Origin: a virus | Direction: 5' to 3' (one strand) | IMG/VR virus record: IMGVR_UViG_3300021171_000006 | Location: 1 to 64,000 of that record | DNA: 64,000 nt | Part shown: positions 1 to 64,000 of the stretch, in pieces | Layout of the letters: the number at the start of each line of letters is the position of its first letter | Position numbering within the stretch: position 1 is the first letter of the stretch | Notes under the pieces: model-generated | What the model saw: only the letters and a program-made list of their open reading frames with translations | The model's database searches: none | Told to the model about the DNA's origin: nothing | Position numbers and translations under genes: made by a program

Positions 1-1
1 C

Positions 2-361
2 TTCATGGCCCACGATCAGTACTACAACACGGCGAATTCGCGGTGGGGCCGTGACGACGTGGCGAATGCGGGTTTCCGGGCGATCCGGGTGCTCGACACG
101 CCGGTCTTCGCCGATCCGTTCTGCCCGAGGGGCGAGGCCTACTTCATCAATTCGCGCTATCTCTCGATGTACCTGTCGGAGTATGCGCCGTTCGTTTTCT
201 CCGGGTTCGAGAGCGCGATCCCGCAGGGGCAGATCGCCTCGATCGGGGTGTTGATCACCGCGCTCGATCTCATTTGCGCGAAGCCGTCGTCCGGAGCGCA
301 TCTGACGGGCATCACCGGCGCGGCATGGCCGAACACGCCGTCGCCGCCGGCCATCCAGTAA
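2..361 (+). CDS. Major capsid protein, C-terminal part (truncated by window start)
   Basis: GFRAI..LDTPVFADPFCPRGEAYFINSRYL resembles podovirus capsid C-termini; first gene of the virion module. Confidence 0.7.
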   Translation, partial: FMAHDQYYNTANSRWGRDDVANAGFRAIRVLDTPVFADPFCPRGEAYFINSRYLSMYLSEYAPFVFSGFESAIPQGQIASIGVLITALDLICAKPSSGAHLTGITGAAWPNTPSPPAIQ

Positions 362-374
362 GGGGGAGAGCAGC

Positions 375-1487
375 ATGCCGCGCATCTTCGGCGGTCCGGG
401 GATCTTCCCCAGCAACGCAGCCGTTCCGGGTTACGGCGACGAGCTCCTGTTGCAGGCCGGGGCGACGTGGACGATCCCTGCCGGGGATTTCCTCGTCACG
501 TCGATCACCGGTCTCTCGCAATTCCAGCAGTTCGACCCGATCACCGAGACGTGGCGCCCGGTCGGCAACACGCCCCCGGGGCCGATATTCGTTACGTCGG
601 AAGGCAACAACTACCGCATGGCCAACCAGTCGGGTTGCGCGGTCGGGGCTTTCGTGACGGCGAAGGGATCGGGGTACACCTCGGCACCACTCGTCGTGCC
701 GACGACCGGTTCGTCGAAGTGGGGGTCCATCGTCGGCGGCGTTCTGACGAGCGTCGCGGTCACCAACGGTGGTTCAGGTTATATCTATCCGCCGCTGGTG
801 TTTTTCGATCTCCCGGTCGGCACGCTGAACGCGGGCCTCATTGCGGCGAACGGTGCCGCCATACAGCCTGGCTTCATGGCGACCGCCTACGCGACGCTCA
901 CGTCGGGTGCCGTTACCTCGATCACGCTCACCGACCAGGGCGCCGGGTACACCAACATCCCGAACGTCTACATCGTCCCCGATCCGCGCGACTTGACCGG
1001 TGGGGGCGCGACCGCAACTGCGGTGACGGGCGGCGCCAATCAGTTGACCGGCCTCGTCTGCTACGATCACGGCAGCCCGGTCACCGCCGCGGGGTCGCTG
1101 ACGATCTCGGGCGGCGGCGGCACCGCTGGCGCCGGAACGATCATCTATGACTTTGCCGTGACCGGCATCGGCGTTACGGGCGGCGGCACCGGTTTCCCGG
1201 TATCCGGCCTTACCCGCATCGTCCCGATTTCACCGCTGTTGACCGGAGCGGCGTGGACCAATCCGACGATGGAGACCGCGCTCCTCCTTGGCCGCGACGC
1301 GACTTTGACTGTCCCGACCACGGGCGGTGGTGCATTGACCGCCACGGGCGCTGCCGGCTTCGGTGGCTCCTATCCGGCGGCGCCGGTCTCCTTCGGTATC
1401 CTCGGTGGGACGTTGATCACCGGCAGCCCGACGCTCACCTTCACGATTGGCGGGTTGTCGGACACGATCATCATCGCGCAGGTCTGA
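375..1487 (+). CDS. Gly/Thr-rich virion protein (head decoration/fibre-like)
   Basis: RBS GGGGAG; repeated GSGYxxxPxV motifs; follows capsid gene. Confidence 0.6.
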   Translation: MPRIFGGPGIFPSNAAVPGYGDELLLQAGATWTIPAGDFLVTSITGLSQFQQFDPITETWRPVGNTPPGPIFVTSEGNNYRMANQSGCAVGAFVTAKGSGYTSAPLVVPTTGSSKWGSIVGGVLTSVAVTNGGSGYIYPPLVFFDLPVGTLNAGLIAANGAAIQPGFMATAYATLTSGAVTSITLTDQGAGYTNIPNVYIVPDPRDLTGGGATATAVTGGANQLTGLVCYDHGSPVTAAGSLTISGGGGTAGAGTIIYDFAVTGIGVTGGGTGFPVSGLTRIVPISPLLTGAAWTNPTMETALLLGRDATLTVPTTGGGALTATGAAGFGGSYPAAPVSFGILGGTLITGSPTLTFTIGGLSDTIIIAQV

Positions 1488-1560
1488 CGGAGCGAACGCA
1501 GTGTGGGCGAGAGGGAGCCTAACGAGCCAATAGCCGGCACCTCCTGCAACGGGGGATGAC

Positions 1561-2340
1561 ATGGCCTATAGCCTTTCGCTCTACCTGCAAGATGCCGCCG
1601 CGCTGCTACGTGATAACGCCAATATCTTCACGTCCAAGGCGCAACTCACCCGCTACATCAACCAGGGCCGCCGGCAGGCCGCGCGCCGGTCCGGCTGCAT
1701 CCGGCTCCTGCTTTGCGGCCAGTCGCAATTTGGGGCATCAGCCCAACCTAATTTCTTCATCCCAGGCGCCGCGATCCCCGGCAACCTCCCCGATGCCGCA
1801 CCGGGTTCGGGCAGCACAAACCTCTTTCAAACGATCCCGAATGTGGAGTCGTATCCCTTCCGTGGTTTTATCAATCCGTTTCTCCGAGCGCAGTACGATG
1901 GAGCCGATGCCGTCACAGATATCTTTGACTGCGCGGTGAATTGGGGACAGGGATCGTACCGCCCCGTGATTCAGTGGCTACCGTGGATCGAGATGCAAAG
2001 CTACATGCGCGCATACGCAAACCTCAACTCTGCGTACAGTATAGCATGGAGCACAATGGGAGACGGGGATAATCAAGTTCTTTTTCTTTGGCCTCCGCCG
2101 AACACCGCATGCGAACTTGAGTTAGAGGTGTTTGCTGTTCCGAAAGCCCTATACACGGACGATGATGTGGAGTTGCTCCCGGACGGGTTCACCTCGGCCA
2201 TAGCATATTACGCAGCCGGCATGGCCTACCTGAATTCGAGGCCAGCCCAAGCCATGATCATGCTGGATGCTTTTGCTGATCGCCTTGGTGTTGCAAGGTT
2301 CGCGAGCGACTACGGCAAGATGGGGATGGAGGATGGATAG
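1561..2340 (+). CDS. Putative head-to-tail adaptor
   Basis: LTRYINQGRRQAA and LWPPP...AIAYYAA pattern; position in module. Confidence 0.55.
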   Translation: MAYSLSLYLQDAAALLRDNANIFTSKAQLTRYINQGRRQAARRSGCIRLLLCGQSQFGASAQPNFFIPGAAIPGNLPDAAPGSGSTNLFQTIPNVESYPFRGFINPFLRAQYDGADAVTDIFDCAVNWGQGSYRPVIQWLPWIEMQSYMRAYANLNSAYSIAWSTMGDGDNQVLFLWPPPNTACELELEVFAVPKALYTDDDVELLPDGFTSAIAYYAAGMAYLNSRPAQAMIMLDAFADRLGVARFASDYGKMGMEDG

Positions 2341-2371
2341 CGGCACCGATAGCGAAAAACGGGCGCATCGC

Positions 2372-2668
2372 TCACTCCCCGAGAGCGGCGTCGATCATCA
2401 CATGCCAGAGTTGCTGCGCGGTAGGTTCCGGCTCTGCCCGCCATCCATCGAAACAGGCTTTTACCATCGCCTCGGTTGGCTCGCGCAGGGCGGCGATGAT
2501 GTCGGCTGCGGCGGCGCAGAAAAACATCTGGCGTATCGGAGAGGCGTCTTCCCACTTCGGCTCGGTTGGGGTGTCCAGAAGGAAAAGACCGGCACCGTGC
2601 ACGAACAGCCGGCGCGCGGCTCGCTCTACCATTTCGGGGATTTTCGGGGTATCAGTAGGGTCAGCCAT
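2372..2668 (-). CDS. Small phage protein (REPTEAM motif), antisense moron
   Basis: AGGAG RBS before ATG 2668; paralogs near 44112 and 63405. Confidence 0.65.
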   Translation of the reverse strand: MADPTDTPKIPEMVERAARRLFVHGAGLFLLDTPTEPKWEDASPIRQMFFCAAAADIIAALREPTEAMVKACFDGWRAEPEPTAQQLWHVMIDAALGE

Positions 2669-2742
2669 CGCAATTTCTCCTGTTGGTTGCGATCGGTCAG
2701 GGCTGGTGTCGGGCGTGTCCACCGCCTGCCCAGCCCGATCCT

Positions 2743-2770
2743 TATATACGGCGTCTCAGGGATCGCGCAA
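2743..2770 (-). promoter_or_regulatory. Putative sigma70 promoter for the antisense moron
   Basis: TTGCGC-N16-TATATA on minus strand. Confidence 0.4.
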
Positions 2771-3135
2771 TGCTGAGCCGCGATCCCCCCGCTCGGGTGC
2801 CTCAGATCGCGCCACGCACCCCGCGGCAGCAGCAGGCCCGCATGACCGACCGGCCTGGCCGGGATCCGCAGCGCCCGTACATCAACGAGCACGCAAGCCT
2901 GGGGAGCTTGGCAAAGCACATGCGCACCGGCCTCGACCTGTCGCAGCCGACGACGGTCGTCAACACGCATGAACTGGCGACGCTTCTGGAGCACGTCATC
3001 ACGGTGGGGTTCGGGCCGCAGGCGGTCGCGCAGTTGGCGCTGGAGCGCGAGGCAGCGCTGCAGGCCGGCGTTGCTGTGGCGCGCGAGGGGATGATGGGGC
3101 GCCTGAAAGGGACCGAGGAGGACGCCGGTGGCTGA
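2770..3135 (+). CDS. Hypothetical protein
   Basis: ORF overlaps the start of dps. Confidence 0.5.
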   Translation: MLSRDPPARVPQIAPRTPRQQQARMTDRPGRDPQRPYINEHASLGSLAKHMRTGLDLSQPTTVVNTHELATLLEHVITVGFGPQAVAQLALEREAALQAGVAVAREGMMGRLKGTEEDAGG

Positions 3136-3700
3136 GCCAAAGAAGAAGCCAACCGACGGGGAGAAGGAGGAAACCGCCAGTCCGGTCGAGCCGCTGCGGA
3201 AGGCTCTGGCGGCGACGTGGGGGTTTTACGTTGAATCTCAGTCGTTTCATTGGAACGTGACGGGGCCGAATTTCGTCCAGCTTCATGACTTTTTCGGGCA
3301 GATATACCGCGACGCACAATGGGCGACCGACGACCTAGCGGAGCGGGTGCGGACGCTCGGGGCCTATGCGCCGATGTCGCCCGCTGAGATCGGTGAGCAA
3401 TCCGGGATCACGTTTGCCGAAGGCGACAAGCCGCCGGACGCGCAAGTGATGACGCGAAAGCTGGCTGCGGACAACCTGACGGTGATCGCCGCGCTCGACG
3501 CCGCGCAGAAAGCGGCGACGGGAGCCGACGAGCCGGGTCTGGCGAATTACCTCCAGGGCCGGATGGACAGCCACAAGAAATGGGGGTGGCAGTTGGATGC
3601 TCTGCTGACCGAGGCGAGCGTCAAGGATATCGCCAAGCGGCCACGCGATACCCGGCTCGGCGAGTTGCTGGAAAAGGCTGGGACGAAATCGAGTGATTGA
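3128..3700 (+). CDS. dps: Dps-family ferritin-like DNA protection protein
   Basis: FHWNVTGPNFVQLHDFF...DDLAERVRTLG...HKKWGWQL signature. Confidence 0.9.
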   Translation: MAEPKKKPTDGEKEETASPVEPLRKALAATWGFYVESQSFHWNVTGPNFVQLHDFFGQIYRDAQWATDDLAERVRTLGAYAPMSPAEIGEQSGITFAEGDKPPDAQVMTRKLAADNLTVIAALDAAQKAATGADEPGLANYLQGRMDSHKKWGWQLDALLTEASVKDIAKRPRDTRLGELLEKAGTKSSD

Positions 3701-4635
3701 TGGCTGCCGATCTCCTCTCGCTGCTGACGGCGCTGCGCGCGGGACAACCGGGTTCGCAAGCGACCGCCGTTGGGCAAGCGCAGCCGGAGCCGCAACCGGA
3801 TCTGCCGAACGGCGGTTTTTCGCAGGCACAGTCGATGCGCTGGCTGGCTTGGCGGAACGCGAAGATCCAGGCCGCCCCGGTGCCGCCGAACGTCAAGCAG
3901 TACATGCAGCAGAATGAGGATGTCGGCGAGGGCGAGGCACCGCAGACGGTCAACCCCAACGCGCCGCCCAGTCAGCCGACCCCGCCCGCCCTGATCTGGC
4001 CGCGCTCGCTCGACCCGCGCACCGGCCCCGCGCTCACACCTCCTGGGGCGGCGATCCCACCGGGTAACACGGAGGATTGGTTCCACAACTATTCTCCACA
4101 GGCGCTCCCGCAGGTGAAGCAGGTCGCGGATCTCGTTCAGCAGCAGCGCCAGCCGTCGGGTTTGGTTCAGCTTTTGGCGCAACTTTCACCGCAAGCGCAA
4201 CAGACCGAGGGGCGACAGATGCCCGGGCCGGGGTTTATTCCCGGAACGCTAAATCTCAACCCCGCAATCGCCCCGCAAGTACCGCAGGGACAGCCGCGAC
4301 CGTTCGCGCCGGGCGAATGGAACCAGAACCCGGATGGCGGGTGGTCGAGCGAAGAGACCGTCACGGTCTCGGGCGATCCGAATTTCAACGGCGGCAAGCC
4401 TACCGTGCTGCCCTCGCTTTGGGTCAAAGACGGTAAGGCCTACGTCACCAAGGACGAAGATGAGGCGACCGCTCTCGCGCGGGCAAGCGGTTTATCCTGG
4501 CCGAGTTTCCCGGACATGACGGCGGCCGAAAAGTTCGCCAACGAGCGGGAGACGAAATGGCAGGGCATGAAGCCGGCTGATGCCAGCAAAATCGCGCCGC
4601 TTTGGCAAAAGCCTGACGCAGGGTCAGGACAGTAA
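3700..4635 (+). CDS. Hypothetical Pro/Gln-rich virion-module protein
   Basis: Translationally coupled on both sides. Confidence 0.6.
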   Translation: MAADLLSLLTALRAGQPGSQATAVGQAQPEPQPDLPNGGFSQAQSMRWLAWRNAKIQAAPVPPNVKQYMQQNEDVGEGEAPQTVNPNAPPSQPTPPALIWPRSLDPRTGPALTPPGAAIPPGNTEDWFHNYSPQALPQVKQVADLVQQQRQPSGLVQLLAQLSPQAQQTEGRQMPGPGFIPGTLNLNPAIAPQVPQGQPRPFAPGEWNQNPDGGWSSEETVTVSGDPNFNGGKPTVLPSLWVKDGKAYVTKDEDEATALARASGLSWPSFPDMTAAEKFANERETKWQGMKPADASKIAPLWQKPDAGSGQ

Positions 4636-7466
4636 TGGCGCTCGGCAACCAATCTCCCGAGGCCGCACGCCGCGCACAAGACTCTCGTATTGCGCAGCAG
4701 GTCGCGAGGCAATTCGGTTTGCCCCCAGGGTTGCGCCTCCGCGGAGGCCCGCTCGGGCCGATGAACCAGACCGACAGCCGCCTCTTCATCGAGGACAACG
4801 AGCTCTTCTACGTCCAGAACATGCTGCGGATCGGCAATGGGCGTTACCGGACGCTATGGGATATCGGCAATCCGCTGTTCACCGCGCCGGACGGGAAGAC
4901 GATCGTCTCGTTCTTCTGGTTCAACATCGGGGCGTCGTTCTTTTGCGTGCTGTTCTATTCGGACGGCACCGCCGATCAGGTCGATACGAGCGGCAACCGA
5001 ACCGTAATCAGCGCGACGACGGGGACATTCTACAAAGGCTCGGGGACGCCGCTGCCGGTATGCTGTCAGGCCGGGGCCTCACTCCTGTTGATCGCCAACA
5101 ACAACACGGCGAACGATTACTGGATCTGGGATTCGGTTCTCCTTTACGCCCCCGGTACGCTTGGACCCATCCCGACGCTAACCGACACGGGCGACAACTA
5201 CATCGCCCCACCCACGGTGACCGCGTATGGCGGCGTCGGGAGTGGTGCCGTTCTGGACGCTCGGGTGAATGGAGGCGGCGTTATTGCCGTCGACATCACC
5301 AATCCGGGTTCCGGGTGGGGAGCGAGCGATTTCGTGCAGGTCCGTTTTCAGGGGGGTGGCTCAGACGACTCGCCGGTTTTGACGGCAAGCCTCACGGCGA
5401 CAACGGTTGCCAATATCGTTGTTCTCGCCGGCGGCAGCGGCTACACCTTGGCACCATCGGTGAATATCACCGGCGGTGGGGGTTCCGGGGCGGCGGCGAC
5501 CGCCACGATCACCGGCGGCGCCGTGACGCTGATCACGCTCACCAACCCAGGCTCCAACTACACGTCGGCGCCGACCGTCATGTTGACGGGAGGCGGGGGG
5601 CATGGCGCGCTCGCTGCGGCAACATTGGTCCCGCAGAGTGTCGCCGGCATCACCGTCATAGATGGCAGCACAAATTTCACGGGCGTCCCGACCCTGACAT
5701 TGAAGGGAGGTGGCGGGTCTGGCGCAACCGCGACAGCCATCATGTCGGGACCATCTCCCCTTGCCAGCCTTTCGGTCGTTTATGGCGGCAACGGATATAC
5801 GTCGATCCCGACCGTGACGATCACCGACCCGACCGGATCCGGGGCGCAGGTGTCACCCGTCTTTTCCGCTGGCGTCCTGACCTCTTTCGTATTGATCAAT
5901 CCAGGGGTCAACTACACCGCCCCGGTTGTTGCGATCACCGACCCGAGCGGAGGCGTGACGGGGGCAACCGCGACAGCCACGGTCGTCGCCGGCGTCGTAA
6001 CCGCTATCGCCATCACGTTCGGGGGCACCGGATATACCTCCGACCCGGATATCCAGATCATCGGCGGCGGCGGGTCGGGGGCAACAGCGAACGCGACGAT
6101 CTCTGGCGGTTCCGTCACGTTAATCACAGTCACTAATGGCGGCACCGGCTACACCTCGGCGCCACTCGTGGCCATCTTTGGCGGCGGCCCCGGTGCGGTG
6201 GCTCTGGCGACAGCGGCGGTGGGTGGCGGCTCGATCGCGTCGGCAATCGTCGACCTGCCGGGGTCAGGGTACAGTACGGCACCGGCCGTCGTTGTCCAGA
6301 CCGGCCTCAACAGCGCCGCGGCTGCGACGATCCAGTTGATGCCGTTCGGCGTGTCCGGCACTGCAATGGAGAATTTCACGGGCAGGGTCATCATCGGCCC
6401 GCCCGCGCTTACCGGTCCCGGCCATCTGCCGAACGGCGGAAGTTTCTTCGTATCAGCGCCGGCCTCTCTCCTTGATTTTGCAACGACGGACGGGGGGTTG
6501 CTCTACACAACGACCGACCGCTTCCTGCGATCTCAATACACGAATTTCCGCCAGTCGAACGGCTACCTCTATCCGTTCGGGGATTCCTCGATTGCCGTCA
6601 TCTCGAATGTTCAAACAAGCGGAACCCCGCCGTTAACGAGTTTCACCTATCAGAACATCGACCCGCAAAGCGGCACGCTATGGCGGGACTCCTGCCAGGA
6701 CTTCTCGCGCACGATCATCTTCGCCAACCCGCTAGGGATATTCGGTCTCTACGGCGGTGCCGTCACGAAGGTCAGCCAGAAGATCGAGCGCATCTTCCAG
6801 AATGCCTTCTTGCCGACAGCGCAATGGCCGACCACCGGACAGCCGCTCATCCCGTCGTCGGCGGTGGCGAACCTCTACAACATGAAGTGCTACGTCCTGC
6901 TTCTCGAAATCAGCAACCCCCTCACTGAGGCGATCGAGACGGCGATGCTGGTGTGGAACGAGCGAGACTGGACGGTTGCGACGAGCGAAGCGAACCTCAT
7001 CTACATCGGAACGCGGGAGATCGCATCGCAGCTTACGGCTTGGGGAACAGACGGCAACGCGCTCTATCAGCTCTTCGATCAGCCGAGCGCGACGCTGCCG
7101 AAGATCATCGCGAGCAAGCTCTATGGTGCCGATCAGCCGTTGTTGACCAAGCAGAGCCTTGCGGTCTATTCGCAGCCGGTCGATATCGCCGGATCTGGGG
7201 TGACGCTGGATCTGACGATCGAGTCCGAGATGGGCGGATGGCTGGTGCCCGACGATCAGGGCTTCAAAAACTGGTCGGGATATGTCGAGGAAAACGCTGG
7301 TACGCCCCCAACTAGCCCACCGGTTCCGAACGCCCCCCTCTTGGCGGCGCGCGGACTTGATGTCATCGGCCAGCAGATAGGATACACTGTGAGCAGCCTG
7401 TCGGCCGATTTCGAACTGTACCATGTGACGCTGGCAGAGGTGGACGTCGCGAGTGTGTTCGGTTAA
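4635..7466 (+). CDS. Putative tail nozzle/stabilisation protein with inserted Gly-rich repeats
   Basis: 943 aa; beta-rich N and C parts flank about 8 GxGYTxxPxVxIxGGGGSGA repeats; upstream of ejection genes. Confidence 0.6.
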   Translation: MALGNQSPEAARRAQDSRIAQQVARQFGLPPGLRLRGGPLGPMNQTDSRLFIEDNELFYVQNMLRIGNGRYRTLWDIGNPLFTAPDGKTIVSFFWFNIGASFFCVLFYSDGTADQVDTSGNRTVISATTGTFYKGSGTPLPVCCQAGASLLLIANNNTANDYWIWDSVLLYAPGTLGPIPTLTDTGDNYIAPPTVTAYGGVGSGAVLDARVNGGGVIAVDITNPGSGWGASDFVQVRFQGGGSDDSPVLTASLTATTVANIVVLAGGSGYTLAPSVNITGGGGSGAAATATITGGAVTLITLTNPGSNYTSAPTVMLTGGGGHGALAAATLVPQSVAGITVIDGSTNFTGVPTLTLKGGGGSGATATAIMSGPSPLASLSVVYGGNGYTSIPTVTITDPTGSGAQVSPVFSAGVLTSFVLINPGVNYTAPVVAITDPSGGVTGATATATVVAGVVTAIAITFGGTGYTSDPDIQIIGGGGSGATANATISGGSVTLITVTNGGTGYTSAPLVAIFGGGPGAVALATAAVGGGSIASAIVDLPGSGYSTAPAVVVQTGLNSAAAATIQLMPFGVSGTAMENFTGRVIIGPPALTGPGHLPNGGSFFVSAPASLLDFATTDGGLLYTTTDRFLRSQYTNFRQSNGYLYPFGDSSIAVISNVQTSGTPPLTSFTYQNIDPQSGTLWRDSCQDFSRTIIFANPLGIFGLYGGAVTKVSQKIERIFQNAFLPTAQWPTTGQPLIPSSAVANLYNMKCYVLLLEISNPLTEAIETAMLVWNERDWTVATSEANLIYIGTREIASQLTAWGTDGNALYQLFDQPSATLPKIIASKLYGADQPLLTKQSLAVYSQPVDIAGSGVTLDLTIESEMGGWLVPDDQGFKNWSGYVEENAGTPPTSPPVPNAPLLAARGLDVIGQQIGYTVSSLSADFELYHVTLAEVDVASVFG

Positions 7467-7483
7467 CCCCAGAGGATACGATC

Positions 7484-7804
7484 ATGGCAAAGCGCAAATC
7501 AGAGACCGCCGCCACTGCGGGGATCGCGATCGGGTTCAGCTTCGGCGACGGCATGCGCGAGCCGGTCGCGCCGGAGAGCTTCAACCGGAGCCAGAGCCGC
7601 CCGAACTTGCGGTTCGCCAATCTGGTCGAATTCGGCGAAAATCCGAACGGCTTCACGTCGATTACGCCGAACGGTGTCGGGCATGACAATGGTCTCGGCC
7701 ACAATCAGGATCGGTGGGGATGGAGCAACAAAGCCAACGGCGAGCGTTGGAGTGGCCAGAATCTCGATTGGGCCAAGCGCGGCGGAAACCGCACCGGCGA
7801 ATAA
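7484..7804 (+). CDS. Hypothetical protein
   Basis: GAGGA RBS; plausible codon usage. Confidence 0.55.
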   Translation: MAKRKSETAATAGIAIGFSFGDGMREPVAPESFNRSQSRPNLRFANLVEFGENPNGFTSITPNGVGHDNGLGHNQDRWGWSNKANGERWSGQNLDWAKRGGNRTGE

Positions 7805-8045
7805 GAGCGTGGCTTGCGCGGCTGCTCCGGCCGCGCGCTGAGGTCGCCCCGCTTCTCACGGTCGCCCCTCCGCGACAGAGGGATAGCATCGTGCCGCCGA
7901 ACTGGTTGCTTGCAACCGGAGACGCGCTTGAGGTGATGAGCCGCCGCTATCACCTGCTGGCCGTTCAGCGGGATTTCCAGGGAGCGAACAAGAGGTTCCC
8001 GGCGTTCAAAGCAGAATTTCTAAGCGAAATCGTGAAGCGGCTCTG

Positions 8046-8378
8046 ATGCTCGCCAATCTCCTCCAAGTCCCAACTGACGATGCGTCTTGGAACCAGTTTT
8101 CATTTAATCTGCGCGAAGAGGTAGACCGAATCAACGCCGCTATCCTCGCGCAGAACAAAGTAAACCTTCCGAGTTATCAGCTTGACCCGATCAATTGGGA
8201 CGACGTTTATAGCTGGCTCGCGTACCTGTCGCAGGCAATGGACGGCATCAACACCGAGCTTGGTTTACAGTCTCAGGACGTGCTCGCCGTAGACTTGCGA
8301 GACGTGCGACAGCTTACGTCGTGGGTAAATGTTTTGTACAACGAACTATATTCTGCGGAAAATGTCCTGCAAATCTGA
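8046..8378 (+). CDS. Hypothetical virion-module protein
   Basis: TGATG coupling; plausible composition. Confidence 0.6.
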   Translation: MLANLLQVPTDDASWNQFSFNLREEVDRINAAILAQNKVNLPSYQLDPINWDDVYSWLAYLSQAMDGINTELGLQSQDVLAVDLRDVRQLTSWVNVLYNELYSAENVLQI

Positions 8379-8640
8379 TGACGATCACCCGGCGGATGGG
8401 TTGGCCCTCATAGCCGCCGCCTTGCGCGCATTCGCTCCGCCTAATCGAATGGAATACATTGGCGAGTGGCGGGTGTGGTGGTGGTGCACGACATGGTATC
8501 TGAAAGGGTTACCGTCCATTAACGTATTGCCCGGGCCGCTGCTTCTGACGGATCAAAGAGAGCGGTCGCGTCCGATCCCCTTATCTGATATACCGACCGC
8601 TGGCTGAAGGGGCGCCGCCGTGTTTCTGCGGGCGCTTTGG

Positions 8641-9717
8641 ATGCCGTCACCCTTTCTCATTCTTGCATTGCCGCGAAGCCGAACTTTTTGGCTTTCGCGT
8701 TTCCTCTCATACCCGCCGTGGTCTTGCGGGCACGAGGAAGCGCGGCATCTGCGCAGTGTCGCCGATGTCCGCGCGTGGCTCCAGCAGGATCACACCGGAT
8801 CCGCCGAGACGGCTGTAGCGCGCTGGTGGCGCATTATCCCGCAGCTTTGCCCGGAGATGCGGGTCGTCGTCATTCGCCGGCCGGTCGATGAGGTGGTCGA
8901 CAGCCTCATGCGGCTCGACCTCGGATTTGAGCGGAGCCGGCTGCGGCCGATCATCGAGAAATACGATCGTGCGCTTGACCGGGTGGAGAGGCATCTGTCG
9001 CCCCTGTCGCTGCGCTTCGCCGATCTTGAGAACGAAGCCGATTGCGGGCGGGTGTTCGAGCGGTGCCTGGATCTGCCGCATGACCATGACTGGTGGGCGC
9101 GTTGGGCGCCGCAGCGCGTCGAGTGCGACATGCGGGCGATACTGCGCCACGCGCGGGCGTTCGCCCCGCAGATGGCGCTCACCGGTCGATCGCTTATGGG
9201 GCAATTGCGGCGACGGCATTCCGATCACCCTCATGTCATTGTGCCGGGAGACGACGGGATCGACATCTGCCGCGAGTCTCCCGAGCGGGTGTGGGCCGAT
9301 GGGGGTCCGCTGTTCGCCGAACACTGCCTCGCGGTCGGGGAGCCCGAGGACGAATACCAGCGCAAGAATCTGCCGTTGCTATGGCGGCTGGATGCGGCTG
9401 GAGCGCTGCACATCATCACGGCCAGGTGCAACGGGCGGCTGCTCGCCTACCTGTTCTCGTTCCTTGCGGAATCGCCCGAAAAGGTCGGTCTCCTGACCGC
9501 GACGCAAACGTTGTTCTTCGCCTGCAATGATGCGCCGCCGGGTTTGGGCCTGCGATTACAACGGGCTTCGATCGCCGATCTGCGCGCCCGTGGCGTGGGG
9601 GAGATCTACATGCGCGCCGGCGTGCGCGGGGCGGGCCCGAAACTCGGTGTCCTCTATCGCCGGCTCGGTGCGCAGCCGCATGGCGAATTTTTCAAGCTCG
9701 AATTGAAGGCGGCTTAG
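8641..9717 (+). CDS. Sulfotransferase-like/P-loop domain fused to GNAT acetyltransferase-like domain
   Basis: N-term ILALPRSRTFWL, CGHE, VVIRRP; C-term GLGLRL...GVLYRRLGA. Confidence 0.6.
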   Translation: MPSPFLILALPRSRTFWLSRFLSYPPWSCGHEEARHLRSVADVRAWLQQDHTGSAETAVARWWRIIPQLCPEMRVVVIRRPVDEVVDSLMRLDLGFERSRLRPIIEKYDRALDRVERHLSPLSLRFADLENEADCGRVFERCLDLPHDHDWWARWAPQRVECDMRAILRHARAFAPQMALTGRSLMGQLRRRHSDHPHVIVPGDDGIDICRESPERVWADGGPLFAEHCLAVGEPEDEYQRKNLPLLWRLDAAGALHIITARCNGRLLAYLFSFLAESPEKVGLLTATQTLFFACNDAPPGLGLRLQRASIADLRARGVGEIYMRAGVRGAGPKLGVLYRRLGAQPHGEFFKLELKAA

Positions 9718-9719
9718 AG

Positions 9720-11381
9720 ATGGGCCTAGCAGCAGCAATCGGCGGCGGGATCTCCTCAGCCTTGGGGTTGGGGCTTGGCGATTTCGGCGCGGGGATACTC
9801 GGCAGCTCGTTGTTGGGGGCCGGAACCGGCGCTGTGGAAGGCGGGATTACCGGCCAAAACCCGTTGTTGGGAGCCCTGACGGGCGCTGCGACGGGTGGCC
9901 TCACCGCAGGAATAGGACCGTCGATCGGAGCGGATCTCGGGATCGGCGCGACCGGAGGTGAGGCGCTGACAGGAGCCACGCTGGGGGCCGGATCGTCCGC
10001 ACTGACGGGCGGCAACCCGTTGCTGGGGGCGGCAACCGGCGGTGCGGGACCATTGCTTGGCTCTGCGTTCAGTGGTGCCGGAACCGACTCGGCGATTGCC
10101 GCTGGTGGGACTGGCTTGGGGGCCGACCCGACCGGAGACGCAACCGGAATGGGTCCCGGCTTCGGCTTGGATACCACCGGCGGCTTTGGTGGAGCAGGCG
10201 CAAGCACTGGAGGCAGTCCGACCAGCGCGCCCACAGGGTCGTCGTCAGGCTTTCCTTCGGCCTCTAGTTCGCCGTTGACAACCCCGACAGCGACCGCTGC
10301 AGCGGCGCTCCCGGCGTCGAGCGGTCCGGCACCGGTGTTGGGCGCTGGCCCAGGGGCAGCCGGGGCCGCAGCGCCGCCGTCTGTGGCGCTGTCCGATCCG
10401 GCCAGCAGCGGCCTTCTTGGTTTGGGGTCGTCCACCTCAACGGCGTCGTTGCCGGATATGTCGGGCTACACGTTACTGTCAGGGGGGGCCGGGACGCAGG
10501 GTGACAACATCGGCCTCAACCCCACCGTCGGCGGGGGTAACCCGTCTTTCTCCGACATCCTCGGTCCCAACGCCCTGAACAGCAATCCCGCAGCTTACGT
10601 CGCGGCGACGCCATCGCAACAGGTGTCGGCAGACATAGCGGCCGATCCCACAGGAACGGGGGCCTCATCGTCCTCCGGTGGCATAGGGGGGCTTCTTAAA
10701 TCGCTTGGCTTGGGCAGCGGTGGAGGTATTGGCGGAACCGGCATTTCGCCCGGTCTCTTGTTGGGCGGTGGCCTCTTGGGCCTCGATGCGCTCATGCAAC
10801 CGAGCATGCCGAGCATCGCATCGTCAATCGGCCCGATCAAAAGCGCGGCAGGCAATCTCGCCGGTATCGGTTCAAATCTGACGAGCACCGCAATACCGTC
10901 GCTGGAAAGTGCGGCGTCGGGTTTCGCGGCACAGGGGTCGCAACTGGCGAGTTACCTCGGAACCGGAACGTTGCCGCCTGCGGTGCAGGCGGCCCTCAAT
11001 CAGGGAGAGAACGCAGCGAAGGCCGCAGCCTTGTCGAGATACGCGAACATGGGTGGCGGAGCCGAAACATCCTCGGCGGCGGCACAGGACATCGCCAACA
11101 TCACCCAACAGACAGAGGGGCAGGGTGCCAACATCGCGCTCAACCTGTTGCAGCAAGGGACCAGCGAACAGCAGATGGCCGCGTCGATTGCCCAATCCTT
11201 GTTGTCGAGTGGTCTCGGGGCGACCGGCCAATCGGCGAGCCTCTATGGCGATCTGCTCAATGCGACGCTGGCTTCTGACAACGCGCTCGGTGGTGCGATT
11301 TCCAATTTCGCCGCCGGGATGGTCCCCAAGACCTATGTTCCGCTGACGACAGGCAGCACGGCGAACAACGCGACAGCGTAG
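9720..11381 (+). CDS. Internal virion/DNA ejection protein (Gly-rich, pilot-like)
   Basis: Gly-zipper N-terminus, helical C-terminus; position. Confidence 0.6.
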   Translation: MGLAAAIGGGISSALGLGLGDFGAGILGSSLLGAGTGAVEGGITGQNPLLGALTGAATGGLTAGIGPSIGADLGIGATGGEALTGATLGAGSSALTGGNPLLGAATGGAGPLLGSAFSGAGTDSAIAAGGTGLGADPTGDATGMGPGFGLDTTGGFGGAGASTGGSPTSAPTGSSSGFPSASSSPLTTPTATAAAALPASSGPAPVLGAGPGAAGAAAPPSVALSDPASSGLLGLGSSTSTASLPDMSGYTLLSGGAGTQGDNIGLNPTVGGGNPSFSDILGPNALNSNPAAYVAATPSQQVSADIAADPTGTGASSSSGGIGGLLKSLGLGSGGGIGGTGISPGLLLGGGLLGLDALMQPSMPSIASSIGPIKSAAGNLAGIGSNLTSTAIPSLESAASGFAAQGSQLASYLGTGTLPPAVQAALNQGENAAKAAALSRYANMGGGAETSSAAAQDIANITQQTEGQGANIALNLLQQGTSEQQMAASIAQSLLSSGLGATGQSASLYGDLLNATLASDNALGGAISNFAAGMVPKTYVPLTTGSTANNATA

Positions 11382-11382
11382 A

Positions 11383-12684
11383 ATGGCGGACACATCGCTC
11401 TCTCTGGACATAACAGCGCCGGCCCCCAGCGGGAGTGTTGCGGGGACGCAACTCGGCGGGATGCTGGCGGGGACGCAGCAGGATCGCTCCTCCCTACGGG
11501 CGGCTGGTCTCTCTTTCCCGGCTGAACTCTCGTCGATCCGCTCACAGGAAAAGGAGAGGGTCGACGCACTTGGACCTCCGCCACGCCTTACCCCCGAGCA
11601 GATGCAGCAGTATCTCGGGCCGGCACCGAAGCCGCAGACCCAGAGCCTTGTGGAGGAATGGGGTTCCCCGGCGATGATAATGGCGCTTCTCGGGTCGGCC
11701 TTTACCCGTCAGCCGCTGACCAATGCCCTCAACGCCGGCGGCGCAGTGATGAAAGCTTTTCAGCAACGCGACTTCGATGGGGCACGTTCAGCAGCCGCGC
11801 AATGGAAGGAGAACACCGACACCGCGCTCAAGCTGTACGAACTCCAGTCCAAGAGTTATGCCGCAGACATAAAGGCGATCCGCGAGGGGTCGGGTGACGC
11901 GATCAAGGATGCGGTAGCCAATCTTCGGGCGATGTCGGTCGCCTACAATGATCGGCCGCTGATGAACCTGCTTGCGGCCGGACGTTACGATTTAGCGGTC
12001 GATCGAGAAGATCGGCTTGCTAAGTCCGCCGCCGAGTTGCACACGAAGACCGAAATGATCAACGACGGTCTCACGAAACAACACGGCCTTTACGATGCGA
12101 CGACCGCTCTCGGAACCGCCAAGAAGGCGCTTGAGGCCGCGCAAAAGGGCGGCGACCAAGAAACGATCACGGCTGCGCAGACAGCTTACGACAACGCACA
12201 GGCGACCTATCAAAGCGCAGCCGACGATATGAAGGCGTGGGGAGACGCGCAGCAGGCGGCGAAGGGTGGGGCCAAACCACCAACCCGGGCCCAGCAGACC
12301 GACTCGCAGCTTAACGATAAGGCGCGCGCCGATCACGAAGCGCTGAGCAAGGGCGAGAGCGTAACCCACAACGACATCACGATATCGCCGGAGGATTGGG
12401 CGGCGCGCGACGACGCGATAAAATGGGGTCTGCTGTCTCAGCCGAAGCAGCACGCCATCCAGGACTTGATGAAACGTGCCAATATCCCGCAAGCCGCTGT
12501 CGGCGGACAGCCTGCCGCCAAGCCCGGCGGTGCTGCGCCAGCCGCTGGCGCGCCGCCAGCAAAATCGCCCCAGGAAACCCAGGCGCTCATTGCGCACGCT
12601 CGCGAGGCGATTGAAGCCGGGGCGGACCGCGACGCCGTAATAAAGAAATTGCGCGAAATGGGCGTTGATCCGTCGGGCTTGTAA
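11383..12684 (+). CDS. Internal virion/DNA ejection protein
   Basis: Helical and Ala-rich; between pilot-like and giant genes. Confidence 0.6.
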   Translation: MADTSLSLDITAPAPSGSVAGTQLGGMLAGTQQDRSSLRAAGLSFPAELSSIRSQEKERVDALGPPPRLTPEQMQQYLGPAPKPQTQSLVEEWGSPAMIMALLGSAFTRQPLTNALNAGGAVMKAFQQRDFDGARSAAAQWKENTDTALKLYELQSKSYAADIKAIREGSGDAIKDAVANLRAMSVAYNDRPLMNLLAAGRYDLAVDREDRLAKSAAELHTKTEMINDGLTKQHGLYDATTALGTAKKALEAAQKGGDQETITAAQTAYDNAQATYQSAADDMKAWGDAQQAAKGGAKPPTRAQQTDSQLNDKARADHEALSKGESVTHNDITISPEDWAARDDAIKWGLLSQPKQHAIQDLMKRANIPQAAVGGQPAAKPGGAAPAAGAPPAKSPQETQALIAHAREAIEAGADRDAVIKKLREMGVDPSGL

Positions 12685-15600
12685 TGCCGCCGCTCGACAG
12701 CAGCAATCCGTTCGGTGATCTGATTTCAGCCGCAAATGCAGCGAGCCCCCCGCCGCCCGCGCCAGCAACCGGGAATCCCTTTGCTGATCTTATCCCCGCG
12801 AAACCGGCGATCAAGCCGGCAGGGCCGACAGCGACCACCAATCCCTTTGCCGACCTGATCCCGAAACCTCCATCATGGACAGGGGTGGCTCGCGAGGCGG
12901 GCTGGAAGGGTCTTGTCCGGGGCGTCACCGAAACAGCAGAAGCGCCGACAGCGTTTCGCGATAGGCCACCTGAAAAGCCTGATACGTCGCCTGTCGGTCG
13001 TCTCTTGTCGCAGCCGATCAGCCGGGGTTATGCCGATCCGAAATGGTGGATCGCCCACATCGCTCATGGTGCAGCGGCTTCATCGCCGTCTTTGGCCTTG
13101 GGTTTGGGTGGGGCCGCTGCTGGCGGAGCCGTGGGCGGCCCGGTCGGAGGATTGATCGGCGGCGCTGGCGGCTTCGCGACAGGGTCGGCCGCCCAAACGG
13201 TCGCTCCAGCTTATATAAAGGCTCGGCAGGACGGCCTTGATCACGATGCGGCGGTCAAGCGCGCTATGACCGAGACTGGAATTGCCGCGCTGTTTGGGGC
13301 GGCCATGGGAGCGGCGCCAGTTGGCGTTGCTGCGGCTATCGAACGTCCTCTCTCTCGCGCACTCGCCGAAATTTTCGTGGTGCAACCCACGCTCGGCGTT
13401 GGTGAGGCGGCAACGACGGGGGCGGTCGAAGGTAAGATGCCGTCAGCCGATGAATTGGGGACCACCTATGCCGAACAAGCCGGCATGGGCGTCGGCCTGG
13501 TCGGGGCGCATGCGGCGGCGCGAAGGCTTATAGGCAGGGGGCCAAACGAACCATCAGATGAGGCGGTCCCCGAAGCCCCGCCGAAAGATATCGTCCCGCC
13601 GCCTCCGCCACCACCCGCTCCCTCGGCAACGAGACAGGAACCACCGCCGGTACGGGAAGGTCAGGAGCCGGCTCCGGGCCTCGACGCTGAGAAATTGCGA
13701 TCGTTTGGCATCACGCAGCTGAGCGACGGTACGTGGCGGACCCCCGACGGCAAAGCCGTGTGGGATCGCAACGGCAACCCACTCAACCGTACCGCCGAAA
13801 CGTGGACGCCTCCGCCCGTCGCGGAACCCGCCAAGGGCAATGTTCCAGGTGGAACACCGGCGACACCAGAAGCGCCCGCTGCCGCAGAAGCGCGCCCCGA
13901 ACCTCCGATCCCTGCCGCCGTGCCGACGCCAGGGTCTCCGCCTCTCACGGATTACGGGGCTGAGTACGAGGCTAACAGAGCCAGAGTGGCGGCAGCCGAA
14001 CGTGATGAACGCGTTCCACCGGCAACCCCTGACGAAATGTTGGAAATGAATAAACGCGTCAGCGAAGGCGACGTGAACCAAGGGGGTGCGTGGCATCCGA
14101 GTTCGCTGGTCTGGCCGCATGTTGAGCAGGAACAGACGCTTCGCGCTGCCGAGGCGCTTCTTCCTCCGGGGTGGAAGGCAGAGCCGCGGAACTTTGGATC
14201 GACAAACTACGGTGACAATTCGGACAGCCCGGGCAGGCTCCGAGATTCGGGCCGCAATGTCGCGATTATTAACCCAGAGGGCGCGACCGTAGGTCTTATG
14301 CAGAGGCCGGGTGATGTGAGCCGGCCATGGTTTCGTGATGCCGTTAGCGGCAAGGATACGCGCGGCGTCTATCAGGCGGCTACTGAGGCGGGAGAAGCTG
14401 CGGCCGGCGTTCCACCGGGAACCATCAGGCCGCCATTCCCACCCGGTCCGGGAGACCGGATGCCGGCAGCGAACGAGGCGGGGGCCGAATCGGGGACGCC
14501 CACGCCGAACCCCGCGACAGCCAAACGGATGCCGCGATCGACGATCCGCGAGGACACGGCGTTCATCCCGTCTAGCGGCGCATCGTTTCCAATCGAATAC
14601 GCCGTGGTCGAGGCGCGTGACCTGATCCCGTCGCACAACGAAGACCTGTCGCCAAACCCGGCCTTTCCACAAGCGCTACAACCCCGCAGCCGCGAACGGG
14701 CCGAGACCGAGGCCCAGATCAACGCTATCCTCAATGGCGATCCGTCCGACCCGGCAGCGACCTTCCGACCGGAGCTCATGGGCGAGAACCCAGACGCGAC
14801 GAACGGCGCGCCCATCGTAGGATGGGAAGGCTATGTCGAGAGCGGCAACGCCCGAACGATCGCGCTGCGGCGGGCCTATTCCCGCAAGCTGCCCCAAGCG
14901 GAGCGGTATCGCGAGTACCTTGCGGCGCAAGGGTATCCGGTCGAGGGCATGAAGGAACCGGTGCTGGTGCGGATTAACCGGGCGCCCATGAATATGCCAC
15001 AGCGGGAGCAGTTGGCGCGCGATCTCAATGTCGCCCCGCAGGCCACGATGTCGGCAACCGATCGGGCGATGGCTGACGCGGCACAAATTCCGCCCGACCT
15101 GCTGCGGCTCTATGGTGACGGCGATATCTTCTCCGCAGGCAACGCGCCGTTCTGGCGCAGCATCCTGACGCGCATCGCGAAGCCAGCCGAATTACCCGCG
15201 CTCACGGATCCGGAGGGCGGGTTGTCGCCGGCGGGGCAGACCCGATTGCGCAATGCCGTTCTCGCCAAGGCCTACGGGGATCCGCAATTCGTGGCGGCGC
15301 TGGTCGAGGACGCGGACTCGAACATCAAGGCGATTGGGAACGCTCTTCTCGACGCGGCCCCCCGTTGGGCGCAACTGAGGCAGGCCGTCGCCGATGGTCG
15401 AATCGATCCGAGTTTGGACGTGACGTCCTCGGTGATCGAGGCGGTGCGGCTCATCCGTTACGCCCGCGACAGCAAGCGGAACGTTGCCGAGTTCATGAAG
15501 CAGCGAGGCATGTTCGACGATGGCGTGTCGCCAAATACCGAGGGTGTGCTGTCGTGGCTTCTTGGGGCACCGGATTGGACTCGGCGATATTCGCGCGATA

Positions 15601-18600
15601 AGATGTCATTGGCGCTCGGCGAATATGCCGCCAGCGCGATGCGCGAACCCGGCATGCTGGGGACCGCGCCGCTCTCGTCGCAGGAGTTGATCGAAAATGC
15701 CCGACAGCGAGCACAAGGAGCAGCCGGAGACCTATTCTCCCCGGGTCTGGCCGAACCCCCGGGCGCAGGAATTGTTCGGGGAGGCGCTGGCGAAGGTAGG
15801 CCGGGAGACGAAGGACTTTCGGCTGCAGACGCTCGGCGCGCTGCACAAGAAGGCGGCGAAGGCGACGCAAGCCTAACCAAGCCGGCGCGTTCCACAACTG
15901 ACGAAGCCCGCGAATTTGCCTCCAAATATCCGATAGGCCCGGAAGGCACGCATCAGGCGGCGGTCGATTATGTCGTCGATGAGGGGCGTCGTACCGGGCA
16001 TGAGTATTTTGCTGCGGTCGATCACACGACCGACGACATCACGCATGCCGGCACTTCGGAGTCGCCCAGCTGGATCAGGTTCGACAAGTCGCTAATCGAC
16101 CGCCTTTGGGATCCTCGCGAAGAGCCGCTGGCGATCCATCACAATCATCCGCTCGACCTGCCGCTGTCGGCGCCAGATCTCGTCCTGCTCGCGATGCCGG
16201 GAGCGGGAAGTGTTACATCGCACGGCCCGGATGGGAGAGTCAGTTCTGCCGGGTTGACGCTCGACACGCGATGGAGATTGGCCGGGTTAAGCCCGCAAAC
16301 GCGGCAGGGTTGGCTTACCAGCGAGATCGTGAAGGCGACGAACGCCGCCAGGGACGCATTCGCTCCATTGTGGACCCGTGGCATGCTGTCGTCGGATCGC
16401 ACCGACCTATTGATCGCTGAGGGCCGCAATCGCCTTCTTGCAGCCTCCGGGGTGATCGACCATATCAGCAGCACTCCAGTACCGCCGTGGGCCACGCCGC
16501 TATTGGTGAAGGCGCTCACGCAACTGACGCCCGAACTATCCGAGGAAATCGCGCATGTTCGGCTTGATCGATCCACCGGGTTTCACAGCCCCGCTGACGC
16601 AGTGGCAGCAATTTCTCGCGCTCATGTTGCAGCTTCCGCAGGACGACCCGCAGGTGCAGTTGGCGGTGCAGGAGGCGCAGGAGGTCTTGGCGCGCAGGCA
16701 GGGCGAGGAGAGCCATCCAAACCCCCACCCCCCGAACTGAGCGGCATCGACGACGAGAAATCCACTTGGCCTCTCGAAGACCTGTTTGACGACGCCGAGC
16801 GCGAGATCGCGATGGATGCGAGCGGGATCTTCCCGCCTCGTCCGCCTCCTCCACCCGGTTTCACCAAGCGCATGCTGTCGGTCTTCGGGGCAAACCCGGA
16901 TTCGCCGTGGCGGGAGCGCCCGTGGATGCTGCCGTGGGAACGGCTTCTCGGGGCACCATCAAACATGGCGCGCTACAATGTCGGCGGTGTCTCGACGCAG
17001 AAATGGATCGCCGACCGCGCCCGCGATCAGCGGTCAGAGGTGTTGTTCAGCACCTACAAGGAGAGCCTAGCGCCGTTCACCAGCTTGACGGCGGATGAGC
17101 ACCAGAAGATCAATGCGGTGCTGGAAATCCAGCGGTTGAAGGGTGAGGAGCCGCCGCTCGACGGTGCGCCGATTTCCGCCACAAACGACACGCACACCCT
17201 CGCCTACCACTCAAAGCCCGGAGAGACACTCACGCTCGATACGCCGCGCCTGATCGCCGGCTATACGGCTGTACGGAAGACGTTGCGCGGCATCTACAAC
17301 GACTACATCGCCGCCACGGCAAAACGGCACGGATGGGAGGGCGAGCCGACGAGCGCCGCGATCAATGCGAGGGCGGAAGCGGAGAGAGCCTTTGGGCGCC
17401 CCGGAGAAGCGCGGCGGCTTGAATTTGTCGGCAAGATCGTGGGGTTGGCGGAATTCGCCCGCCGCAACGCTTACGTGCCCTTCATGCGGGAGGGGGATTA
17501 CTATTTCCGGGTGAAGCCCAAGACCGGCACCCCAGACAGACCGGGTGTACCGGGGTGGACCGGCGAAGGCTTTGCGCCGACCGTTTGGAACTCGCGCATC
17601 CAGTCGCGCTCAGGTCTCGACAAACTCACCGGACAGCCGATCGGCCCGTCGGCGACGATCAGAGACAACCTCGCCGAGATCCGGAAAACCTTCCCGGAGA
17701 GCCAATACACGATTGAGCACGGCTATTTCAAACCGGAGGAAAACCAGCTTCGCAAAATCGGGATCGAGACGATCGAAGATTTGTTCGACGCGGTAGGCCG
17801 CGATTTCCGGCGGGAATGGCGAGCGCGCGTCAAGGCCTCCGACAATCCCGAAGCCATGCGCAAGGCAGCCGATCAGGAAGAGGCAGAACACCGATTGGCT
17901 GTCGAGACGATCATGAACCAGATTTACGAGCGTCTTAGGGCCGGGTTCAAGCACGAGAGTCTGAATATTCCGGGGTATTCAGAGGATCTGAGCCACAGCA
18001 TCGCCCGGTACACAGTCTGGCTCTCAAACCACATCGCCGATCTTGAGTATCGCCAACGTATCGAGGCGGCCGATCAAGTGGTGGAAAGCTCCCCGGATGC
18101 TGAGACGCGCGGCATGTGGCAGCAGCGTGCGAGGGAGTTAGCTGAACCCCGGCGGGATTACGGGACCCAGCGGTTGCGTAACGCGGCCTTCTATTGGGCG
18201 CTTGGGGGAAACTTCGCCTCGACCATCAAGGTGATGCTGCACGGCCCGATGCTTGGATGGCCGCTGCTCTCGACCGGCGTCGGGAAAGCGCAATCCGCTA
18301 AGGAATATTTCCCGGCGTTCGCGAAACTTCTGAGTACGGTCAGGCTTGATCCGCAGGTCGGGTTTCGGCTCGACCCGCTTTCGCAGGCACGTAACGCTAG
18401 TGAGCGGGCGCTGATAGAGGAGAACCTGAAAAACGGCCGGTTGCACGCAAGCGGAGCCGAGGAGCTTGGGTTCGGCGCGATCCATGAAAAAGGGATGGAG
18501 GGCCTGGAGCCGCGCCACCGGATGCAACGACGCGTATTGAAAATCTGGGGAGCGAATATCGCTGCCGCCGATCAGACGATCCGTGGCGCCCTCCTCTTGT

Positions 18601-19910
18601 CTGCCTACCGGGTAGCGTCAAATCCGGCAACGATGGCCCGGCTTGATCGGATCTGGACGAGAGGCGACGCGCTGTGGCGTGACGCAGACTGGAACAAGGA
18701 GAGACGCGCGATCGACAGCGAGCTCGCGATGCTGCGAGAGGCGCGCGATGCCACCGGTAGCGATATACAAGACGACCGGATCACCGAGTTGGCCGAACGC
18801 CGCCGCGAGATCGAACGGCAGATGCCGGCCCGGTTCGCCGAATTCATCACCGACCGTGGAGCTGGGATCTGGGGGTCGGCGAATCGGCCTGAATTCGCGC
18901 GCCATCCTGCCGGGGGCCTCTTTTATCAGTTCCGGAATTACGAACTGAATTACCTATCCACGTTCCATCAGCTGATGTGGCACATGGGTCCGGAGGGAAA
19001 GCACGCGGCCCTTCTGATGCTGGCAAGCCTTGGACTGATGGCCGGCGCTGGCGGCATTCCATTCGCCCAGGACATCGAGGGGGCCAGCGAGTGGATCTAT
19101 AAATTCATAACCGGAATCGACCCGAACCTGAACGAACGCTTCCTTAGATGGATGGAAACCGACCCCTTGGGTTTGGGGAAGGATTTCGGCAAATACGTGC
19201 TCTACGGCGTGCCGGGGCAGATGCCGCACGGGGTGGCCATTGGACAGGGATTGTCGTTCGGCGATCTGATCAGCCGAAACGCCCGCTCGGTGCTCGACGT
19301 CGCTCCATCATTGTCGATCTTCGCCGGCGGTCTACAGCACGCGGCTGAGCGTTACCGGGGAGAGAATCCGACGGGCGACCTCACGGCTCCGGACGTGGCA
19401 AAATGGCTGTCGGTCGGCGGCGAGGTTATGCCGAACGCCATCAAGAACCTGGTCAAGGCGTATGGCGTCTACCCCGAAGAGGGTGTCCGCACGATGGCCG
19501 GCAAGACCGTGGTGCCGCCATGGCAGGTCACGGCGGAAGACAAATTGGCGCGCGCGGTGGGTCTGACCTCGGGTCATATCGAGAAGGTGTACCAGGAGTG
19601 GGAGCGGGATTACCGGCTGGGCGAAGCGTCCAACGCGAAGTCTGCCGCGCTGAACAAGCACCTCGCGTCTCTGGCAACGGACATGGTGAACGCAGAGCAT
19701 CGTGGCGACAAGGCGGCGGCGAAGGCGGCCGAGGATGAGGCGACCAGAATTGCTACGGCAGCCGGCGGAGATCCGAAAGCGCACGCCAGGGTATTCCGCG
19801 ATGCTGTCAAGGCCGCGCAAGACCCGATGCAGGGCCGGCTGCGGCACCTTCCGAAGGCCGTTCGGGGAGAGGCGGCAAAACCGCTGTTCATAGAACCGGG
19901 CGCACCGTAA
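12684..19910 (+). CDS. Large polyvalent ejection protein (DdrB-like ParB, JAB/MPN-like and PLxRFG-like domains)
   Basis: YAVVEARDLIPSH..LQPRSR..GAPIV..VESGNART; GHE...HHNHP..LSAPDL; YVPFMREGDY. Confidence 0.75.
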   Translation: MPPLDSSNPFGDLISAANAASPPPPAPATGNPFADLIPAKPAIKPAGPTATTNPFADLIPKPPSWTGVAREAGWKGLVRGVTETAEAPTAFRDRPPEKPDTSPVGRLLSQPISRGYADPKWWIAHIAHGAAASSPSLALGLGGAAAGGAVGGPVGGLIGGAGGFATGSAAQTVAPAYIKARQDGLDHDAAVKRAMTETGIAALFGAAMGAAPVGVAAAIERPLSRALAEIFVVQPTLGVGEAATTGAVEGKMPSADELGTTYAEQAGMGVGLVGAHAAARRLIGRGPNEPSDEAVPEAPPKDIVPPPPPPPAPSATRQEPPPVREGQEPAPGLDAEKLRSFGITQLSDGTWRTPDGKAVWDRNGNPLNRTAETWTPPPVAEPAKGNVPGGTPATPEAPAAAEARPEPPIPAAVPTPGSPPLTDYGAEYEANRARVAAAERDERVPPATPDEMLEMNKRVSEGDVNQGGAWHPSSLVWPHVEQEQTLRAAEALLPPGWKAEPRNFGSTNYGDNSDSPGRLRDSGRNVAIINPEGATVGLMQRPGDVSRPWFRDAVSGKDTRGVYQAATEAGEAAAGVPPGTIRPPFPPGPGDRMPAANEAGAESGTPTPNPATAKRMPRSTIREDTAFIPSSGASFPIEYAVVEARDLIPSHNEDLSPNPAFPQALQPRSRERAETEAQINAILNGDPSDPAATFRPELMGENPDATNGAPIVGWEGYVESGNARTIALRRAYSRKLPQAERYREYLAAQGYPVEGMKEPVLVRINRAPMNMPQREQLARDLNVAPQATMSATDRAMADAAQIPPDLLRLYGDGDIFSAGNAPFWRSILTRIAKPAELPALTDPEGGLSPAGQTRLRNAVLAKAYGDPQFVAALVEDADSNIKAIGNALLDAAPRWAQLRQAVADGRIDPSLDVTSSVIEAVRLIRYARDSKRNVAEFMKQRGMFDDGVSPNTEGVLSWLLGAPDWTRRYSRDKMSLALGEYAASAMREPGMLGTAPLSSQELIENARQRAQGAAGDLFSPGLAEPPGAGIVRGGAGEGRPGDEGLSAADARRAAQEGGEGDASLTKPARSTTDEAREFASKYPIGPEGTHQAAVDYVVDEGRRTGHEYFAAVDHTTDDITHAGTSESPSWIRFDKSLIDRLWDPREEPLAIHHNHPLDLPLSAPDLVLLAMPGAGSVTSHGPDGRVSSAGLTLDTRWRLAGLSPQTRQGWLTSEIVKATNAARDAFAPLWTRGMLSSDRTDLLIAEGRNRLLAASGVIDHISSTPVPPWATPLLVKALTQLTPELSEEIAHVRLDRSTGFHSPADAVAAISRAHVAASAGRPAGAVGGAGGAGGLGAQAGRGEPSKPPPPELSGIDDEKSTWPLEDLFDDAEREIAMDASGIFPPRPPPPPGFTKRMLSVFGANPDSPWRERPWMLPWERLLGAPSNMARYNVGGVSTQKWIADRARDQRSEVLFSTYKESLAPFTSLTADEHQKINAVLEIQRLKGEEPPLDGAPISATNDTHTLAYHSKPGETLTLDTPRLIAGYTAVRKTLRGIYNDYIAATAKRHGWEGEPTSAAINARAEAERAFGRPGEARRLEFVGKIVGLAEFARRNAYVPFMREGDYYFRVKPKTGTPDRPGVPGWTGEGFAPTVWNSRIQSRSGLDKLTGQPIGPSATIRDNLAEIRKTFPESQYTIEHGYFKPEENQLRKIGIETIEDLFDAVGRDFRREWRARVKASDNPEAMRKAADQEEAEHRLAVETIMNQIYERLRAGFKHESLNIPGYSEDLSHSIARYTVWLSNHIADLEYRQRIEAADQVVESSPDAETRGMWQQRARELAEPRRDYGTQRLRNAAFYWALGGNFASTIKVMLHGPMLGWPLLSTGVGKAQSAKEYFPAFAKLLSTVRLDPQVGFRLDPLSQARNASERALIEENLKNGRLHASGAEELGFGAIHEKGMEGLEPRHRMQRRVLKIWGANIAAADQTIRGALLLSAYRVASNPATMARLDRIWTRGDALWRDADWNKERRAIDSELAMLREARDATGSDIQDDRITELAERRREIERQMPARFAEFITDRGAGIWGSANRPEFARHPAGGLFYQFRNYELNYLSTFHQLMWHMGPEGKHAALLMLASLGLMAGAGGIPFAQDIEGASEWIYKFITGIDPNLNERFLRWMETDPLGLGKDFGKYVLYGVPGQMPHGVAIGQGLSFGDLISRNARSVLDVAPSLSIFAGGLQHAAERYRGENPTGDLTAPDVAKWLSVGGEVMPNAIKNLVKAYGVYPEEGVRTMAGKTVVPPWQVTAEDKLARAVGLTSGHIEKVYQEWERDYRLGEASNAKSAALNKHLASLATDMVNAEHRGDKAAAKAAEDEATRIATAAGGDPKAHARVFRDAVKAAQDPMQGRLRHLPKAVRGEAAKPLFIEPGAP
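15697..15876 (+). CDS. Nested 59-aa gene in +1 frame of the giant gene
   Basis: AGGAG at 15682-15686; GC-rich third codon positions while the host frame is a low-complexity linker. Confidence 0.5.
   Translation: MPDSEHKEQPETYSPRVWPNPRAQELFGEALAKVGRETKDFRLQTLGALHKKAAKATQA
16555..16740 (+). CDS. Nested 61-aa gene in +1 frame of the giant gene (putative immunity protein)
   Basis: GAGGA RBS; amphipathic helical product; host frame is a G/A-rich linker after the JAB-like domain. Confidence 0.55.
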   Translation: MFGLIDPPGFTAPLTQWQQFLALMLQLPQDDPQVQLAVQEAQEVLARRQGEESHPNPHPPN

Positions 19911-19918
19911 AAATCGGC

Positions 19919-19948
19919 CTTGTCATCGAAGCTGGCGACGGCTATATC
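19919..19948 (+). promoter_or_regulatory. Sigma70 promoter of the tRNA operon
   Basis: CTTGTC-N17-CTATAT; expected start site coincides with ATG 19955. Confidence 0.7.
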
Positions 19949-19954
19949 ATCGTC

Positions 19955-20053
19955 ATGTTCTGGTCATCCATCCTGTCGACAACGCCGCGAGCCGATTGCC
20001 TCGGGCATATGCAGCCCGAAAATCGGTATTCGGGAGGGGTTCGGCTCGGATAG
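19955..20053 (+). CDS. Leaderless 32-aa attenuator leader peptide MFWSSILSTTPRADCLGHMQPENRYSGGVRLG
   Basis: 19 amino acids and 26 distinct codons; last codons overlap the antiterminator strand. Confidence 0.65.
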   Translation: MFWSSILSTTPRADCLGHMQPENRYSGGVRLG

Positions 20054-20081
20054 ACCGAGCGCAAGGTCCAAACGGACACCG

Positions 20082-20114
20082 AACCCCGCCCTGAAACGAG
20101 CGGGGTTTTTGTTT
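20082..20114 (+). terminator. Intrinsic terminator (attenuator)
   Basis: AACCCCGC/GCGGGGTT stem plus T-tract; competes with pairing 20032-20044/20079-20091. Confidence 0.8.
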
Positions 20115-20207
20115 GACCATTGATCGAGCGACCCGGAAGGTGCCGTGGAATCCCGGCATCACAGAGCCGTATAGCCGGCCGCAGCGATCTTAGATTTTGT
20201 AATTTTC

Positions 20208-20281
20208 GGGGTACTCGTCCAATGGGAGGGCTCCTGTTTTGCAAGCAGGCAATCGGGGTTCGATTCCCCGGTACTCCACCA
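20208..20281 (+). tRNA. tRNA-Ala(TGC)
   Basis: Cloverleaf, G3:U70, CCA. Confidence 0.9.
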
Positions 20282-20285
20282 ATTC

Positions 20286-20359
20286 GCGGCCATCGTCTAA
20301 CGGCAAGACACGAGTCTGCCAGTCTCGGAATAGGGTTTCGACTACCCTTGGCCGCTCCA
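20286..20359 (+). tRNA. tRNA-Gly(GCC)
   Basis: Cloverleaf, U73, CCA. Confidence 0.85.
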
Positions 20360-20363
20360 ATAT

Positions 20364-20458
20364 GGGCGTCGGCTCTGGTGAGCGGGTGCGCCTTATAAGC
20401 GCGCGAGAGCGGGCGGACGGCCTGCAACGGTAGGGATCGTAACCCTAGACGCCTCCCA
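20364..20458 (+). tRNA. tRNA-Ile(TAT) with long variable arm
   Basis: CT-TAT-AA loop; V-arm GCGGGC/GCCTGC; C73; CCA. Confidence 0.75.
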
Positions 20459-20462
20459 TTTA

Positions 20463-20534
20463 TGCGGGTAGACCAAGGGTCCACTTAGGCTCATAACCTA
20501 GGAGGGGTCGGGGCAGTACCGACACCCGCAACCA
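20463..20534 (+). tRNA. tRNA-Met(CAT), fMet-like acceptor
   Basis: TGCGGGT/ACCCGCA; CT-CAT-AA; atypical T-loop. Confidence 0.75.
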
Positions 20535-20537
20535 TTC

Positions 20538-20613
20538 GCCCAGATAGCAAAGGTAGTCCTCGCGCGCCGTTGAAGGCGACGAAATCTTGGTGCGATCCCA
20601 AGTCTGGGCACCA
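20538..20613 (+). tRNA. tRNA-Phe(GAA)
   Basis: GCCCAGA/TCTGGGC; TT-GAA-GG loop. Confidence 0.75.
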
Positions 20614-20614
20614 C

Positions 20615-20689
20615 GCGGCTATGACCGATTGGCAAAGGTCTCAGTCTTCCAAACTGAAGTTCCGGGTTCGATTCCCGGTAGCCGCTCCA
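20615..20689 (+). tRNA. tRNA-Gly(TCC)
   Basis: Cloverleaf, CCA. Confidence 0.9.
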
Positions 20690-20696
20690 GTTTCAT

Positions 20697-20774
20697 TGGC
20701 GGGTAGCACTCAGGGTGAGCGCGTCCGGCTGTTAACCGGAATTGAGGTCGGTTCGATCCCGACCCCGCCAGCCA
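20697..20774 (+). tRNA. tRNA-Asn(GTT)
   Basis: Cloverleaf, G73, CCA. Confidence 0.9.
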
Positions 20775-20776
20775 TT

Positions 20777-20844
20777 ACCGCCGCGATCCGGGATCAACGG
20801 AGCCTCCAAAACTCCGGATGAGGGTTCGACTCCTTCCGGCGGTG
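20777..20844 (+). tRNA. tRNA-Trp(CCA)
   Basis: CT-CCA-AA loop; minimal D-arm; no encoded CCA tail. Confidence 0.75.
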
Positions 20845-20848
20845 CTAA

Positions 20849-20923
20849 GTCCCGATGGCAGAGCGGCAAATGCGCGGGTCTGCAAAACCCGTTACGCCGG
20901 TTCAACTCCGGCTCGGGACTCCA
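20849..20923 (+). tRNA. tRNA-Cys(GCA)
   Basis: Cloverleaf, U73. Confidence 0.9.
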
Positions 20924-20930
20924 GTTTGAT

Positions 20931-21005
20931 GGCGGGTATCGTCTAATGGTAGGACGGGAGATTGTGGATCTCCTAACGCGGGTTCGATCCCCGCTACTCG
21001 CCCCA
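20931..21005 (+). tRNA. tRNA-His(GTG)
   Basis: G-1:C73, cloverleaf. Confidence 0.9.
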
Positions 21006-21079
21006 GCCCGGTCAGCACGATGGCCGTGCAGCGGTCTTGTAAACCGCTGATGGGAGTTCGATCCTCTCACCGGGCACCA
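21006..21079 (+). tRNA. tRNA-Thr(TGT)
   Basis: Cloverleaf, CCA. Confidence 0.88.
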
Positions 21080-21162
21080 GACAAGAGGAGGGGGTATGAT
21101 GGTCAATCAGGACGACATTCGCCTTCTCCGGGAGATCACCGCGCGGCAGCGCGATGAGTTGA

Positions 21163-21237
21163 TGGGGATTAGCACACCAGCTAGTGCATCGGTCTCTGAC
21201 ACCGAGGAATCCGGGGCGGCACCGGAATCCCCTTCCA
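21163..21237 (+). tRNA. tRNA-Gln(CTG)
   Basis: CT-CTG-AC loop; T-loop GGCGGCA. Confidence 0.8.
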
Positions 21238-21245
21238 ACACAGAC

Positions 21246-21320
21246 GGCGGGTTTTCGAGTGGCCTCGACGCGAGTCCTTGAAATTCGTAGATCAGGGTTC
21301 GATCCCCTGGCCCGCTTCCA
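21246..21320 (+). tRNA. tRNA-Gln(TTG)
   Basis: CC-TTG-AA loop (C33); CCA. Confidence 0.75.
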
Positions 21321-21396
21321 CGCTCCTTCGGCTACTGGCTAGGCCGCCACCCTCTCAAGGTGGAGAAGTCGGGATCGAAACCCACAGGAGCGACCA
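21321..21396 (+). tRNA. tRNA-Glu(CTC)
   Basis: CCACC-CTCTCAA-GGTGG; CCA. Confidence 0.82.
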
Positions 21397-21402
21397 GTTT
21401 AT

Positions 21403-21477
21403 GCCCCGCTAGCCCAACTTGGTAGAGGCGCCTGATTTAGGATCAGGAGGTTCGGCGTTCGAGTCGCCGGCGGGGTA
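21403..21477 (+). tRNA. tRNA-Leu(TAG), short variable loop
   Basis: TT-TAG-GA loop; A73; no encoded CCA. Confidence 0.85.
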
Positions 21478-21478
21478 C

Positions 21479-21564
21479 GGAGGGCGCCGCTAAATGGCTG
21501 GCGACTGGTCCTGAAAACCAGGGTTTCCGAAAGGATAGGGGTTCGATTCCTCCGCCCTCCGCCA
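21479..21564 (+). tRNA. tRNA-Ser(TGA)
   Basis: Long V-arm, G73, CCA. Confidence 0.85.
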
Positions 21565-21569
21565 ATCAT

Positions 21570-21657
21570 GGAAGATGCTCGGGCTGGCTCCCGAAGCGGT
21601 TTGCTAAACCGTAGTGGCTCGCAAGGGCCAATGGTTCGACGCCATCATCTTCCGCCA
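21570..21657 (+). tRNA. tRNA-Ser(GCT)
   Basis: Long V-arm, G73, CCA. Confidence 0.88.
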
Positions 21658-21659
21658 CC

Positions 21660-21733
21660 GCCTTCGTAGCACAACAGCAGTGCGCCGCTTTGGTAAGGCG
21701 GAAATCCCGGAGCATCACCGGGCGAAGGCTCCA
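21660..21733 (+). tRNA. tRNA-Thr(GGT)
   Basis: TT-GGT-AA loop; T-loop AGCATCA. Confidence 0.82.
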
Positions 21734-21734
21734 G

Positions 21735-21818
21735 CCGTGGTGAAACCGCGAGGCTGCGGAACGTGTCTGTAAAACACGGCCCTTCGGGGGAGCTGTTCGA
21801 TTCGGCCACCACGGACCA
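21735..21818 (+). tRNA. tRNA-Tyr(GTA) with C1:G72
   Basis: CT-GTA-AA loop; V-arm; CCGTGGT/ACCACGG-A-CCA. Confidence 0.8.
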
Positions 21819-21823
21819 ATTTT

Positions 21824-21899
21824 GCCGGCGTCTTCCAACGGCCAGGAAGCCCGCCCGATAAGCGGGTAACGTTCGGTTCGACTCCGACCGCCGGTCCCA
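21824..21899 (+). tRNA. tRNA-Ile(GAT)
   Basis: CC-GAT-AA loop; C73; CCA. Confidence 0.85.
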
Positions 21900-21903
21900 G
21901 TAT

Positions 21904-21977
21904 GGGCTCGTAATTCAATGGTAGAATAGCTGGCTCTTAACCAGCCCATGAGGGTTCGATTCCTTCCGGGCCTACCA
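21904..21977 (+). tRNA. tRNA-Lys(CTT)
   Basis: Cloverleaf, CCA. Confidence 0.9.
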
Positions 21978-21980
21978 CTT

Positions 21981-22055
21981 GCGCCTGTCGCACTCTGGGA
22001 GTGCCGCCGCCTGTCTAGCGGATGCAGGAGGGTTCGATCCCCTTCGGGCGCGCCA
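21981..22055 (+). tRNA. tRNA-Asp(GTC)
   Basis: CT-GTC-TA loop; G73. Confidence 0.82.
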
Positions 22056-22056
22056 C

Positions 22057-22133
22057 CTGCGCGTTACGGTAGCGGCTAACCGCCCTGGTTTGGGACCAGG
22101 AATTCGGGGGTTCGAGTCCCTCCGCGCAGACCA
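22057..22133 (+). tRNA. tRNA-Pro(TGG)
   Basis: C1:G72, A73. Confidence 0.88.
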
Positions 22134-22138
22134 TTTTC

Positions 22139-22210
22139 GCCCTTCTCAGCGGACCTGGGCGCGGGTTTCCTAAACCTGCTGACGCGGTTCGACTCCGCGG
22201 AGGGGCGCCA
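22139..22210 (+). tRNA. tRNA-Arg(CCT)
   Basis: TT-CCT-AA loop; CCA. Confidence 0.82.
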
Positions 22211-22213
22211 ATA

Positions 22214-22291
22214 CGGGGTGTAGCTCAGTCAGGCCAGAGTGTCCGGTTCGGAACCGGAAGATCGGTGGTTCAAATCCACCCACCCCGACCA
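22214..22291 (+). tRNA. tRNA-Pro(CGG)
   Basis: Cloverleaf; A37. Confidence 0.9.
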
Positions 22292-22295
22292 ATTT

Positions 22296-22369
22296 GCCTC
22301 GCTCGTCTAATGGTAGGGCCGCTGGCTTACATCCAGCAGATGGCGGTTCGATTCCGTCGCGAGGTACCA
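22296..22369 (+). tRNA. tRNA-Val(TAC)
   Basis: Cloverleaf, CCA. Confidence 0.9.
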
Positions 22370-22443
22370 CGCGCGGTCGTCTAAGGAAGGACACTTGCCT
22401 TTCAAGCAGGGTAACGCGGGTTCAAATCCCGTCCGCGCGACCA
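22370..22443 (+). tRNA. tRNA-Glu(TTC)
   Basis: Cloverleaf, CCA. Confidence 0.88.
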
Positions 22444-22447
22444 ACTC

Positions 22448-22519
22448 GCCCTCACCAGTGGATCTGGCTTGGTGGCTACGAACCACCTATGCGCGGTTCG
22501 ATTCCGTGTGGGGGCTCCA
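22448..22519 (+). tRNA. tRNA-Arg(ACG)
   Basis: CT-ACG-AA loop; CCA. Confidence 0.85.
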
Positions 22520-22523
22520 TTCC

Positions 22524-22596
22524 GGGCTTAGCGCTGGGACGCGGGCGGGTCTTCTAAACTTGCCGACGCACGGTTCGATTCCGTGTAAGCCCACCA
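22524..22596 (+). tRNA. tRNA-Arg(TCT)
   Basis: CT-TCT-AA loop; CCA. Confidence 0.82.
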
Positions 22597-22597
22597 T

Positions 22598-22669
22598 GCG
22601 CTCACCAGCGGATCTGGCGTCTGGCCTCCGAAGCCGGAATGCGGCGTTCGACTCGCCGTGGGCGCGCCA
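22598..22669 (+). tRNA. tRNA-Arg(CCG)
   Basis: CT-CCG-AA loop; CCA. Confidence 0.85.
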
Positions 22670-22672
22670 TTT

Positions 22673-22749
22673 GGGCGCCTATGCAAATTGGCAAAGCAGT
22701 TTCGCTCAAAACGAAATGTATCAGGGTTCGACTCCCTGGGCGCCTACCA
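22673..22749 (+). tRNA. tRNA-Leu(CAA), short variable loop
   Basis: CT-CAA-AA loop; A73; CCA. Confidence 0.85.
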
Positions 22750-22750
22750 T

Positions 22751-22825
22751 GCCTCGCTGGTGTAACGGCAGCATATCCGGCTTTTAACCGGTAAGGACAG
22801 GGTTCGAATCCTTGGCGGGGTACCA
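22751..22825 (+). tRNA. tRNA-Lys(TTT)
   Basis: Cloverleaf, CCA. Confidence 0.88.
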
Positions 22826-22827
22826 TA

Positions 22828-22901
22828 GCTGGCGTAGCATAGCGGCAGTGCAGCCGGTTCGTACCCGGCCGACGCTGGTTCGAGTCCAGCCGCCAGCACC
22901 A
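22828..22901 (+). tRNA. tRNA-Thr(CGT)
   Basis: Cloverleaf, CCA. Confidence 0.88.
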
Positions 22902-22912
22902 GGAGCACCACG

Positions 22913-23485
22913 ATGTCATCCGCAGCCCGGAAGCTAGGATCGCTGCGGACGCTTGTGCTCAATGCCGATGGCCGCCCTCTGACGACTTGGCCGCTCAGCC
23001 TTGTCTCGGCTCAAGATGCGGTTTCGACGATCTGGCGTGATCGCGCCTACGTGGTCGAGACATGGGAGGATGCGTTCTTTCGTTCGCCCTCCGTGACGAT
23101 CGCGGTGCCGAAGGCGATGATGCTGCGCGAGTATGCGCACACCGGAAAGCACCCGAAGTTCTGCCGGGCGTCGATCTACCTGCGTGATCGGTTTACGTGC
23201 CAATTCTGCGGCAAGCGATTCGAGCGCTCCGAGTTGACGTTCGACCACCTGCTGCCGCGCCGGCTGGGCGGACGCACGGTATGGGACAACATTCTTTCGG
23301 CGTGCCTGCGGTGCAACGCACAGAAGGGCGACCGCACGGCCGAGCAAGCGGGCATGCGTCCGCTGAGCCTGCCGCGCCAGCCGACCACGGCAGAATTGCT
23401 ACGTGCGGGGCTTGAATTGCTGCCCAACGACATCCGCGACGATTTTGGTTCCTGGTTGTATTGGAACACACCGCTGCAAAGCTGA
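22913..23485 (+). CDS. HNH endonuclease associated with the tRNA array
   Basis: LVLNAD N-terminus; RDRFTCQFCG...TFDHLLPR..GG...N...CLRCN..KG. Confidence 0.9.
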   Translation: MSSAARKLGSLRTLVLNADGRPLTTWPLSLVSAQDAVSTIWRDRAYVVETWEDAFFRSPSVTIAVPKAMMLREYAHTGKHPKFCRASIYLRDRFTCQFCGKRFERSELTFDHLLPRRLGGRTVWDNILSACLRCNAQKGDRTAEQAGMRPLSLPRQPTTAELLRAGLELLPNDIRDDFGSWLYWNTPLQS

Positions 23486-23511
23486 TTGGGACGTGGTAGC
23501 GTTCTGCCGGT

Positions 23512-23928
23512 ATGGCCGAAGTAACCCCCTTCCCCGGTTCGCTCTCGGCCCTCCTTGAGACCGAGTTCACCCGGCTGCTCCAAGAGCTCGCCGGCAAGTC
23601 GCTGCGCGAGCGCGCCCGCATGTTGAACACGGCGACCGACTACCTGTTGCGAATGCAGGCGCTCGGCACCCGCGCCGACCACACGCTCGCCGACACGATC
23701 GAGGCGCAGTTTGTGGCATTGCTTACCGAGATCCAATCTGCTAAGGATGACGCCGAGGGGACGTGCGGCCTTACGGTAGCCGAGCGCATAAACGTAGCGA
23801 ACTCGGCTCTCGCGTTTCTGTCCAAGCGACGGAAACTCAAGAGGCACGACCTCAAAAGTGGAATCGACCTCCTTCAAAGCCAATTCCGCGACGCCCGTCG
23901 AGCTGGCCGGCGTCGAGGTGCTTCCTGA
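23512..23928 (+). CDS. Hypothetical protein
   Basis: Helical ORF with plausible codon usage. Confidence 0.55.
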   Translation: MAEVTPFPGSLSALLETEFTRLLQELAGKSLRERARMLNTATDYLLRMQALGTRADHTLADTIEAQFVALLTEIQSAKDDAEGTCGLTVAERINVANSALAFLSKRRKLKRHDLKSGIDLLQSQFRDARRAGRRRGAS

Positions 23929-24325
23929 GCGACCGCGCCGCGCGCCGTCATTGGTGCGCCCAGCTGAGGAGCCGACCCCCGCCTCGCCCGATACCAATGC
24001 CGTCCTGGCGCAGATTGCGCGGGTGCATGAACAGCAGCAGGCGCTCGCCGTCCATCTGACGCGCCAGACCCAACAGGCGCAGGCGCAGAGCCGCATCAAT
24101 CAGCAAGTCCTGGCCGTCACGATTGCTCTGACGCGCGTGCTCGCCGTCCGCTTTCTGCTCTTCCTGTCGCTCATCGGCGCCTTTGTGCTGGCGCTCGGGG
24201 CGATGCAGTTCCAGACGATCCCAGCAATCGCCGTACTCATCGCCTACGCCCTCCTGACAGTTGGCCCGATCGTGGCTTTGGAAATACGGCATGGCCGCGC
24301 GCTGCCGCCGCCGCAGGCCGGGTGA
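23858..24325 (+). CDS. Membrane protein (2 TM helices)
   Basis: Two hydrophobic C-terminal segments. Confidence 0.6.
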   Translation: MESTSFKANSATPVELAGVEVLPERPRRAPSLVRPAEEPTPASPDTNAVLAQIARVHEQQQALAVHLTRQTQQAQAQSRINQQVLAVTIALTRVLAVRFLLFLSLIGAFVLALGAMQFQTIPAIAVLIAYALLTVGPIVALEIRHGRALPPPQAG

Positions 24326-24328
24326 GCG

Positions 24329-24529
24329 ATGCCGTGGGATTCGCGGGACGCATCACGGTTTACGCGGAAGGCCAAGACGCCCGTTGCAAAGCGGCAATGG
24401 CGGCACGTCGCCGACAGCATGCTTCGCCGCGGCGCTTCGGACGGGTCTGCCGTGCGCGCGGCCAACGCCGTCGTTGCCAAGAGGCGAGATTCGTCCCGGT
24501 CCCGTCGTCGAGCCAGCCGGAGAAGCTGA
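24329..24529 (+). CDS. Small basic phage protein
   Basis: MPW...KRQWRHVADS...AVRAANAVV; TGATG coupling. Confidence 0.6.
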   Translation: MPWDSRDASRFTRKAKTPVAKRQWRHVADSMLRRGASDGSAVRAANAVVAKRRDSSRSRRRASRRS

Positions 24530-25188
24530 TGCAACTCGCCGGCTCCCGCGGACAGCAACAAAGAGATCACTACTATCGAGCGGACGGCACGATCGCCTCC
24601 GGGAACACCTCGCAGTTGCTGTTGCCCGAGCGCAAGAGCACCTCGTTTTTGCTGATTTCGAACAATTCCAACGGGGTGCTGTGGGCTGAGATCGGCGGCG
24701 CGCGCGCTACGGTCTCGATTTCCGGCGGCGGGTTGAACGTCTTTACGGTCACCAACGGCGGCTTCGGCTACAAAGTCGCCCCGAAGGTGTACCTGTTTGG
24801 CGGCGGCAGCGGCGGGAACACTTTGGCACCGGGCGTCGGGTTGGCAACGTGGCCCGCTCCTGGGGATGCAGGGTTCACCGCACCACGACAGGGATCGACC
24901 ACCGATCGGATTGGGAGGGCAAATGCCCTGCTGACCGGCGGCGTTGTGTCGTCGATCCTCGTCGACGATCCGGGTTCGGGCTACCTCGCCGCGCCATACG
25001 TCTTTCTCGAAAACAGCCCTCTCGACCCCTTCGGCTGCGCCGATCCTTATTTCGGCAGCGCCAATACCGGTTTCCAGATCGGGGTCGGCGGCAGCTATTA
25101 CGTCAACGGCACGCATTGCCCGACCGACGCCATCTCGATCTGGGGGGCGACGACAGGTCAGGCGTATTTTTGTGCGTGGGCACCCTAG
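24529..25188 (+). CDS. Virion appendage-like protein with GSGY repeats
   Basis: GGFGYKVAPKV and PGSGYLAAPYV motifs. Confidence 0.6.
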   Translation: MQLAGSRGQQQRDHYYRADGTIASGNTSQLLLPERKSTSFLLISNNSNGVLWAEIGGARATVSISGGGLNVFTVTNGGFGYKVAPKVYLFGGGSGGNTLAPGVGLATWPAPGDAGFTAPRQGSTTDRIGRANALLTGGVVSSILVDDPGSGYLAAPYVFLENSPLDPFGCADPYFGSANTGFQIGVGGSYYVNGTHCPTDAISIWGATTGQAYFCAWAP

Positions 25189-25202
25189 AGAGGGGAATTT
25201 TG

Positions 25203-25640
25203 ATGACGAAGCTCATCCTGCGGGCGCTTGGCGCAATCGCGCTCGTCGTCGCCCTCCTGGCGACGCACGGGGCCGAGGCCCAATCGCCAAATTTCTACCA
25301 GTGCCAGTTCACCTGGAGCCAGGGAGGGGTCAGCAACACCAGCCCCAATACGATCTGTCAACTCGACCCGAACCGTATGATCAACGGGGCCGGGGCCGCG
25401 GTTCTCCTAACGCTGTCGTCGGGTGCCAGCATGACGGCAACGGTTCAGATAACCGGAGACATCCCGATCAACCTCGCCGGCGGTGGAAACTGGAACAATC
25501 ACGACACGCTGGTCACCGAGACGACCTCGGCCAACGGGAACATCCAATACCCGGTGACCGGCATTCGTCTGAATGTTTCGAATTACGTCAGCGGCGTGGC
25601 GACCTTAACGGTCATCATGCCAGGTATTCCGCGGAGTTAA
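25203..25640 (+). CDS. Exported beta-rich protein (paralog of 28909-29334)
   Basis: Signal peptide ending AEA/Q; shared TICxLDP..VQxTGD..WNNHD..NGNI. Confidence 0.7.
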   Translation: MTKLILRALGAIALVVALLATHGAEAQSPNFYQCQFTWSQGGVSNTSPNTICQLDPNRMINGAGAAVLLTLSSGASMTATVQITGDIPINLAGGGNWNNHDTLVTETTSANGNIQYPVTGIRLNVSNYVSGVATLTVIMPGIPRS

Positions 25641-25644
25641 GCCA

Positions 25645-25926
25645 ATGAAGCGAATCTTGTTCGCGGGTTTGGGCGCTCTCGCCATCATGGCCGGCGCCGG
25701 CTCCGGTGAGGCACAGATCGGGGGCGCGGGGGTCGTGAGATCGACAGCGGCGACGCTCGGCTACCTGCAATTCTTTACCCCGCCGCCGCTGAACAATCAG
25801 TTGAGCGATACGCAGCTTTGCAAGGGGTGGCCGGTCCCGAGTTTCACCCAGCAAACGGGACTCGTGGGGGGATACGCGATCCTCTACGACGCCAGCGGCA
25901 AGCCTCATTATGTTCCGGGTTGCTGA
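25645..25926 (+). CDS. Small exported protein
   Basis: Signal peptide ending GEA/Q. Confidence 0.6.
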   Translation: MKRILFAGLGALAIMAGAGSGEAQIGGAGVVRSTAATLGYLQFFTPPPLNNQLSDTQLCKGWPVPSFTQQTGLVGGYAILYDASGKPHYVPGC

Positions 25927-25930
25927 GTTG

Positions 25931-26650
25931 ATGAACACGAAGCGCCCGCCCGCGATCATGATTGGGGTGCCCTCACCCGGATTCTGGAAAGCCAAGATGG
26001 GGGTCGACACGCTGTCGATGGCGCTGTGGGCGGCCTATCACGGCATTTATATCGAGGCGCGCGGCGCCGAGGGCGCTTACACCGAGGCAAACCGCAACAA
26101 CATTGTACGGGCGGCGCTCGACTACAAACACCCGATTGACGCGATCATGTGGATCGACGCGGATATGCGGGTTCTCCCGCAAACGCTGCTCCGGCTGTGG
26201 AAATATGGCCGGGACATCGTGGGTGCCAACTACCGCGAACGCGAGCCGCCCTACAGCCATCTCGGCAAGTTCTCCAACGAGCGGGACGCCAAGGCCAAAG
26301 GTGGCATCCATGAGATGGATCTGATGCCGGGGGGCATGATCCTCGTGCGCACAGCGGTTTATCGCAAGCTGTCGGCGCCCTGGTACAAGCTCGACGACGA
26401 CGGTTTGCGCGACGACTACTACTTCTGCACCAAGGCGCGCGAGGCTGGCTACAAGGTCTGGTGCGACATGGAGCTGACCCGCACCGTTCGCCATCGCGGC
26501 GACAACGATGTGTGGTGGTATGGGGAGGGCGAGGAGCCGGTCGCGAGGGCCGATCCGCGTCAGCCTGTCTTCGATATTCCGTCTCTGGTCGGGCGTGCCG
26601 GGCTAGAGAACGGGGCGGCTTTCCCGGCACCGGAGAAGGTAGCATCATGA
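25931..26650 (+). CDS. Glycosyltransferase-like protein (GT-A/GT2-like)
   Basis: IGVP, NRN, MWIDAD (DxD), DDYYFC..AREAGYKVWCD. Confidence 0.75.
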   Translation: MNTKRPPAIMIGVPSPGFWKAKMGVDTLSMALWAAYHGIYIEARGAEGAYTEANRNNIVRAALDYKHPIDAIMWIDADMRVLPQTLLRLWKYGRDIVGANYREREPPYSHLGKFSNERDAKAKGGIHEMDLMPGGMILVRTAVYRKLSAPWYKLDDDGLRDDYYFCTKAREAGYKVWCDMELTRTVRHRGDNDVWWYGEGEEPVARADPRQPVFDIPSLVGRAGLENGAAFPAPEKVAS

Positions 26651-27165
26651 ACGCTTTGAGAAAGACCCTCCTTGGTGGCGTGTCGGCGGTTGCGCTGCTC
26701 GCGCTCCCGATCGCTGGCGAGGCCGACGTACCCGGCACCTCCGTCACTCAGACCGCGACGCATCTTGACGCGGCGGTGATCTGGCAGGGCGAGGCTGCGG
26801 GGGCAACCTCGTGCAACGCCGTGTCGGCGACATCGGCCTCGGATACGATCACAATCACCCCGCCGGGCGGGCAGTACGTGTACCTGACCAACTTCCTCCT
26901 GCAGCACTCGACGGACGCGACCGGCGCGACCGAGGTGCCGACGATCTCGATGACCAACATCGGCACCGGCGGCTTTCCGGCATTCCTCTCGGCGGCATCG
27001 ACCCTGGCGACCACCGGCTACACTGTCAACGTCGACATTCCGTTCGGCGTCGGCGGCCTGAAATCGGCTGCCGCGGGCGTGGCGGTGACCTTCGTCCCGT
27101 CCGCGACCCTCTCGGCGCACACGATCATGTGCAACTCGGTGACGTACTACCTGAACGCGAACTGA
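26647..27165 (+). CDS. Exported beta-rich protein
   Basis: Signal peptide ending GEA/D. Confidence 0.65.
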   Translation: MNALRKTLLGGVSAVALLALPIAGEADVPGTSVTQTATHLDAAVIWQGEAAGATSCNAVSATSASDTITITPPGGQYVYLTNFLLQHSTDATGATEVPTISMTNIGTGGFPAFLSAASTLATTGYTVNVDIPFGVGGLKSAAAGVAVTFVPSATLSAHTIMCNSVTYYLNAN

Positions 27166-27171
27166 GGCCAC

Positions 27172-27672
27172 ATGCGCTGGAAGCTCCTTCTCGGGCTCGC
27201 AGCGGGGCTCGCGGCCACGGGCATCGTTCTGTGGGCACCGTGGGCCTCGCCGCCGCCTTTGCTTTACGAGACGGTCAGTGGCTACCCGATGCGGGTCTAT
27301 TACCGCAATCGCGGCGTCTCTCCGGCGGCGGTGCGCGCGGTCAACGCGATGCCGGCGCTCAGCGTCGACAAGCCGTTGACCGAGGAACAGATCGACAGGT
27401 ATCTCGCCGAGGTCAAGGCGCAGATAAAGCGCGCTCCTACGATCGTCGCGCCGGGCGATTTCATGTGGTTTGTCGCCGATGACCCGGATGAATTGGCGTG
27501 GATGCCGGCGAAGACGGAACACACGACATGGCTCTATATCTTCGGCGTCGTCGAGATGCCGAGATCCAGCGTGGTTGACACCAAATGGGTCAGCGAGCTT
27601 TGCCTTGTCTCGAAGACCAAGGAGCCGTTCAGGCCCTGCGATAGACACAACGACGTATACGCCGGCAGCTGA
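27172..27672 (+). CDS. Membrane-anchored/exported hypothetical protein
   Basis: N-terminal hydrophobic segment. Confidence 0.6.
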   Translation: MRWKLLLGLAAGLAATGIVLWAPWASPPPLLYETVSGYPMRVYYRNRGVSPAAVRAVNAMPALSVDKPLTEEQIDRYLAEVKAQIKRAPTIVAPGDFMWFVADDPDELAWMPAKTEHTTWLYIFGVVEMPRSSVVDTKWVSELCLVSKTKEPFRPCDRHNDVYAGS

Positions 27673-27674
27673 AG

Positions 27675-27700
27675 AGGGGGAGCGATGAACGCCCCACCCT
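27675..27700 (-). terminator. 3' hairpin of the pentamer RNA
   Basis: AGGGUGGGGCG-UUCAU-CGCUCCCCCU; the G.U pair forms only on the minus strand. Confidence 0.55.
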
Positions 27701-27790
27701 CGCCCATACCTTGCCGCGCCCCGCCGCAGCCTACCGCACCGTACCTAGGCACAGCACACCGGACCGGAGCCCACCGCGCCGTAGCACGCC
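27701..27790 (-). repeat. Degenerate 5-nt tandem array
   Basis: GGCgt GCTac GGCgc GGTgg GCTcc GGTcc GGTgt GCTgt GCCta GGTac GGTgc GGTag GCTgc GGCgg GGCgc GGCaa GGTat GGGcg. Confidence 0.9.
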
Positions 27791-27799
27791 GGGAACGGA

Positions 27800-27829
27800 A
27801 GAATACCGATCGGTGTGATTTTCTGTCAA
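27800..27829 (-). promoter_or_regulatory. Sigma70 promoter for the pentamer RNA
   Basis: TTGACA-N18-TATTCT. Confidence 0.75.
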
Positions 27830-27845
27830 CATTGGGAGATCGCTG

Positions 27846-28541
27846 ATGGCGGCCCCAAGTTTGGCGGTTTTTCAAACCGGCGGCGCGGCTGTCACCGGCG
27901 ACAATTTGAACTCGATGGTGCAGTCATGCGATACGATGAGCGAGCTTCGTGCTCTCGTCGGCGTCGCTGGGATGCAAATCTTTGTTCGGGGGCAGAGCGC
28001 TCCAAACGACGGGCTTCAAGGCAACTTCTACTGGAACGTCAACGGCACGGCACCCGATGACAATGGCGTGACGACGGTTGTCCCCTACGGGGCCGGGTCT
28101 GGAGAATGGACGCGGATCATCAACCTTTCCCCAAGGGGAACGTTAGCCACAACCTACCCCCCTAATCCGTCCGGAACGACCAGCCTCATAGGCGTTATGA
28201 TGGGGTTGGGGATGACGTTTACGCCCACGAAATCGGGCAATTTCCTGCTCATGGCCACCGCCATTATTTACAATGCGACATCGGTCGATGGCGTTACGGC
28301 TGAGTTGCGATATGGCATAGGGACCGCGCCTTCCAATGGAACCCCCCTAGCGGGCACCAACATATGCGTGGCCGGCGAAAATAATATCCCCGCCGCAACA
28401 GCATCGACTCCGGTTGCTCTAATAGCATTCGTGGGTAATTTGACGGTCGGGGTCACATATTGGCTTGATTTGTCCCTGGCGGCTATTGCGGGGGGGACAG
28501 CAAACGCTATCAATGTGACATTGACGGTCGTCGAGTTATGA
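27846..28541 (+). CDS. Tail fibre/appendage protein without signal peptide
   Basis: G..APNDGLQGNFYWN...DDNG..V.P..GEW.R motif seen at tailspike N-termini. Confidence 0.65.
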   Translation: MAAPSLAVFQTGGAAVTGDNLNSMVQSCDTMSELRALVGVAGMQIFVRGQSAPNDGLQGNFYWNVNGTAPDDNGVTTVVPYGAGSGEWTRIINLSPRGTLATTYPPNPSGTTSLIGVMMGLGMTFTPTKSGNFLLMATAIIYNATSVDGVTAELRYGIGTAPSNGTPLAGTNICVAGENNIPAATASTPVALIAFVGNLTVGVTYWLDLSLAAIAGGTANAINVTLTVVEL

Positions 28542-28912
28542 TCCGCGCAGTCATTATTGGGCTGTTCGTGTTTTTCGCTCTGCCAGCATTGGCGCAGCCG
28601 GGAGCCTGTCTTGATCCGTCGCAGTCCTGGTCGTGGAGTTACTCGGTTGGGCCGATCTCCTCGATCAACTATTATCTCGACAGCCAGGTTCTCGCGGTCG
28701 CGTACAATGATGGCGTCGAGCATCTGCTGAACGGCGTGCCGACCAATGTCGCGCAGCGCTTTCAGATCGGCTACGGGGTATCGCCGGCCTCGATCTGGGC
28801 CGGGATGCGATACGGCTATCTGGAGATTCTTCAAAGCCAAGTTCACTGCCCATTACGCTCGCAGTCCGGTGAGTTTTTGCTTTCCGCTGCACAACACGAC
28901 ACCCCCCAATGA
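28538..28912 (+). CDS. Exported KTSC-like domain protein
   Basis: Signal peptide ALA/Q; ISSINY..SQVLAVAYNDG....GVP. Confidence 0.55.
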   Translation: MIRAVIIGLFVFFALPALAQPGACLDPSQSWSWSYSVGPISSINYYLDSQVLAVAYNDGVEHLLNGVPTNVAQRFQIGYGVSPASIWAGMRYGYLEILQSQVHCPLRSQSGEFLLSAAQHDTPQ

Positions 28913-29334
28913 AACGCTGGTTCCTCGTTTTCGCTCTGTTGATCCTGGCGCTTATCACGCCCAATCGGGCGTGGTCCCAGAGCTCGTTCTACAATTGCGC
29001 GATCGTCATCCCGAACCCGCCCGCGACGCAGTTTGCCACGCCGGCCGCCAGCCCGACGATCTGCAACCTTGACCCGCAGCGCATCGTCTCCGGTGCCGGC
29101 GTTGGATTGATCCTCAATTTCTCGCCGGGCGCTGTCGCAACCGTCAGCGTGCAAGTCACCGGCGACCAGAACCCGGCAGGCGCGACGGCGGCGTGGAACA
29201 ACCACGACTACATGTTCAACCTCACGAGCTCGATGAACGGCAACATCATCATGCCGCTGACGGCTGTGCGCCTTTACCTGACGAGGTACACATCGGGCAC
29301 GATCACGCTCTATCTGGTGGAGGCCGCGAAATGA
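28909..29334 (+). CDS. Exported beta-rich protein (paralog of 25203-25640)
   Basis: Signal peptide AWS/Q; shared motifs. Confidence 0.7.
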   Translation: MKRWFLVFALLILALITPNRAWSQSSFYNCAIVIPNPPATQFATPAASPTICNLDPQRIVSGAGVGLILNFSPGAVATVSVQVTGDQNPAGATAAWNNHDYMFNLTSSMNGNIIMPLTAVRLYLTRYTSGTITLYLVEAAK

Positions 29335-31190
29335 GAACGCTCGGTCGCCTCCTCCTCGCCGCTACTCTGTGGGTCGGGCTGTCGGCCGGCGCGGTCGCCC
29401 AGTACATCTCCACCCCTCCCGGCATAATTCCGGTCACGGCGTTCACCTATTACCCCACCAACTTGGCGCTCCAGGTGGCGATTGGCGGCTCCGCCTCAAC
29501 CGTGTACCGCGGCGGCTTTTTTGCGGCGGGAGACGGTGGTGCCAGTTTCTATCAATGGTCGACCAGCGCGTGCTCGCTCAATTCGGGTAGCGGCGATAAC
29601 GGTAGTCAGGTTGCCCCGGCAACGGGGGTCGGTTGCTGGATTGCGGAAAAGCCGACGGGTCCATGGGATGTGCGCATTTTCGGTGCCGACGCGACGGGCG
29701 CCAACGATAGCACCGTCGCGCTCAATGCCTGTTTGGCAGCGGCTGGCCCCGGCGGAACCTGTCTGGCTAGCGGGGGTACTACGCTGAAAATTCTCGGGGC
29801 TGTTTCGCTCCCCGGCCACACGACGCTGAGTTGCGGCAATTCCTATCTGGACGCCGAGGATAACCCGGCCGCATATGCGTCGACCCCGGCAATCAAAGTA
29901 AGCAACTCGCCTGCGATCACGGCCACCGGCGAGGGAGCGGCGGTCGCCAACTGCCTCATCTACCGCAACGGCATGACGTTTCCGGCGGCGGACAGTTCAG
30001 GTTTTGCGGGTACAGGACTATCAGACGCGGGCTACGGAAATTTCACCGTCATCGGCTCTGTGATCATCGGTTTCGACACGGCCATCGATACGTCGGGGCC
30101 TCGGCCCTACATCCAGTACGTCTACGTCGACGGAACTGGGGTCACGCATCCGGTCATCTACGAGCACAACGGCAACAGTGACGGCGGTGTGTTCGACAAT
30201 ATCAAAATCCAGCCGCTCGCTACGGGCAATTACGGGGGTAGCATAACCTGCGCTGAGGCAACAAGGCCAGGCACCGGATTCTATATGGGGGGCATCAATT
30301 TTATCGGCAAAATCGTCTCACAAAACATGCGGACGGCTGAGTTCGATTTCGAGTTTTACACCATTGCCGACGGGATATGGGCCGATTTCCCCGTTGCTTG
30401 TTTGAGCGCGCCGAGCAGCTATACGCCGACAGGTGTATTGATCGGCAACACGCAACTAATGGCGAACCACGTTGACATCAATTCGGTCAGCGTCGGGATT
30501 ATTTCCAAGAACACTGGCGCCGCAAATTGGATCGGCAGTCTGTTCCTCAACAGCGTCGGGGGGGACTGCGTTCAAATAGGAACCAGCGGCGGCGTGGCGG
30601 GCGGCGCGTTTACTATTGGCGATGTGGTGATGAATGCCGGCAACGCGTCTAATTGCGGAGGATACGTCGTCAACTATCTGGATTCAACGCATCTGTCTTA
30701 CCTGACGATTAACAGCGGTCTTTTACACGGGGCCAATAGCGGGAACCCGCCCTACATAAACGTGCCCTCTGCCGTGAACGCTTGGCAGATAAACATTTCT
30801 CCAAAGGTCGTCACCGATCTCGCGAACCCGGCGGCGATTTATGGGGCGACGACGGTGGGGTCATGTACCGGGTTGGGGACTTCGGGTAACGCCTGCGCGC
30901 TGATGCCGTCCAGCCTCACCGATCCGTATTCGGGGGTAGTCCTGCTCACGGTAGGGTCGGGTGGGTCGCCGGGTACGACGGGGGTGGCTGAACTGACGTG
31001 GCCGCTGACGATCTCCAACGTCAACGGCTGCACCGCAGGCATACAGGATGCCGGGAACGCGTGGGCGGTGCCTGCTGGTGTGAAGATCATCAGCATCGAC
31101 AGCACGCACACTGAGTTGTCGTGGTTCGCCAATTCTGCGCTGACAGCAAGCGGCACCTACCGCATCGCCTTTACGTGCAGGCCGCAATGA
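29331..31190 (+). CDS. Tailspike-like beta-helix protein with signal peptide
   Basis: AVA/Q; GFFAAGDGG; DVRIFGADATGANDSTVALN. Confidence 0.7.
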   Translation: MRTLGRLLLAATLWVGLSAGAVAQYISTPPGIIPVTAFTYYPTNLALQVAIGGSASTVYRGGFFAAGDGGASFYQWSTSACSLNSGSGDNGSQVAPATGVGCWIAEKPTGPWDVRIFGADATGANDSTVALNACLAAAGPGGTCLASGGTTLKILGAVSLPGHTTLSCGNSYLDAEDNPAAYASTPAIKVSNSPAITATGEGAAVANCLIYRNGMTFPAADSSGFAGTGLSDAGYGNFTVIGSVIIGFDTAIDTSGPRPYIQYVYVDGTGVTHPVIYEHNGNSDGGVFDNIKIQPLATGNYGGSITCAEATRPGTGFYMGGINFIGKIVSQNMRTAEFDFEFYTIADGIWADFPVACLSAPSSYTPTGVLIGNTQLMANHVDINSVSVGIISKNTGAANWIGSLFLNSVGGDCVQIGTSGGVAGGAFTIGDVVMNAGNASNCGGYVVNYLDSTHLSYLTINSGLLHGANSGNPPYINVPSAVNAWQINISPKVVTDLANPAAIYGATTVGSCTGLGTSGNACALMPSSLTDPYSGVVLLTVGSGGSPGTTGVAELTWPLTISNVNGCTAGIQDAGNAWAVPAGVKIISIDSTHTELSWFANSALTASGTYRIAFTCRPQ

Positions 31191-32884
31191 TCGCAAGGAT
31201 CTTCCTCCTTGCCCTTATGCTGATCGCGCCCGCCGCATGGGCGCAGACGATTGGCGGCGCACCACCGCTGCAGCAACCGGTGCAAGCGAGCGACCAAATA
31301 TTCATCTTCCGTGGTTCGGCACCGGTCTATTCGACGACGGTGGGGACGCTGCTGTCCGGTCTGACGACGGGCGTCTACGGGCCGGTGTCGAGCTCGAATG
31401 GCTACGTGCCGACTTGGAACGGTGTGGCGGGTAACAAGCTGAACGCAGGCCTTCCGGTTGGACAGACCGGCAATTCGACGATCGTCGAGACAGGCGTTTC
31501 GGGGCTGATCTCGTCGTCAATCCTGCCGATCATAGGTGGGGCAAATGGTGGAACCGGAGTCAACAACGGCAGTTATACCGAGACTTTTGGGGGCAACCTC
31601 GTTACCGGCGGGGCACTGACGACGACCGGGCTCGGCCCTGTGACGCTCGCCTTCCCTAGCATCCCGGTAACCTTCACCTTCCCGAGCACATCGAAGACGC
31701 TCTTGGCGAGCGATGCCAGCAACGTGTCGCTGCCCACTGCGCTCAACAACCTCGGCCTCGGATCGGGCAATACTCCTATTTTTGCGGGTGTGACGCTCGG
31801 TACGGCACCGAGTAGCCTCGGGGCAATCCTGAGCAGTGAGTGGGCCGGTCCTAACTGGACCAGTTATACCGGCAATCAGGACATGATGCGAATCATGGTC
31901 AACAATTATCCGCTGTCCGACGAGTACCTGGGCGGTACGGTTCCGCTCGTGAGTGGCCTCGTCGTTGGGATGGTCGTTCCAAGCGGCGCGATCGGAGGGG
32001 CGACCGTCGGGGATCAGGTGCTCATCGCCTACGGCAAAACCCTGTCATCGACCAAAGGTGTTGCTGCTACTACCGGGTTCTCCTTCATGGGAGCTGCAGG
32101 ATCACAGGCGTGGGGTCTTGTAGGCAATGTCATCAACTGCCAGGACTTCCCCTGTACCGGTGGGGGGTTTGGCGGCGGCGGCGTCCTGTATAGCGCCGAG
32201 CTGGACATGAACGTGGTCCCCAAGACCGGCAGCGTCGCTCCGGACCTCACCGCGATCGGGCTCCATATCGTCAACAATAGCCTGACGGACGTGGCTGGCG
32301 GGTATTTGGAGGCCGCAATCAACATTTCTGCGACGCAGCAGCCGTGGGATGTCGGCATAAGTTTCTCGGACGGCGCGAGCAGGACTGCCGCGATGAACCT
32401 CGGCCGCGCAGCGACTGGCGTGAGTCAGCCCTCGCAGGTGCTTGCGTTCAACGCAGAGAACAGCGGCGGCTCCAATCTAACGGATACTCTCTTTGAGACA
32501 GCGTTCGGTACGCTACAGCTCAACCTGCCTACGACATCTTCATTTTTCCAGGTCGTCGGCGGTGCGATTGCGGTCGCGCAGCCCGCTAATGGTAGTACGA
32601 CGGGCGCTCTTTACCTAAGCCGGGCTACAGACAGCGGGCCGACGGGGAATTTGATCGAGGCGGTCAACGCTGCGCAAAACTCCACGCTGTTTAATATCGA
32701 CGTTAACGGGGTGGCAAATTATTCGGCGGCGGTCGCCCGGTCTGGTGCGCCGACTGTAGCGGCTGGGCAGATAGGATATGGCAGTACGGTAGCCGCCGCA
32801 AGCAACTGTGGATCTTTAGCCAGTTCGGTGGGGTGTATCATCGTGAATATCGCCGGTTCAGTGCACTATTTTCCTTATTACTAA
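31187..32884 (+). CDS. Tail-fibre-like protein with signal peptide
   Basis: AWA/Q; GP.SS.NG.VP.W and GGTG fibre motifs. Confidence 0.65.
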   Translation: MIARIFLLALMLIAPAAWAQTIGGAPPLQQPVQASDQIFIFRGSAPVYSTTVGTLLSGLTTGVYGPVSSSNGYVPTWNGVAGNKLNAGLPVGQTGNSTIVETGVSGLISSSILPIIGGANGGTGVNNGSYTETFGGNLVTGGALTTTGLGPVTLAFPSIPVTFTFPSTSKTLLASDASNVSLPTALNNLGLGSGNTPIFAGVTLGTAPSSLGAILSSEWAGPNWTSYTGNQDMMRIMVNNYPLSDEYLGGTVPLVSGLVVGMVVPSGAIGGATVGDQVLIAYGKTLSSTKGVAATTGFSFMGAAGSQAWGLVGNVINCQDFPCTGGGFGGGGVLYSAELDMNVVPKTGSVAPDLTAIGLHIVNNSLTDVAGGYLEAAINISATQQPWDVGISFSDGASRTAAMNLGRAATGVSQPSQVLAFNAENSGGSNLTDTLFETAFGTLQLNLPTTSSFFQVVGGAIAVAQPANGSTTGALYLSRATDSGPTGNLIEAVNAAQNSTLFNIDVNGVANYSAAVARSGAPTVAAGQIGYGSTVAAASNCGSLASSVGCIIVNIAGSVHYFPYY

Positions 32885-32900
32885 AGGGACAAGATTGGGA

Positions 32901-33389
32901 ATGAAACTCTTCACCGGCATTCTGATCTCCGCCGCGCTGCTAGTTTCGATGCCGTGCTTTGCTCAAGAGTTATCTCAGGTTCGGCCGGAGAGACTTGCTG
33001 GGGCGCCTCCGCCGCCCGCCCCGGCACCGCCGCCGCCACCATCCACAAAGCCCCCCGTGACGAAAGAGCCAACAGCGACGAGTGCGGCACAAGCGTCGGA
33101 GCCACCGGCACCGATCAATCCGTGCGCTCGCGGGCCGTCGCGGATAAAGCTTGGCGGGGTCGATCTTGACGCTCTGAAATGCCTAAACATCGTTCTGGCC
33201 CAGCAGCGCGACGCCCAGGTGCAGCAGGTCAGCAACAAGGAAGCGATTGTGTCCGTGGAGCTCCTGTTGGCGAGGGACGATCTAGAGAAGGCCTCGGCTC
33301 AATTAAAAGACGTAAGCGCGCGGGAGGGGTGGTGGCAGCACTGTATCACTGACCCGGCATGTGTGACATGGGCCAACCAGGGGCACTGA
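32901..33389 (+). CDS. Exported Pro-rich coiled-coil protein
   Basis: CFA/Q signal peptide. Confidence 0.6.
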   Translation: MKLFTGILISAALLVSMPCFAQELSQVRPERLAGAPPPPAPAPPPPPSTKPPVTKEPTATSAAQASEPPAPINPCARGPSRIKLGGVDLDALKCLNIVLAQQRDAQVQQVSNKEAIVSVELLLARDDLEKASAQLKDVSAREGWWQHCITDPACVTWANQGH

Positions 33390-33402
33390 GAGGATCGTGA
33401 AA

Positions 33403-35994
33403 ATGAAGCGTTTAGCAATAGCGCTTCTCGCGCTGTTTTTATTCGGCCACGCGGCGCTCGCGCAGCTTACCAATTATGCTAACACGACGCTATCGAATGC
33501 TGCGCTGCCCAACGCGCGCGCCAACCTTGGCTTCCTCAACTACGTCTCCGTCACGGACCCGGCCTATGGGGCGAAGTGCGACGGGGCGACGGACGACTCG
33601 GCGGCGATCCAGACGGCGGCGAATGCCGTCCCGGCAGGCGGCATCTTGCTGCTCCCCGCCGGGAAGCAATGCAATTACGGCACGACACTGACCCTCGCCC
33701 TCGGGATCAATATCAAGAGCGACGGCCCGCAATCGTCGGGGCAACTCTTCTGGACCGGCGACGCGACCTCCGATCATATCGTCATCGCGAGTGGCATCGG
33801 TCCGTTCCAGGCGGCGGATGTCCGCATGGTCGCGACGGCGGGGGCGACCTACTCCGTCAACGACACGATCACGCTGAACGATGGTTGTGGCACTCATGCC
33901 ATTGTGAAGGTTGCCAGAGTGTCGGGTACAGGCGTCGCCGATGCCCGGATCACCACGGTTGGTTCTTGCACGAGCCAGCCATCCCCGACGACCGCAATTA
34001 CGCAATTGTCGTCATCCGGCTCCGGCACCGGGGCGACGTTCAAGGTCTTCTACGGTTCGCAGACGACGAAAGTCTATGAGCCGGAATTTCATAACGTCAT
34101 CCTCGGCAGCACGACGACGATGACCTCGGGCTGCGTGATCCGCGCCGATTACGCCGGGTATCTCGTCTTCGACAACTCGCGGATTTACGGAGCCAGAAAG
34201 ACGTGGCGCGGCATCTGCATGTCGCGGGTCATCACCGCGCACATCGGGCACAATTCCTTGATCGACAACCTGCTTGGCGAATCCATCGTCATGTCAGGGA
34301 CGGATACGGCTGGAAATCAGTCATCCGACGTCATGCTCGACCATTTGGAGTTGCAGGGGTGCAATCTTGCCATCGCGTCGAAGGCCGCCGCGCTACTGAC
34401 CGGGTGTATCCTGCACGGGGATAATACGGACGGGATCTTTGTCACGCATACGGAGGTATACGGGTCATTCCTGGGGTACGCTGTCTACTTTGGCGCTGTG
34501 AACGGAGCGGCAAGCACACATTCGCTGTACTTCTTCAACGACTTCAATGTCGAGGCGGCGGGAACGTGGTCGGGCTCAATCAGCGGGACGAACTATAATA
34601 ACATCTACCTCTCGGGCGGCTCCTGGATCGGGGCGAACAACATCGACGCCATCCACTTTCCCGCTGGAGCGACGCAACTCCAGATCGACCCGAGCGTCCT
34701 CATCTACTCGAACACGACCGATGCGTCGTCGCCAAACGGCATCTATGTGAACGGGACGGATGTCAGCATCGCCGGGACGATCATCGGAAACTATAACGGG
34801 GGCGGTGTGCTGGGCGCGGGCGTCTATCTCGACAGCTCGTCCAGCTACGTCTTCATCGGATCGACGGCCTCGATCCGCCAGTTCGCAGCCGGAGTGCAGG
34901 GCAATAGCGCGGTCGGCGTCTACACGCTCGATGCGGTCATGCAGAGCAATACGGCGGATCTGTCTGGCATTACCTGCACCGCTTTCGCCCGCCCGCTCAC
35001 GAACGCGATCTCGTCGAGCGTGACCTCGCTCTGCCCGAACTGGTCCACGACCGGGACGCTCGCGGCCGGCGGGGCGGTCTCGCTCGGGTCCACGACGAAC
35101 TTCCTCGGTGGTGCGACGGGAGTCACGATCACCGGGGCCAATTCCGGCGTCACCTTTGCCACCGTAAATCAATATCTGGCGAGCAACATCTACTATAACG
35201 GCGGCTGGAAATATGCCGCCAACGGCACGGGTCTTGTGTTCGCCTTGTCAACCACCTCGACGAATGCGATGGACATCTACACGGCGGCGAACAACGCGGG
35301 CGGAGCGGGTGCCGCCGCGTCGCTGACGACAGCGGCTCATGTCATCGCGAGCAGCAACGAGTGGGATTTCCCTGGCATCGTGACTGCTGGCGGTACGATC
35401 ACGGGGACCAACCTCATTCCATCGGGGTCGGCGGCTCCGACCGTGGGCATGGGGCTGCCGGCGGCAGGTAAGCTCGGCCTCTACGGCACGACGAGCGAGT
35501 TGTTTTCCGGTGCGACGGACATCTGGGACTATGGCGTGACGACAGCGAGCGTGCTGACCCTGCCGGTGGCGACGACGCTTTCGAGCGCAAACGTGCTGCT
35601 GACGGGCATCACAACCGGGACGAATGCCGATTTCCTGTGCCGAGCCGCCACCGGGGCGGTCCTTTTGCAGACCTCAGCCTGCACGATTTCGTCGATGCGG
35701 TTCAAGAACCTGATGGGAAACTATCTCGACGATCCGCTCAAGGCTATCGGGGGATTGCACCCCATCGTCTTCACACGCAAGCGTGACGTGGAACACCCCG
35801 ATCCTGATTGGAATGCATATCAGCCGCAGATTGGTCTCTCCGCCGAGAATGTAGCGGCAATCGAGCCCAAATGTGCGATCTATGAGCAGGATGGGAAGAC
35901 GCCAAAATCCTATCGGCAGGAATGCCTAATCGCAGTTTTAGTTTCTGCCGTGCAAAGACAGCAGGCAGAAATCGCCGAACTCAAACATCATTAA
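33403..35994 (+). CDS. Tailspike/fibre with beta-helix, C-terminal S74 intramolecular chaperone and signal peptide
   Basis: ALA/Q; YGAKCDGATDDSAAIQ; SSMRFKN...IGLSAENV...LVSAVQRQQAEI. Confidence 0.8.
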   Translation: MKRLAIALLALFLFGHAALAQLTNYANTTLSNAALPNARANLGFLNYVSVTDPAYGAKCDGATDDSAAIQTAANAVPAGGILLLPAGKQCNYGTTLTLALGINIKSDGPQSSGQLFWTGDATSDHIVIASGIGPFQAADVRMVATAGATYSVNDTITLNDGCGTHAIVKVARVSGTGVADARITTVGSCTSQPSPTTAITQLSSSGSGTGATFKVFYGSQTTKVYEPEFHNVILGSTTTMTSGCVIRADYAGYLVFDNSRIYGARKTWRGICMSRVITAHIGHNSLIDNLLGESIVMSGTDTAGNQSSDVMLDHLELQGCNLAIASKAAALLTGCILHGDNTDGIFVTHTEVYGSFLGYAVYFGAVNGAASTHSLYFFNDFNVEAAGTWSGSISGTNYNNIYLSGGSWIGANNIDAIHFPAGATQLQIDPSVLIYSNTTDASSPNGIYVNGTDVSIAGTIIGNYNGGGVLGAGVYLDSSSSYVFIGSTASIRQFAAGVQGNSAVGVYTLDAVMQSNTADLSGITCTAFARPLTNAISSSVTSLCPNWSTTGTLAAGGAVSLGSTTNFLGGATGVTITGANSGVTFATVNQYLASNIYYNGGWKYAANGTGLVFALSTTSTNAMDIYTAANNAGGAGAAASLTTAAHVIASSNEWDFPGIVTAGGTITGTNLIPSGSAAPTVGMGLPAAGKLGLYGTTSELFSGATDIWDYGVTTASVLTLPVATTLSSANVLLTGITTGTNADFLCRAATGAVLLQTSACTISSMRFKNLMGNYLDDPLKAIGGLHPIVFTRKRDVEHPDPDWNAYQPQIGLSAENVAAIEPKCAIYEQDGKTPKSYRQECLIAVLVSAVQRQQAEIAELKHH

Positions 35995-36124
35995 CGAATG
36001 GTCTCGCTAGTCGCCACGCTCGTCCTACCCTTCGCGGCGGCGGCCTGCTGCTCCCCGTTTGCCGTGCCTGTCGCGGCAGCTTTGGCTCTCGTGCTGGCGC
36101 AGTATCAGCGAATGGCGATGTAGC

Positions 36125-36661
36125 ATGGACCCTACCGTTGAGATAGCCATCATCGGCTCGCTGAGCGTCACGGCGGCAGCATTGTCTCCGATCGTCCAAG
36201 CTCGTATAGCGAACAGGCAGCGGCAGAGGGAGCGCGACGAGGATAGAGCCGACCGCAAAGAAGTGGCGGCCAAGGTGGACGCGGCGGCAGATCAAGCACG
36301 GGAAGCCGCCCGCCTCCTGTCCGATGCACAGCAGGTTACGATATCGAAAACCGATGAGGTTGCGACGGAAGCCAAGGCGGCGACGGCCGAAACCCGAAGC
36401 CAGTTGAAACAGATCCATACTCTTGTCAACAGCGACATGACCGCTGCCCGGCAGGGTGAGTTGGATCAGGTGAGGCTAAACCTTACCACGCTTCGTAAGG
36501 TGGTATTGCTTGGCGCGGAGATGGGGCGTCCGCCGGCCGATGAAGATAGCGTGGCCATCGAGACCGCCGAAGCCAGGATCAAAGAATTGGAAGGGATTTT
36601 GGCTGATCGGCTATCGCAGATGCGGGTTATTGAGGCTGAGGCCGACGTTGGCAAATCGTGA
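36125..36661 (+). CDS. Membrane-anchored coiled-coil protein (lysis region)
   Basis: N-terminal TM plus coiled coil. Confidence 0.55.
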   Translation: MDPTVEIAIIGSLSVTAAALSPIVQARIANRQRQRERDEDRADRKEVAAKVDAAADQAREAARLLSDAQQVTISKTDEVATEAKAATAETRSQLKQIHTLVNSDMTAARQGELDQVRLNLTTLRKVVLLGAEMGRPPADEDSVAIETAEARIKELEGILADRLSQMRVIEAEADVGKS

Positions 36662-36799
36662 AAGCATCGTGATTTTCACGGAATTTTCACACAAAATCAA
36701 CGACCTTGTGTTAGTAACAATGTGAGAGTCTGAGGACGGCCGATGTTCGACGGCGTTGTGATAGGGTGCGAACCGATGCGATCTGATGGGTCTCAGGAT

Positions 36800-37180
36800 A
36801 TGACCGACCCGCGCACCGTCATCGCACAGTCGGAACGTCTCGCCGTTGTGGAGACGAAAGTGGAGGGGCTGAAGGAAGATACGGGGGTTATCAGGTCTAA
36901 TATTCATGTCGTCAATAACGTATTACAGCAAATTATTTCGATGGAGCAGAGGTGCGAAACCAAACTCAGCGAGTTAATAGCATTGACGAAAGACCTTCCG
37001 ACCATAGCGAGAACTGCCAATTCGTTTTCGGAAATGAAGGATGAGATTGAGGCGATGATCGACGAGCGCCAGCAGCGTCAGGGGGCGTGGAGGGCCATTG
37101 TACGGATGGGGGCCGCCCTTGTTGGTGCCGCATCAATCGGAGCCTGTGCCGCGGCGTGGTATTACGGACACTTCCATTGA
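36800..37180 (+). CDS. Coiled-coil protein with C-terminal TM (holin/antiholin-like)
   Basis: RLAVVETKV; C-terminal TM. Confidence 0.55.
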   Translation: MTDPRTVIAQSERLAVVETKVEGLKEDTGVIRSNIHVVNNVLQQIISMEQRCETKLSELIALTKDLPTIARTANSFSEMKDEIEAMIDERQQRQGAWRAIVRMGAALVGAASIGACAAAWYYGHFH

Positions 37181-37473
37181 GCGATCCGAAGGGCGAGCCC
37201 TACGTTGTCCGCCAGCCTGTCGCCCCCGCATGGAAGCGTTTTCATCGGCGTGGCGATTTCTGGCGCAACCCCATCATCGTAGCCGTGGTCGCAGGCCTGC
37301 TGATTAACGTGGTTTGGGCGGCGGGGGTCTACGCTTGGCAGCGCGGCATCGAAACCACCAGGGAATATTGGAGGAGTTACGGTGCCGGGCTCGCCGCCGA
37401 GGGGCACTACACCAACAGCCCCGATAAGCTGCGCGAGATCATCGCCCGCGTCCAGGAGGCTAGGCCAAAGTGA
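37177..37473 (+). CDS. Small membrane protein
   Basis: One TM; overlap coupling. Confidence 0.45.
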   Translation: MSDPKGEPYVVRQPVAPAWKRFHRRGDFWRNPIIVAVVAGLLINVVWAAGVYAWQRGIETTREYWRSYGAGLAAEGHYTNSPDKLREIIARVQEARPK

Positions 37474-37704
37474 ACTCGCACAACTTCCCCGAGGGCGCTG
37501 CGTCGCCTGCGGAACCCTTCGCACGCAGTTCGAGCACGCGCCGGACAAGAGCCCGTGCCCGTATGCTAAACCGCCGAGCGGGTTGCGACCCGAGCCAGCC
37601 GAGCATCGGTACGCTGTGAATGACCAAGCGACGATCGCCGCGCGACTGATCGAACTGCGGGCAGAGCAAGAGGCGTCTTGGAACACGATTGAAGGGGAGA
37701 CAGG

Positions 37705-38148
37705 ATGACGCGCTCAATTAACTCGGACGGTCTCGAAATCATCAAATCGGGCGAAGGGTTGCGCCTCACGGCCTATCTCGACCCGGCGGGCATCTGGACG
37801 ATTGGCTACGGGCATACCCCCGCTCACCAGGGGCAGGTAGTCACGCAAGACCAGGCGGACGCGCTGCTCATCTCGGATATTGCTTGGGCTTCCGCAGCGA
37901 TCGACAGCGCAACCCATGATGTAAGCACGACAGACAACCAATTTTCTGCTATGGTAAGCCTTGCGTTCAACATTGGTGCCGGTGCGTTCAAGGGATCTAC
38001 GGTTTTGCGGCTTCATCGGGCGATGAAATATCAGGGTGCTGCAGATGCCTTCCTCCGCTGGGACAAGGCCCACGTCGATGGGGTGCTTGTGACCCTCGCT
38101 GGCCTAGCGAAGCGCCGGGAGCAAGAACGGGAGTTGTATCTGAAATGA
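37705..38148 (+). CDS. Endolysin, GH24 lysozyme
   Basis: EGLRLTAYLDPAGIWTIGYGHT...FNIG...GL.KRREQE. Confidence 0.92.
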   Translation: MTRSINSDGLEIIKSGEGLRLTAYLDPAGIWTIGYGHTPAHQGQVVTQDQADALLISDIAWASAAIDSATHDVSTTDNQFSAMVSLAFNIGAGAFKGSTVLRLHRAMKYQGAADAFLRWDKAHVDGVLVTLAGLAKRREQERELYLK

Positions 38149-38417
38149 GTGATGCAGAACAGCACGAACCCGATGGGATGGCGGCCTACGCTTTGGCCAT
38201 CAAAAACTCTAGCCGAGACGATCCGAATTGGCCCTTACCATCCTTTGATGCGAAGGATTGGGCCGAAGCGTTTTGCAAGACGGCGGCAAAGTTGGGGCAT
38301 CCCGGCATCGACGAGGAGTGGATGATCGGGTGGTTCGCCAATGCTCTGATGCGCGGCTACGATGAGGCGAACATGCGAACGTCAAGGGCCGCATCGGAGG
38401 CTAAGCGCGCGCTATGA
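38145..38417 (+). CDS. Hypothetical phage protein
   Basis: FDAKDWA..F...WFANALMRGYD; coupled. Confidence 0.6.
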   Translation: MSDAEQHEPDGMAAYALAIKNSSRDDPNWPLPSFDAKDWAEAFCKTAAKLGHPGIDEEWMIGWFANALMRGYDEANMRTSRAASEAKRAL

Positions 38418-38812
38418 ACCCCTCCCAACAACAGATCAACAGCGCCGTCCGCACGCTCCTCGCCACATTGGGCGGCTTGGTCGCCGGATGGGCAATCGCC
38501 AAGGGGTACATTACTCAATCCGAGGCGGACTCGATCCTCTCCAATCAGCAGGTTATGGATTCGGTAACGACCGTCGTTCTCACGCTGCTAGGTTCAGCCG
38601 GAGCGGCTGGCGTCGGCATCTGGGGCCTCGTCGCCCACAAGCAGGCGAACGTTGTCGCAACTGTCGCCGCGATGCCCGAGGTGAACAAGGTCGAGATGGT
38701 GTCTACCGCAGCGGGGCTCAATCTCGCGGCAGCGGTCCCTTCGGCGCCGGGGTCGGTCGTGACGGTAGCCCCGCCATCAGCGATGCCGCCCCTGGGCAGC
38801 GTGGTAGCATAG
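38414..38812 (+). CDS. Putative holin
   Basis: Two TMs; near endolysin. Confidence 0.6.
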   Translation: MNPSQQQINSAVRTLLATLGGLVAGWAIAKGYITQSEADSILSNQQVMDSVTTVVLTLLGSAGAAGVGIWGLVAHKQANVVATVAAMPEVNKVEMVSTAAGLNLAAAVPSAPGSVVTVAPPSAMPPLGSVVA

Positions 38813-38823
38813 GAGAACCCCGT

Positions 38824-38991
38824 ATGGGTCAATTCCTCTTGGTGCTTGCTGACGTCCTTCTACTGGTCGCGTCTTTCATCTATCGGCCAAATCCTACGCC
38901 GCTCCACCCCCTCTTCCCCCACCTGGGATGGTTCGGGCTGTTCCTCTATGTGCTGGTCGCAGCCCTCGGAGCCTTCGGCATCGGTCGATGA
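38824..38991 (+). CDS. Small membrane protein
   Basis: AGGAG RBS; two TMs. Confidence 0.6.
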   Translation: MGQFLLVLADVLLLVASFIYRPNPTPLHPLFPHLGWFGLFLYVLVAALGAFGIGR

Positions 38992-39128
38992 ACCCGCTCA
39001 TTCTGATCCTGCTCGTCCTCCTCCTTGTGGGAGGCTTCGGCGGCGGCACCTACTACGGCGGCATGCACGTCGGCGGCGGGATCGGGCTCGTGCTGCTGGT
39101 CGTGATTATCATTTTGCTGTTTCGCTGA
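38988..39128 (+). CDS. DUF3309-like small membrane protein
   Basis: ILLVLLLVGG...GGGIGLVLLVVIIILL. Confidence 0.65.
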   Translation: MNPLILILLVLLLVGGFGGGTYYGGMHVGGGIGLVLLVVIIILLFR

Positions 39129-39230
39129 AAGGACCAACGCCGTGCGCCAACTCCTTGAGAAGATCCGCCGCCTGCTCACAGAGAAACGGCGTGCCGCTCC
39201 CGTGGCGGCTACAGCCTGAAAGGAAATGCC

Positions 39231-39728
39231 ATGACCCAAATCTCTCGCCGTGCGCTGCTGAGTTCGACAGCAATGATCCCGGTGGCGATCGCCGTAGATG
39301 GCTGCGCCGGCCTTACCTCCCTCCCGCAGTTCGCGACCGATGTCGAGAACATCGCCGGCATGCTCAGCAACGCCGCGCCGACACTCGGGACGCTGGCCGG
39401 GATCGGATCGGCCACGATTGCGAAGGTGCAGGGGCTTATCGCCACGGCGAAGACCGTTGCCGCCTCGGTCACGGCAGCGGCAGCGGCGGGCGGCTCCGGC
39501 ATCGGAGCGCTCGTCTCGGATTTCGCTGGCGTCTTCGGCTCGATCACGGCGGCTCTGGGAGTGAACGTTCCGGGCCTGTGGGGGACGGTCATCTCTGCCG
39601 GCGTGTCGCTGCTGCCGAGCATTCTGGGCGCAGCCGGCATTCCCCTGGCTGCCGGTCCCGGTGCTCCCGCCCCCACGATGCCCGTAGCGCAGGCGCGGGC
39701 GATCGCTGCGGCGCTGGCGGGTAAATGA
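39231..39728 (+). CDS. Tat-signal putative lipoprotein
   Basis: ISRRALL...VDGC. Confidence 0.6.
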   Translation: MTQISRRALLSSTAMIPVAIAVDGCAGLTSLPQFATDVENIAGMLSNAAPTLGTLAGIGSATIAKVQGLIATAKTVAASVTAAAAAGGSGIGALVSDFAGVFGSITAALGVNVPGLWGTVISAGVSLLPSILGAAGIPLAAGPGAPAPTMPVAQARAIAAALAGK

Positions 39729-39925
39729 TCCGCGCGCTCGTCCTGCTCGCCCCGCTGGCGCTCAGCGGGTGCGGGCTCGCACCAACGCTGATCCTGTCCA
39801 TCGTCGGAGCCGGGTTGGAGTTCGGCGACAAGGTTCTGCAATTGGACCTGAGCGTGCAGCAGAACCAGCCGAACAAGTTGCCGATCTCCGCCATCGTCGC
39901 GCCGCAGCCGATGAGGACGCCATGA
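39725..39925 (+). CDS. Small lipoprotein
   Basis: LSGC lipobox. Confidence 0.55.
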   Translation: MIRALVLLAPLALSGCGLAPTLILSIVGAGLEFGDKVLQLDLSVQQNQPNKLPISAIVAPQPMRTP

Positions 39926-40131
39926 GTGCACCTGTGGTCTGGTTTATCGTGATGAGCAGTTGTAGCAACTGCGCTGGTGATCCAGGAATTTTCCCCGGTT
40001 TCCAGGCACACTACGACAAGACCTATGTCGAAATGCCGTCGCAAGAAGCCTGCCTGGAAGCGCAGAAGCTGAATACCGGATCAGAGTGCTGGGCACGGCC
40101 AGGCACACCCAACGACATCAAATCTCGGTGA
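39922..40131 (+). CDS. Small Cys-containing hypothetical protein
   Basis: ATGA coupling. Confidence 0.45.
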   Translation: MSAPVVWFIVMSSCSNCAGDPGIFPGFQAHYDKTYVEMPSQEACLEAQKLNTGSECWARPGTPNDIKSR

Positions 40132-40135
40132 TGCC

Positions 40136-40351
40136 ATGAACCCCGACATCCTCGGCACGGAGGCGGCTACGACGGTCGCCCGCACCGTTGCGCTTGCCCT
40201 GCTGCTCGCCCTTGCGGCATGTCAGGCGACGACGCCTGCCCCTCGTGGTCCCGATATGCCGCAGGCTACCGGTGCGGGGCAGTATGAGCCGGGGTTCCAT
40301 GCGTTTTGTCTCGCAAACCCGGCCGAGCCAGCCTGTCACTTAGGAAGGTAG
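40136..40351 (+). CDS. Small lipoprotein
   Basis: LAAC lipobox. Confidence 0.55.
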   Translation: MNPDILGTEAATTVARTVALALLLALAACQATTPAPRGPDMPQATGAGQYEPGFHAFCLANPAEPACHLGR

Positions 40352-40363
40352 GTCATGCGTTTT

Positions 40364-40382
40364 TATTGTGTCTTAATGGAGA
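40364..40382 (+). repeat. 19-bp repeat TATTGTGTCTTAATGGAGA, copy 1 (dif-like site)
   Basis: Identical to 60274-60292. Confidence 0.7.
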
Positions 40383-40391
40383 CGTTACCCC

Positions 40392-40778
40392 ATGAGCACC
40401 CCTCAATGGTTCGCCGAGTTTGAGCGGCAAGAGGCGATGCGCGATGAACGTATAGATATCATCCGAGGCGATATGGAGCGTCGGAAGAGCCTGCGCCATT
40501 TTGGCGATCCATGCGTTCATTGTGGAATAACTCACGACGACGTTGCACCAGGCCCGTGTCTCGGCGATCCCACCAAAGCGGTAGTGGTTGCCTATTGCGT
40601 ATGGCGGCAAGCGTACCAAAACCCAGGAAGCGGCTGCGATACGATACGGTGCGCAATGAGCGATGGAACCATTAAAGACGACGCGAGGCACCCGGCCGAA
40701 CACTGGCCATACAACGTTTGGTTTGCGCGAGCCCGCGTGCTCTCTCGCACCGAATTTCAAAAGTTATATCCCCGTTAA
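40392..40778 (+). CDS. Accessory hypothetical protein (lower GC)
   Basis: GGAG RBS; flanked by dif-like sites. Confidence 0.6.
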   Translation: MSTPQWFAEFERQEAMRDERIDIIRGDMERRKSLRHFGDPCVHCGITHDDVAPGPCLGDPTKAVVVAYCVWRQAYQNPGSGCDTIRCAMSDGTIKDDARHPAEHWPYNVWFARARVLSRTEFQKLYPR

Positions 40779-40789
40779 GGTCCATTAAA

Positions 40790-41188
40790 ATGCCCGCTTC
40801 CCAAGAGCAACTGTCCCAACTCACGGCCACCAACGCGAGCGTGAACGCTGTGCCCTACGTTGCGGATAATCCGGCATTCGGCGAGTTGCCAGATACGTGG
40901 AAGGTCCGCCCCGATGGAAAGGGGTTTTTATGTCGGGACTACGCCATCGCCAAAGCGACTGAGTTGGTCGACCAGGGGTGGCCGAAAGCTGATCTCTCGG
41001 TCGTGCTCTGCTACGACGAGTTGGGGGATTATCACGCTGTCTTGGCTGCCGAGGCTGGCGGAGAGACATGGATCCTCGACAACCGCTACCCGAAGCCGTA
41101 TCGCTGGGACGAGCCCCCGTACCCGTACAAATGGGCGCTGCGCCAAGTTGCGGGAACGGACGAGTTCCGGGATATATCGCAGGCATGA
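40790..41188 (+). CDS. Transglutaminase-like cysteine protease (BTLCP/LapG-like)
   Basis: CRDYAIAK...HAVL...ILDNR catalytic triad. Confidence 0.8.
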   Translation: MPASQEQLSQLTATNASVNAVPYVADNPAFGELPDTWKVRPDGKGFLCRDYAIAKATELVDQGWPKADLSVVLCYDELGDYHAVLAAEAGGETWILDNRYPKPYRWDEPPYPYKWALRQVAGTDEFRDISQA

Positions 41189-41868
41189 AGCGTCCCCTCG
41201 CCATCTTCCTCCTCGCTGCGCTCGCCGGCTGTGGCAGCGGCGGCGGCCCTCCACCTCCCCCTCCGCCCGTCGTCACCATCCCGGATCTCTCCGTGTACCT
41301 GGTGGGAGACGGCGCCTTCTCGGACGGCCAGGATCAGGTCGAGTACAGCTTTTCGGACCCTCGCGGTTTCTGGGTCACGGCATGGACCTACCCGACCCAT
41401 CCGGCAGATAACGGGGGCGAGGTCTACGTGAGCGACGGCACGACCGTCTCGATTTGCTGCACCCAGGACGGCAGTCAGCCGGGCATCCAGCGCTTCGCCG
41501 AGTGGGGCTTGTTCAACAAATACACGATCCCTTGCTCGCAAGGCTGGACGCAGGTGGATTCCCTCGGGCGCGCGTGCGAGGCTACCGTGACATATCCGGG
41601 CGGCCTCGTCGCCGACTCGATCATCAGCGAGCACTACAGCCAGCCTACTCAAGGCGGCGATATGGAGCGGTTCTACTTCGCCAGGGGGCGTAAAACCTGG
41701 GAGGCGTATAACTTCGCCGCACCGCGTGATGGAATGCCGCTTGTTGGGCCGACTGGTGGGCCGCCGGTCGATGCCGGTGTCAGGCCGTTGTCGGATCGCC
41801 GGGTGCTCACTATTCCGGTCGCCGGGACTCCGGGAACGGACTGGCCGCCGACGGGATTCGTGCCGTGA
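41185..41868 (+). CDS. Lipoprotein
   Basis: LAGC lipobox; Pro linker. Confidence 0.65.
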   Translation: MKRPLAIFLLAALAGCGSGGGPPPPPPPVVTIPDLSVYLVGDGAFSDGQDQVEYSFSDPRGFWVTAWTYPTHPADNGGEVYVSDGTTVSICCTQDGSQPGIQRFAEWGLFNKYTIPCSQGWTQVDSLGRACEATVTYPGGLVADSIISEHYSQPTQGGDMERFYFARGRKTWEAYNFAAPRDGMPLVGPTGGPPVDAGVRPLSDRRVLTIPVAGTPGTDWPPTGFVP

Positions 41869-42089
41869 GCGTCATCCTACAATCGTGGCCGCTGCAACTC
41901 ACCATCGTGTTCGTGATCGCCGGCAGCGTCTTTGCAGCGCATGAGGGTTGGGCACTCATCACCCATCGCCAGACCCTCACCGAATGGATCAGGGCGACGA
42001 CCAAGCGCTTCCCGATCTTCATTTTTTTGACGGGCGCTTTCGTAGGATGGTTTTTCCAGCACTTATGGGGTTCTCCGCCTTGCCAATGA
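41865..42089 (+). CDS. Small membrane protein
   Basis: Two TMs; coupled. Confidence 0.55.
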   Translation: MSVILQSWPLQLTIVFVIAGSVFAAHEGWALITHRQTLTEWIRATTKRFPIFIFLTGAFVGWFFQHLWGSPPCQ

Positions 42090-42856
42090 TCGACAAATTG
42101 CCAACGTCAATGACGGCGGCAAAGGCAATAAAGGCACCATTTTACTATACGGGCAGACCCTGCTCGCGCGGGCATTTAGCTAAACGCCGCACGGGGAATG
42201 GCACATGCAGTGCATGTAAAAATGCGTGGCGACCAACAGTGTTTCGGGATGCTGTCGCTAAAGCCTGTGCAAAATGTGGAGAAGTTAAACCGCCCAGCGA
42301 ATTTTATGATCATCCGGTAGCTAAAGATCGGAAACAAGGGAGTTGTCGGCAATGTGTTGCCATCGCTCATCGATTGCGGATGGAACGCCCCGGCATTCGA
42401 GAAAAACGCAATGCATATTTTCGGGAATATGGGAGGACGCCGCATAGGCGGGAGCGGCAGGCTATTGCTGTGCGAAAGCCCGAGAGACTTGCGAAGGTCA
42501 AAGAATATAATCAACGTCCAGAGGTGAAAGAGAGGGTGGCTAGGGGAGCGCGCGCGAGACGTGCTCTAAATCCCCTCCCGCATCGGGCGGATAGTAAAAA
42601 CCGTAAGGCGCTTAAGCGGGCTGGGCGCAGTAGTGTCTCAACGAAGCAGATAGTTGAGCTTCTGGCCCTCGCCAAAAAGTGCCCCGACTGCGGTCGGCGG
42701 TTCTGCAAAGCGCGACCAAAGACCATCGATCATGTGATGGCGCTCTCGCGTGGCGGAGAGCACCGGATCGATAACCTCCGGGTGATCTGCGGCTCCTGTA
42801 ATTCAAGCAAGAGCGCGAGAGCATTCTCATCAAATGGTCAGGGGATTCTCCTTTGA
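42086..42856 (+). CDS. HNH homing endonuclease
   Basis: YYTGRPCSRGH; CPDCG..TIDHVMALSRGG.H.IDNL..CGSCNSSK. Confidence 0.85.
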   Translation: MIDKLPTSMTAAKAIKAPFYYTGRPCSRGHLAKRRTGNGTCSACKNAWRPTVFRDAVAKACAKCGEVKPPSEFYDHPVAKDRKQGSCRQCVAIAHRLRMERPGIREKRNAYFREYGRTPHRRERQAIAVRKPERLAKVKEYNQRPEVKERVARGARARRALNPLPHRADSKNRKALKRAGRSSVSTKQIVELLALAKKCPDCGRRFCKARPKTIDHVMALSRGGEHRIDNLRVICGSCNSSKSARAFSSNGQGILL

Positions 42857-42937
42857 CACATCTCTATGGCGGGATGCCTTGCACATGACGATCTTCGACG
42901 GCGCAGAGGACGACTGGACCGAAACCGAGCGCCGGGA

Positions 42938-43198
42938 TCACAGCGGGTCGATCCCCGCTTCGTCGGCCATCATAAGCCAATCACGGATAGCCTCTCGACT
43001 ATCGAGGCGGTCGATCCATGCGCGAAGTTCGTCAATGCTAGGCCCCCGCCACGACGGCGCAGCAATCCACTGCCGAAGGTATGCCCGCATCGCGGCGACG
43101 TGGGTGCTCGACATTTCGGTGCCCGTGAGATAGGCCTCGACGGCGGGGCGCAAAGCTCCGCTTGTTTCGTTCATCCAATAGCCCGGCGCATCGATCAC
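42938..43198 (-). CDS. Hypothetical protein
   Basis: GTGA coupling. Confidence 0.55.
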   Translation of the reverse strand: MIDAPGYWMNETSGALRPAVEAYLTGTEMSSTHVAAMRAYLRQWIAAPSWRGPSIDELRAWIDRLDSREAIRDWLMMADEAGIDPL

Positions 43199-43419
43199 GC
43201 CAACCCGCCGATCCTGGCGCACCATTCCCTCCGGTGCTCCTCGCTGAAGAACCAGAAGGTCACCGCCGAGTCGCTGTCGTCGAGCGCATTCGGCGCGGTT
43301 AGATCTTCCGGGGATTTGAGGAAGATCCTGATGCCGACGAAATCGCCGGATTGGGTGCGCTTCGATACGAGCTCGACGCGACCTGTGATCTCCTCGGCGT
43401 AGCAATTCAGACGGCTCAT
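43195..43419 (-). CDS. Hypothetical protein
   Basis: GAGG RBS; coupled. Confidence 0.55.
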   Translation of the reverse strand: MSRLNCYAEEITGRVELVSKRTQSGDFVGIRIFLKSPEDLTAPNALDDSDSAVTFWFFSEEHRREWCARIGGLA

Positions 43420-43673
43420 TTTCGGCCCTCCTCAGACTTTTGTGGTTGAGCGTCCGGCGGAATATGAATGTGTTGCCGATCCGCGATGCTCCTCACTGTC
43501 CGACAGACAGATTCGGGATCATCGTCCCCCATTACTACGTCTCGGTCATCATGGGCAGTGTTTCGGATCACCAGCGTAATCTTGATGTCGTCTCGGAATA
43601 GTTTGCGGATATCATCCAATCGCCAGCCAAGTTCGGCGCGGAGAACCCGCAGGCTTTCGGCTGTAGAGGCCAT
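43416..43673 (-). CDS. Hypothetical protein
   Basis: AAGGA RBS. Confidence 0.5.
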   Translation of the reverse strand: MASTAESLRVLRAELGWRLDDIRKLFRDDIKITLVIRNTAHDDRDVVMGDDDPESVCRTVRSIADRQHIHIPPDAQPQKSEEGRK

Positions 43674-43686
43674 AGGATTTTTCCTT

Positions 43687-44094
43687 TTACGGTTGAGTAT
43701 GAGCGATTGTGCGGTAGATCTCGCGAGCCCGCCGCTCGCATCCGGCGGGCACCGGCCTGCGCCTATCGGGCCAAAGGTAGCCGTGGAAGAAGATTTCTGC
43801 CGCTCGGGCCGGGTCGCGTTCGGCCAGGAGCCGATCCAGCGTGCCGAACTCGCGGAGCTCGGTGAAGATGTGGCCGATCTGCGCCTGCCCGTCGCTCCAA
43901 TGGCGACCGAGGACAGCGCGGGCACGTTTGCGCCGCTTGCCGGTCCACGCCCCGAAGCCCTCTCCGAGACGGCTGCTCGCGGTGGGATCGAGGCCGGGCC
44001 CGACTTCTCGTTCGAAATGTGCGATCAGGCCGGCAGAGCAGGCCAGATGGCAATGATGCACGGCGAGGGCCGCGACGAGGGCGAGCATCTTCAT
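43687..44094 (-). CDS. Phage tail-lysozyme-like protein with hydrophobic N-terminus
   Basis: E..LDPTA..G.GAWTGKR..Q...EL..AAEIF..Y..P..R.REIY. Confidence 0.5.
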   Translation of the reverse strand: MKMLALVAALAVHHCHLACSAGLIAHFEREVGPGLDPTASSRLGEGFGAWTGKRRKRARAVLGRHWSDGQAQIGHIFTELREFGTLDRLLAERDPARAAEIFFHGYLWPDRRRPVPAGCERRAREIYRTIAHTQP

Positions 44095-44111
44095 TTCGCA
44101 GCGATGGGCGG

Positions 44112-44933
44112 TTAATCCGCGAGCGCCGCGTCGATCATCGCGCGCCAGAGATGGGCAGCCTTCTCTCGCGTATCGCCGACATCGGCCCAGATCGCCAGCA
44201 TAGTCTCGGTCGGCTCGCGCATCGCCGCGATGGCCGCGCGGGCATCGGCACGATAGTATTCTTGTCCTCTTTTTGGTAACGCATCCCATGTCCTGACAAA
44301 GCTACCGCGTCGTTTAGCTAGGCGCTCGTAAGGCGCTCGTGCGACGCGCTCGACCATCTCGTTCATCACGGCACTCCCTTGTGTCTGAGACCTGGGGTGT
44401 GCTGTTTCCCGCGCGATCCGGGCGATGGCCTGGCGCTCGGGCTCGGCGATCGTGCTGCCCTCAACACGACCATCCGCCAACCCCCGCGCATAGCCTTTCT
44501 CTTCTTCTCTTTGCAGAGCGATAACGTGCTCAGATTGCTGGCGGTAATAGCGCCGGTCGGCATCGCTATCTTCGGCAAGGTGGCGTTCGTGGAGTTCAGA
44601 CATTTCGCGATACTTGGCGATGTCGATCTGACATGCCGCATATGCCATCTCGTCTCGCCCGAAGTGAAGGGTGGCGGCCTCTCGATCCGTAAAGGTTTCC
44701 CCGCAGTGGAAACACGTCCACCTCTCGATGATGCTGCCCTCCTTATCCGGCGGAGGAATAAACTCTCCGATTTTAGAAAAGTGATCGTCACCTAGTGTTA
44801 TTCCGTGATCTCTCGCACACAACGACCATTCACCGAGATGGGACCAATAAGCAACCTGAGGCCAACCCTCACCGACCGTTACCCAGTAGAATCCGGCCGA
44901 TCTCTCTGAGGGTCTATCGTTACGTTCGCTCAT
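44112..44933 (-). CDS. Mosaic hypothetical protein with C-terminal REPTE module
   Basis: WTCFHCGE motif; internal RBS before MNEMVERVARA. Confidence 0.55.
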   Translation of the reverse strand: MSERNDRPSERSAGFYWVTVGEGWPQVAYWSHLGEWSLCARDHGITLGDDHFSKIGEFIPPPDKEGSIIERWTCFHCGETFTDREAATLHFGRDEMAYAACQIDIAKYREMSELHERHLAEDSDADRRYYRQQSEHVIALQREEEKGYARGLADGRVEGSTIAEPERQAIARIARETAHPRSQTQGSAVMNEMVERVARAPYERLAKRRGSFVRTWDALPKRGQEYYRADARAAIAAMREPTETMLAIWADVGDTREKAAHLWRAMIDAALAD

Positions 44934-46120
44934 CGCTTAGGTCCTCCGCTCTCAATCGCTATCACGGTCGCGCTGATATCGGGATGCGTCGCATGTGCTC
45001 GTGCCCACCACGCGCAGCGCTGACGCTCCCGCTCAGTGCCCTCGATGACGCCGGCAGCGTGGGCCTCGCGCCGGTTTGCAGCGACAGCCTCCTCCCGAAG
45101 CCTGCGGGATTCCTCCACATATCCCGCTCGGGCCTCGCGCTCGGCCTGCTCGACGAGGCGGGCATAGTAGGCAAGCGTATCCGGTAAGCTCCCGCGAGCT
45201 ACTTCGTCTTCGGCTGCATCACGATAAGCCTTGTAGACGCGCTCCATCGCCGAGGTGCCGGGCGGGGCCGTCTCCGCAGGCACATCAAACGCAGGATTTA
45301 GCGCTTTGTCCGACAAGTCTTCAGTCAAATGTAAAAATGTTGGGAGATCAACAAATCGACAGAAGACAGCGACGTTCATTTTACGGGCAATCTCTAGCAA
45401 CGTTCTAAGGCTCCACCCGCTATATGCCGGATTCTCCAGGCGCCCAATGATCGTTTTTTGCGTGTCAAGGTTCGCGGCAAATTCTTCCTGTGAACGATTA
45501 CCACGAAAATTACGCATCTGCTGTGCGAGGACGCCTCGCGTATGTGAGGCCACATAGCCATCGCGATAGGTCTTGTCGCTAAAGTTTTCCGTGAGGATAG
45601 CAATGCGACGCGAGGCGCCGGGCTGGGCCGCCACCCGCCGATCTTTGCCACCCCGACGCTCGGTCCCATCGTCGCGCGGCACGATCCCCTGTCGGCGCCC
45701 TTGGCCTATTCGGCGGTCTTTCGTCTTCCAAGGGGCCAACGGCTCGTATACGTCGAGTTTGGCCGTCTCTGCTTTGATACGGACCTTCAGCGTCTCGCAG
45801 TCCTTCGTCAGCCGCGCGATCTCCCCGACCAGCCACTCGGTCATCTGCGCCATGTCCGGCAGGACCAACTCGTTGCCGGGGTGCGCCGCGCGCCACGCCT
45901 CGACGCCCCGCATCTGTGCCTCCCAGAAGCGGTCGAAGCGCTGCCGCCAATCGGCGACCTCGGCTCGCTCCGTATCGAGGAGGCGGAGCAAAAAATGACA
46001 CGCACCACAAGAGTCGCCCGCACTTTCCCCCTTTTCCCTGACACCGGGCATAAGTAGCCACTCGCGAATCTGCGCCTCATGCTCTGCGTCGACCGTCTCC
46101 GGGGTGGGGTCAGCCGGCAT
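44930..46120 (-). CDS. Mosaic protein with internal XRE-like HTH
   Basis: RSQEEFAANLDTQKTIIGRLENP..SLRTLLEIA in a low-GC insert. Confidence 0.55.
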   Translation of the reverse strand: MPADPTPETVDAEHEAQIREWLLMPGVREKGESAGDSCGACHFLLRLLDTERAEVADWRQRFDRFWEAQMRGVEAWRAAHPGNELVLPDMAQMTEWLVGEIARLTKDCETLKVRIKAETAKLDVYEPLAPWKTKDRRIGQGRRQGIVPRDDGTERRGGKDRRVAAQPGASRRIAILTENFSDKTYRDGYVASHTRGVLAQQMRNFRGNRSQEEFAANLDTQKTIIGRLENPAYSGWSLRTLLEIARKMNVAVFCRFVDLPTFLHLTEDLSDKALNPAFDVPAETAPPGTSAMERVYKAYRDAAEDEVARGSLPDTLAYYARLVEQAEREARAGYVEESRRLREEAVAANRREAHAAGVIEGTERERQRCAWWARAHATHPDISATVIAIESGGPKR

Positions 46121-47293
46121 CGTCGGCTCCTGTTTTCGGTGCGCGATGATCCATCAGTTTCAGCCGCGGTGCTGGTGTCGGCGCCTTGACATCGGCCGCC
46201 TCCCGTTTCCGCCAGCGCCGCGTGTCGTGCGACCACTCGTAATCCTCGATTCGGATCAGGCCACGCATGAACGGCTCGCCGGCGAGTTGCACTTCGTACT
46301 TCCCAGCCGGATCCTTCGTCATGATCTTGGCGATCATGGTCTGCGATGGAGCGTCTACCGAGTGCGCCGTGATCTCGACGAGATCGCCTGCTGCGGCGTG
46401 GACATCAGGCATATCATTTCCTCCAGAGGGCGGCATCGCGCAGCAGTGGTGCGAGCCGGGCGGCGGCTTGGGTTTGCATTGGCATGGTCATTTACTCCGC
46501 TTGATATGTGCACGATCGGCCTTGCCATCGAGAGGCGCAAGCACCCGCTGGGGGATGCCCTGGCAATGCCAGATGATCCGCAGGCAGTCGGCGCAGTTGA
46601 TCTTGCCGCGCGCTACGGGCTCGACGCCGCTGTCGCCCTCGCCCTCAACACAAGATCCCTCATAGGCGTAGCCGCACAGGGTCGCGTCGAAAGCGGCATT
46701 ATCCGCATGGATCACCCAACCCCCCTCTGTGCGCTCCCGAAGTCGCTGGAAGGTCATCTTAGGTTATCAATCTGCCGTTGGATATCGGCCTCACTCCTTG
46801 AATGCGGCTCGTATCGTGGCGACGAGAGCGGGGACGAGCATCCGCGCCAACTCATCATCGCTGACCGCGCTGCCAGCCTCGACCGGGGCCGGCTCCGGTA
46901 TGTCGGTGCGCTCCCGCAGGCTGTACGACAGGGCGATATAGAGGCAATCGACGGCGCGCTGGGTCAGCCTCAGATCCCATGACCTCCCCGCCGGCATGGG
47001 GCGGCCGGCGATGGTGGCAGGGAGTCCGTCCATGAGGGCGCGGCAGTCGCGATCCCACTCGGCGCTGCGGATGTTCTTGCTCATGCTGATACTCTCTACC
47101 GGAGAGCGTCGATCCGGCGCTGGATCTCGGCCTCGCCAAGGATCAGCCAAGCCGGATCGTTGAAGGCGTGAAAGGCAAAGGCGGCCTTCGCATGGTCGAG
47201 ATCGGGCGCCAACTCTAGGCATGAGGGCCAGAGGATCTCCATGTCGATCGCGCGCTGCCGAGCGGCCCACCAGGCGCGGAGCCAGCGGATCAT
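46110..47293 (-). CDS. Four small hypothetical ORFs (46110-46436, 46488-46757, 46791-47084, 47096-47293)
   Basis: Closely packed and co-oriented. Confidence 0.45.
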
Positions 47294-47703
47294 GCTGATC
47301 GAGCCCGGAGCGCGGCAATGCAGATGGCGAGCGCGGGGGTTGAGGGGGGTCCATTATGATCGCGGTGCCATCCAAACTCATTGTGTCCAGGGTCGCCATG
47401 ATCGGGATGCGTCTTATGAACAAGTGCCCACGCCTGGAAAATCGACGTGCGACCACAACGCCAGAACCACCCCTCGGGCACGAGGGTCAGAGCCGCGTCG
47501 AGCTAACGGCTGAATCGCAACTCGGTCCCCTGCGACATATCGGGATAACGCCACATCGGGATTGCGGTTTGGCTAGGATCACCGTCAAGGACGACATATT
47601 CGATCGGCTCGCCCATAGTGGCCGTAGCGATAGCGCGATCTAGTTCTTCGCTCCCCTCGCTCGCGGCCTCAAGCCGTCGGATCAGATCGTCGATGTCGGT
47701 CAT
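47290..47703 (-). pseudogene. Phage protein gene with in-frame TAG at 47505-47503
   Basis: RFSR*LDAALTLVPEGW continues in the same frame. Confidence 0.6.
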
Positions 47704-47924
47704 GGCGTTCCCCCTGATTTGCGGTTCGGCTTATCCTCAAAAACCTGCGGTTGTGTTGCCGCCCACCTGCCTGCACACATTCCCGCCGGTCCGAGCCATG
47801 ACGCGCTCACCATAACCTTCGCTATCGTGTTATAGCCTTCTGGCCATTCGCGACATTTGTAATACGCAAGCACGCCACAGAACCAAAAACTCATCGCGAG
47901 GGCGAACAGAATTGCGACGCTCAT
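47700..47924 (-). CDS. Small membrane protein
   Basis: GAGGA RBS; TM. Confidence 0.45.
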   Translation of the reverse strand: MSVAILFALAMSFWFCGVLAYYKCREWPEGYNTIAKVMVSASWLGPAGMCAGRWAATQPQVFEDKPNRKSGGTP

Positions 47925-47940
47925 GCTGCTATCCTCATCC

Positions 47941-48339
47941 TCAAATGCTCGGGGAGCGCGAACGCAACTCGATAGCCTGCCGCGCGCGTTCGATGATTCG
48001 GATGCCGGCGGTCACGTCACCCGAGACGGTCCATAGTCGGAGTGAGACGTTGAGCGGGTCGATGCCGAGTTGACCCCAGAACGCGACCTCGCCGATTTGG
48101 TGTTGCCTCATGTGGCAGGCGTGATCGCCAGGGACGGAGAACTTGTCGCTCGGCTTCATGCCGGTGCCCCCATCGGTCCCGCCGCGAACGTGCATCGCCT
48201 CGACCGGGCCGCGCGCCCCGCAGGCTAGGCAGATCCCAAGCGAACGCACGAAGGCAAGATGCTGCGCCGCCCGCCGTAGGTTCGGCTTTCGCTTCCCCTT
48301 GGGGACGGTGCGGGGGATGCGGGGCGAGGCGCGGGTCAT
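47941..48339 (-). CDS. DUF968-like putative HNH-fold nuclease
   Basis: HLAFVRSL.CLACG...H...MKPSD...CH..QH.IGE..FW. Confidence 0.7.
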   Translation of the reverse strand: MTRASPRIPRTVPKGKRKPNLRRAAQHLAFVRSLGICLACGARGPVEAMHVRGGTDGGTGMKPSDKFSVPGDHACHMRQHQIGEVAFWGQLGIDPLNVSLRLWTVSGDVTAGIRIIERARQAIELRSRSPSI

Positions 48340-48635
48340 CGCGGCGCGCTCTCGATGTTCTCGCTCACCCGACCGCCATCGCCTTCGACACAGTAAGTTT
48401 TGGACGGAAGAGAGCCGCCGTGGGTAAATCCCCATAGCATGGAAGGTGATGGATGCTTCAAATCATCTGTGATGTGCCTCGCAACGTCCTCGCACATCGC
48501 GATGTCATCATGCCAGATAACCCGTTCAACGTACCCATCGGGCCACTCGTGAACCAGGAACACCAAGGCCAGAGGCAGCGTGAGGCATACACCGAGGCGG
48601 CGCGCCAAGCGGGGATTGCGGTGGATCTCGGTCAT
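48336..48635 (-). CDS. Hypothetical protein
   Basis: Coupled ORF. Confidence 0.45.
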   Translation of the reverse strand: MTEIHRNPRLARRLGVCLTLPLALVFLVHEWPDGYVERVIWHDDIAMCEDVARHITDDLKHPSPSMLWGFTHGGSLPSKTYCVEGDGGRVSENIESAPR

Positions 48636-48723
48636 GGGGTCTCAGAATGTTGGGTAACAGCGGCAAGTTGACGAGCGAGGTCAGTTGCCGCTTTGTCTGT
48701 GGTACGCCATTCCATTTGTTCCA

Positions 48724-50286
48724 TCATCCAGCCTTTCCGATTTCGTCCCATTGCTTCGTAATGGCCGCGTCCAGTTCTTTCAGGTCGGCGACGTCGATCT
48801 CCTTGCGAGCCGCTTTCAGGTGCTCGTCATTGTCCCCGATCATGGTGGCTAAATCATCGCTGTTGGTCATCTTCCGCAATTCCGGCAGGAAGACAGAGAC
48901 CGTCCAGATGTGCCATTCCGGCTCCCCGCGCACCATGACGGGCGGTAATTCCAGGCTCGGGTGCATGCGCTCGTCAGCCGGGACGCCGAACCCGAGGCGC
49001 TGCTGGCCGGGTTCTGCCGGCGGTGCTGCCTTGGGCGGCGGTGGCCCCCGTTTTACCGGGGGCGCCGTTTTATCGGTGGGGTCGGGTTCCACGGCTGCAT
49101 TGGGCATCATCTCCTTTCCAAGTTCCGCAGCCTGGGGGGGCTTGGCAGTCGAATGCGGTTCCTCCCCAGGCCGCTCCGCCTCGGTCTGAGGCGAAGCTTG
49201 TTGCGTCTTTTTCTCCTCGGCCTCGCGCGCAGCTGCTTCCCGAGCCGCCATTGCCTGCCGCGCCAGTCCGTATTCGGTGCTCAGTTCCTTCGACAGCGCG
49301 TCGTGCCCGGTCTCGTCCAACCGCTGCATGAGGCCCTGGTTGTTGTCCCACACCGTCGTCAAGGCCGCTTCGTTCTTGGCCTCTTCCAGCGCGGCTCGGT
49401 AGGCAAAGACCGCTGTCTCCACGGTCTCGTAGAGGACGACGTTGCCGACCATGTCGATCACTTCGAAGGGGTCGGGATGTTGCTCTGTCTCGGTGATGGC
49501 ATCGCTGACCAATTCGGCCGGATCTTTGAAGTCCGACCGTTTCGGCCGCGGGGGCGGTGTCACGTCGGTTGCGAGTTCGGAGGCGTCGATCAACTCGTCG
49601 TGATCGAACGGCATGCCACCGAGGATGCCCGGCGCCACGCCCGTCGCGAACCGACGCATCGCGAGATAGCGGATTTGTGTTTTTGGGTCGCTGCCCCAGA
49701 GCGGGCTGTTGAGAGGGAAGCATTGCACGAGATAGAACGGCTCATCCTCGCCGGGCCATACGCGGGGCTCATCCTCGCCCTTCACTCGCCAGCTGATGAT
49801 GATGCCGAGCCCCTTCGCATCTTCCGGCGTCCATGTCGCCTTGATGAACTCGTTGCCCTTCTGGCTGGTCTGTTTCTGGAACTTGCCGATCACCTTCGAC
49901 CAGTCGCCGACATAGGTAGCCTTCGGGGCACCGATGAACCGACCAGATTGCTCCAAGATCGCCTGCACCAGCTTGCCCTCGAAGCCGACCGAGCCGCCCG
50001 GTGTCTGGTATGTGCTCCGGGCGACGAAGCTTGGATCAATGTTCCACGTCACCGCTTGCGTAATCACCGTGAAACACGCCTCGGCCTTGCCGGCAAGGTG
50101 ACGCGGCGTGAAGACCGAGTCTCTGGACATGATTCCGCTCAACCTCTTGATCGACTCGTAAAGCCGCTCGTCGAGCAGGATGCGCAGCGATGGCGCGAGT
50201 TCGCGCTTCGGGCTGAGCAGGTCGCCGATAGAAGTCTCTTGAGCGAGATCAGCCGGAAGGGCGGGGACCGGTGCGGTGTCGTTCAT
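48724..50286 (-). CDS. recT: RecT-family ssDNA annealing protein with long C-terminal extension
   Basis: PRHLAGKAEAC..QAVTWNIDP..VA..TY...GFEGKLV..SPLW..DPK.Q..Y. Confidence 0.75.
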   Translation of the reverse strand: MNDTAPVPALPADLAQETSIGDLLSPKRELAPSLRILLDERLYESIKRLSGIMSRDSVFTPRHLAGKAEACFTVITQAVTWNIDPSFVARSTYQTPGGSVGFEGKLVQAILEQSGRFIGAPKATYVGDWSKVIGKFQKQTSQKGNEFIKATWTPEDAKGLGIIISWRVKGEDEPRVWPGEDEPFYLVQCFPLNSPLWGSDPKTQIRYLAMRRFATGVAPGILGGMPFDHDELIDASELATDVTPPPRPKRSDFKDPAELVSDAITETEQHPDPFEVIDMVGNVVLYETVETAVFAYRAALEEAKNEAALTTVWDNNQGLMQRLDETGHDALSKELSTEYGLARQAMAAREAAAREAEEKKTQQASPQTEAERPGEEPHSTAKPPQAAELGKEMMPNAAVEPDPTDKTAPPVKRGPPPPKAAPPAEPGQQRLGFGVPADERMHPSLELPPVMVRGEPEWHIWTVSVFLPELRKMTNSDDLATMIGDNDEHLKAARKEIDVADLKELDAAITKQWDEIGKAG

Positions 50287-52425
50287 TGGGTTGTGTCCTC
50301 GGGTTCGGGGAACTCTTCGGGGAACTGCTCCTGGCCATGGGCCTGTTCCCATTGCGCATTCCAGCACGGATAGCAGAGACCGTGATCGGGATCGCCCTCG
50401 GGCCAAATCTTCGCCCCGCAATTCCCGCAGAGGGTTTCGGTCCAACCGGGCTGAAGCCACCAGAAGCTCATCTCCGGTGTCCTCCTACAATCGCGTTGTA
50501 GATGGAATCGTGAATGGTCCCGGAGAGCCGGTCGATCGTCAGGTTCACGCCATCGCCGTTGAGCCAGCCGGCGATCTGCTCCGTGGCGTCGGCAATCCGC
50601 TTGAGGCTGATTGCGATCGACGCCAAGGCCGCGCCCTGGTCGATCATGGCGATGTTCTCTTCCAGCCGAGCGATAGTGCCTTGGTACACGTCGCCCCGGA
50701 GACCCTCAAGGGCATCCCATCCGCAGGGGCAATGCTGCAGGTCATAGCCTGCGCCTCGTAGCGGCTTGTGGCAGTCGGGACAGGATTCGTGTTTCTCGGC
50801 CATTGTCACTCATCCACGTCATCGAAGATTGATCGGTTGCCGTTCTCGTCGAGGAGCATGCCGTCATCGGACCACATATGCTGGCCGTTCGGGTGCCGCT
50901 CGGTCGCCTCCCGCTCATAGAGCGCGCGCGTTTCCTCGCCGTAGTTCGGCGGATCGTCGACGGCCCCATGGTGGCCGGAGGCCCATGCTTCGCAGGTCAT
51001 GCGCCCGCTCACGTACTTTCCGTGGTTTGGGCCGGTCTCGCTGAGGCAAAGAGCCTGCACCGAGCCGCCGCCTTCGGATTTCGCGATCATCTCAGACCAG
51101 AAGCGGCAGCCGTAACAATCCTTGGTCTCGCCGAAACTGCGGGGCATCAGAACGGCTCCTCATCGTCGAGGGGGTTGTAGCGAGGCGCAGGCTCGACGGG
51201 CGGCAAAGCGGCCAGCGGGATTGTCGCGAAAATCGTCGGCGGCAATTCATACTGCCGCCTCGCCTGCCGGTCCCATGCGACGACAGGAGAGCATGGCGTC
51301 AGGCGATAGATCGCAGCGCCGCCGTGAAAGACGGCGGGTAGCAGCACGCGATTGAACAGCGGCTCGATCGCCAGCATTTTCGATCCGAAGCGCTCGACTT
51401 CGGCAATGCGGCCGATCAGCGTCGTGTGTCCGAATAACTCGACGATCGCGTACTCGCCGGGCGGGAGCGCCTCAGCATTTTCGAGTTGCTCGGTCATGCG
51501 GTGCCACCAATATCGGGTTGGCCTTCGAAGCGTTTGATCTGCTCCTTGAACATCACAACGATATCCCGGCGATCGGCGCCGTTGCTGATGTAGTTGCAGC
51601 GCCCCTCGTGCTCGCCGAAGGGGAAAACGAGCAGGACGAAGCCGGTCTTGCGCTCTTTGCCTTTGGGCCCCTTGTTGAAGGCGTTGTCGAGCATCCGCGC
51701 GATTTGGTTCATCATCTCGCGATATGCGTCCTCGATCGGAGCGTCGCCCAATCTCTCAACCATCACACCAACCCCTTCTCTGTCGCCAGCGATTCGTCCA
51801 TCGTCATCGTGCCCGCCTCCTCGTCCCATTGGCACTGGCTCTTGGGGAGCCAGACGGTCGTCCTGCCGTCATAGAACCGATACGCTTTCTCGGTTTCTCG
51901 CGGCGGCACGAGCTCGCCCTCGATATCAACGAGTTTGCTGCGGCTGGTCATGGTCGCATCCTCACGGTCGGCTTTGTAGCGGCGTATTTCGTATCGACGA
52001 CAAAGCCGCAGATCGCGCACCGTTTTAGCGTCTCGTCAGGCTGGCAAGCGTCACCACTTGCAAGCGCCGATAAACAAGGCGTCTGCTGGCTATCCCGATC
52101 TATGAGCGCGGCGGCGCATGCCGCTACCATCGCTTCACGGATCGATATCTTGCGGATGATTGCCTGACCAAATTCGGCAAGCACCACATCGACTATCCGT
52201 TCCGCGCGCATCGTTCGATTGTCGACGAGTTTGCTACGGGCCATCGGGCAAGTCCCCTTGCTCGATCGGCTCAACCGCAATCTCGCCGATGCCGTCACAC
52301 TCGGGGCAGATGTCGACCGAAATGATCTCGCCGCGATAAGGGTCATGGCCGTGCGAGATTTCGACCCTGCCGATGCCCGCGCATTCTGGGCATTTGATCG
52401 CCGTCCACATATCTTCGATCATCAC
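50283..52425 (-). CDS. Run of small early ORFs (50283-50471, 50468-50809, 50806-51147, 51147-51497, 51494-51763, 51763-51951, 51948-52244, 52234-52425)
   Basis: Overlapping start/stop codons; phage-type motifs (AIVELFGH; CNYISN; ETEKA..WLPKSQ). Confidence 0.6.
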
Positions 52426-53360
52426 ACGACGCTCTTGATGATGGTGGTCGAATCCTCGATCACCCGTGCGCCAGGCAAGGTACGGACGCCAGCCTTCACC
52501 TGCCGGTCGAATATCTGCTGCACGGCAGCGCGGACGGTTGCCTCGTCCACCTTGCGAGCGTGGCGGATCGCAGCGGTGAGGTCGTAGATCTCGACCTTCC
52601 AGACCTTCCGACCGCTCGCTTTGACGCCGAGACCGCTGTCGATCGCCTTCGCCGTCACGGCGGCGGCTTGGCGATCAAGCTCGGCGGACGCTACCGCAGC
52701 GCGGCGCGCCTCGATGTCTGCGGCTAGGCGGCGTTCGGATGCTTCCGCTTCGGCCTTGGCTTGTTCGGCGCGGGCCTGGGCAGCTTTGGCTGCTGCCTCG
52801 CGATCACCGGCCCGGCGCGCTTCTTCCTCCGCCCGCCGTACACGCTCGGCGGCTTCGCGGGCGGCAGCGGCTTCGCGCTCCTCAGCTTCACGGCGAGCAC
52901 GTTCCGCAGCGGCGGCCTTCTCGCGCTCGACCCGGGCGGCTTCCTCCAGCCGACGCCGCTCGGCCTCAGCTTTGGCTTCCTCGTCGCGGCGGAATTTGTC
53001 CACCATACCAAGTACGGTGAACAGCGGGCCGCCTATCACCTTCTTTTCCGGATCGAATATGGCGAGGCGAGCGGCGATGCCGTTGAAATGCGCGTCGACT
53101 GCGCGTCCGGCCTCAAGGTAGGGACGCTTGCGGGATGCGCGGGCGTCGTCGATCGTGGCGAGATGGCTCTTGATCATCCCTGCTAATAAGGTAGCGCGTC
53201 CCGCGCTCTCCTGGTCGGTGACCTTGGCGCGCTCTACACCACCGATCAGATCCCCGGCTTTCTTTTCGATTTCCGCTGTCTCGACCGGCAGCAATTCAGC
53301 GAGAGGCGGAAGGTTACCACCGATTACAGCCCTGGGATTGGCGTCAAGCGCGTCGGACAT
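52422..53360 (-). CDS. Coiled-coil phage protein (recombination region)
   Basis: IGGNLPP; KRPYLEAGRAVDAHF; LPGARV. Confidence 0.7.
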   Translation of the reverse strand: MSDALDANPRAVIGGNLPPLAELLPVETAEIEKKAGDLIGGVERAKVTDQESAGRATLLAGMIKSHLATIDDARASRKRPYLEAGRAVDAHFNGIAARLAIFDPEKKVIGGPLFTVLGMVDKFRRDEEAKAEAERRRLEEAARVEREKAAAAERARREAEEREAAAAREAAERVRRAEEEARRAGDREAAAKAAQARAEQAKAEAEASERRLAADIEARRAAVASAELDRQAAAVTAKAIDSGLGVKASGRKVWKVEIYDLTAAIRHARKVDEATVRAAVQQIFDRQVKAGVRTLPGARVIEDSTTIIKSVV

Positions 53361-53371
53361 GATGTGCTCCT

Positions 53372-53827
53372 CTAAAACGGGATTGGGAGTTGGTCGAGGC
53401 GAATACGCTCTTTCGGCCGCACCTTCGGCTCTTCAGGGCGCCATTTCTGCGCATGTTCCAAATCTGCAATTTCGTATCGCCAGTCAGCCTCGGTGATCCG
53501 ACGCGCTCGTTCTTGCCGCCACTTCGCCATCGGGGCTGTCTGAAGCGCCTGCTGGCGACCGCTGCGTGGAGCGCGATCTGCCGGCGGCGGGTTCGCCATG
53601 CGCCGTTGTTCTGCTGGGGTCGCTTCGACGAACTCCAACATCGCCCAAATTTCGTATGGGTCGGCGAGGTCGGTGCCGATCTGCCCTTGAAGGTATGGCA
53701 TGGGCCATCTATCGAGCTTGTTCTCAGGTATTCCCGGCTCATGGTCGCACCAGAATAGTCGCGCTGGCACTTCGGGCCCGTCACGCCTGAGTCTGACCAT
53801 CCAGTAGCCCTCGCGAGGCTCAGCCAT
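53372..53827 (-). CDS. Hypothetical phage protein
   Basis: EGYWMVRLRRDGPEVPARL. Confidence 0.65.
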   Translation of the reverse strand: MAEPREGYWMVRLRRDGPEVPARLFWCDHEPGIPENKLDRWPMPYLQGQIGTDLADPYEIWAMLEFVEATPAEQRRMANPPPADRAPRSGRQQALQTAPMAKWRQERARRITEADWRYEIADLEHAQKWRPEEPKVRPKERIRLDQLPIPF

Positions 53828-54391
53828 CCCCTATCTCCTTGGCGATCCGGTCCCGCTCGTACTCCAGCCAGTCCTCGATCCGCTGCTGGACCTCCTGAGC
53901 GAGCCGATCAGCGAGCGCGTGCAGTTCCGGCCCGTTACCGAGAAAGTGTTGGGCCAGCTTGTAGCATTCCTCGTCATAGCTCATCGCTCGGTCACGTCCG
54001 ACAGCGCGAACACGATGCCCCGACAATATTTTTCGCCGTCCTCCAAAATGTCGAAGGAAACGTGAGGAATGGTAGTCTCATAGACCCACGAATAGCCCTC
54101 CGTGTCCCACTTGGCGTCAATGGTGGACGCCGCCTTCATTAACCGCTTGAAATGGGGGCAATCCTCATTATCGCATTCGTTCACCAAGAGACCGGATTTT
54201 GTGAAGTACGCCGTCGCACCTTCCCATGCGCCGATTTCATCGTTGACGGCACCCCGAAACTCCATGAGGTCATCGCTAGCGCCGAAGACAATCACAAGGC
54301 CGTTGAGTTTGGCTTCGTATTCCTCGGCGTCGGTGGTTTCGTCGCGGTACTCTCGACCATGCAGTTGTACGGCCAACTCTCTCGCGTCCAT
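53820..54391 (-). CDS. Two hypothetical ORFs (53820-53984, 53981-54391)
   Basis: VFGASDDLMEFRGA...YCRGIVF; GGGAG RBS. Confidence 0.65.
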
Positions 54392-54848
54392 GTGGTTTAA
54401 CTCCCTATGTGTTCGATGGAGAGGCAGGCAGAGTCCCCCCTTCCGAGGGGATCTGCGTGTTCGACGGAGCCGGCTTCGCAGTGCGCTCTTGCTCGCCCTG
54501 GTGTTTGGCGGAGGCGGTCATCCTGTACCTCGCTTACGGCTGTTCCACATACGACGGTTACGACATCCCCGGAGCCGAGCGCATCGACAGCCGGGTTGTC
54601 CGCGGATACACCATCCGCGTCTTTGGCCTGCGTTGCCGCGCGTTCGCGCCCCCAGCGGCCGTTCCCCCGAACGGTCGCATCTGCGCTCGCCAGAGCGGCT
54701 ATGCGCTCGGCGGCATCGAGTTTGTTCCTGCGAGGGGTTGCCCTTCACGCCGGGCCGCGCTATAAAACCCGCAGGAAATCGCCGGTCGCCGCCGAGCGAA
54801 GTCCAGAGGGCGGGTCGAGAGTTTACACCTCTCCCCGCCTTCGCCATT

Positions 54849-56285
54849 TCAGGGTGGCGCATCTGCCGGGCCTCTGTCAATAAGTTTTCGCCGGGCTGCA
54901 TTAATCCGCGCCTTCCGTTTTTCATACCTGACCGGATCAGCCTTGATGGTCTGGAAGTAGCGCCGCATATGTGCGGAATAGCACTGTCGGCATCTCCGTT
55001 GCCCATTCGGTAAGGGTGCGGCGTCCTCAAGCGAGTGGCCACGTTTGCAGTGCGTTTGCCGGGGCCTGCCGGGCTTGCGCTTCTCGCTCATGGCGTGGCC
55101 CAAGCCATCAGCGCGACGACCATCAGCGCGCACGCGAGGACACAGAGCCAGCCGATGACCGCCCGCGCGATGGACCTGTCGCCTGCCGCAGCCTCAGCGT
55201 AGGCCACACCCGTAGCGTCGGGCACGGCGAGGCGGTCCAGCGTCTCCATCGCCTCGTCGAACTCGGCCTCGTGCGACTCCAATTCGGTCGGCCATCGGAT
55301 TATATTATTCATCATCTTCACTTTGGCGCAACTTTAGGGCCTCAATCTCATCGGCGATGTCTCGTTCAATTTCTACCGAGTAATCGTTCGTCAGTTTGGC
55401 TAATAGAGAGCCAATCTTGATGGGGTCATCTGTGCGACATTGACGTTGCGCTTCCTCTATAAGACGCTCGCGCCATTGGCGGCAGATAGAAGCGCGAATA
55501 ATATCGGTGTTCATGGCTTCCTCCACCAAAGACCAGCCGCGTTGAACTCAGGGAGAAGATCCGCCCAACGACCAAACCACGGAGCCTGTCGATGCACGTT
55601 CTCGTCACGCGCAAACTCAACAATCTCGCTGGGATTCGGCAGATCGCCCTCAGCCACTGAGTGCCATCCCTCTGCGCGCAGTTCGGCGCCAGTCACGGCG
55701 TCACCAATACCGGCACAACCAACCCGGCCAGGATCTCTGCCTCGGTGAAGCCGCTATCCGCCCCGAAGGCTCGGGCGCGCGCTTCGAGAGCGCAGAGTTC
55801 GTCATGGAGCCGCCGCACCCCGCAGCCGTCGCCGTGGTAGACCTCAGCCAAGGCTGCGGCGAGCTCCGCGTGCCCGTGGAGCCCGGCCCGGCGCAGATGC
55901 CCGGCGGCGACAAGGCAATAATCCGAGCGCAGGAGCGATCCGTTCGCTTCGAGGCTTCGGTCAAGGGCGATGATCGCTTCGGTGAGGTGGGTCATCACTT
56001 TTCCGAGAAATCAATAATTTCCTGCGGCAATCCCCGTTTTGATTGGCCGGCGATCTGCATTTGGGTCTTGATCGTGCGCAGGATTTCACGGGATTGCGCC
56101 GCAACAGCGTCCGCCCGATTCGGGAGCATCTGTTCGGTCTTCACGTCGTTCAGTGTCTCCCATAGGATGTCTTTGAGGCTACTCGCTGTCAGCGGCCTTA
56201 TAAGAGTCGTCGCGTTTCGGCCCTTCTGAACGGCGGTCCCGCTCTTGCGCTTTGTTCCCGGTTTGGTTTTGGCGACGGATTTCAT
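54849..56285 (-). CDS. Small early ORFs (54849-55091 with THCKRGH zinc motif, 55088-55321, 55305-55514, 55511-55696, 55693-55998, 55995-56285)
   Basis: Coupled and co-oriented. Confidence 0.5.
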
Positions 56286-56730
56286 AGTTGCTGCTCCTCG
56301 TTTTAATCTCTCGGTTGAGTTCGATCGTCAGCCTCGCGGCCTCAGCAAACTCGCCGTACTGAGCATCGCGCCGTGCTTGATCGTATTTGGCTTTCTTCGC
56401 TCGATAGGCCGGCTGGCGACAATACTCCACATGCTGCGGCATCCGTGCTTTCCGGATTACCGCTGCCGCCACCGGGTCATAGGTGCGCTGGAAGTGGTCT
56501 GCCTTTTTCCGCTTAAGTAGCGCGTGATTCCGCTCACGATATTTCTTATCGTAGGTGGCCTTCTCAGCTTTCTTTTGAGCATCGGTCTTCGGCGGCTTGC
56601 GGCGCGCCAACCCTGCACAAATCTGGCCGCAATATAGCGGCGCTCCAATTCCCCGAGCGCGATTGACCGCTCCTGCTTCCCTAAAGCAGGATTTGCCGCA
56701 TTGCTGACAGGTGAATGGCAATAGGGCCAA
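56179..56730 (-). CDS. Basic zinc-finger protein
   Basis: CQQCGK...YCGQIC; GGGGAG RBS. Confidence 0.55.
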   Translation of the reverse strand: MALLPFTCQQCGKSCFREAGAVNRARGIGAPLYCGQICAGLARRKPPKTDAQKKAEKATYDKKYRERNHALLKRKKADHFQRTYDPVAAAVIRKARMPQHVEYCRQPAYRAKKAKYDQARRDAQYGEFAEAARLTIELNREIKTRSSNYEIRRQNQTGNKAQERDRRSEGPKRDDSYKAADSE

Positions 56731-56816
56731 TCTAAAATCTCCCCGCCGCCGCGATCTCTATTCCGGTGGGGACCGGCGACCGCCGGGGTGGGGCGGGAGA
56801 CGCGGCGGCGAGGGAG

Positions 56817-56844
56817 ATAATAAGCCACTTTGGTTGAATGTCAA
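56817..56844 (-). promoter_or_regulatory. Leftward early promoter
   Basis: TTGACA-N16-TATTAT; overlaps inverted repeat GGTTGA-ATG-TCAACC. Confidence 0.75.
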
Positions 56845-56853
56845 CCGGGATGC

Positions 56854-56882
56854 TTGATTTTTTCAAAGTAGCATCCTATGCT
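56854..56882 (+). promoter_or_regulatory. Rightward promoter (leaderless HTH gene)
   Basis: TTGATT-N17-TATGCT; overlaps inverted repeat GGATGCT...AGCATCC. Confidence 0.65.
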
Positions 56883-56890
56883 CCTTCCCC

Positions 56891-57181
56891 ATGAGCGATA
56901 TCGGTATGTCTCCGGGCGAGGCGATGACCTTGGCGCGGCGTCGCCTCGGTCTGCCGCAAAAGGCTATAGCGGATATCTGGGGCGTCTCGACGGCATACGT
57001 CTCGGCGGTGGAAACTGGCGACAAACGATTCCCGAGAGAGAGGGTGGCCAATCTGCCCATCGAAATCCGGCGCGAGATTGTGACGGCGCTGATCGCCGAT
57101 CACGAGCGCGCTATCGCAGAATTGCGCGAGTTGGTCGCCGAGGGCGGCCTTGAACCCGTCCAGTTGGAGGCTGGCGACTAA
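56891..57181 (+). CDS. Cro/XRE-family HTH regulator
   Basis: RRRLGLPQKAIADIWGVSTAYVSAVETG. Confidence 0.8.
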   Translation: MSDIGMSPGEAMTLARRRLGLPQKAIADIWGVSTAYVSAVETGDKRFPRERVANLPIEIRREIVTALIADHERAIAELRELVAEGGLEPVQLEAGD

Positions 57182-57192
57182 GGAGAAAACAG

Positions 57193-57576
57193 ATGGCACG
57201 CACACGCAAACGGAAAAACGGCGCGGACGCGGAATGGGGCGACGATAGCGGCGAATCTCCGCCGACCGATCACAACGCAAAAAGCCGCGCGGAGACAATT
57301 CAGCACTGCTGTCGTGAGATCACAAATCTGGAAGCCGAGCGGTCTTCGATCAGCGAGCAGGTTCGCGAGATCAAGCAGATCCGCATCAAGGGCGAACTCG
57401 GTATGAAGATTGGCGATTTTAACGCCGCCCTACGCTTATACGCGCTCGAAGGCGATGATCGCGATCAGTTCTTCGACAGGCTCCGGGAAACGTTCGAAGC
57501 CCTCGGCGTGGGAGCACAACTCGATTTCATCGATGCGTTGCGGGGCGAGGCCGAACATGCTGATCGCGGGGATTGA
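57193..57576 (+). CDS. GapR/DUF2312-like DNA-binding protein
   Basis: ITNLEAERSSISEQVREI...G....FNAALRL...ALG. Confidence 0.6.
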   Translation: MARTRKRKNGADAEWGDDSGESPPTDHNAKSRAETIQHCCREITNLEAERSSISEQVREIKQIRIKGELGMKIGDFNAALRLYALEGDDRDQFFDRLRETFEALGVGAQLDFIDALRGEAEHADRGD

Positions 57577-58099
57577 TCCCGGGCTGTCCGGCGCCATCGC
57601 TCTGCGGGATACCGACGACGGCAGCATGAGGGTGGTGGACATCCCCACCTTCTCGCTGTCGCGTAACGGCAAGAACAAGCGAGAGATCGACGCCGTAACG
57701 CTGTCGATCATGCTCGACCTGTCTATCGGACATGCCTTTGTCGAGCAGGTCGGCGCAATGCCACATCAGGGCGTCTCTGGCGTGTTCGCCTTCGGTAAAT
57801 CCTACGGCATCATCATCGGCGTTCTGGCGGCTCGTGGTGTGCCGATGACTTTCGTCAATCCTCGGGTGTGGAAGAAGTCTCTAGGTGTGCCGGCAGCAAA
57901 GGATGGTGCTCGTGCGAGGGCTTCACAATTGATGCCGTCGAGCGCGGAGTGGTGGACGCGGGTGAAAGATGACGGGCGCGCCGAGGCTGCATTGATCGCG
58001 TATTGGGGCATCCGCTCGCTCGCTGGCATTGGAAAGACGATGCCGGCCAAACTAGCCCCGCCGCACAAGCTGGGGCCGCTCTTCGCCGAGAGGTCGTGA
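57557..58099 (+). CDS. RuvC-like Holliday junction resolvase
   Basis: GIDPGLSGA; EQV; P.VWKK; DGRAEAALIA. Confidence 0.85.
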   Translation: MLIAGIDPGLSGAIALRDTDDGSMRVVDIPTFSLSRNGKNKREIDAVTLSIMLDLSIGHAFVEQVGAMPHQGVSGVFAFGKSYGIIIGVLAARGVPMTFVNPRVWKKSLGVPAAKDGARARASQLMPSSAEWWTRVKDDGRAEAALIAYWGIRSLAGIGKTMPAKLAPPHKLGPLFAERS

Positions 58100-58640
58100 T
58101 GAACTTCGCCCCCGTCACGACGAAAGCCGACCTGATGACGCTTGATCCCGACGAGATCACGGCGGGGTACATGGATGCGCAACGAGGTGATCCCGAACCC
58201 GGCGTTAACCGGGGGCGCGCCTATTGGCACGGCTGGCGGAATCGAATGATGGATCTCGGCGAGATCGAGATCGACGCAGGCCATCGCCGACTTGTTCACG
58301 AGATCGCGCCGAATGGCGTGTTCGACGACGAGGTGGTCGGGCGGCGCAGCGAGAGAGTGCGACGGTGATGCCCTACGCCGTCGGCGAGACAGTTCGCATC
58401 GACTTCCCCGCAGACGAGTGGCATGGCCGCGCGGTCGAGGTCGTGCGCGATGATCCGGCGGTCGAGGTCGGGCACGAGGACGGCACCAGCATGATCGCTC
58501 GGGTGATATTCGTCCGGGGCCCCGGTATCCCGCATGCGGTGGGTTTCCACGCCTCTCACATAGCCGGGACGGTGGAGGCTCAGCAGCGCCGGCGGTGGGA
58601 TGCTGAGGGTGACGATCGACAGGGAATGCTCGGATTATGA
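58099..58640 (+). CDS. Two hypothetical ORFs (58099-58368, 58368-58640)
   Basis: TGATG coupling. Confidence 0.55.
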
Positions 58641-58993
58641 ACTCGGGAGCCTGGAATGCCGAATCCATCGCCCGCCTTAAGGATCTGGTCGAGGCCGGAG
58701 AGGCGAGCTTTAAAGAGATCGGCCAGGAGATGGGCCTATCGAAAAACATCGTCATCGGGAAGGCGCGGCGGGAGGGGTTTGTCGGGCCTAAAACGCTCGG
58801 CCCTCGGGACGATGGTGTCCTGACCCTCACGCAGCGCTTGGACGCTCTTGATGTGTTCCCCGGACCTCGGAAGTGCGTGTTCCCGATCGGGCACCCGAGA
58901 GCGCCCAATTTCCATTTCTGCGCCGCGCGGGCGGATGAAGGGGCGCCCTACTGCCCAGAGCATCGGCGGATCGCGCTGGTGAAGGTGCTGTGA
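58637..58993 (+). CDS. gcrA: GcrA-like cell cycle regulator
   Basis: W..E.IARLK.L...S..EIG..MG.SKN.VIGKARR; CVFPIG.P..FC..PYCPEH. Confidence 0.8.
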   Translation: MNSGAWNAESIARLKDLVEAGEASFKEIGQEMGLSKNIVIGKARREGFVGPKTLGPRDDGVLTLTQRLDALDVFPGPRKCVFPIGHPRAPNFHFCAARADEGAPYCPEHRRIALVKVL

Positions 58994-59456
58994 GCGACCT
59001 TTTCGGCAACCCCGTCATCCCTGACGGCCCCGCGATGACGCCCGCCGAGCGACGACAGGCGCTCCGTAAGGAGCCGAAGCCGAACGGGTACGCCGCACCT
59101 CCGGGGAGCGGACCCGCTGGAGAGACCTGCGGATCGTGCCGCAACCATACCGTCGTCAGGTACGCCAAGACCTACCACAAGTGCGAACTGACCCGGCAGG
59201 GGTGGACAGGCGGTCGGGCGACGGACATCCTCGTGCGGTCGCCGGCGTGTAGCCAGTGGGAGGCGAAATGATCGAGGTTCGCCGCTGCCGGGTATCAGCC
59301 GATTGGACGATGCGCAAAGACGGCACGCCCGGAAGCTCCAAGACCACGCTGACCTACTGGCGCGTCCTTGTGGACGGGAGGATCGTGGACAGCTTCCTCG
59401 ACCAGAAGCGGGCAGAGGCGAGGGCGGCTGAGTTGCGCGGGGAGGATGCGGCATGA
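58990..59456 (+). CDS. Two small hypothetical ORFs (58990-59271, 59268-59456)
   Basis: GYAAPPGSGPAGETCGSC motif; coupled. Confidence 0.6.
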
Positions 59457-60205
59457 GCGTTCGCGTCGAGCATATCGGCGATGCGACTCTCTATCTCGGG
59501 GATTGCCAAGAATTGCTGCCTCGGTTCGATGGGGACGTAGCGGTCGTCGCAGATCCGCCCTATGGGATTTGGTTTCGGCATTCTGGCTGCGGCAACCAGT
59601 TCCCGGTCGATCGCGGGGGACGCAAATCGCGCGTGCCACGCTTCGCAAAAATATCAATAGTCGGTGACAAGGAGGGTTGCGATCCGGGACCGATGCTACG
59701 CTTCGAAGAGGTAATCATCTGGGGAGCCAATCACTTCGCCGACCAGCTTCCGGCATCCTCGCGCTGGCTCGTCTGGGACAAACGTGACGGAATGGCCTCA
59801 AATACCTTCTCCGACTGCGAGTTGGCGTGGTGCAAAAAGCCTGGCGCAGCGCGACTCATCCACTACCTGTGGAACGGCATTTGCCGTGCCGGCGAGAAAG
59901 AATCTCGCGTCCATCCGATGCAGAAACCGATAGAGGTCATGGCGTGGTCGATCGGATTCACCGCCGGCGACACCATTTGTGACCCCTTCATGGGCTCCGG
60001 CACAACCGGCGTCGCCGCACTGCGTCTTGGCCGCAAATTCATCGGCATCGAGATCGATGAGCGCTGGTTCGATATCGCCTGTCGCCGCATCGAGGCCGAA
60101 GCGCGACAAGGGCGGCTGGACATTCCCGAGATTGCGCAGCGCCCTCCCCCGAGGGAAGATCCGGTGCCGCCGCTCTTGGCCGCGATGGAGGGGGATGGGG
60201 AATGA
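59453..60205 (+). CDS. DNA amino-methyltransferase (beta class)
   Basis: DPPY before HP.QKP and DPFMGSGTT. Confidence 0.9.
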   Translation: MSVRVEHIGDATLYLGDCQELLPRFDGDVAVVADPPYGIWFRHSGCGNQFPVDRGGRKSRVPRFAKISIVGDKEGCDPGPMLRFEEVIIWGANHFADQLPASSRWLVWDKRDGMASNTFSDCELAWCKKPGAARLIHYLWNGICRAGEKESRVHPMQKPIEVMAWSIGFTAGDTICDPFMGSGTTGVAALRLGRKFIGIEIDERWFDIACRRIEAEARQGRLDIPEIAQRPPPREDPVPPLLAAMEGDGE

Positions 60206-60273
60206 GCAAGGGCAGCGAGGCCGTCAATGCCCTCTTGAGGGACGCCAAGGCGACACAGGCCGCAATCCCCTCA

Positions 60274-60292
60274 TATTGTGTCTTAATGGAGA
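60274..60292 (+). repeat. 19-bp repeat, copy 2 (dif-like site)
   Basis: Identical to 40364-40382. Confidence 0.7.
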
Positions 60293-60321
60293 AGCGCTGA
60301 TGCGCGGTCGCGGGTGCGCGA

Positions 60322-60573
60322 ATGAAATCTCTCAATGATCTTACGCCCGCCGCCCTACGAGCGGCCCTGACTGGCGGGACGGAGTCATGGGGCCAATGGG
60401 GTTCAGCCGATCAGCACGTTCGCTATGTTCAGCCCGCGCCCGCTACCGTCAGGCGTCGCTGTCATTGCGGATGCAAGCGGCGAGCGTCCCATAGCGGCAT
60501 GGCGAATGGTGTCTGCCTCACAATGGGATGCGAATTATCCATGAGGCGATGGGTCGCCGATCCTCACCGTTAA
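60322..60573 (+). CDS. Small Cys-rich accessory protein
   Basis: RRRCHCGC.RRASH.GMANGVCL..GCEL. Confidence 0.6.
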   Translation: MKSLNDLTPAALRAALTGGTESWGQWGSADQHVRYVQPAPATVRRRCHCGCKRRASHSGMANGVCLTMGCELSMRRWVADPHR

Positions 60574-60658
60574 CAAGTAATTGTAAGGGGAATCCATGCG
60601 CGGCTTGCCGGAGTGAGCCGGTGCCCGAGTTCTTCCTACCCATTGATGGGAATAAGCG

Positions 60659-61438
60659 ATGAGCGACACGGTTCTGAGGCTAGCCGATCACCGACCGAAG
60701 CCCGAAAACGAGCCGCCAGCATGGGAATACCTGCCGTGCGCGCTGATCGTCGTTCATGGCATCGCGTGGGAGGAGTGGGTCTCGCTTTGGAACACGGTCG
60801 AGCAGCTGGACAAAAGCTCGAAATGGTACGTCGGCGACGCTCTCCTTGCGGGCCAGCGGGAGTTCAACGAGCGATTCTCCCAGGTGGTTGATGCGCAATA
60901 TATCCACCAGCAACGCGGGGCGCTGTGGGTATCGAGCCGCATTCCGCCGGCCGAACGTCGCGAAGGGTTGAGTTGGTCCGTCCACCGAGAGGCTGCAAGT
61001 CTCTCCCCGGCCCGGCGGAAGAAGATGCTCGACCTGGCCGAAGCAAACGGCTGGGGCTCGAAGGAGGTCATCGAGGAGATCAACCGGCGCTACCCCGATG
61101 CCCGGCAGAAGCACGCCCCACGGAAGCAGAGTGAAATGTTCCAGGTGGAACAATCCGAGTTAGATGCGGGATCAACCGATAAGCCGCGCCATGTTCATGT
61201 GCTGGATGAAGTGAGCGATCGCGACCCGATGACCCTGGACGAGGCGGTGGACCTTCTCACCAATTTGCCCGTGGGGGCCTTGCCGGACAACATCACGGAA
61301 GCGATTGCGCTGGTGCTGGACGAGCGGGCGAAGCTGCTCCGGGTGCTCGCGGTGGCGCGGGAGACCGTGTTGCAATACCACCTGCCCGACTTGGCTGCGG
61401 CGGTCGAGGCGCTGGAAACCCCTCATATCGTAACTTAA
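60659..61438 (+). CDS. LmbU-like DNA-binding protein
   Basis: WYVGD...RREGLSWSVHRE.A...L..A....W. Confidence 0.55.
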   Translation: MSDTVLRLADHRPKPENEPPAWEYLPCALIVVHGIAWEEWVSLWNTVEQLDKSSKWYVGDALLAGQREFNERFSQVVDAQYIHQQRGALWVSSRIPPAERREGLSWSVHREAASLSPARRKKMLDLAEANGWGSKEVIEEINRRYPDARQKHAPRKQSEMFQVEQSELDAGSTDKPRHVHVLDEVSDRDPMTLDEAVDLLTNLPVGALPDNITEAIALVLDERAKLLRVLAVARETVLQYHLPDLAAAVEALETPHIVT

Positions 61439-61453
61439 ACGGAACCCATCCTC

Positions 61454-61864
61454 ATGCTGTGTCCAAAATGCGGCGCGCCAGTTTATCCCTCAGCACCCGA
61501 TGGTGATTTCCGTTATCGGCCGCCTCCGGCACGCAAGATTACAGGAAAGACAAGCGATGGCTACCATACGTTCGATGAACTGTACGAGCATCGGCACGCC
61601 CTGTTCATAACCCTTTGCCGCACCGTCGCGCGCGAACTATCAGATGAGCGTGTTGTCCGATCCCAACATCACTACGATGGAACCATGATCAACGGGTGGT
61701 TCATTCTTATGATCGATGGTGATCGAAGAGGCGAGCAGATTTCCTATCATCTGCCTCTGCGTCTTTGGGACCAAACGAATTTCGCAAATACGCTTGATCG
61801 AGCACCTGATTGGGATGGGCATTTGTCACAAGATGTGCTCGCGCGTCTTGCGGTTCTCCGTTAA
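61454..61864 (+). CDS. WDGH-motif phage protein
   Basis: SDGYHTFDELYEHR...ISYHLP...WDGH. Confidence 0.7.
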   Translation: MLCPKCGAPVYPSAPDGDFRYRPPPARKITGKTSDGYHTFDELYEHRHALFITLCRTVARELSDERVVRSQHHYDGTMINGWFILMIDGDRRGEQISYHLPLRLWDQTNFANTLDRAPDWDGHLSQDVLARLAVLR

Positions 61865-62020
61865 GCAAGGCAGGACGGCTTGTGGCGCAGGGGAAGAAGC
61901 ACGGCATTATCCACCCGGCGAGCGAATGATGAAACCTCATCCAGATTGGCAACTTGACCCACTTAAGGGCATGTGGTGGGCCACGCTTTTCTTCCGCGTA
62001 TGGTTTTGGGTCGACCGGAG

Positions 62021-62200
62021 ATGATGGACGATCACTTCATTCTCAGTGCGGCGCGCAATCACCTTGCCGATGCGCTCAAAGCGTTGTTGGTTGCGGACAC
62101 CATGACAGAGAGAGACTTCCGTGCCGCTCGGTGGTCTGCGCGAGAAGCAATCGAGAAACTTGATGTTCTGCTACGCGAGTCGGACGGGCACCGGACGTAA
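62021..62200 (+). CDS. Small hypothetical protein
   Basis: GGAG RBS. Confidence 0.4.
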   Translation: MMDDHFILSAARNHLADALKALLVADTMTERDFRAARWSAREAIEKLDVLLRESDGHRT

Positions 62201-62846
62201 CTTGGCCGCGCTTCGGGCGCACGGCTGGGGTCTTCTGGTCTCTCGGGCCGGTGTCTGGCGCACTGAGGGCTTTGAGCGGTGGGGTTCCGACAATGGCGCG
62301 TGGGCAGATTTCCAGGCTGGACGCAGTTTTGATGAGGATGCTTACGAGCACTTTCTCGATTGGGTTGGCGCTCAACCGGTTCATCCTGATTGGATCGTGC
62401 TCCCTGATATTGTGGCAGGCGGTCTTCCGTCGCTGAGGCTGTCGATGCGCTACCTCAACCGGTGTTTGTCGCTGGCGCCGCTTGTGCTGATCGCTGTCCA
62501 GGACGGCATGGAGACGACCGATCTCGCGGCCTTAGTTGGGACCGCCGTCGGGGTCTTCCTCGGCGGCTCGACGGAATGGAAGTTGGCGACGATGCGCGCC
62601 TGGGGCGAGTTCTGCGCCGAGCGCGGCATCCACTACCACGTCGCTCGCGTCAACAGCACCAAACGGATGAACCTCGCGGCTAGCTGTGGGACTCAATCGG
62701 TCGATGGCTCCTCGGTCAGCCGCTACGCCGTGACCTGCCCGAAACTGACTTCGGCATCGCGACAAGCCGATCTTTGGTCGCCGCGCCGCGTCGTCGACAA
62801 CGGCATTGTCCACCCGCCGCTACAAAGCGATGGAGCCGAAACTTAA
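62163..62846 (+). CDS. TGT/DpdA-fold-like protein
   Basis: DNGAW, PDIV, VQDG, FLGGSTEWK, H..RVN, SVDGS. Confidence 0.55.
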   Translation: MFCYASRTGTGRNLAALRAHGWGLLVSRAGVWRTEGFERWGSDNGAWADFQAGRSFDEDAYEHFLDWVGAQPVHPDWIVLPDIVAGGLPSLRLSMRYLNRCLSLAPLVLIAVQDGMETTDLAALVGTAVGVFLGGSTEWKLATMRAWGEFCAERGIHYHVARVNSTKRMNLAASCGTQSVDGSSVSRYAVTCPKLTSASRQADLWSPRRVVDNGIVHPPLQSDGAET

Positions 62847-63048
62847 TCTTTTACGTGAAGGGGAAAGCCGCTGGCCCGTCATGCCTCTGCAGCAAGGGGT
62901 CTTGACGATGCGGCGGCGGCGGGAGCACGATGCGTCTCCCGAACGAAGTCACCCGGCCGCGAGGGCCAGGTGCTGCTTCTAGGGGATCGAGGGGCCAAAG
63001 CCGCGTGGGGTCGGCAGAGGCCGGGACACAACGAAGGACGAGTTCGTT

Positions 63049-63408
63049 ATGCCAGACACCGAAGTAACCTTTCCCGATCAAAAAATCAAGTCGCATCATC
63101 ATCTGCGCCACGACTTCGATTGGGCGTCTCGCCCCGAGCCGTGGAATTGGATCGGGCCGCAGTTCCGCGCCGAGTGCGAGAGGATCGGGCCGCGCGTCGA
63201 GATCAAGGCTCCGCCCCGGTGGAAGGAGATCAAGCGGCGGCGCGAGGCCTTGGGCATGTCGCAACTCGATTTGGCTCGGGAAGCGAAGTGTCGCCAGCCC
63301 GTATTGTCCAATATCGAATTGAACAGAGGCGGCAATCCCTCTGCAGCGGCGGCTACGGTTCGCGTCCTCTCGGCTCTCGACCGGATCGAGAAGGAGCCAA
63401 CACCGTGA
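63049..63408 (+). CDS. XRE-family HTH protein
   Basis: RREALGMSQLDLAREAKCRQPVLSNIE. Confidence 0.7.
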   Translation: MPDTEVTFPDQKIKSHHHLRHDFDWASRPEPWNWIGPQFRAECERIGPRVEIKAPPRWKEIKRRREALGMSQLDLAREAKCRQPVLSNIELNRGGNPSAAAATVRVLSALDRIEKEPTP

Positions 63409-63641
63409 GCGCCTGGGTCTCTGCCGCCGATGAGGCAAAGCGTAGGCTGACCCCCCGGCCAGGAGCCTCGCCTTTGGTCGAGCCGGAAAGCACCGTCGAT
63501 GAGGTATTCGCTGTGCTCGCCGAACCCGATGGCGACATGATCCGCGCAGGCATGCGGGCTCTCGCAGACGAAGGGCGCCAGGCTACGGCCCGACAAATTG
63601 TCCTTGCCGTTTGGGAAGCAATGCTGAGGGCCGCGTCGTGA
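63405..63641 (+). CDS. REPTE-like small protein
   Basis: EPDGDMIRAG...VWEAMLRAA. Confidence 0.5.
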   Translation: MSAWVSAADEAKRRLTPRPGASPLVEPESTVDEVFAVLAEPDGDMIRAGMRALADEGRQATARQIVLAVWEAMLRAAS

Positions 63642-64000
63642 TCGAGGGCCAGCACATCACCCTCCGCGAACTCAAGGAGTTGGTGAGAACGGCGCGCATT
63701 GCCATTGATGCGGCCGCCCCCAAGATCATCGACATTCAGCAAGCCGTTGCCGAGGCGTTTGGTATCCGGCTCATCGACATGACGTCTGCACGCCGCGCCC
63801 GGTCGGTAGCTCGCCCCCGCCAGGTCGCGATGTACCTCGCCCGGCAGCTGACGCTTAAATCCCTCCCGCAGATCGGTCGAGCCTTCGGCGACCGTGACCA
63901 CACGACAGTGATGCACGCGATCAAACAGGTGGAGATCCTGGCCTCTCTCGACCCGGACTTCGGCGAGCGCATCGTCATCCTGCGCGAGCGTCTCGGGGTA
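63638..64000 (+). CDS. Stand-alone DnaA domain IV (DnaA-box-binding HTH) protein, runs off window
   Basis: ARPRQVAMYLARQLTLKSLPQIGRAFGDRDHTTVMHA. Confidence 0.85.
   Translation, partial: MIEGQHITLRELKELVRTARIAIDAAAPKIIDIQQAVAEAFGIRLIDMTSARRARSVARPRQVAMYLARQLTLKSLPQIGRAFGDRDHTTVMHAIKQVEILASLDPDFGERIVILRERLGV

Follow-up and report, generated by a model that had tools for sequence, protein, structure and literature searches.

The locus lies between a giant gene and a tRNA array on a 91,353-bp virus contig of IMG/VR, which derives from an uncultured soil phage and has an estimated completeness of 59% and a G+C content of about 62%. The first 64 kb of this contig constitute the window, which is the whole stretch of DNA analyzed here. 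The giant gene (positions 12684–19910, + strand) encodes a virion-type protein of 2408 residues that contains a ddrB-ParB domain. The array (20208–22901, + strand) comprises approximately 33 tRNA genes, which together serve all 20 amino acids: 25 were detected by ARAGORN with its default setting and 31 with a relaxed threshold, and a Met(CAT)-like and a Tyr(GTA)-like gene, both read by eye in two gaps of the array, brought the count to 33. The 3′ side of the array is occupied by an HNH endonuclease gene and tail-like genes, all on the + strand. In the interval between the giant gene and the array, the same strand carries a sigma-70-type promoter, a predicted leaderless leader ORF, a series of RNA structures, and an intrinsic terminator, followed by a spacer leading to the first tRNA. 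The promoter motif and an M16 peptidase encoded by the phage are weak hints of an alphaproteobacterial host. Named cellular relatives of this peptidase were few and mostly from Stellaceae, and its profile gave distant matches only, with an identity of at most 32%.

The promoter (19919–19947, + strand) consists of the −35 hexamer CTTGTC (19919–19924), a 17-nt spacer, and the −10 hexamer CTATAT (19942–19947). Seven nucleotides separate the −10 hexamer from the ATG at 19955, so that the A of this codon is the eighth nucleotide past the hexamer; the initial annotation had placed this promoter here with a predicted transcription start on the ATG, and its coordinates hold. The motif matches 11 of the 12 positions of CTTGAC-N17-CTATAT, the sigma-70 consensus of Sinorhizobium (PMC2873474), a rhizobial consensus. 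The pattern CTTGNC-N16–18-CTATAT occurred once in the 64-kb window against an expectation of 0.01. The rhizobial motif was not enriched genome-wide when up to two mismatches were allowed (4 sites versus approximately 6 in shuffles), and a scan of 18500–24000 for E. coli-type promoters called zero sites.

Transcription was examined through assembled contigs, as the stretch was present in five soil runs (two of DNA and three metatranscriptomes), which carry three study codes and possibly belong to one campaign. The RNA data consisted solely of such contigs and were examined over 19000–23500; exact ends and minor species are beyond their reach. One RNA contig from each of the three metatranscriptomes covered the leader (19994–20187, 19975–20172, and 19985–20135), with 5′ limits that fall 20–40 nt past the predicted start. 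Further RNA contigs covered most of the array to about 23000 (runs X3 and X4). The 3′ end of the giant gene (19604–19905) had zero cover in the three RNA runs, although one DNA run does cover it. This indicates that the leader and array are transcribed far more than the giant gene. The promoter motif and the starts of the RNA contigs together support a separate transcription unit that begins at or near ATG 19955. All three leader contigs extended 21–73 nt beyond the T-run of the terminator, which represents read-through but is silent on regulation, and this also bears on whether the locus is a discrete small-RNA gene: a promoter and a terminator are present, yet every contig passes the T-run. 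The contig limits were symmetrical, lying approximately 20–35 nt inside 19955 and 20207, and fit a complete leader freed by RNase P at the first tRNA, a point that contigs cannot prove as they do not define ends. No RNA contig bridged 20188–20227. The spacer that separates the terminator from the first tRNA (20115–20207, + strand) contained no promoter-like site and no significant structure (z = −1.2). An array promoter downstream of 20114, which the initial annotation had named as grounds for abandoning its proposal, is thus argued against by the leader RNA that crosses the terminator and by the promoter-free spacer. In the soil DNA run X2, contigs break at 20061 and 20104.

The predicted leaderless ORF (19955–20053, + strand) comprises 32 codons, starts with Met-Phe, and ends at a UAG stop codon (20051–20053). 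It contains 19 types of amino acid, Lys alone being absent, and its first 25 codons include 24 different triplets, exactly as initially described. At least 19 amino-acid types were rarely attained among open 32-codon windows of the 64-kb window (P = 0.001) or among open dinucleotide shuffles of the ORF (P = 0.0024), and the corresponding values for 24 distinct codons in 25 were P = 0.003 and P = 0.015; these probabilities are to be read with the fact that the diversity was noticed post hoc at a locus picked by a scan favoring such cases. For most of its length the leader is open in each of the three forward frames, so that the openness of the ORF per se is no evidence for its translation. The initial annotation had further proposed that the leader samples nearly all tRNAs. 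That proposal goes too far: by strict wobble rules the ORF exercises 20 of the 31 tRNAs, which is the chance level (P 0.15–0.22), and it has no Lys codon for the two Lys tRNAs of the array. Such matching between an ORF and its tRNAs is a test of low power for a complete array, where the criterion reduces to high diversity and discriminates weakly. The unusual property of the ORF is therefore its diversity of amino acids and codons, not its coverage of the tRNAs.

The leader RNA as a whole folded more stably than its shuffles (z = −4.2), and several of its elements can be assigned to the regions of an attenuator, all on the + strand. Region 1 (19957–19990), within codons 1–12, is a candidate anti-antiterminator strand that pairs with 20030–20060. 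It is followed by hairpin H1 (19991–20027), a possible pause hairpin of −19.7 kcal/mol (z = −3.7), whose stability was reached by 0 of 200 shuffles. The final codons of the ORF make up region 2 (20029–20043), the predicted 5′ strand of an antiterminator. A 6-bp hairpin (20044–20060) holds the stop codon UAG in its 5-nt loop, and a small second hairpin (20066–20077) lies within the antiterminator domain. Region 3 (20079–20095) is, by folding, both the 3′ strand of the antiterminator and the 5′ arm of the terminator. The terminator (20081–20114; −15.9 kcal/mol, z = −3.4) has a stem of 20081–20091 paired with 20098–20108 and a tail of T5-G-T3, and it was the best canonical terminator and the sole strong one found in the 91-kb contig. 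The end of the ORF (20032–20044) is complementary to 20079–20091 at 12 of 13 positions, which confirms the pairing first read from the sequence. This complementarity is part of a larger Y-shaped antiterminator domain (20029–20095; −37.1 kcal/mol, z = −4.8, 0 of 200 shuffles as stable), in which a closing helix between 20029–20043 and 20080–20095 encloses the stop-codon hairpin. A possible anti-antiterminator, 19957–19990 paired with 20030–20060, was overlooked in the initial annotation. No repeats of the leader were found elsewhere in the contig.

Folding of the leader supports a terminator and an overlapping antiterminator that are mutually exclusive. At equilibrium the Y domain prevailed and the pairing probability of the terminator was only about 17%, while the terminator was restored when either 20020–20060 or 20036–20066 was blocked. 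The comparison with and without 20020–20060 blocked, which had been suggested at the outset, thus gave the Y domain when this segment was free and the terminator when it was not. For the growing transcript to 20084, the minimum-energy fold was a long 1:2 hairpin (19957–19990 with 20030–20060), which was estimated to be separated from the antiterminator by a barrier of about 15.7 kcal/mol. At full length, the 1:2 hairpin plus terminator (−68.3 kcal/mol) and H1 plus the Y domain (−69.9 kcal/mol) had nearly equal energies and were separated by estimated barriers of 17.7–19.3 kcal/mol. Such near-isoenergetic states with high barriers are, in these calculations, the behavior of a kinetically decided switch with 1:2/2:3/3:4 logic. 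The 1:2 pairing alone was not above chance (P 0.08–0.11), and the energy gap between the terminator and its competitor was marginally unusual among shuffles (P = 0.054). When a 30-nt ribosome footprint was slid along the ORF, all 8 antiterminator pairs were obtained with A-site codons 1–19, and all 9 terminator pairs with codons 20–33, that is, through the stop. Since antitermination arose in this footprint model solely from codons 1–19, the effective sensing window would be 14 amino acids, not 19.

Short ORFs placed in a similar way before tRNA genes were found in cultured alphaproteobacterial phages, where the common layout is a promoter, N7, ATG, a short ORF with its stop at a hairpin, a terminator, and tRNAs. 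The −35/N17/−10/N7/ATG geometry is common to the leaders of the window, phiCbK, CcrRogue, and Lacusarx, i.e., four leaders from three phage lineages. The comparison ORFs have 19–45 codons, and three of them start with ATG-TTC like that of the window. In Sphingobium phage Lacusarx, the sequence TTGACA-N17-TATCAT-N7-ATG precedes a 22-codon ORF (9118–9186) upstream of a tRNA sub-array. Nineteen of the 21 residues after Met are drawn from the seven amino acids of the following tRNAs, a score reached by only one of 96,258 null windows, which was the ORF itself, and for each of the nine following tRNAs the ORF contains a codon that is exactly cognate. In a second Lacusarx ORF (7791–7850), which is followed by a terminator directly before the first tRNA, 15 of 18 residues belong to the six amino acids that its own sub-array serves (54 of 102,222 null windows).

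Comparable leaders were observed in Caulobacter phage CcrRogue. Its ORF 4350–4445 contains an 8-residue run drawn from the Phe/Val/Ile/Gln set of its own sub-array and is followed by a strong terminator. An annotated 45-codon gene (2446–2583) starts with ATG-TTC and consists almost entirely of Ala, Leu, Ser, Thr, Lys, Pro, and His; a terminator lies downstream, 12 nt before tRNA-Pro, and no obvious promoter was seen upstream. The best match of this gene was to the second sub-array downstream (Lys/Leu/His/Ala, P = 4 × 10−5), while its match to the adjacent Pro-Pro-Thr group was weak (P = 0.07). At least 26 Caulobacter phage records, that of phiCbK among them, contain both CcrRogue leaders in conserved form, and the terminators of the leaders are annotated in the record of phiCbK. 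In an alignment of five phages of this family (CcrRogue, phiCbK, BL57, Ccr10, and Magneto), the promoter hexamers are kept and the spacer is variable, and the ORF differs by several synonymous substitutions and one 3-nt indel that preserves the frame, a pattern of coding-type conservation. The stop codon, TAG or TAA, occupies the same column in a hairpin loop, and the hairpin has a compensatory change. An invariant 11-nt segment of the ORF is able to pair with the 5′ arm of the terminator. In the predicted folds of this family, the full-length leader contained 1:2 together with 3:4, while 2:3 formed either before region 4 was made or with the sensing codons covered.

The ORFs of Lacusarx and the phiCbK family clearly draw on the amino acids served by the tRNAs that follow. 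They share no detectable sequence homology with the leader of the window, and while they are of low complexity and mirror a partial tRNA set, the ORF of the window is maximally diverse and precedes a complete set. The window resembles the phiCbK family in having the stop codon in the loop of a small hairpin, followed by the terminator and then the tRNAs. The terminator of that family is part of the equilibrium fold and that of the window is not, so that the two mechanisms may differ in detail. Not all phages have this design: two actinophages, Streptomyces phage JPandJE and Mycobacterium phage Crossroads, had no such leader before their tRNAs. As for conservation upstream of other tRNA arrays, which the initial annotation had suggested as a check, leaders matched to their tRNAs did occur in Lacusarx and the phiCbK family, but no relative of the window's own leader was found among GenBank phages, IMG/VR, JGI contigs, and GTDB genomes, and an exact 25-nt motif of the leader had no match in IMG/VR. 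The C-terminal part of the giant protein had no match in IMG/VR and GenBank phages. A profile built from this protein yielded distant relatives only when run on IMG/VR, JGI contigs, and GTDB genomes, and none of these had a tRNA array downstream of the gene. The whole records of three of these distant relatives contained 0–2 tRNAs each; the closest relatives of the giant protein were P0002 (45%), P0003, and P0004, and P0003 used alone as an IMG/VR query had no match.

Because tRNA-matched leaders of like design exist in cultured phages, a decoding-sensing leader is the best reading of the locus. We consider, with a probability of roughly 55%, that the phage tRNA operon opens with a transcription attenuator of the ribosome-dependent (leader-peptide) kind, through which the tRNAs are probably made when ribosomes decode slowly. 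In such a mechanism, 70S ribosomes would start on the 5′-terminal AUG. Under fast decoding, the ribosome would reach the UAG in the loop of hairpin 20044–20060 and cover region 2, and with this region occupied the terminator would form and little tRNA precursor would be made. A ribosome held within approximately codons 1–19, which include 14 different amino acids and 18 different codons after the AUG, would instead cover region 1 and leave region 2 free to pair with region 3, allowing RNA polymerase to read on into the 33 tRNA genes. If the ORF were not translated at all, the first-formed 1:2 hairpin would probably favor termination as the default. What the leader gauges would then be decoding capacity in general, not the supply of one amino acid. 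Here, we infer the leaderless translation of the ORF, the kinetic choice between folds, and the physiological signal. A more far-reaching form of this reading is put forward tentatively: the leader may be a pan-decoding sensor, its leaderless ORF using as wide a choice of codons as it can, that frees the full tRNA set when any of many host tRNAs is depleted, uncharged, or cut, and may be one of a widespread undescribed class including that of phiCbK. Host shut-off or attack by an anticodon nuclease may be a plausible trigger.

The alternative that survives best, though we regard it as unlikely, dispenses with a regulatory switch: the promoter would drive the tRNA operon and yield a structured 5′ leader, or a stable small RNA, that is removed by the RNase P cut at 20208 and whose terminator is leaky or usually masked by the more stable Y-shaped fold. 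The equilibrium fold agrees with this, as the antiterminator wins and leaves the terminator its pairing of about 17%, and so do the RNA contigs, which run from about 20 nt after the start to about 20 nt before the RNase P site as for a complete released leader, at a depth that equals or exceeds that of the array. Such a leader, however, leaves unexplained why the 3′ strand of the fold should carry the sole strong terminator, why an ATG stands at the start site of a diverse ORF, and why the arrangement parallels the ORF-bearing leaders of phiCbK and Lacusarx.

Somewhat less probable still is a conditional terminator that senses something other than the ribosome, such as a protein, a ligand, a tRNA or another RNA, temperature, or the speed of the polymerase, with the ORF being fortuitous. 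The well-supported parts of the locus are indeed its RNA structures and not the ORF, every frame is open in this GC-rich leader, and the 1:2 pairing that would tie the switch to the ORF is not significant. Rfam covariance models run on 19900–20215 nevertheless detected no family with E up to 10, and thus no T-box or other riboswitch. The best matches, none of them below E = 0.78, were the Thr and Trp leaders and two sRNA families, all of which were driven by the terminator and remained far below the gathering scores. A fortuitous ORF is also difficult to reconcile with an ATG exactly at the predicted start, in a geometry shared with cultured-phage leaders whose ORFs are coding-conserved and tRNA-matched, and with the unusual amino-acid diversity. 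An ordinary terminator of the giant-gene operon, with promoter motif and ORF arising by chance and the tRNAs supplied by late read-through, would suit a giant gene that ends at 19910 on the same strand with no other terminator after it, but is very improbable given that the RNA contigs start past 19955 with none on the last 300 nt of that gene, that the promoter motif is expected just 0.01 times per window, and that the giant gene of two relatives is followed by neither a comparable terminator nor tRNAs.

The leader-peptide attenuator that we favor for the locus has several of the hallmarks of the trpL/hisL type: a short 5′ ORF with a start signal, a terminator before the genes, and an antiterminator that shares sequence with both the ORF end and the terminator. 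Sensing of several amino acids by one leader peptide is known from the enterobacterial thr, ilvGMEDA, and ilvBN leaders, which operate through 1:2/2:3/3:4 pairings. Those leaders sense 2–3 related amino acids and have a Shine-Dalgarno site, whereas that of the window would cover 14–19 amino acids, is predicted to start leaderless, and would have tRNA genes as its output. T-box riboswitches resemble the proposed leader in being terminator/antiterminator leaders that report the status of tRNA. They differ in binding uncharged tRNA directly, in controlling synthetase or amino-acid genes, and in being typical of Firmicutes. A close known parallel is the trpL attenuator RNA of Sinorhizobium meliloti (rnTrpL, trpE(G)), which is leaderless and has an RpoD-type promoter (PMC6614838). 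Like the transcript predicted here, rnTrpL starts on the AUG of its short leader ORF, and its three alternative stem-loops, including an antiterminator and a terminator, and its released small RNA (PMC6614838) would have counterparts in the window. The difference lies in what is sensed and controlled: trpL responds to a single amino acid by way of consecutive Trp codons, and its target is a biosynthetic gene, while the ORF of the window has 19 types without any codon run, and its controlled genes would be phage tRNAs.

Next to nothing is known about how phages regulate the tRNA genes that they carry. We found no description of leader-peptide control of such genes in the literature searched, and the genome paper of Lacusarx does not mention the leaders, so that those of the window, the phiCbK family, and Lacusarx apparently represent an undescribed class. 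Leader-peptide attenuation itself is known; its placement before tRNA genes and the sampling of most amino acids by one leader would be new. If the attenuator reading is correct, a trp-style attenuator with tRNA as its output would constitute a direct feedback between decoding capacity and tRNA supply, and leader-peptide attenuation, as yet a sensor of one amino acid or a few, would be extended to the simultaneous sensing of most. This is relevant to the debated purpose of phage tRNAs, for which the suggestions include codon compensation, the replenishment of host tRNAs that decay, and evasion of tRNA-cutting defenses (e.g., eLife 2023, PMC10264068). The same layout is found in the phiCbK-family phages of Caulobacter crescentus as well as in Lacusarx, which makes the idea testable in a model host.

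The contigs of the second soil DNA run end at window position 20061 and restart at 20104, that is, within the antiterminator/terminator segment of the leader switch that precedes the tRNA array. This interruption suggests that strain variation is located precisely in the switch. When the full 91-kb contig was searched with a simple scan, no second canonical intrinsic terminator matched the quality of the one at 20082-20114, and the phage seems to use very few terminators of this type.

Within the array, a 95-nt tRNA with a TAT anticodon and a long variable arm (20364-20458) was called as Ile by ARAGORN. Further downstream, a candidate internal ORF and the motif preceding it (together 21083-21281) were located between and over the tRNA genes: a strong Shine-Dalgarno-like AGGAGG lies in the gap between tRNA-Thr (end at 21079) and tRNA-Gln (start at 21163). 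The ATG at 21096, 3' of this motif, opens 61 codons extending across both Gln tRNA genes, which could represent either a small gene or a second, internal leader. The array is followed by an HNH endonuclease gene (22913-23485) that begins 12 nt 3' of the last tRNA. The ends of the RNA contigs and of another sample's DNA contigs all fall at approximately 22981-23015, in the 5' part of this gene.

Sphingobium phage Lacusarx carries a strong terminator (9318-9355) after Ser-CGA, the first tRNA of the sub-array behind its 22-codon leader, so that the other eight matched tRNAs sit behind a second stop signal. In the same genome, a promoter (TTGACA-N17-TATTAG) located 5' of tRNA-Pro is directly followed by a terminator-like hairpin without an ORF between them (5690-5770), and the 274-nt gap 3' of this tRNA (6077-6350) contains unannotated tRNA-like sequences, one of which has a CAT anticodon loop. 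An unannotated class-II tRNA-Tyr (anticodon GTA) with a CCA end was found in Caulobacter phage CcrRogue (approximately 4570-4655) and in the same columns of the further phiCbK-family phages L108-L111. It lies immediately 5' of the annotated tRNA-Phe, and the leader ORF 5' of it contains a Tyr codon.

Past the window, the contig to which it belongs encodes an M16 (pitrilysin-type) peptidase at 74827-76086 (10827-12086 of the remainder, L021). Its few named cellular relatives, with approximately 42% identity, are mostly Stellaceae (Alphaproteobacteria) and include one gammaproteobacterium (Thiohalocapsa), which is a weak hint of the host.

Follow-up and report, generated by a model that had tools for sequence, protein, structure and literature searches.

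Introduction

VIPR is a newly described RNA-guided silencing system, proposed to predate CRISPR, that consists of a protein, Vipr, and a small RNA, the vrRNA (bioRxiv 10.64898/2026.04.26.720920; 10.64898/2026.04.26.720927). The vrRNA is about 100 nt long, comprises 9-16 GGY/NN repeats and an invariant structured tail, and co-purifies with Vipr, a RAMP protein that binds with one protomer per repeat (10.64898/2026.04.26.720920; 10.64898/2026.04.26.720927). Recognition of the repeat involves hydrogen bonds to G1, stacking of G2 and a pyrimidine-only pocket for Y3, and the Vipr of phage SUSP1 is described as making specific contacts with G2. The NN pairs read double-stranded DNA on either strand, skipping one base per unit, usually a wobble position, and the binding of Vipr-vrRNA silences transcription (10.64898/2026.04.26.720920; 10.64898/2026.04.26.720927). 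Disruption of NN pairing is reported to abolish silencing, the targeting threshold is set at 80% NN identity with no self-targets above it, and the activities reported are transcriptional silencing and predicted nucleases or helicases only. vrRNAs that lack an accompanying vipr, termed solo vrRNAs, have been described on satellites and in 346 enterobacterial phages (10.64898/2026.10.15.759431).

Here we compare these systems with a candidate solo vrRNA in an uncultured phage. The window is a 64,000-nt stretch of viral DNA (positions 1 to 64,000 of the 91,353-bp IMG/VR record IMGVR_UViG_3300021171_000006), in which an earlier sequence-only reading had picked out a small RNA built from G(G/C)Y-NN pentamers between two tail genes. 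That reading took the RNA for a programmable guide in which a constant scaffold carries a variable NN payload, perhaps with one protein subunit on each pentamer, and brought up phage RAMP/Cas7-like proteins that use GGY-NN RNAs; the effector, in its view, might be encoded elsewhere in the genome or supplied in trans.

Results

Organization of the repeat array

On the minus strand of the window, 17 consecutive perfect G[GC][CT]NN pentamers run from 27790 to 27706 and are followed by GGGCG at 27705-27701 (Table 1). Set against the tandem run of at least four GGY-NN units expected of a vrRNA, the array holds 17 G[GC]Y-NN units and one GGG unit, and its strict GGY units number 12. The dinucleotides that alternate with these triplets, and that would constitute the guide, read GT AC GC GG CC CC GT GT TA AC GC AG GC GG GC AA AT CG. 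When the window was dinucleotide-shuffled 100 times, a seven-unit form of the pattern never arose, and the array's score of 17 compares with a highest value of 6 among 20 Markov-shuffled sequences.

Upstream of the first repeat is the only sigma-70-like site in 27300-28200, TTGACA-N18-TATTCT, which matches 10 of 12 consensus positions. Immediately 3′ to the last unit, directly after ...GGTAT-GGG, the RNA is predicted to form an 11-bp hairpin (27701 to 27674; centroid −20.6 kcal/mol) that corresponds to the structured 3′ tail of vrRNAs; a pseudoknot like that of SUSP1 is not evident in it. A GGG followed by a GC-rich hairpin recurs after vrRNAs in the Vipr-positive loci L051, L120 and L084. This tail design is common to only a subclass of arrays, and the mean tail folding energy over all arrays is no better than that of controls. 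Farther along the same strand, a weak hairpin (27664-27651) and the T-rich run next to it could conceivably form the 3′ end of the vrRNA transcript.

Most of what the sequence-only reading had said of this locus withstood recomputation: the 18 units keep strict 5-nt phase and carry exactly the dinucleotide series it gave, the promoter is as it described and places the predicted RNA start at the first repeat, and the G.U pair of the hairpin works on the minus strand only, since the plus strand would give A.C. The regular-expression search that it had proposed for the rest of the genome showed the array to be the sole one in the 91,353-bp record.

Table 1. Features at and around the array (window coordinates)
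Feature	Position	Strand	Basis or remark
Upstream gene, 166 aa, no family hit	27172..27672	+	stop codon just beyond the vrRNA tail
Weak terminator-like hairpin and T-rich run	27641..27664	-	5-bp stem CGGCG/CGTCG, then TTGTGTCTAT
Predicted 3′ tail hairpin	27674..27701	-	11 bp, one bulged U, one G.U, loop UUCAU
vrRNA repeat tract (candidate)	27701..27790	-	18 pentamers: 12 GGY, 5 GCY, 1 GGG
-10 hexamer TATTCT	27800..27805	-	18-nt spacer; predicted start near 27793, at first repeat
-35 hexamer TTGACA, predicted vrRNA promoter	27824..27829	-	sequence, consensus match
Own near-cognate site	27843..27895	-	26/36 guide positions under the 1-nt-skip rule
Tail-fibre-like gene, 231 aa, PF27114 N-terminal domain family	27846..28541	+	GC3 plot, homologues

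Tandem Repeats Finder catches only a 22-nt fragment of the array because its units are too dissimilar, and Rfam, consulted for 26500-29000 with E values up to 10, returned nothing relevant. Two other readings of the repeat were considered and dropped: a G-quadruplex, given that five units carry a single G and that the evidence for VIPR is direct, and a TRAP-like leader, once that direct evidence had appeared.

Genomic context

The array fills a 173-nt gap separating two plus-strand genes, which makes the putative RNA gene antisense to the local flow of genes. The codon-position GC plot supports genes at 25910-26650, 27172-27672 and 27846-28541 and one that ends at 27165, all on the plus strand. 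A 362-aa minus-strand ORF at 26560-27648 is spurious by the same GC3 frame plot, and the idea that the array is the 5′ leader of that ORF was dropped with it. The description of the array as lying between two tail genes holds for its right neighbour, which is tail-fibre-like; its left neighbour has no family hit. The PF27114 family is small, with 31 homologues, and its members combine a shared, conserved N-terminal domain with C-terminal parts that differ (P0010, P0012), as in tail fibres. Neither DNA nor protein searches of the collections recovered relatives of the array locus itself, among which a vrRNA would be expected to keep GGY constant and to show a hypervariable NN.

The record is estimated by CheckV to be 59% complete and has linear ends. 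At one of them, outside the window, a major-capsid homologue (genome 90511-91353) runs off the contig, and the record is therefore truncated there. A GcrA-like regulator (58637-58993) lies side by side with an N6/N4 DNA methylase (59453-60205); this pairing, which we take to be a hint of an alphaproteobacterial host, suggests such a host for the phage. An HNH endonuclease gene is found among the virion genes (22913-23485). The gene at 57410-58099 was entertained as a VIPR accessory gene and rejected as a RuvC-like Holliday-junction resolvase; it shares 53% identity with a gene next to the L002 VIPR locus. Another resolvase, RusA, borders the VIPR locus of L008, and the recombination module may be a favoured site for such loci.

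Relationship to Vipr-linked arrays

Searching IMG/VR for runs of 14 perfect units yielded more than 120 loci; in 93 of them the arrays vary at NN, and a single locus often contains many. Adjoining the array in 63 of these 93 loci is an ORF of about 200 aa, all such ORFs belonging to one family with the C-terminal motif AG..G.GD[FWY]RP..GRF. A profile of 28 family members matches the PDB entry 36pp, 'SUSP1 Vipr protein', at E 8.5e-34. The GGY-NN/RAMP association that the sequence-only reading had brought up is accordingly real, being both the subject of the 2026 VIPR preprints and present in these loci.

Part of the initial scan consists of exact 15-nt coding repeats, for example Pro-rich linkers of SPEPT type encoded on the other strand, and these were set aside. 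Repeats of 15 nt of the GGTCG-GCTCC-GGTGA type fit the G[GC]Y-NN expression in L001, L010, L018, L019, L036, L085, L096, L100 and others. Pro-rich linker repeats (S-P-E-P-T) are thus a class of false positives for any vrRNA caller that allows C at position 2.

A 63-member profile, a regular expression for the G-loop motif in six frames and a genome search all detected no Vipr in the 91-kb record; the same profile recovered Vipr in five of five control records, including members outside its alignment. The earlier statement that the window contains no recognisable RAMP-type effector can, for Vipr, be extended to the whole 91-kb record. This is the scope within which the absence holds: the record, at 59% completeness, breaks off within the capsid gene, and a distant vipr may lie in the remaining 40% or so of the genome. 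A complete system of Vipr, vap and vrRNA, with vipr in the same genome, is not present within these 91 kb, and the array is a solo vrRNA by the published definition (10.64898/2026.10.15.759431). Solo arrays are common: 30 of the 93 loci have no Vipr, and one solo-array record (105 kb, 93% complete) lacks Vipr throughout. On L115, a 9-kb contig without Vipr, a solo array of 16 GGC-NN units (L115:5975-6054) is located between the portal and a scaffold-like gene. This contig is a fragment of a related phage; its portal, terminase-like and capsid proteins are 24-34% identical to those of the present genome.

Decoding of the guide

When the guide is read by the published rule, with one nucleotide skipped per unit, its best match in the genome agrees at 26 of 36 positions (72%) and the next best site at 22. 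This score was reached by 2 of 500 unit-permuted guides (permutation P about 0.004) and by 0 of 500 base-shuffled guides. The site begins 53 nt from the array and spans position ATG-3 to codon 17 of the tail-fibre-like gene, and every base skipped in it is a wobble position. The 1-nt-skip rule therefore leads to a unique top site, wobble-aligned within a coding sequence. Control rules that skip zero or two nucleotides gave only background scores; with a skip of three, the 36/36 obtained comes from the array being matched to itself.

Translated in the orientation of the gene, the guide gives (R)-M-[F/L]-A-P-A-L-A-V-Y-T-T-G-G-P-A-V-T, and the gene itself begins M-A-A-P-S-L-A-V-F-Q-T-G-G-A-A-V-T. 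The decoded peptide agrees with every conserved N-terminal position of the PF27114 family. Among 86 homologous loci (497 kb), the top two scores, 25/36 (69%) in L140 and 24/36 (67%) in L143, fall in the identical register. For the closest relative, P0002 (77% identical), the amino-acid sequence would allow agreement at 26-29 of 34 positions (76-85%).

In none of the collections scanned was there a non-self site that reached 80% NN identity. Exact half-guide scans gave 0 hits in the viral and genome collections, as did a scan allowing three mismatches across 401 genomes of the order to which the best-matching MAG belongs. The corresponding metagenome scan returned three hits (L207-L209), which are attributed to chance; L207 is not a member of the PF27114 family and scores 28/36 because 20 positions were fixed. 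A related phage, G014, carries a PF27114 family member and encodes Vipr (E 1.2e-49), and its guides have no target in the present genome.

At 72% identity, the phage's own copy of the site lies below the published 80% threshold for targeting. Of its six mismatched codons, four are minority choices in the codon usage of the phage: TTG supplies 14% of Leu codons, AGT 6% of Ser codons, TTT 27% of Phe codons and CAA 32% of Gln codons. Such rare codons at the mismatches fit escape from the guide, although the use of AT-rich codons close to gene starts is a recognised confounder. Considering all of this, the best explanation overall, and one that we regard as probable, is that the array is a solo VIPR vrRNA aimed at the PF27114 allele of related phages, with the linked allele of the phage itself escaping.

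Near-matches beside other solo arrays

A similar comparison was made for 208 arrays from the IMG/VR loci, 42 solo and 166 Vipr-linked, each scored against its own locus with z of at least 3 taken as significant. Under the 1-nt-skip rule, a significant near-match exists for 5 of the 42 solo arrays, in all five within 300 nt of the array (expected fraction 8.5%), as against 2 of the 166 Vipr-linked arrays, one of them with the match nearby. The 0-nt and 2-nt rules gave no adjacent significant match among the 208 arrays. Identity in the near-matches of the five solo arrays is 69-82%, most of these sites lie in wobble alignment within long ORFs, and the arrangement in L106, at a divergent gene start, is like that of the window. 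With the window array included, six solo arrays reside 26-116 nt from their near-match, at varying distances and orientations. In L051 (L051:799-878 and L051:1092-1138), the site in the locus that best fits a vrRNA beside vipr (62%, z 4.1) lies within this neighbouring vipr itself, in line with the published guides that target vipr.

Placement of the near-match at the adjacent gene's start, here and within 300 nt of the five other solo arrays, is also what would be expected if Vipr-vrRNA bound the site at 27843-27895 despite the mismatches and tuned or timed tail-fibre expression in cis. We consider such a role unlikely. A self-regulator should be selected for a perfect match, and the observed identity is only 72% in the window and 69-82% elsewhere; the published absence of self-targets above the 80% threshold and the reported loss of silencing upon NN disruption speak against it as well. 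In addition, the mismatched codons, mostly rare for the phage, have the look of escape rather than of design.

Variation of the scaffold

Position 2 of the triplet is G in 91% and C in 4.4% of the units of 182 Vipr-linked arrays. In the window array C occupies this position in 28% of units, a level reached by only 1.6% of the Vipr-linked arrays. GCY units are nevertheless found beside Vipr too, in L003, L013, L120 and the GGT-rich array of G014 (L210), and we read the window RNA as a variant of the vrRNA scaffold rather than as a separate family. L210 (G014:41651-45208) belongs to a 57-kb phage, 98% complete, that contains both the PF27114 tail-fibre-like gene and Vipr. The vrRNAs of this phage are degenerate and GGT-rich, with GCC, GAT and GGA units, and a TTGACA-N17-TATGGT promoter lies upstream of them.

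The unusually high C content at position 2 could instead mark a former vrRNA that has been drifting since its vipr was lost, and a decaying relic of this sort would also account for the lack of Vipr in the 91-kb record and of any target found at 80% identity or more. Such decay seems improbable to us, however, given that 17 units remain in perfect 5-nt phase with G1 invariant and Y3 kept in 17 of 18 units, a pattern indicative of maintenance. The strong -35 hexamer and the tail hairpin are both intact, and the deviations at position 2 are all to C and never to A or T, unlike random decay.

A further alternative is that the element is not an RNA guide at all. The 5-bp repeat leaves all reading frames nearly free of stops, and on the plus strand a 53-codon ORF (27685-27846) possesses a ribosome-binding-like site, GAGGGGGAG, and a TGA that overlaps the ATG of the next gene; the repeat might otherwise operate at the DNA level, as a protein-binding or packaging site. 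We judge this alternative, in either version, to be very improbable. There is no codon-position GC bias across 27650-27850, for which reason the ORF is taken to be an accident of the repeat; protein coding is unable to maintain a 5-nt period, and the Shine-Dalgarno-like run is one arm of the hairpin. Moreover, the NN series decodes by the published RNA rule to the neighbouring gene, a match that a DNA site does not predict, while the 0-nt and 2-nt control rules give nothing. That the guide once directed insertion of its cassette beside the near-target, in the manner of CRISPR-associated transposons, would render selection for linkage unnecessary and suits the closeness of the six solo arrays to their near-matches, but this is most unlikely in light of the absence of a transposase or integrase adjoining the array, the varied distances and orientations, and the restriction of the activities reported for VIPR to transcriptional silencing and predicted nucleases or helicases.

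Discussion

Judged by its sequence, the array in the window is a genuine solo vrRNA of the kind published in 2026, distinguished by a GCY-rich scaffold and by the layout of a guide beside an escape allele. As a stand-alone guide-RNA gene of a VIPR system, it is a candidate known from sequence, and almost certainly a correct one. The proposal that it is a programmable guide RNA agrees with the published anatomy of vrRNAs and with the sensible target to which the guide decodes under the published rule.

Under our preferred reading, that of a solo vrRNA aimed at relatives' alleles, transcription of the minus strand from the array's own promoter near 27793 would yield an RNA of about 120-150 nt, composed of the 18 G(G/C)Y-NN repeats and the 3′ hairpin tail. 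If the SUSP1 structures are representative, each repeat would be occupied by one Vipr protomer, with the G-S-Y triplets sequestered and the NN pairs exposed; again as in SUSP1, the resulting filament would bind double-stranded DNA in the register NNxNNx... and block transcription there. The protein could be supplied by the unsequenced part of the phage or in trans, by a co-infecting phage or a resident prophage. The true target would probably lie in related rival phages, at the start of their PF27114 tail-fibre-like gene. The allele that the phage itself carries at a distance of 53 nt differs at 10 of the 36 positions read and would escape, and tight linkage would hold guide and resistant allele together through recombination.

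If correct, this assignment takes solo vrRNAs outside the enterobacterial phages, into an uncultured phage of high GC content that probably infects Alphaproteobacteria, and provides an example of a guide apparently aimed at the start of a structural gene. That GCY can make up roughly one in four scaffold triplets is relevant to the stringency with which Vipr recognises G2. The layout of a guide beside a mismatched allele of its own was not found in the available text of the three VIPR preprints. Its presence here and next to five other solo arrays hints at a rule by which the guide travels with its antidote, such that solo guides, if the rule is true, would self-annotate the genes that decide competition between related phages. 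Whether solo vrRNAs are in general linked cassettes of guide and escape allele, lying at most about 100 nt from the carrier's own mismatched copy of the gene that is silenced in relatives, is a generalization on which we find the balance even. Were it true, such cassettes would parallel marker exclusion, with an RNA as the guide and perhaps with the rival's own Vipr as the protein employed.

Parallels can be drawn with several other systems. In T-even phages, free-standing homing endonucleases bring about marker exclusion, with the weapon encoded beside the gene whose rival allele is attacked and the carrier's own allele resistant. These are protein nucleases that spread by gene conversion, whereas RNA-guided transcriptional silencing is predicted for the window array. 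Virus-borne mini-CRISPR arrays and solitary repeat units are likewise guide-only elements, which borrow an effector encoded elsewhere and exclude close relatives. The guide-only plan is alike, but the RNA grammar and the effector family differ, and the recognition code of the window array is gapped. TRAP binds (G/U)AG-NN repeats in the Bacillus trp leader, each a triplet with a 2-nt spacer that is bound by one subunit. It shares the 5-nt period of the window array; its spacers, however, are uninformative, its repeats reside in an mRNA leader and it does not target DNA.

In the RNA itself, the array resembles type II VIPR of Escherichia phage SUSP1 and of a Pseudomonas fulva prophage, which has the same repeat grammar, a 3′ tail and a size of about 100 nt (10.64898/2026.04.26.720920; 10.64898/2026.04.26.720927; PDB 36pp), together with the same 1-nt-skip decoding and wobble alignment (10.64898/2026.04.26.720920). 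The window array departs from that type in having no adjoining vipr or vap, in its 18 units as compared with the usual 9-16, in its five GCY units and in a tail that is a simple hairpin with no evident pseudoknot (10.64898/2026.04.26.720920). With the solo vrRNAs of VIPR-null SUSP1-like phages and F5 satellites, the candidate shares the stand-alone GGY-NN array with its own tail, a contig without vipr, a guide wobble-aligned to a coding target and a self-match that scores below non-self (10.64898/2026.10.15.759431). The published examples are situated at vipr-vap1 deletions or on satellites, and their targets are vipr, other vrRNAs, satellites or REP decoys of the host, whereas the window array is found within the tail module of a phage that is uncultured and appears to be aimed at a tail-fibre-like gene (10.64898/2026.10.15.759431). 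Unlike those solo vrRNAs as published, the window array is antisense to its neighbours and has its own mismatched allele only 53 nt away (10.64898/2026.10.15.759431).

Follow-up and report, generated by a model that had tools for sequence, protein, structure and literature searches.

A candidate solo VIPR guide RNA beside the tail-fibre gene of an uncultured phage, most likely directed at the fibre gene of related phages

An array of five-base repeats, wedged between two genes of the tail module of an uncultured phage, is in our reading a solo vrRNA of the VIPR kind, which would be loaded with Vipr in trans and most likely silences the fibre gene of rival phages while the resident allele of that gene escapes. 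We assign this reading a probability of roughly 0.7. The array lies in a stretch of 64,000 nucleotides (positions 1 to 64,000 of the IMG/VR virus record IMGVR_UViG_3300021171_000006, hereafter referred to as the window), which forms part of a 91-kb genome.

VIPR is a CRISPR-like, wobble-skipping DNA silencer of phages, in which Vipr, a small Cas7-like RAMP protein, polymerises on vrRNAs composed of GGY-NN repeats and a structured tail. The variable dinucleotides (NN) of the vrRNA pair with double-stranded DNA under a rule that skips one nucleotide at a time, with the skipped base being the codon wobble position; no PAM is involved, the site may lie on either strand, and transcription is repressed once the site is bound, the natural targets being competing phages and satellites (bioRxiv 10.64898/2026.04.26.720920). 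In the filament, one Vipr protomer is present per repeat, and R-loop growth sets out from the 3' end of the vrRNA, where the tail lies; moreover, the Vipr of SUSP1 reads the second G of the unit specifically (10.64898/2026.04.26.720927). Members of the class are discrete small RNAs of some 100 nt or more, and their tail is an invariant pseudoknot or hairpin that is conserved among the vrRNAs of one Vipr clade. In complete systems they adjoin vipr, which encodes a RAMP of ~20 kDa with a G-loop and a thumb, usually together with an accessory vap gene. Solo vrRNAs were described in October 2026 in F5 satellites and in VIPR-null SUSP1-like phages. Those carried by 346 enterobacterial VIPR-null phages are aimed at vipr genes, at other vrRNAs or at satellites; the self-match of the published solo vrRNAs is lower than their non-self match, and early codons are targeted (bioRxiv 10.64898/2026.10.15.759431).

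Results

A pentamer array in gapped register with the start of the neighbouring gene

Direct reading of the sequence revealed 18 consecutive five-base units (Table 1). The earlier note had recognised this dinucleotide array, although it placed it at 27701-27899, a span that has to be corrected to that of the table. On the + strand, from 27706 onwards, each pentamer consists of NN followed by R-S-C (ACC, GCC, AGC or GGC), and the NN series is as previously listed, i.e., AT TT GC CC GC CT GC GT TA AC AC GG GG CC GC GT AC GG. The functional reading, however, is that of the minus strand (G-G/C-Y-NN), where the units take the form Y-NN-G-G/C; 13 of them end in GG and five in GC, with nine different NN being used. 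These are the traits by which the vrRNA repeat is defined, namely tandem YNNGG / GGYNN pentamers in at least four units, with a conserved triplet and a variable NN. Only one such array was found in the 91-kb genome.

When the NN series was compared with the first two positions of codons 1-18 of gene 27846..28541, 12 of the 18 units and 27 of the 36 bases were equal, in codon register from the ATG and with the wobble base as the skipped base. This is the count that had been claimed before, and it was borne out on re-reading the sequence. Expressed for the minus strand, the NN of the guide are complementary to codon positions 1-2 from codon 18 down to codon 1 of the tail-fibre gene start. The mismatches of the resident allele fall in codons 2, 5, 6, 9, 10 and 14, and the match amounts to 12/18 bases in the tail-proximal half of the guide versus 15/18 in the other half. 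The idea that the array is a stretched copy of the resident gene was rejected, since the third bases of the units agree with the wobble bases of gene 27846 at only 2 of 18 positions and hence show no relation to them.

Several controls were applied to this match. A scan of the window on both strands (~128,000 positions) returned 12/18 only at 27846, the next best value being 8/18 at one site. The earlier note had proposed shuffling the NN order as a null distribution; in 5000 such shuffles, the maximum within 27000-29000 was 9/18, and 12/18 was never reached. On both strands of the 91-kb genome, the real guide attained 27/36 once (next best, 22/36), while one in 1000 unit-shuffled guides reached 27 anywhere in the genome. 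Alternative spacings with 0, 2 or 3 skipped bases gave maxima of 22, 21 and 22, respectively, compared to 27/36 with the 1-nt skip. The proposal that the RNA pairs two bases and skips the wobble base coincides with the published VIPR mechanism (10.64898/2026.04.26.720920), and only the 1-nt skip gives the match here. Finally, the guide was run against 3.2 million positions from 220 loci, both unrelated and related, in which the background maximum was 24/36. Sites with 27/36 were confined to three start codons, all of the same gene family: the resident, L009:355 and L160:3001. The code match is not due to chance.

Table 1. Features in and around the array; positions are those of the window
Feature	Position	Strand	Description
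Upstream neighbour gene	27172..27672	+	166 aa; N-terminal hydrophobic leader; no family
Weak terminator-like stem, then T-rich run	27641..27664	-	possible vrRNA 3' end
3' tail hairpin	27674..27701	-	directly after the last repeat; GC-rich stem, 5-nt loop; fold of 176 nt, z = -2.7
53-codon ORF, regarded as spurious	27685..27846	+	open; preceded by GAGGGGGAG; ends in TGATG
Guide tract of the putative vrRNA	27704..27793	-	18 Y-NN-G-G/C units
Sigma-70-type promoter of the vrRNA, predicted	27800..27829	-	TTGACA, 18-nt spacer, TATTCT; 10/12 consensus matches
Tail-fibre / receptor-binding protein gene, predicted	27846..28541	+	231 aa
Resident near-target	27846..27899	+	codons 1-18 of the tail-fibre gene; 27/36 informative bases (75%)

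A predicted minus-strand small RNA gene

Judged by its sequence signals, the spacer that separates the two + strand tail-module genes (173 bases) appears to be taken up in full by a single gene for a small RNA, encoded on the minus strand. The promoter-like site is the sole one of its kind in 600 bases (one observed versus 0.2 expected in shuffles), and the transcription start predicted from it, at ~27794-27792, falls on the first repeat unit. At the opposite end, the terminator-like stem overlaps the last codons of gene 27172..27672. The product of this upstream gene is not a Vipr. Searches at the array with Rfam yielded no match, either in the window at the gathering threshold or in six array loci at a permissive threshold.

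The + strand of the same tract could alternatively be a leader devoid of any guide, acting either as a translated uORF of 53 codons, coupled through TGATG to the fibre gene, or as a C-rich, periodic element for protein binding or Rho loading. Its strand is indeed C-rich, and the ORF is open, with a run before it and an overlap at its end that would suit translation (Table 1). Nevertheless, we consider this very improbable: a five-base period cannot come from coding constraint, and a leader accounts neither for the in-register agreement (27/36) with the start codons of three family members nor for a repeat identical to that of Vipr-associated arrays. Furthermore, it is the + strand side of the tail hairpin that mimics a Shine-Dalgarno sequence, and its loop holds the ATG of the ORF; because the two signals are the stem and the loop of the minus-strand hairpin, the ORF is regarded as spurious. 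TRAP-like, Rho-loading and leader-peptide readings of the + strand were dropped, as they leave the in-register code match unexplained.

Arrays of the same architecture in IMG/VR and their Vipr

A search with the pattern (RSC-NN)x14 retrieved at least 120 IMG/VR loci (L040-L159), often with several arrays per locus, on contigs ranging from 39 to 76% G+C; the arrays were frequently located outside long ORFs. A protein family of ~204 aa adjoins them in 52 loci when ORFs are considered, and in 60 of the 81 usable loci by six-frame search. The C-terminal end of this family carries a G-loop-like GxGDFRPxYGRF motif, and its profile matched PDB entry 36pp, 'SUSP1 Vipr protein', with E = 8e-22. Since the array-adjacent family matches a Vipr, arrays of this architecture are true VIPR guides. 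The fetched stretches of the other 21 usable loci contained no SUSP1-type Vipr; Vipr proteins of other types, or solo vrRNAs, may be present there. The array loci in IMG/VR therefore offer a ready pool for further Vipr types or solo guides.

Three of these loci (L066:1085-1318, L147:6585-6797 and L156:8910-9154) displayed a best in-locus match under the 1-nt skip of 69-73%, on the opposite strand and 86-142 bases upstream of the vrRNA 5' end, a geometry like that in the window. A Vipr lies near the array in L156, but not in L066 or L147, and none of the partial matches, all of them weak, coincides with a clear gene start.

With regard to the tails, that of the putative vrRNA did not match in sequence any of 333 tails belonging to other arrays in the sampled IMG/VR loci. 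A solo vrRNA would be expected to have its tail in common with the vrRNAs of the element whose Vipr it exploits. Four Vipr-positive loci (L134, L105, L054 and L069) share a tail layout consisting of a short ACACA linker, a GC hairpin and a TCAG / TTTGC motif. The tail studied here, a hairpin followed by TCTTCAGC, recalls this layout, although without sequence homology.

No recognisable vipr gene in the phage genome

We also searched the genome of the phage for a Vipr of its own. The Vipr profile gave no match among ORFs of at least 70 aa (the best E value, 0.02, belonged to a spurious antisense ORF), nothing in a six-frame genome search, and a best probability of 1.9% when aligned by hhalign with 85 non-overlapping ORFs; the G-loop motif was likewise found nowhere in the genome. 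A SUSP1-type vipr is consequently absent from the genome, whereas a Vipr recognisable only by structure would escape these searches. There is no vap gene beside the array either, its neighbours being the hydrophobic-leader protein and the tail-fibre gene. Profiles of clusters 1-8 of array-adjacent genes hit only generic phage domains in the genome, namely T5orf172 and HNH. Two ORFs were accordingly discarded as VIPR-linked candidates: 22913-23485, which resembles array-adjacent ORFs of L143 and L138 and is only an HNH endonuclease, and 86123-86716, which matches cluster 4 and is only a T5orf172/GIY-YIG-like domain protein.

The latter ORF, on the minus strand outside the window, encodes 197 aa with the T5orf172/GIY-YIG-like domain at its N-terminus and a probable helix-turn-helix at its C-terminus. 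Similar domains adjoin VIPR arrays in L054, L072, L105 and L134, which is probably a coincidence of phage gene content. The former directly follows a tRNA cluster (window 20208-22901) in which ARAGORN found 25 genes, all on the + strand and 17 of them reaching the Rfam threshold; these are the 25 tRNA genes of this uncultured phage of 62% G+C.

As for the completeness of the genome, bases 17-142 are identical to the last 126 bases, and the preceding 16 bases agree at 13 of 16 positions (1-142 versus 91212-91353). This identical overlap of the ends is a circular-assembly overlap, which makes a complete genome of about 91.2 kb probable. CheckV estimated a completeness of 59%, and the genome is classed as linear; a protein of this genome was also found on a 91,789-base contig from another assembly, and the phage occurs in three assemblies altogether. 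With one array and no vipr in the whole of a probably complete element, the array is to be seen as a solo vrRNA on a VIPR-null phage.

The VIPR-null state would also suit an anti-VIPR competitor, i.e., an RNA that loads and diverts the Vipr of a VIPR-positive rival in order to protect this phage from the guides of that rival, with occupancy of the protein mattering more than the site spelled. There is a precedent in satellites, whose solo vrRNAs divert the Vipr of the helper phage and neutralise its VIPR; redirection to real decoy sites was required in that case, however, and loading alone was insufficient (10.64898/2026.10.15.759431). The present guide instead singles out one family of phage structural genes, as opposed to a host repeat present in many copies, and its tail is unlike any sampled Vipr-associated tail. 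A competitor role therefore seems to us quite unlikely.

The adjacent gene as a predicted receptor-binding fibre

The protein encoded by gene 27846 has full-length relatives that are 38-77% identical to it. Its N-terminal ~95 aa constitute a conserved domain, which is also fused to quite different C-termini. In P0011-P0023, proteins of 138-372 aa, this N-terminus (window 27846-28130) is 53-77% identical and is followed by unrelated, often glycine-rich C-termini; the modular anchor domain is labelled PF27114 in a precomputed table. For the C-terminal domain, modelling gave a TNF-like jelly roll, whose best Foldseek matches include the tail protein of cyanophage A4 (9k09) and the binding domain of the short tail fibre of cyanophage A-1(L) (8ke9). 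Based on the jelly-roll model, the matches to cyanophage tails and a tail-fibre PHROG just downstream of the gene, the product is predicted to be a receptor-binding fibre whose conserved N-terminus acts as the anchor. Elsewhere in the tail-fibre module, upstream of the vrRNA, a glycosyltransferase-like gene (window 25910-26650) was noted from weak Pfam and PHROG matches.

The allele spelled by the guide

Read as codon prefixes, the guide gives M-(L/F)-A-P-A-L-A-V-Y-T-T-G-G-P-A-V-T-G, an allele that departs from the resident one in six codons. With the exception of position 2, each spelled residue occurs at the same position in some member of the family; in particular, A5, Y9 and T10 are present in P0003 and P0005, and G-G-P-A-V-T-G in P0012. 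A search with the spelled peptide as such matched only P0011. The earlier note would have been refuted if no homolog matched the guide better than the resident, which is not the case: the L009 allele, with 27/36 bases, agrees in 13/18 units, compared to 12/18 units for the same 27/36 bases in the resident. In addition, a match of 28-31/36 (78-86%) is predicted from the amino-acid sequence of P0003, the closest relative (77% identical), and one of 27-30/36 from that of P0005.

Both VIPR papers set the level of a natural target at an NN match of at least 80%, and the DNA of the resident, L009 and L160 stands at 75% in each case. No target DNA with an NN match of at least 80% was found in the 3.2 million positions of the 220 loci. 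The gapped-pattern database search that had been suggested brought no further allele to light, as half-guide patterns gave 0 exact matches in IMG/VR; an 8-unit core pattern gave six chance matches there, with 19-23/36, and a pattern for the N-terminus of P0005 gave 0 matches. In a phage GenBank collection, there were 0 DNA matches and one distant protein match. Thus, concerning the claim that the homologous tail gene of a competing phage is targeted, the match is confined to start codons of this family, while no allele is proven to reach 80%. IMG/VR, metagenomes and GTDB genomes yielded relatives of the fibre gene, none of which had an upstream array or a spacing-5 copy of its own start, and for this reason conservation is unusable as evidence.

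Two alternatives bear on these figures. Firstly, the vrRNA, with Vipr supplied in trans or from an undetected gene, might bind the resident site 27846-27899 despite its six mismatched units and tune or time the phage's own fibre gene and the genes downstream. The best site in its own genome is after all the start of the adjacent gene, beginning only 17 bases past the vrRNA's own -35 box, and the partial matches in L066, L147 and L156, with their opposite orientation and their distance of 86-142 bases upstream, hint at a recurrent cis layout. These cis matches are, however, weak and not at gene starts. Moreover, the resident match of 75% lies below the 80% level, self-matches stay below 80% in both papers (10.64898/2026.04.26.720920; 10.64898/2026.10.15.759431), and the first of them reported no self-targets above 80% and found silencing to be abolished when NN pairing was perturbed (10.64898/2026.04.26.720920). 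The resident mismatches are mostly tail-proximal, where R-loop formation starts, a distribution that also speaks for the preferred reading, and the mismatched positions of the guide spell residues of other alleles, as expected of a non-self target. Self-regulation is hence unlikely.

Secondly, the array might be a relic, that is, the decaying remnant of a VIPR locus or of a horizontally acquired guide, which is no longer expressed or loaded. The genome contains no vipr or vap, five of the 18 units deviate from GGY, and no 80% target emerged from the 220 loci or from the half-guide patterns in IMG/VR. Against decay, the 18 units are uninterrupted, a near-consensus promoter starts on the first of them, and the tail hairpin has been kept; the array gene fills the 173-base spacer with no trace of deleted genes, and published vrRNA callers tolerate internal degeneracy (10.64898/2026.04.26.720920). 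We judge a relic to be decidedly unlikely.

Discussion

Silencing of the rivals' fibre gene by a solo vrRNA, the reading that we prefer, can be laid out as a series of steps, of which the expression of the vrRNA, its loading with Vipr and the identity of its true target are what we infer from the array, the family-specific code match and the promoter-like and hairpin signals. To judge from the sequence, host RNA polymerase would start early at the sigma-70-type promoter and produce an RNA of 18 pentamer units with a hairpin tail. As is known for the class, Vipr would then hold the G-G/C-Y triplets, one protomer per unit, and present the 18 NN, and the filament would read double-stranded DNA two bases on and one off, thereby blocking transcription at the site bound. 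Because no recognisable vipr is present in the genome, Vipr must come in trans; its source would be the host, a prophage or a VIPR-positive phage that infects the same cell, in line with what has been proposed for the published solo vrRNAs. In this way, the fibre gene of closely related competing phages would be silenced at its very start, and the resident allele, with its 75% falling short of a target-level match, would escape through six changed codons. Besides the lack of an 80% target among the loci and patterns searched and of any similar tail among the 333 compared, it speaks against this explanation that five of the 18 units have C in place of the second G, the base that SUSP1 Vipr reads specifically, and that the RNA has no known partner in the form of a Vipr or a vap.

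We may further speculate that the guide and the mismatched resident fibre allele form a linked 'weapon plus immune allele' cassette, which moves with the tail-fibre module by recombination, and that their adjacency possibly reflects the birth of the guide from a copy of the neighbouring gene. Such a cassette would account for the distance of no more than 51 bases between the guide and the resident copy of the targeted gene; if it exists, any recombinant that acquired the guide but not the resistant allele would be silenced by its own guide. We regard this extension as doubtful. The pair formed by the resident and the spelled allele nonetheless bears on how self-avoidance and guide origin work in VIPR, for which we know of no adaptation machinery. 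It also provides a concrete pair of sequences for measuring the NN mismatch tolerance of the system.

The gapped code, the inter-phage role and the solo state were all published in 2026. What is new is the detail, namely a structural tail-fibre target, a distance of 51 bases between the guide and the resident version of the gene that it targets, 18 units with G-C-Y variants and a non-enterobacterial setting. If our reading holds, the solo-guide strategy, published only for enterobacterial phages and satellites, would also be used by an unrelated environmental phage of high G+C. Guides could then aim at a structural gene, in this case at the part of a receptor-binding fibre gene that encodes the conserved N-terminal anchor, beginning with the start codon, and could sit directly beside a mismatched resident allele of their own target.

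Comparison with known systems

The closest likeness is with VIPR type II, as present in Escherichia phage SUSP1 and in a Pseudomonas fulva prophage, where Vipr and vap are encoded together with vrRNAs. Both are built from pentamers in tandem, in which G-G-Y is constant and NN variable, both skip a single base per unit on the codon wobble, and both have a structured tail after the repeats; genes of competing phages are the targets in type II and the presumed targets here. In contrast, neither vipr nor vap is found adjacent to the array or anywhere in the 91-kb genome; the array has 18 units, five of which read G-C-Y, compared to the 9-16 units reported for type II; and its tail is unrelated in sequence. 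Furthermore, the type II array flanks a two-gene operon, whereas here a single RNA is wedged between structural genes.

The published solo vrRNAs (10.64898/2026.10.15.759431) resemble the one proposed here in standing alone on an element without vipr and in their presumed use of the Vipr of another element. The non-self match of the published guides exceeds their self-match, and that of the present guide equals it in bases or, as predicted for P0003, exceeds it; the footprint is wobble-aligned on early codons in both cases. The targets differ, being host REP decoys, vipr genes, other vrRNAs and satellites for the published guides and a tail-fibre gene family, beside the resident allele, for the present one. 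The carriers differ as well: the former come from enterobacterial phages, and the latter from an uncultured phage of 62% G+C, with a tail not tied to any known Vipr clade.

Phages also carry mini-CRISPR arrays or solitary repeat-spacer units, which are virus-borne guides without an effector that are aimed at related viruses. They share with the putative vrRNA a dependence on an effector encoded elsewhere and the direction against a close competitor. Their code is contiguous, however, while here it is gapped (two on, one off), with the scaffold repeated inside the guide; likewise, a CRISPR guide is one spacer between repeats, unlike a VIPR guide. As regards the effector, Vipr is a Cas7-like RAMP, and in the Cascade/Cas7 complexes of Class 1 CRISPR, RAMP protomers similarly polymerise along the guide and interrupt its pairing periodically. 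The period is six with five bases paired in Cascade, whereas in VIPR it is five in the guide and three in the target, with two bases paired.
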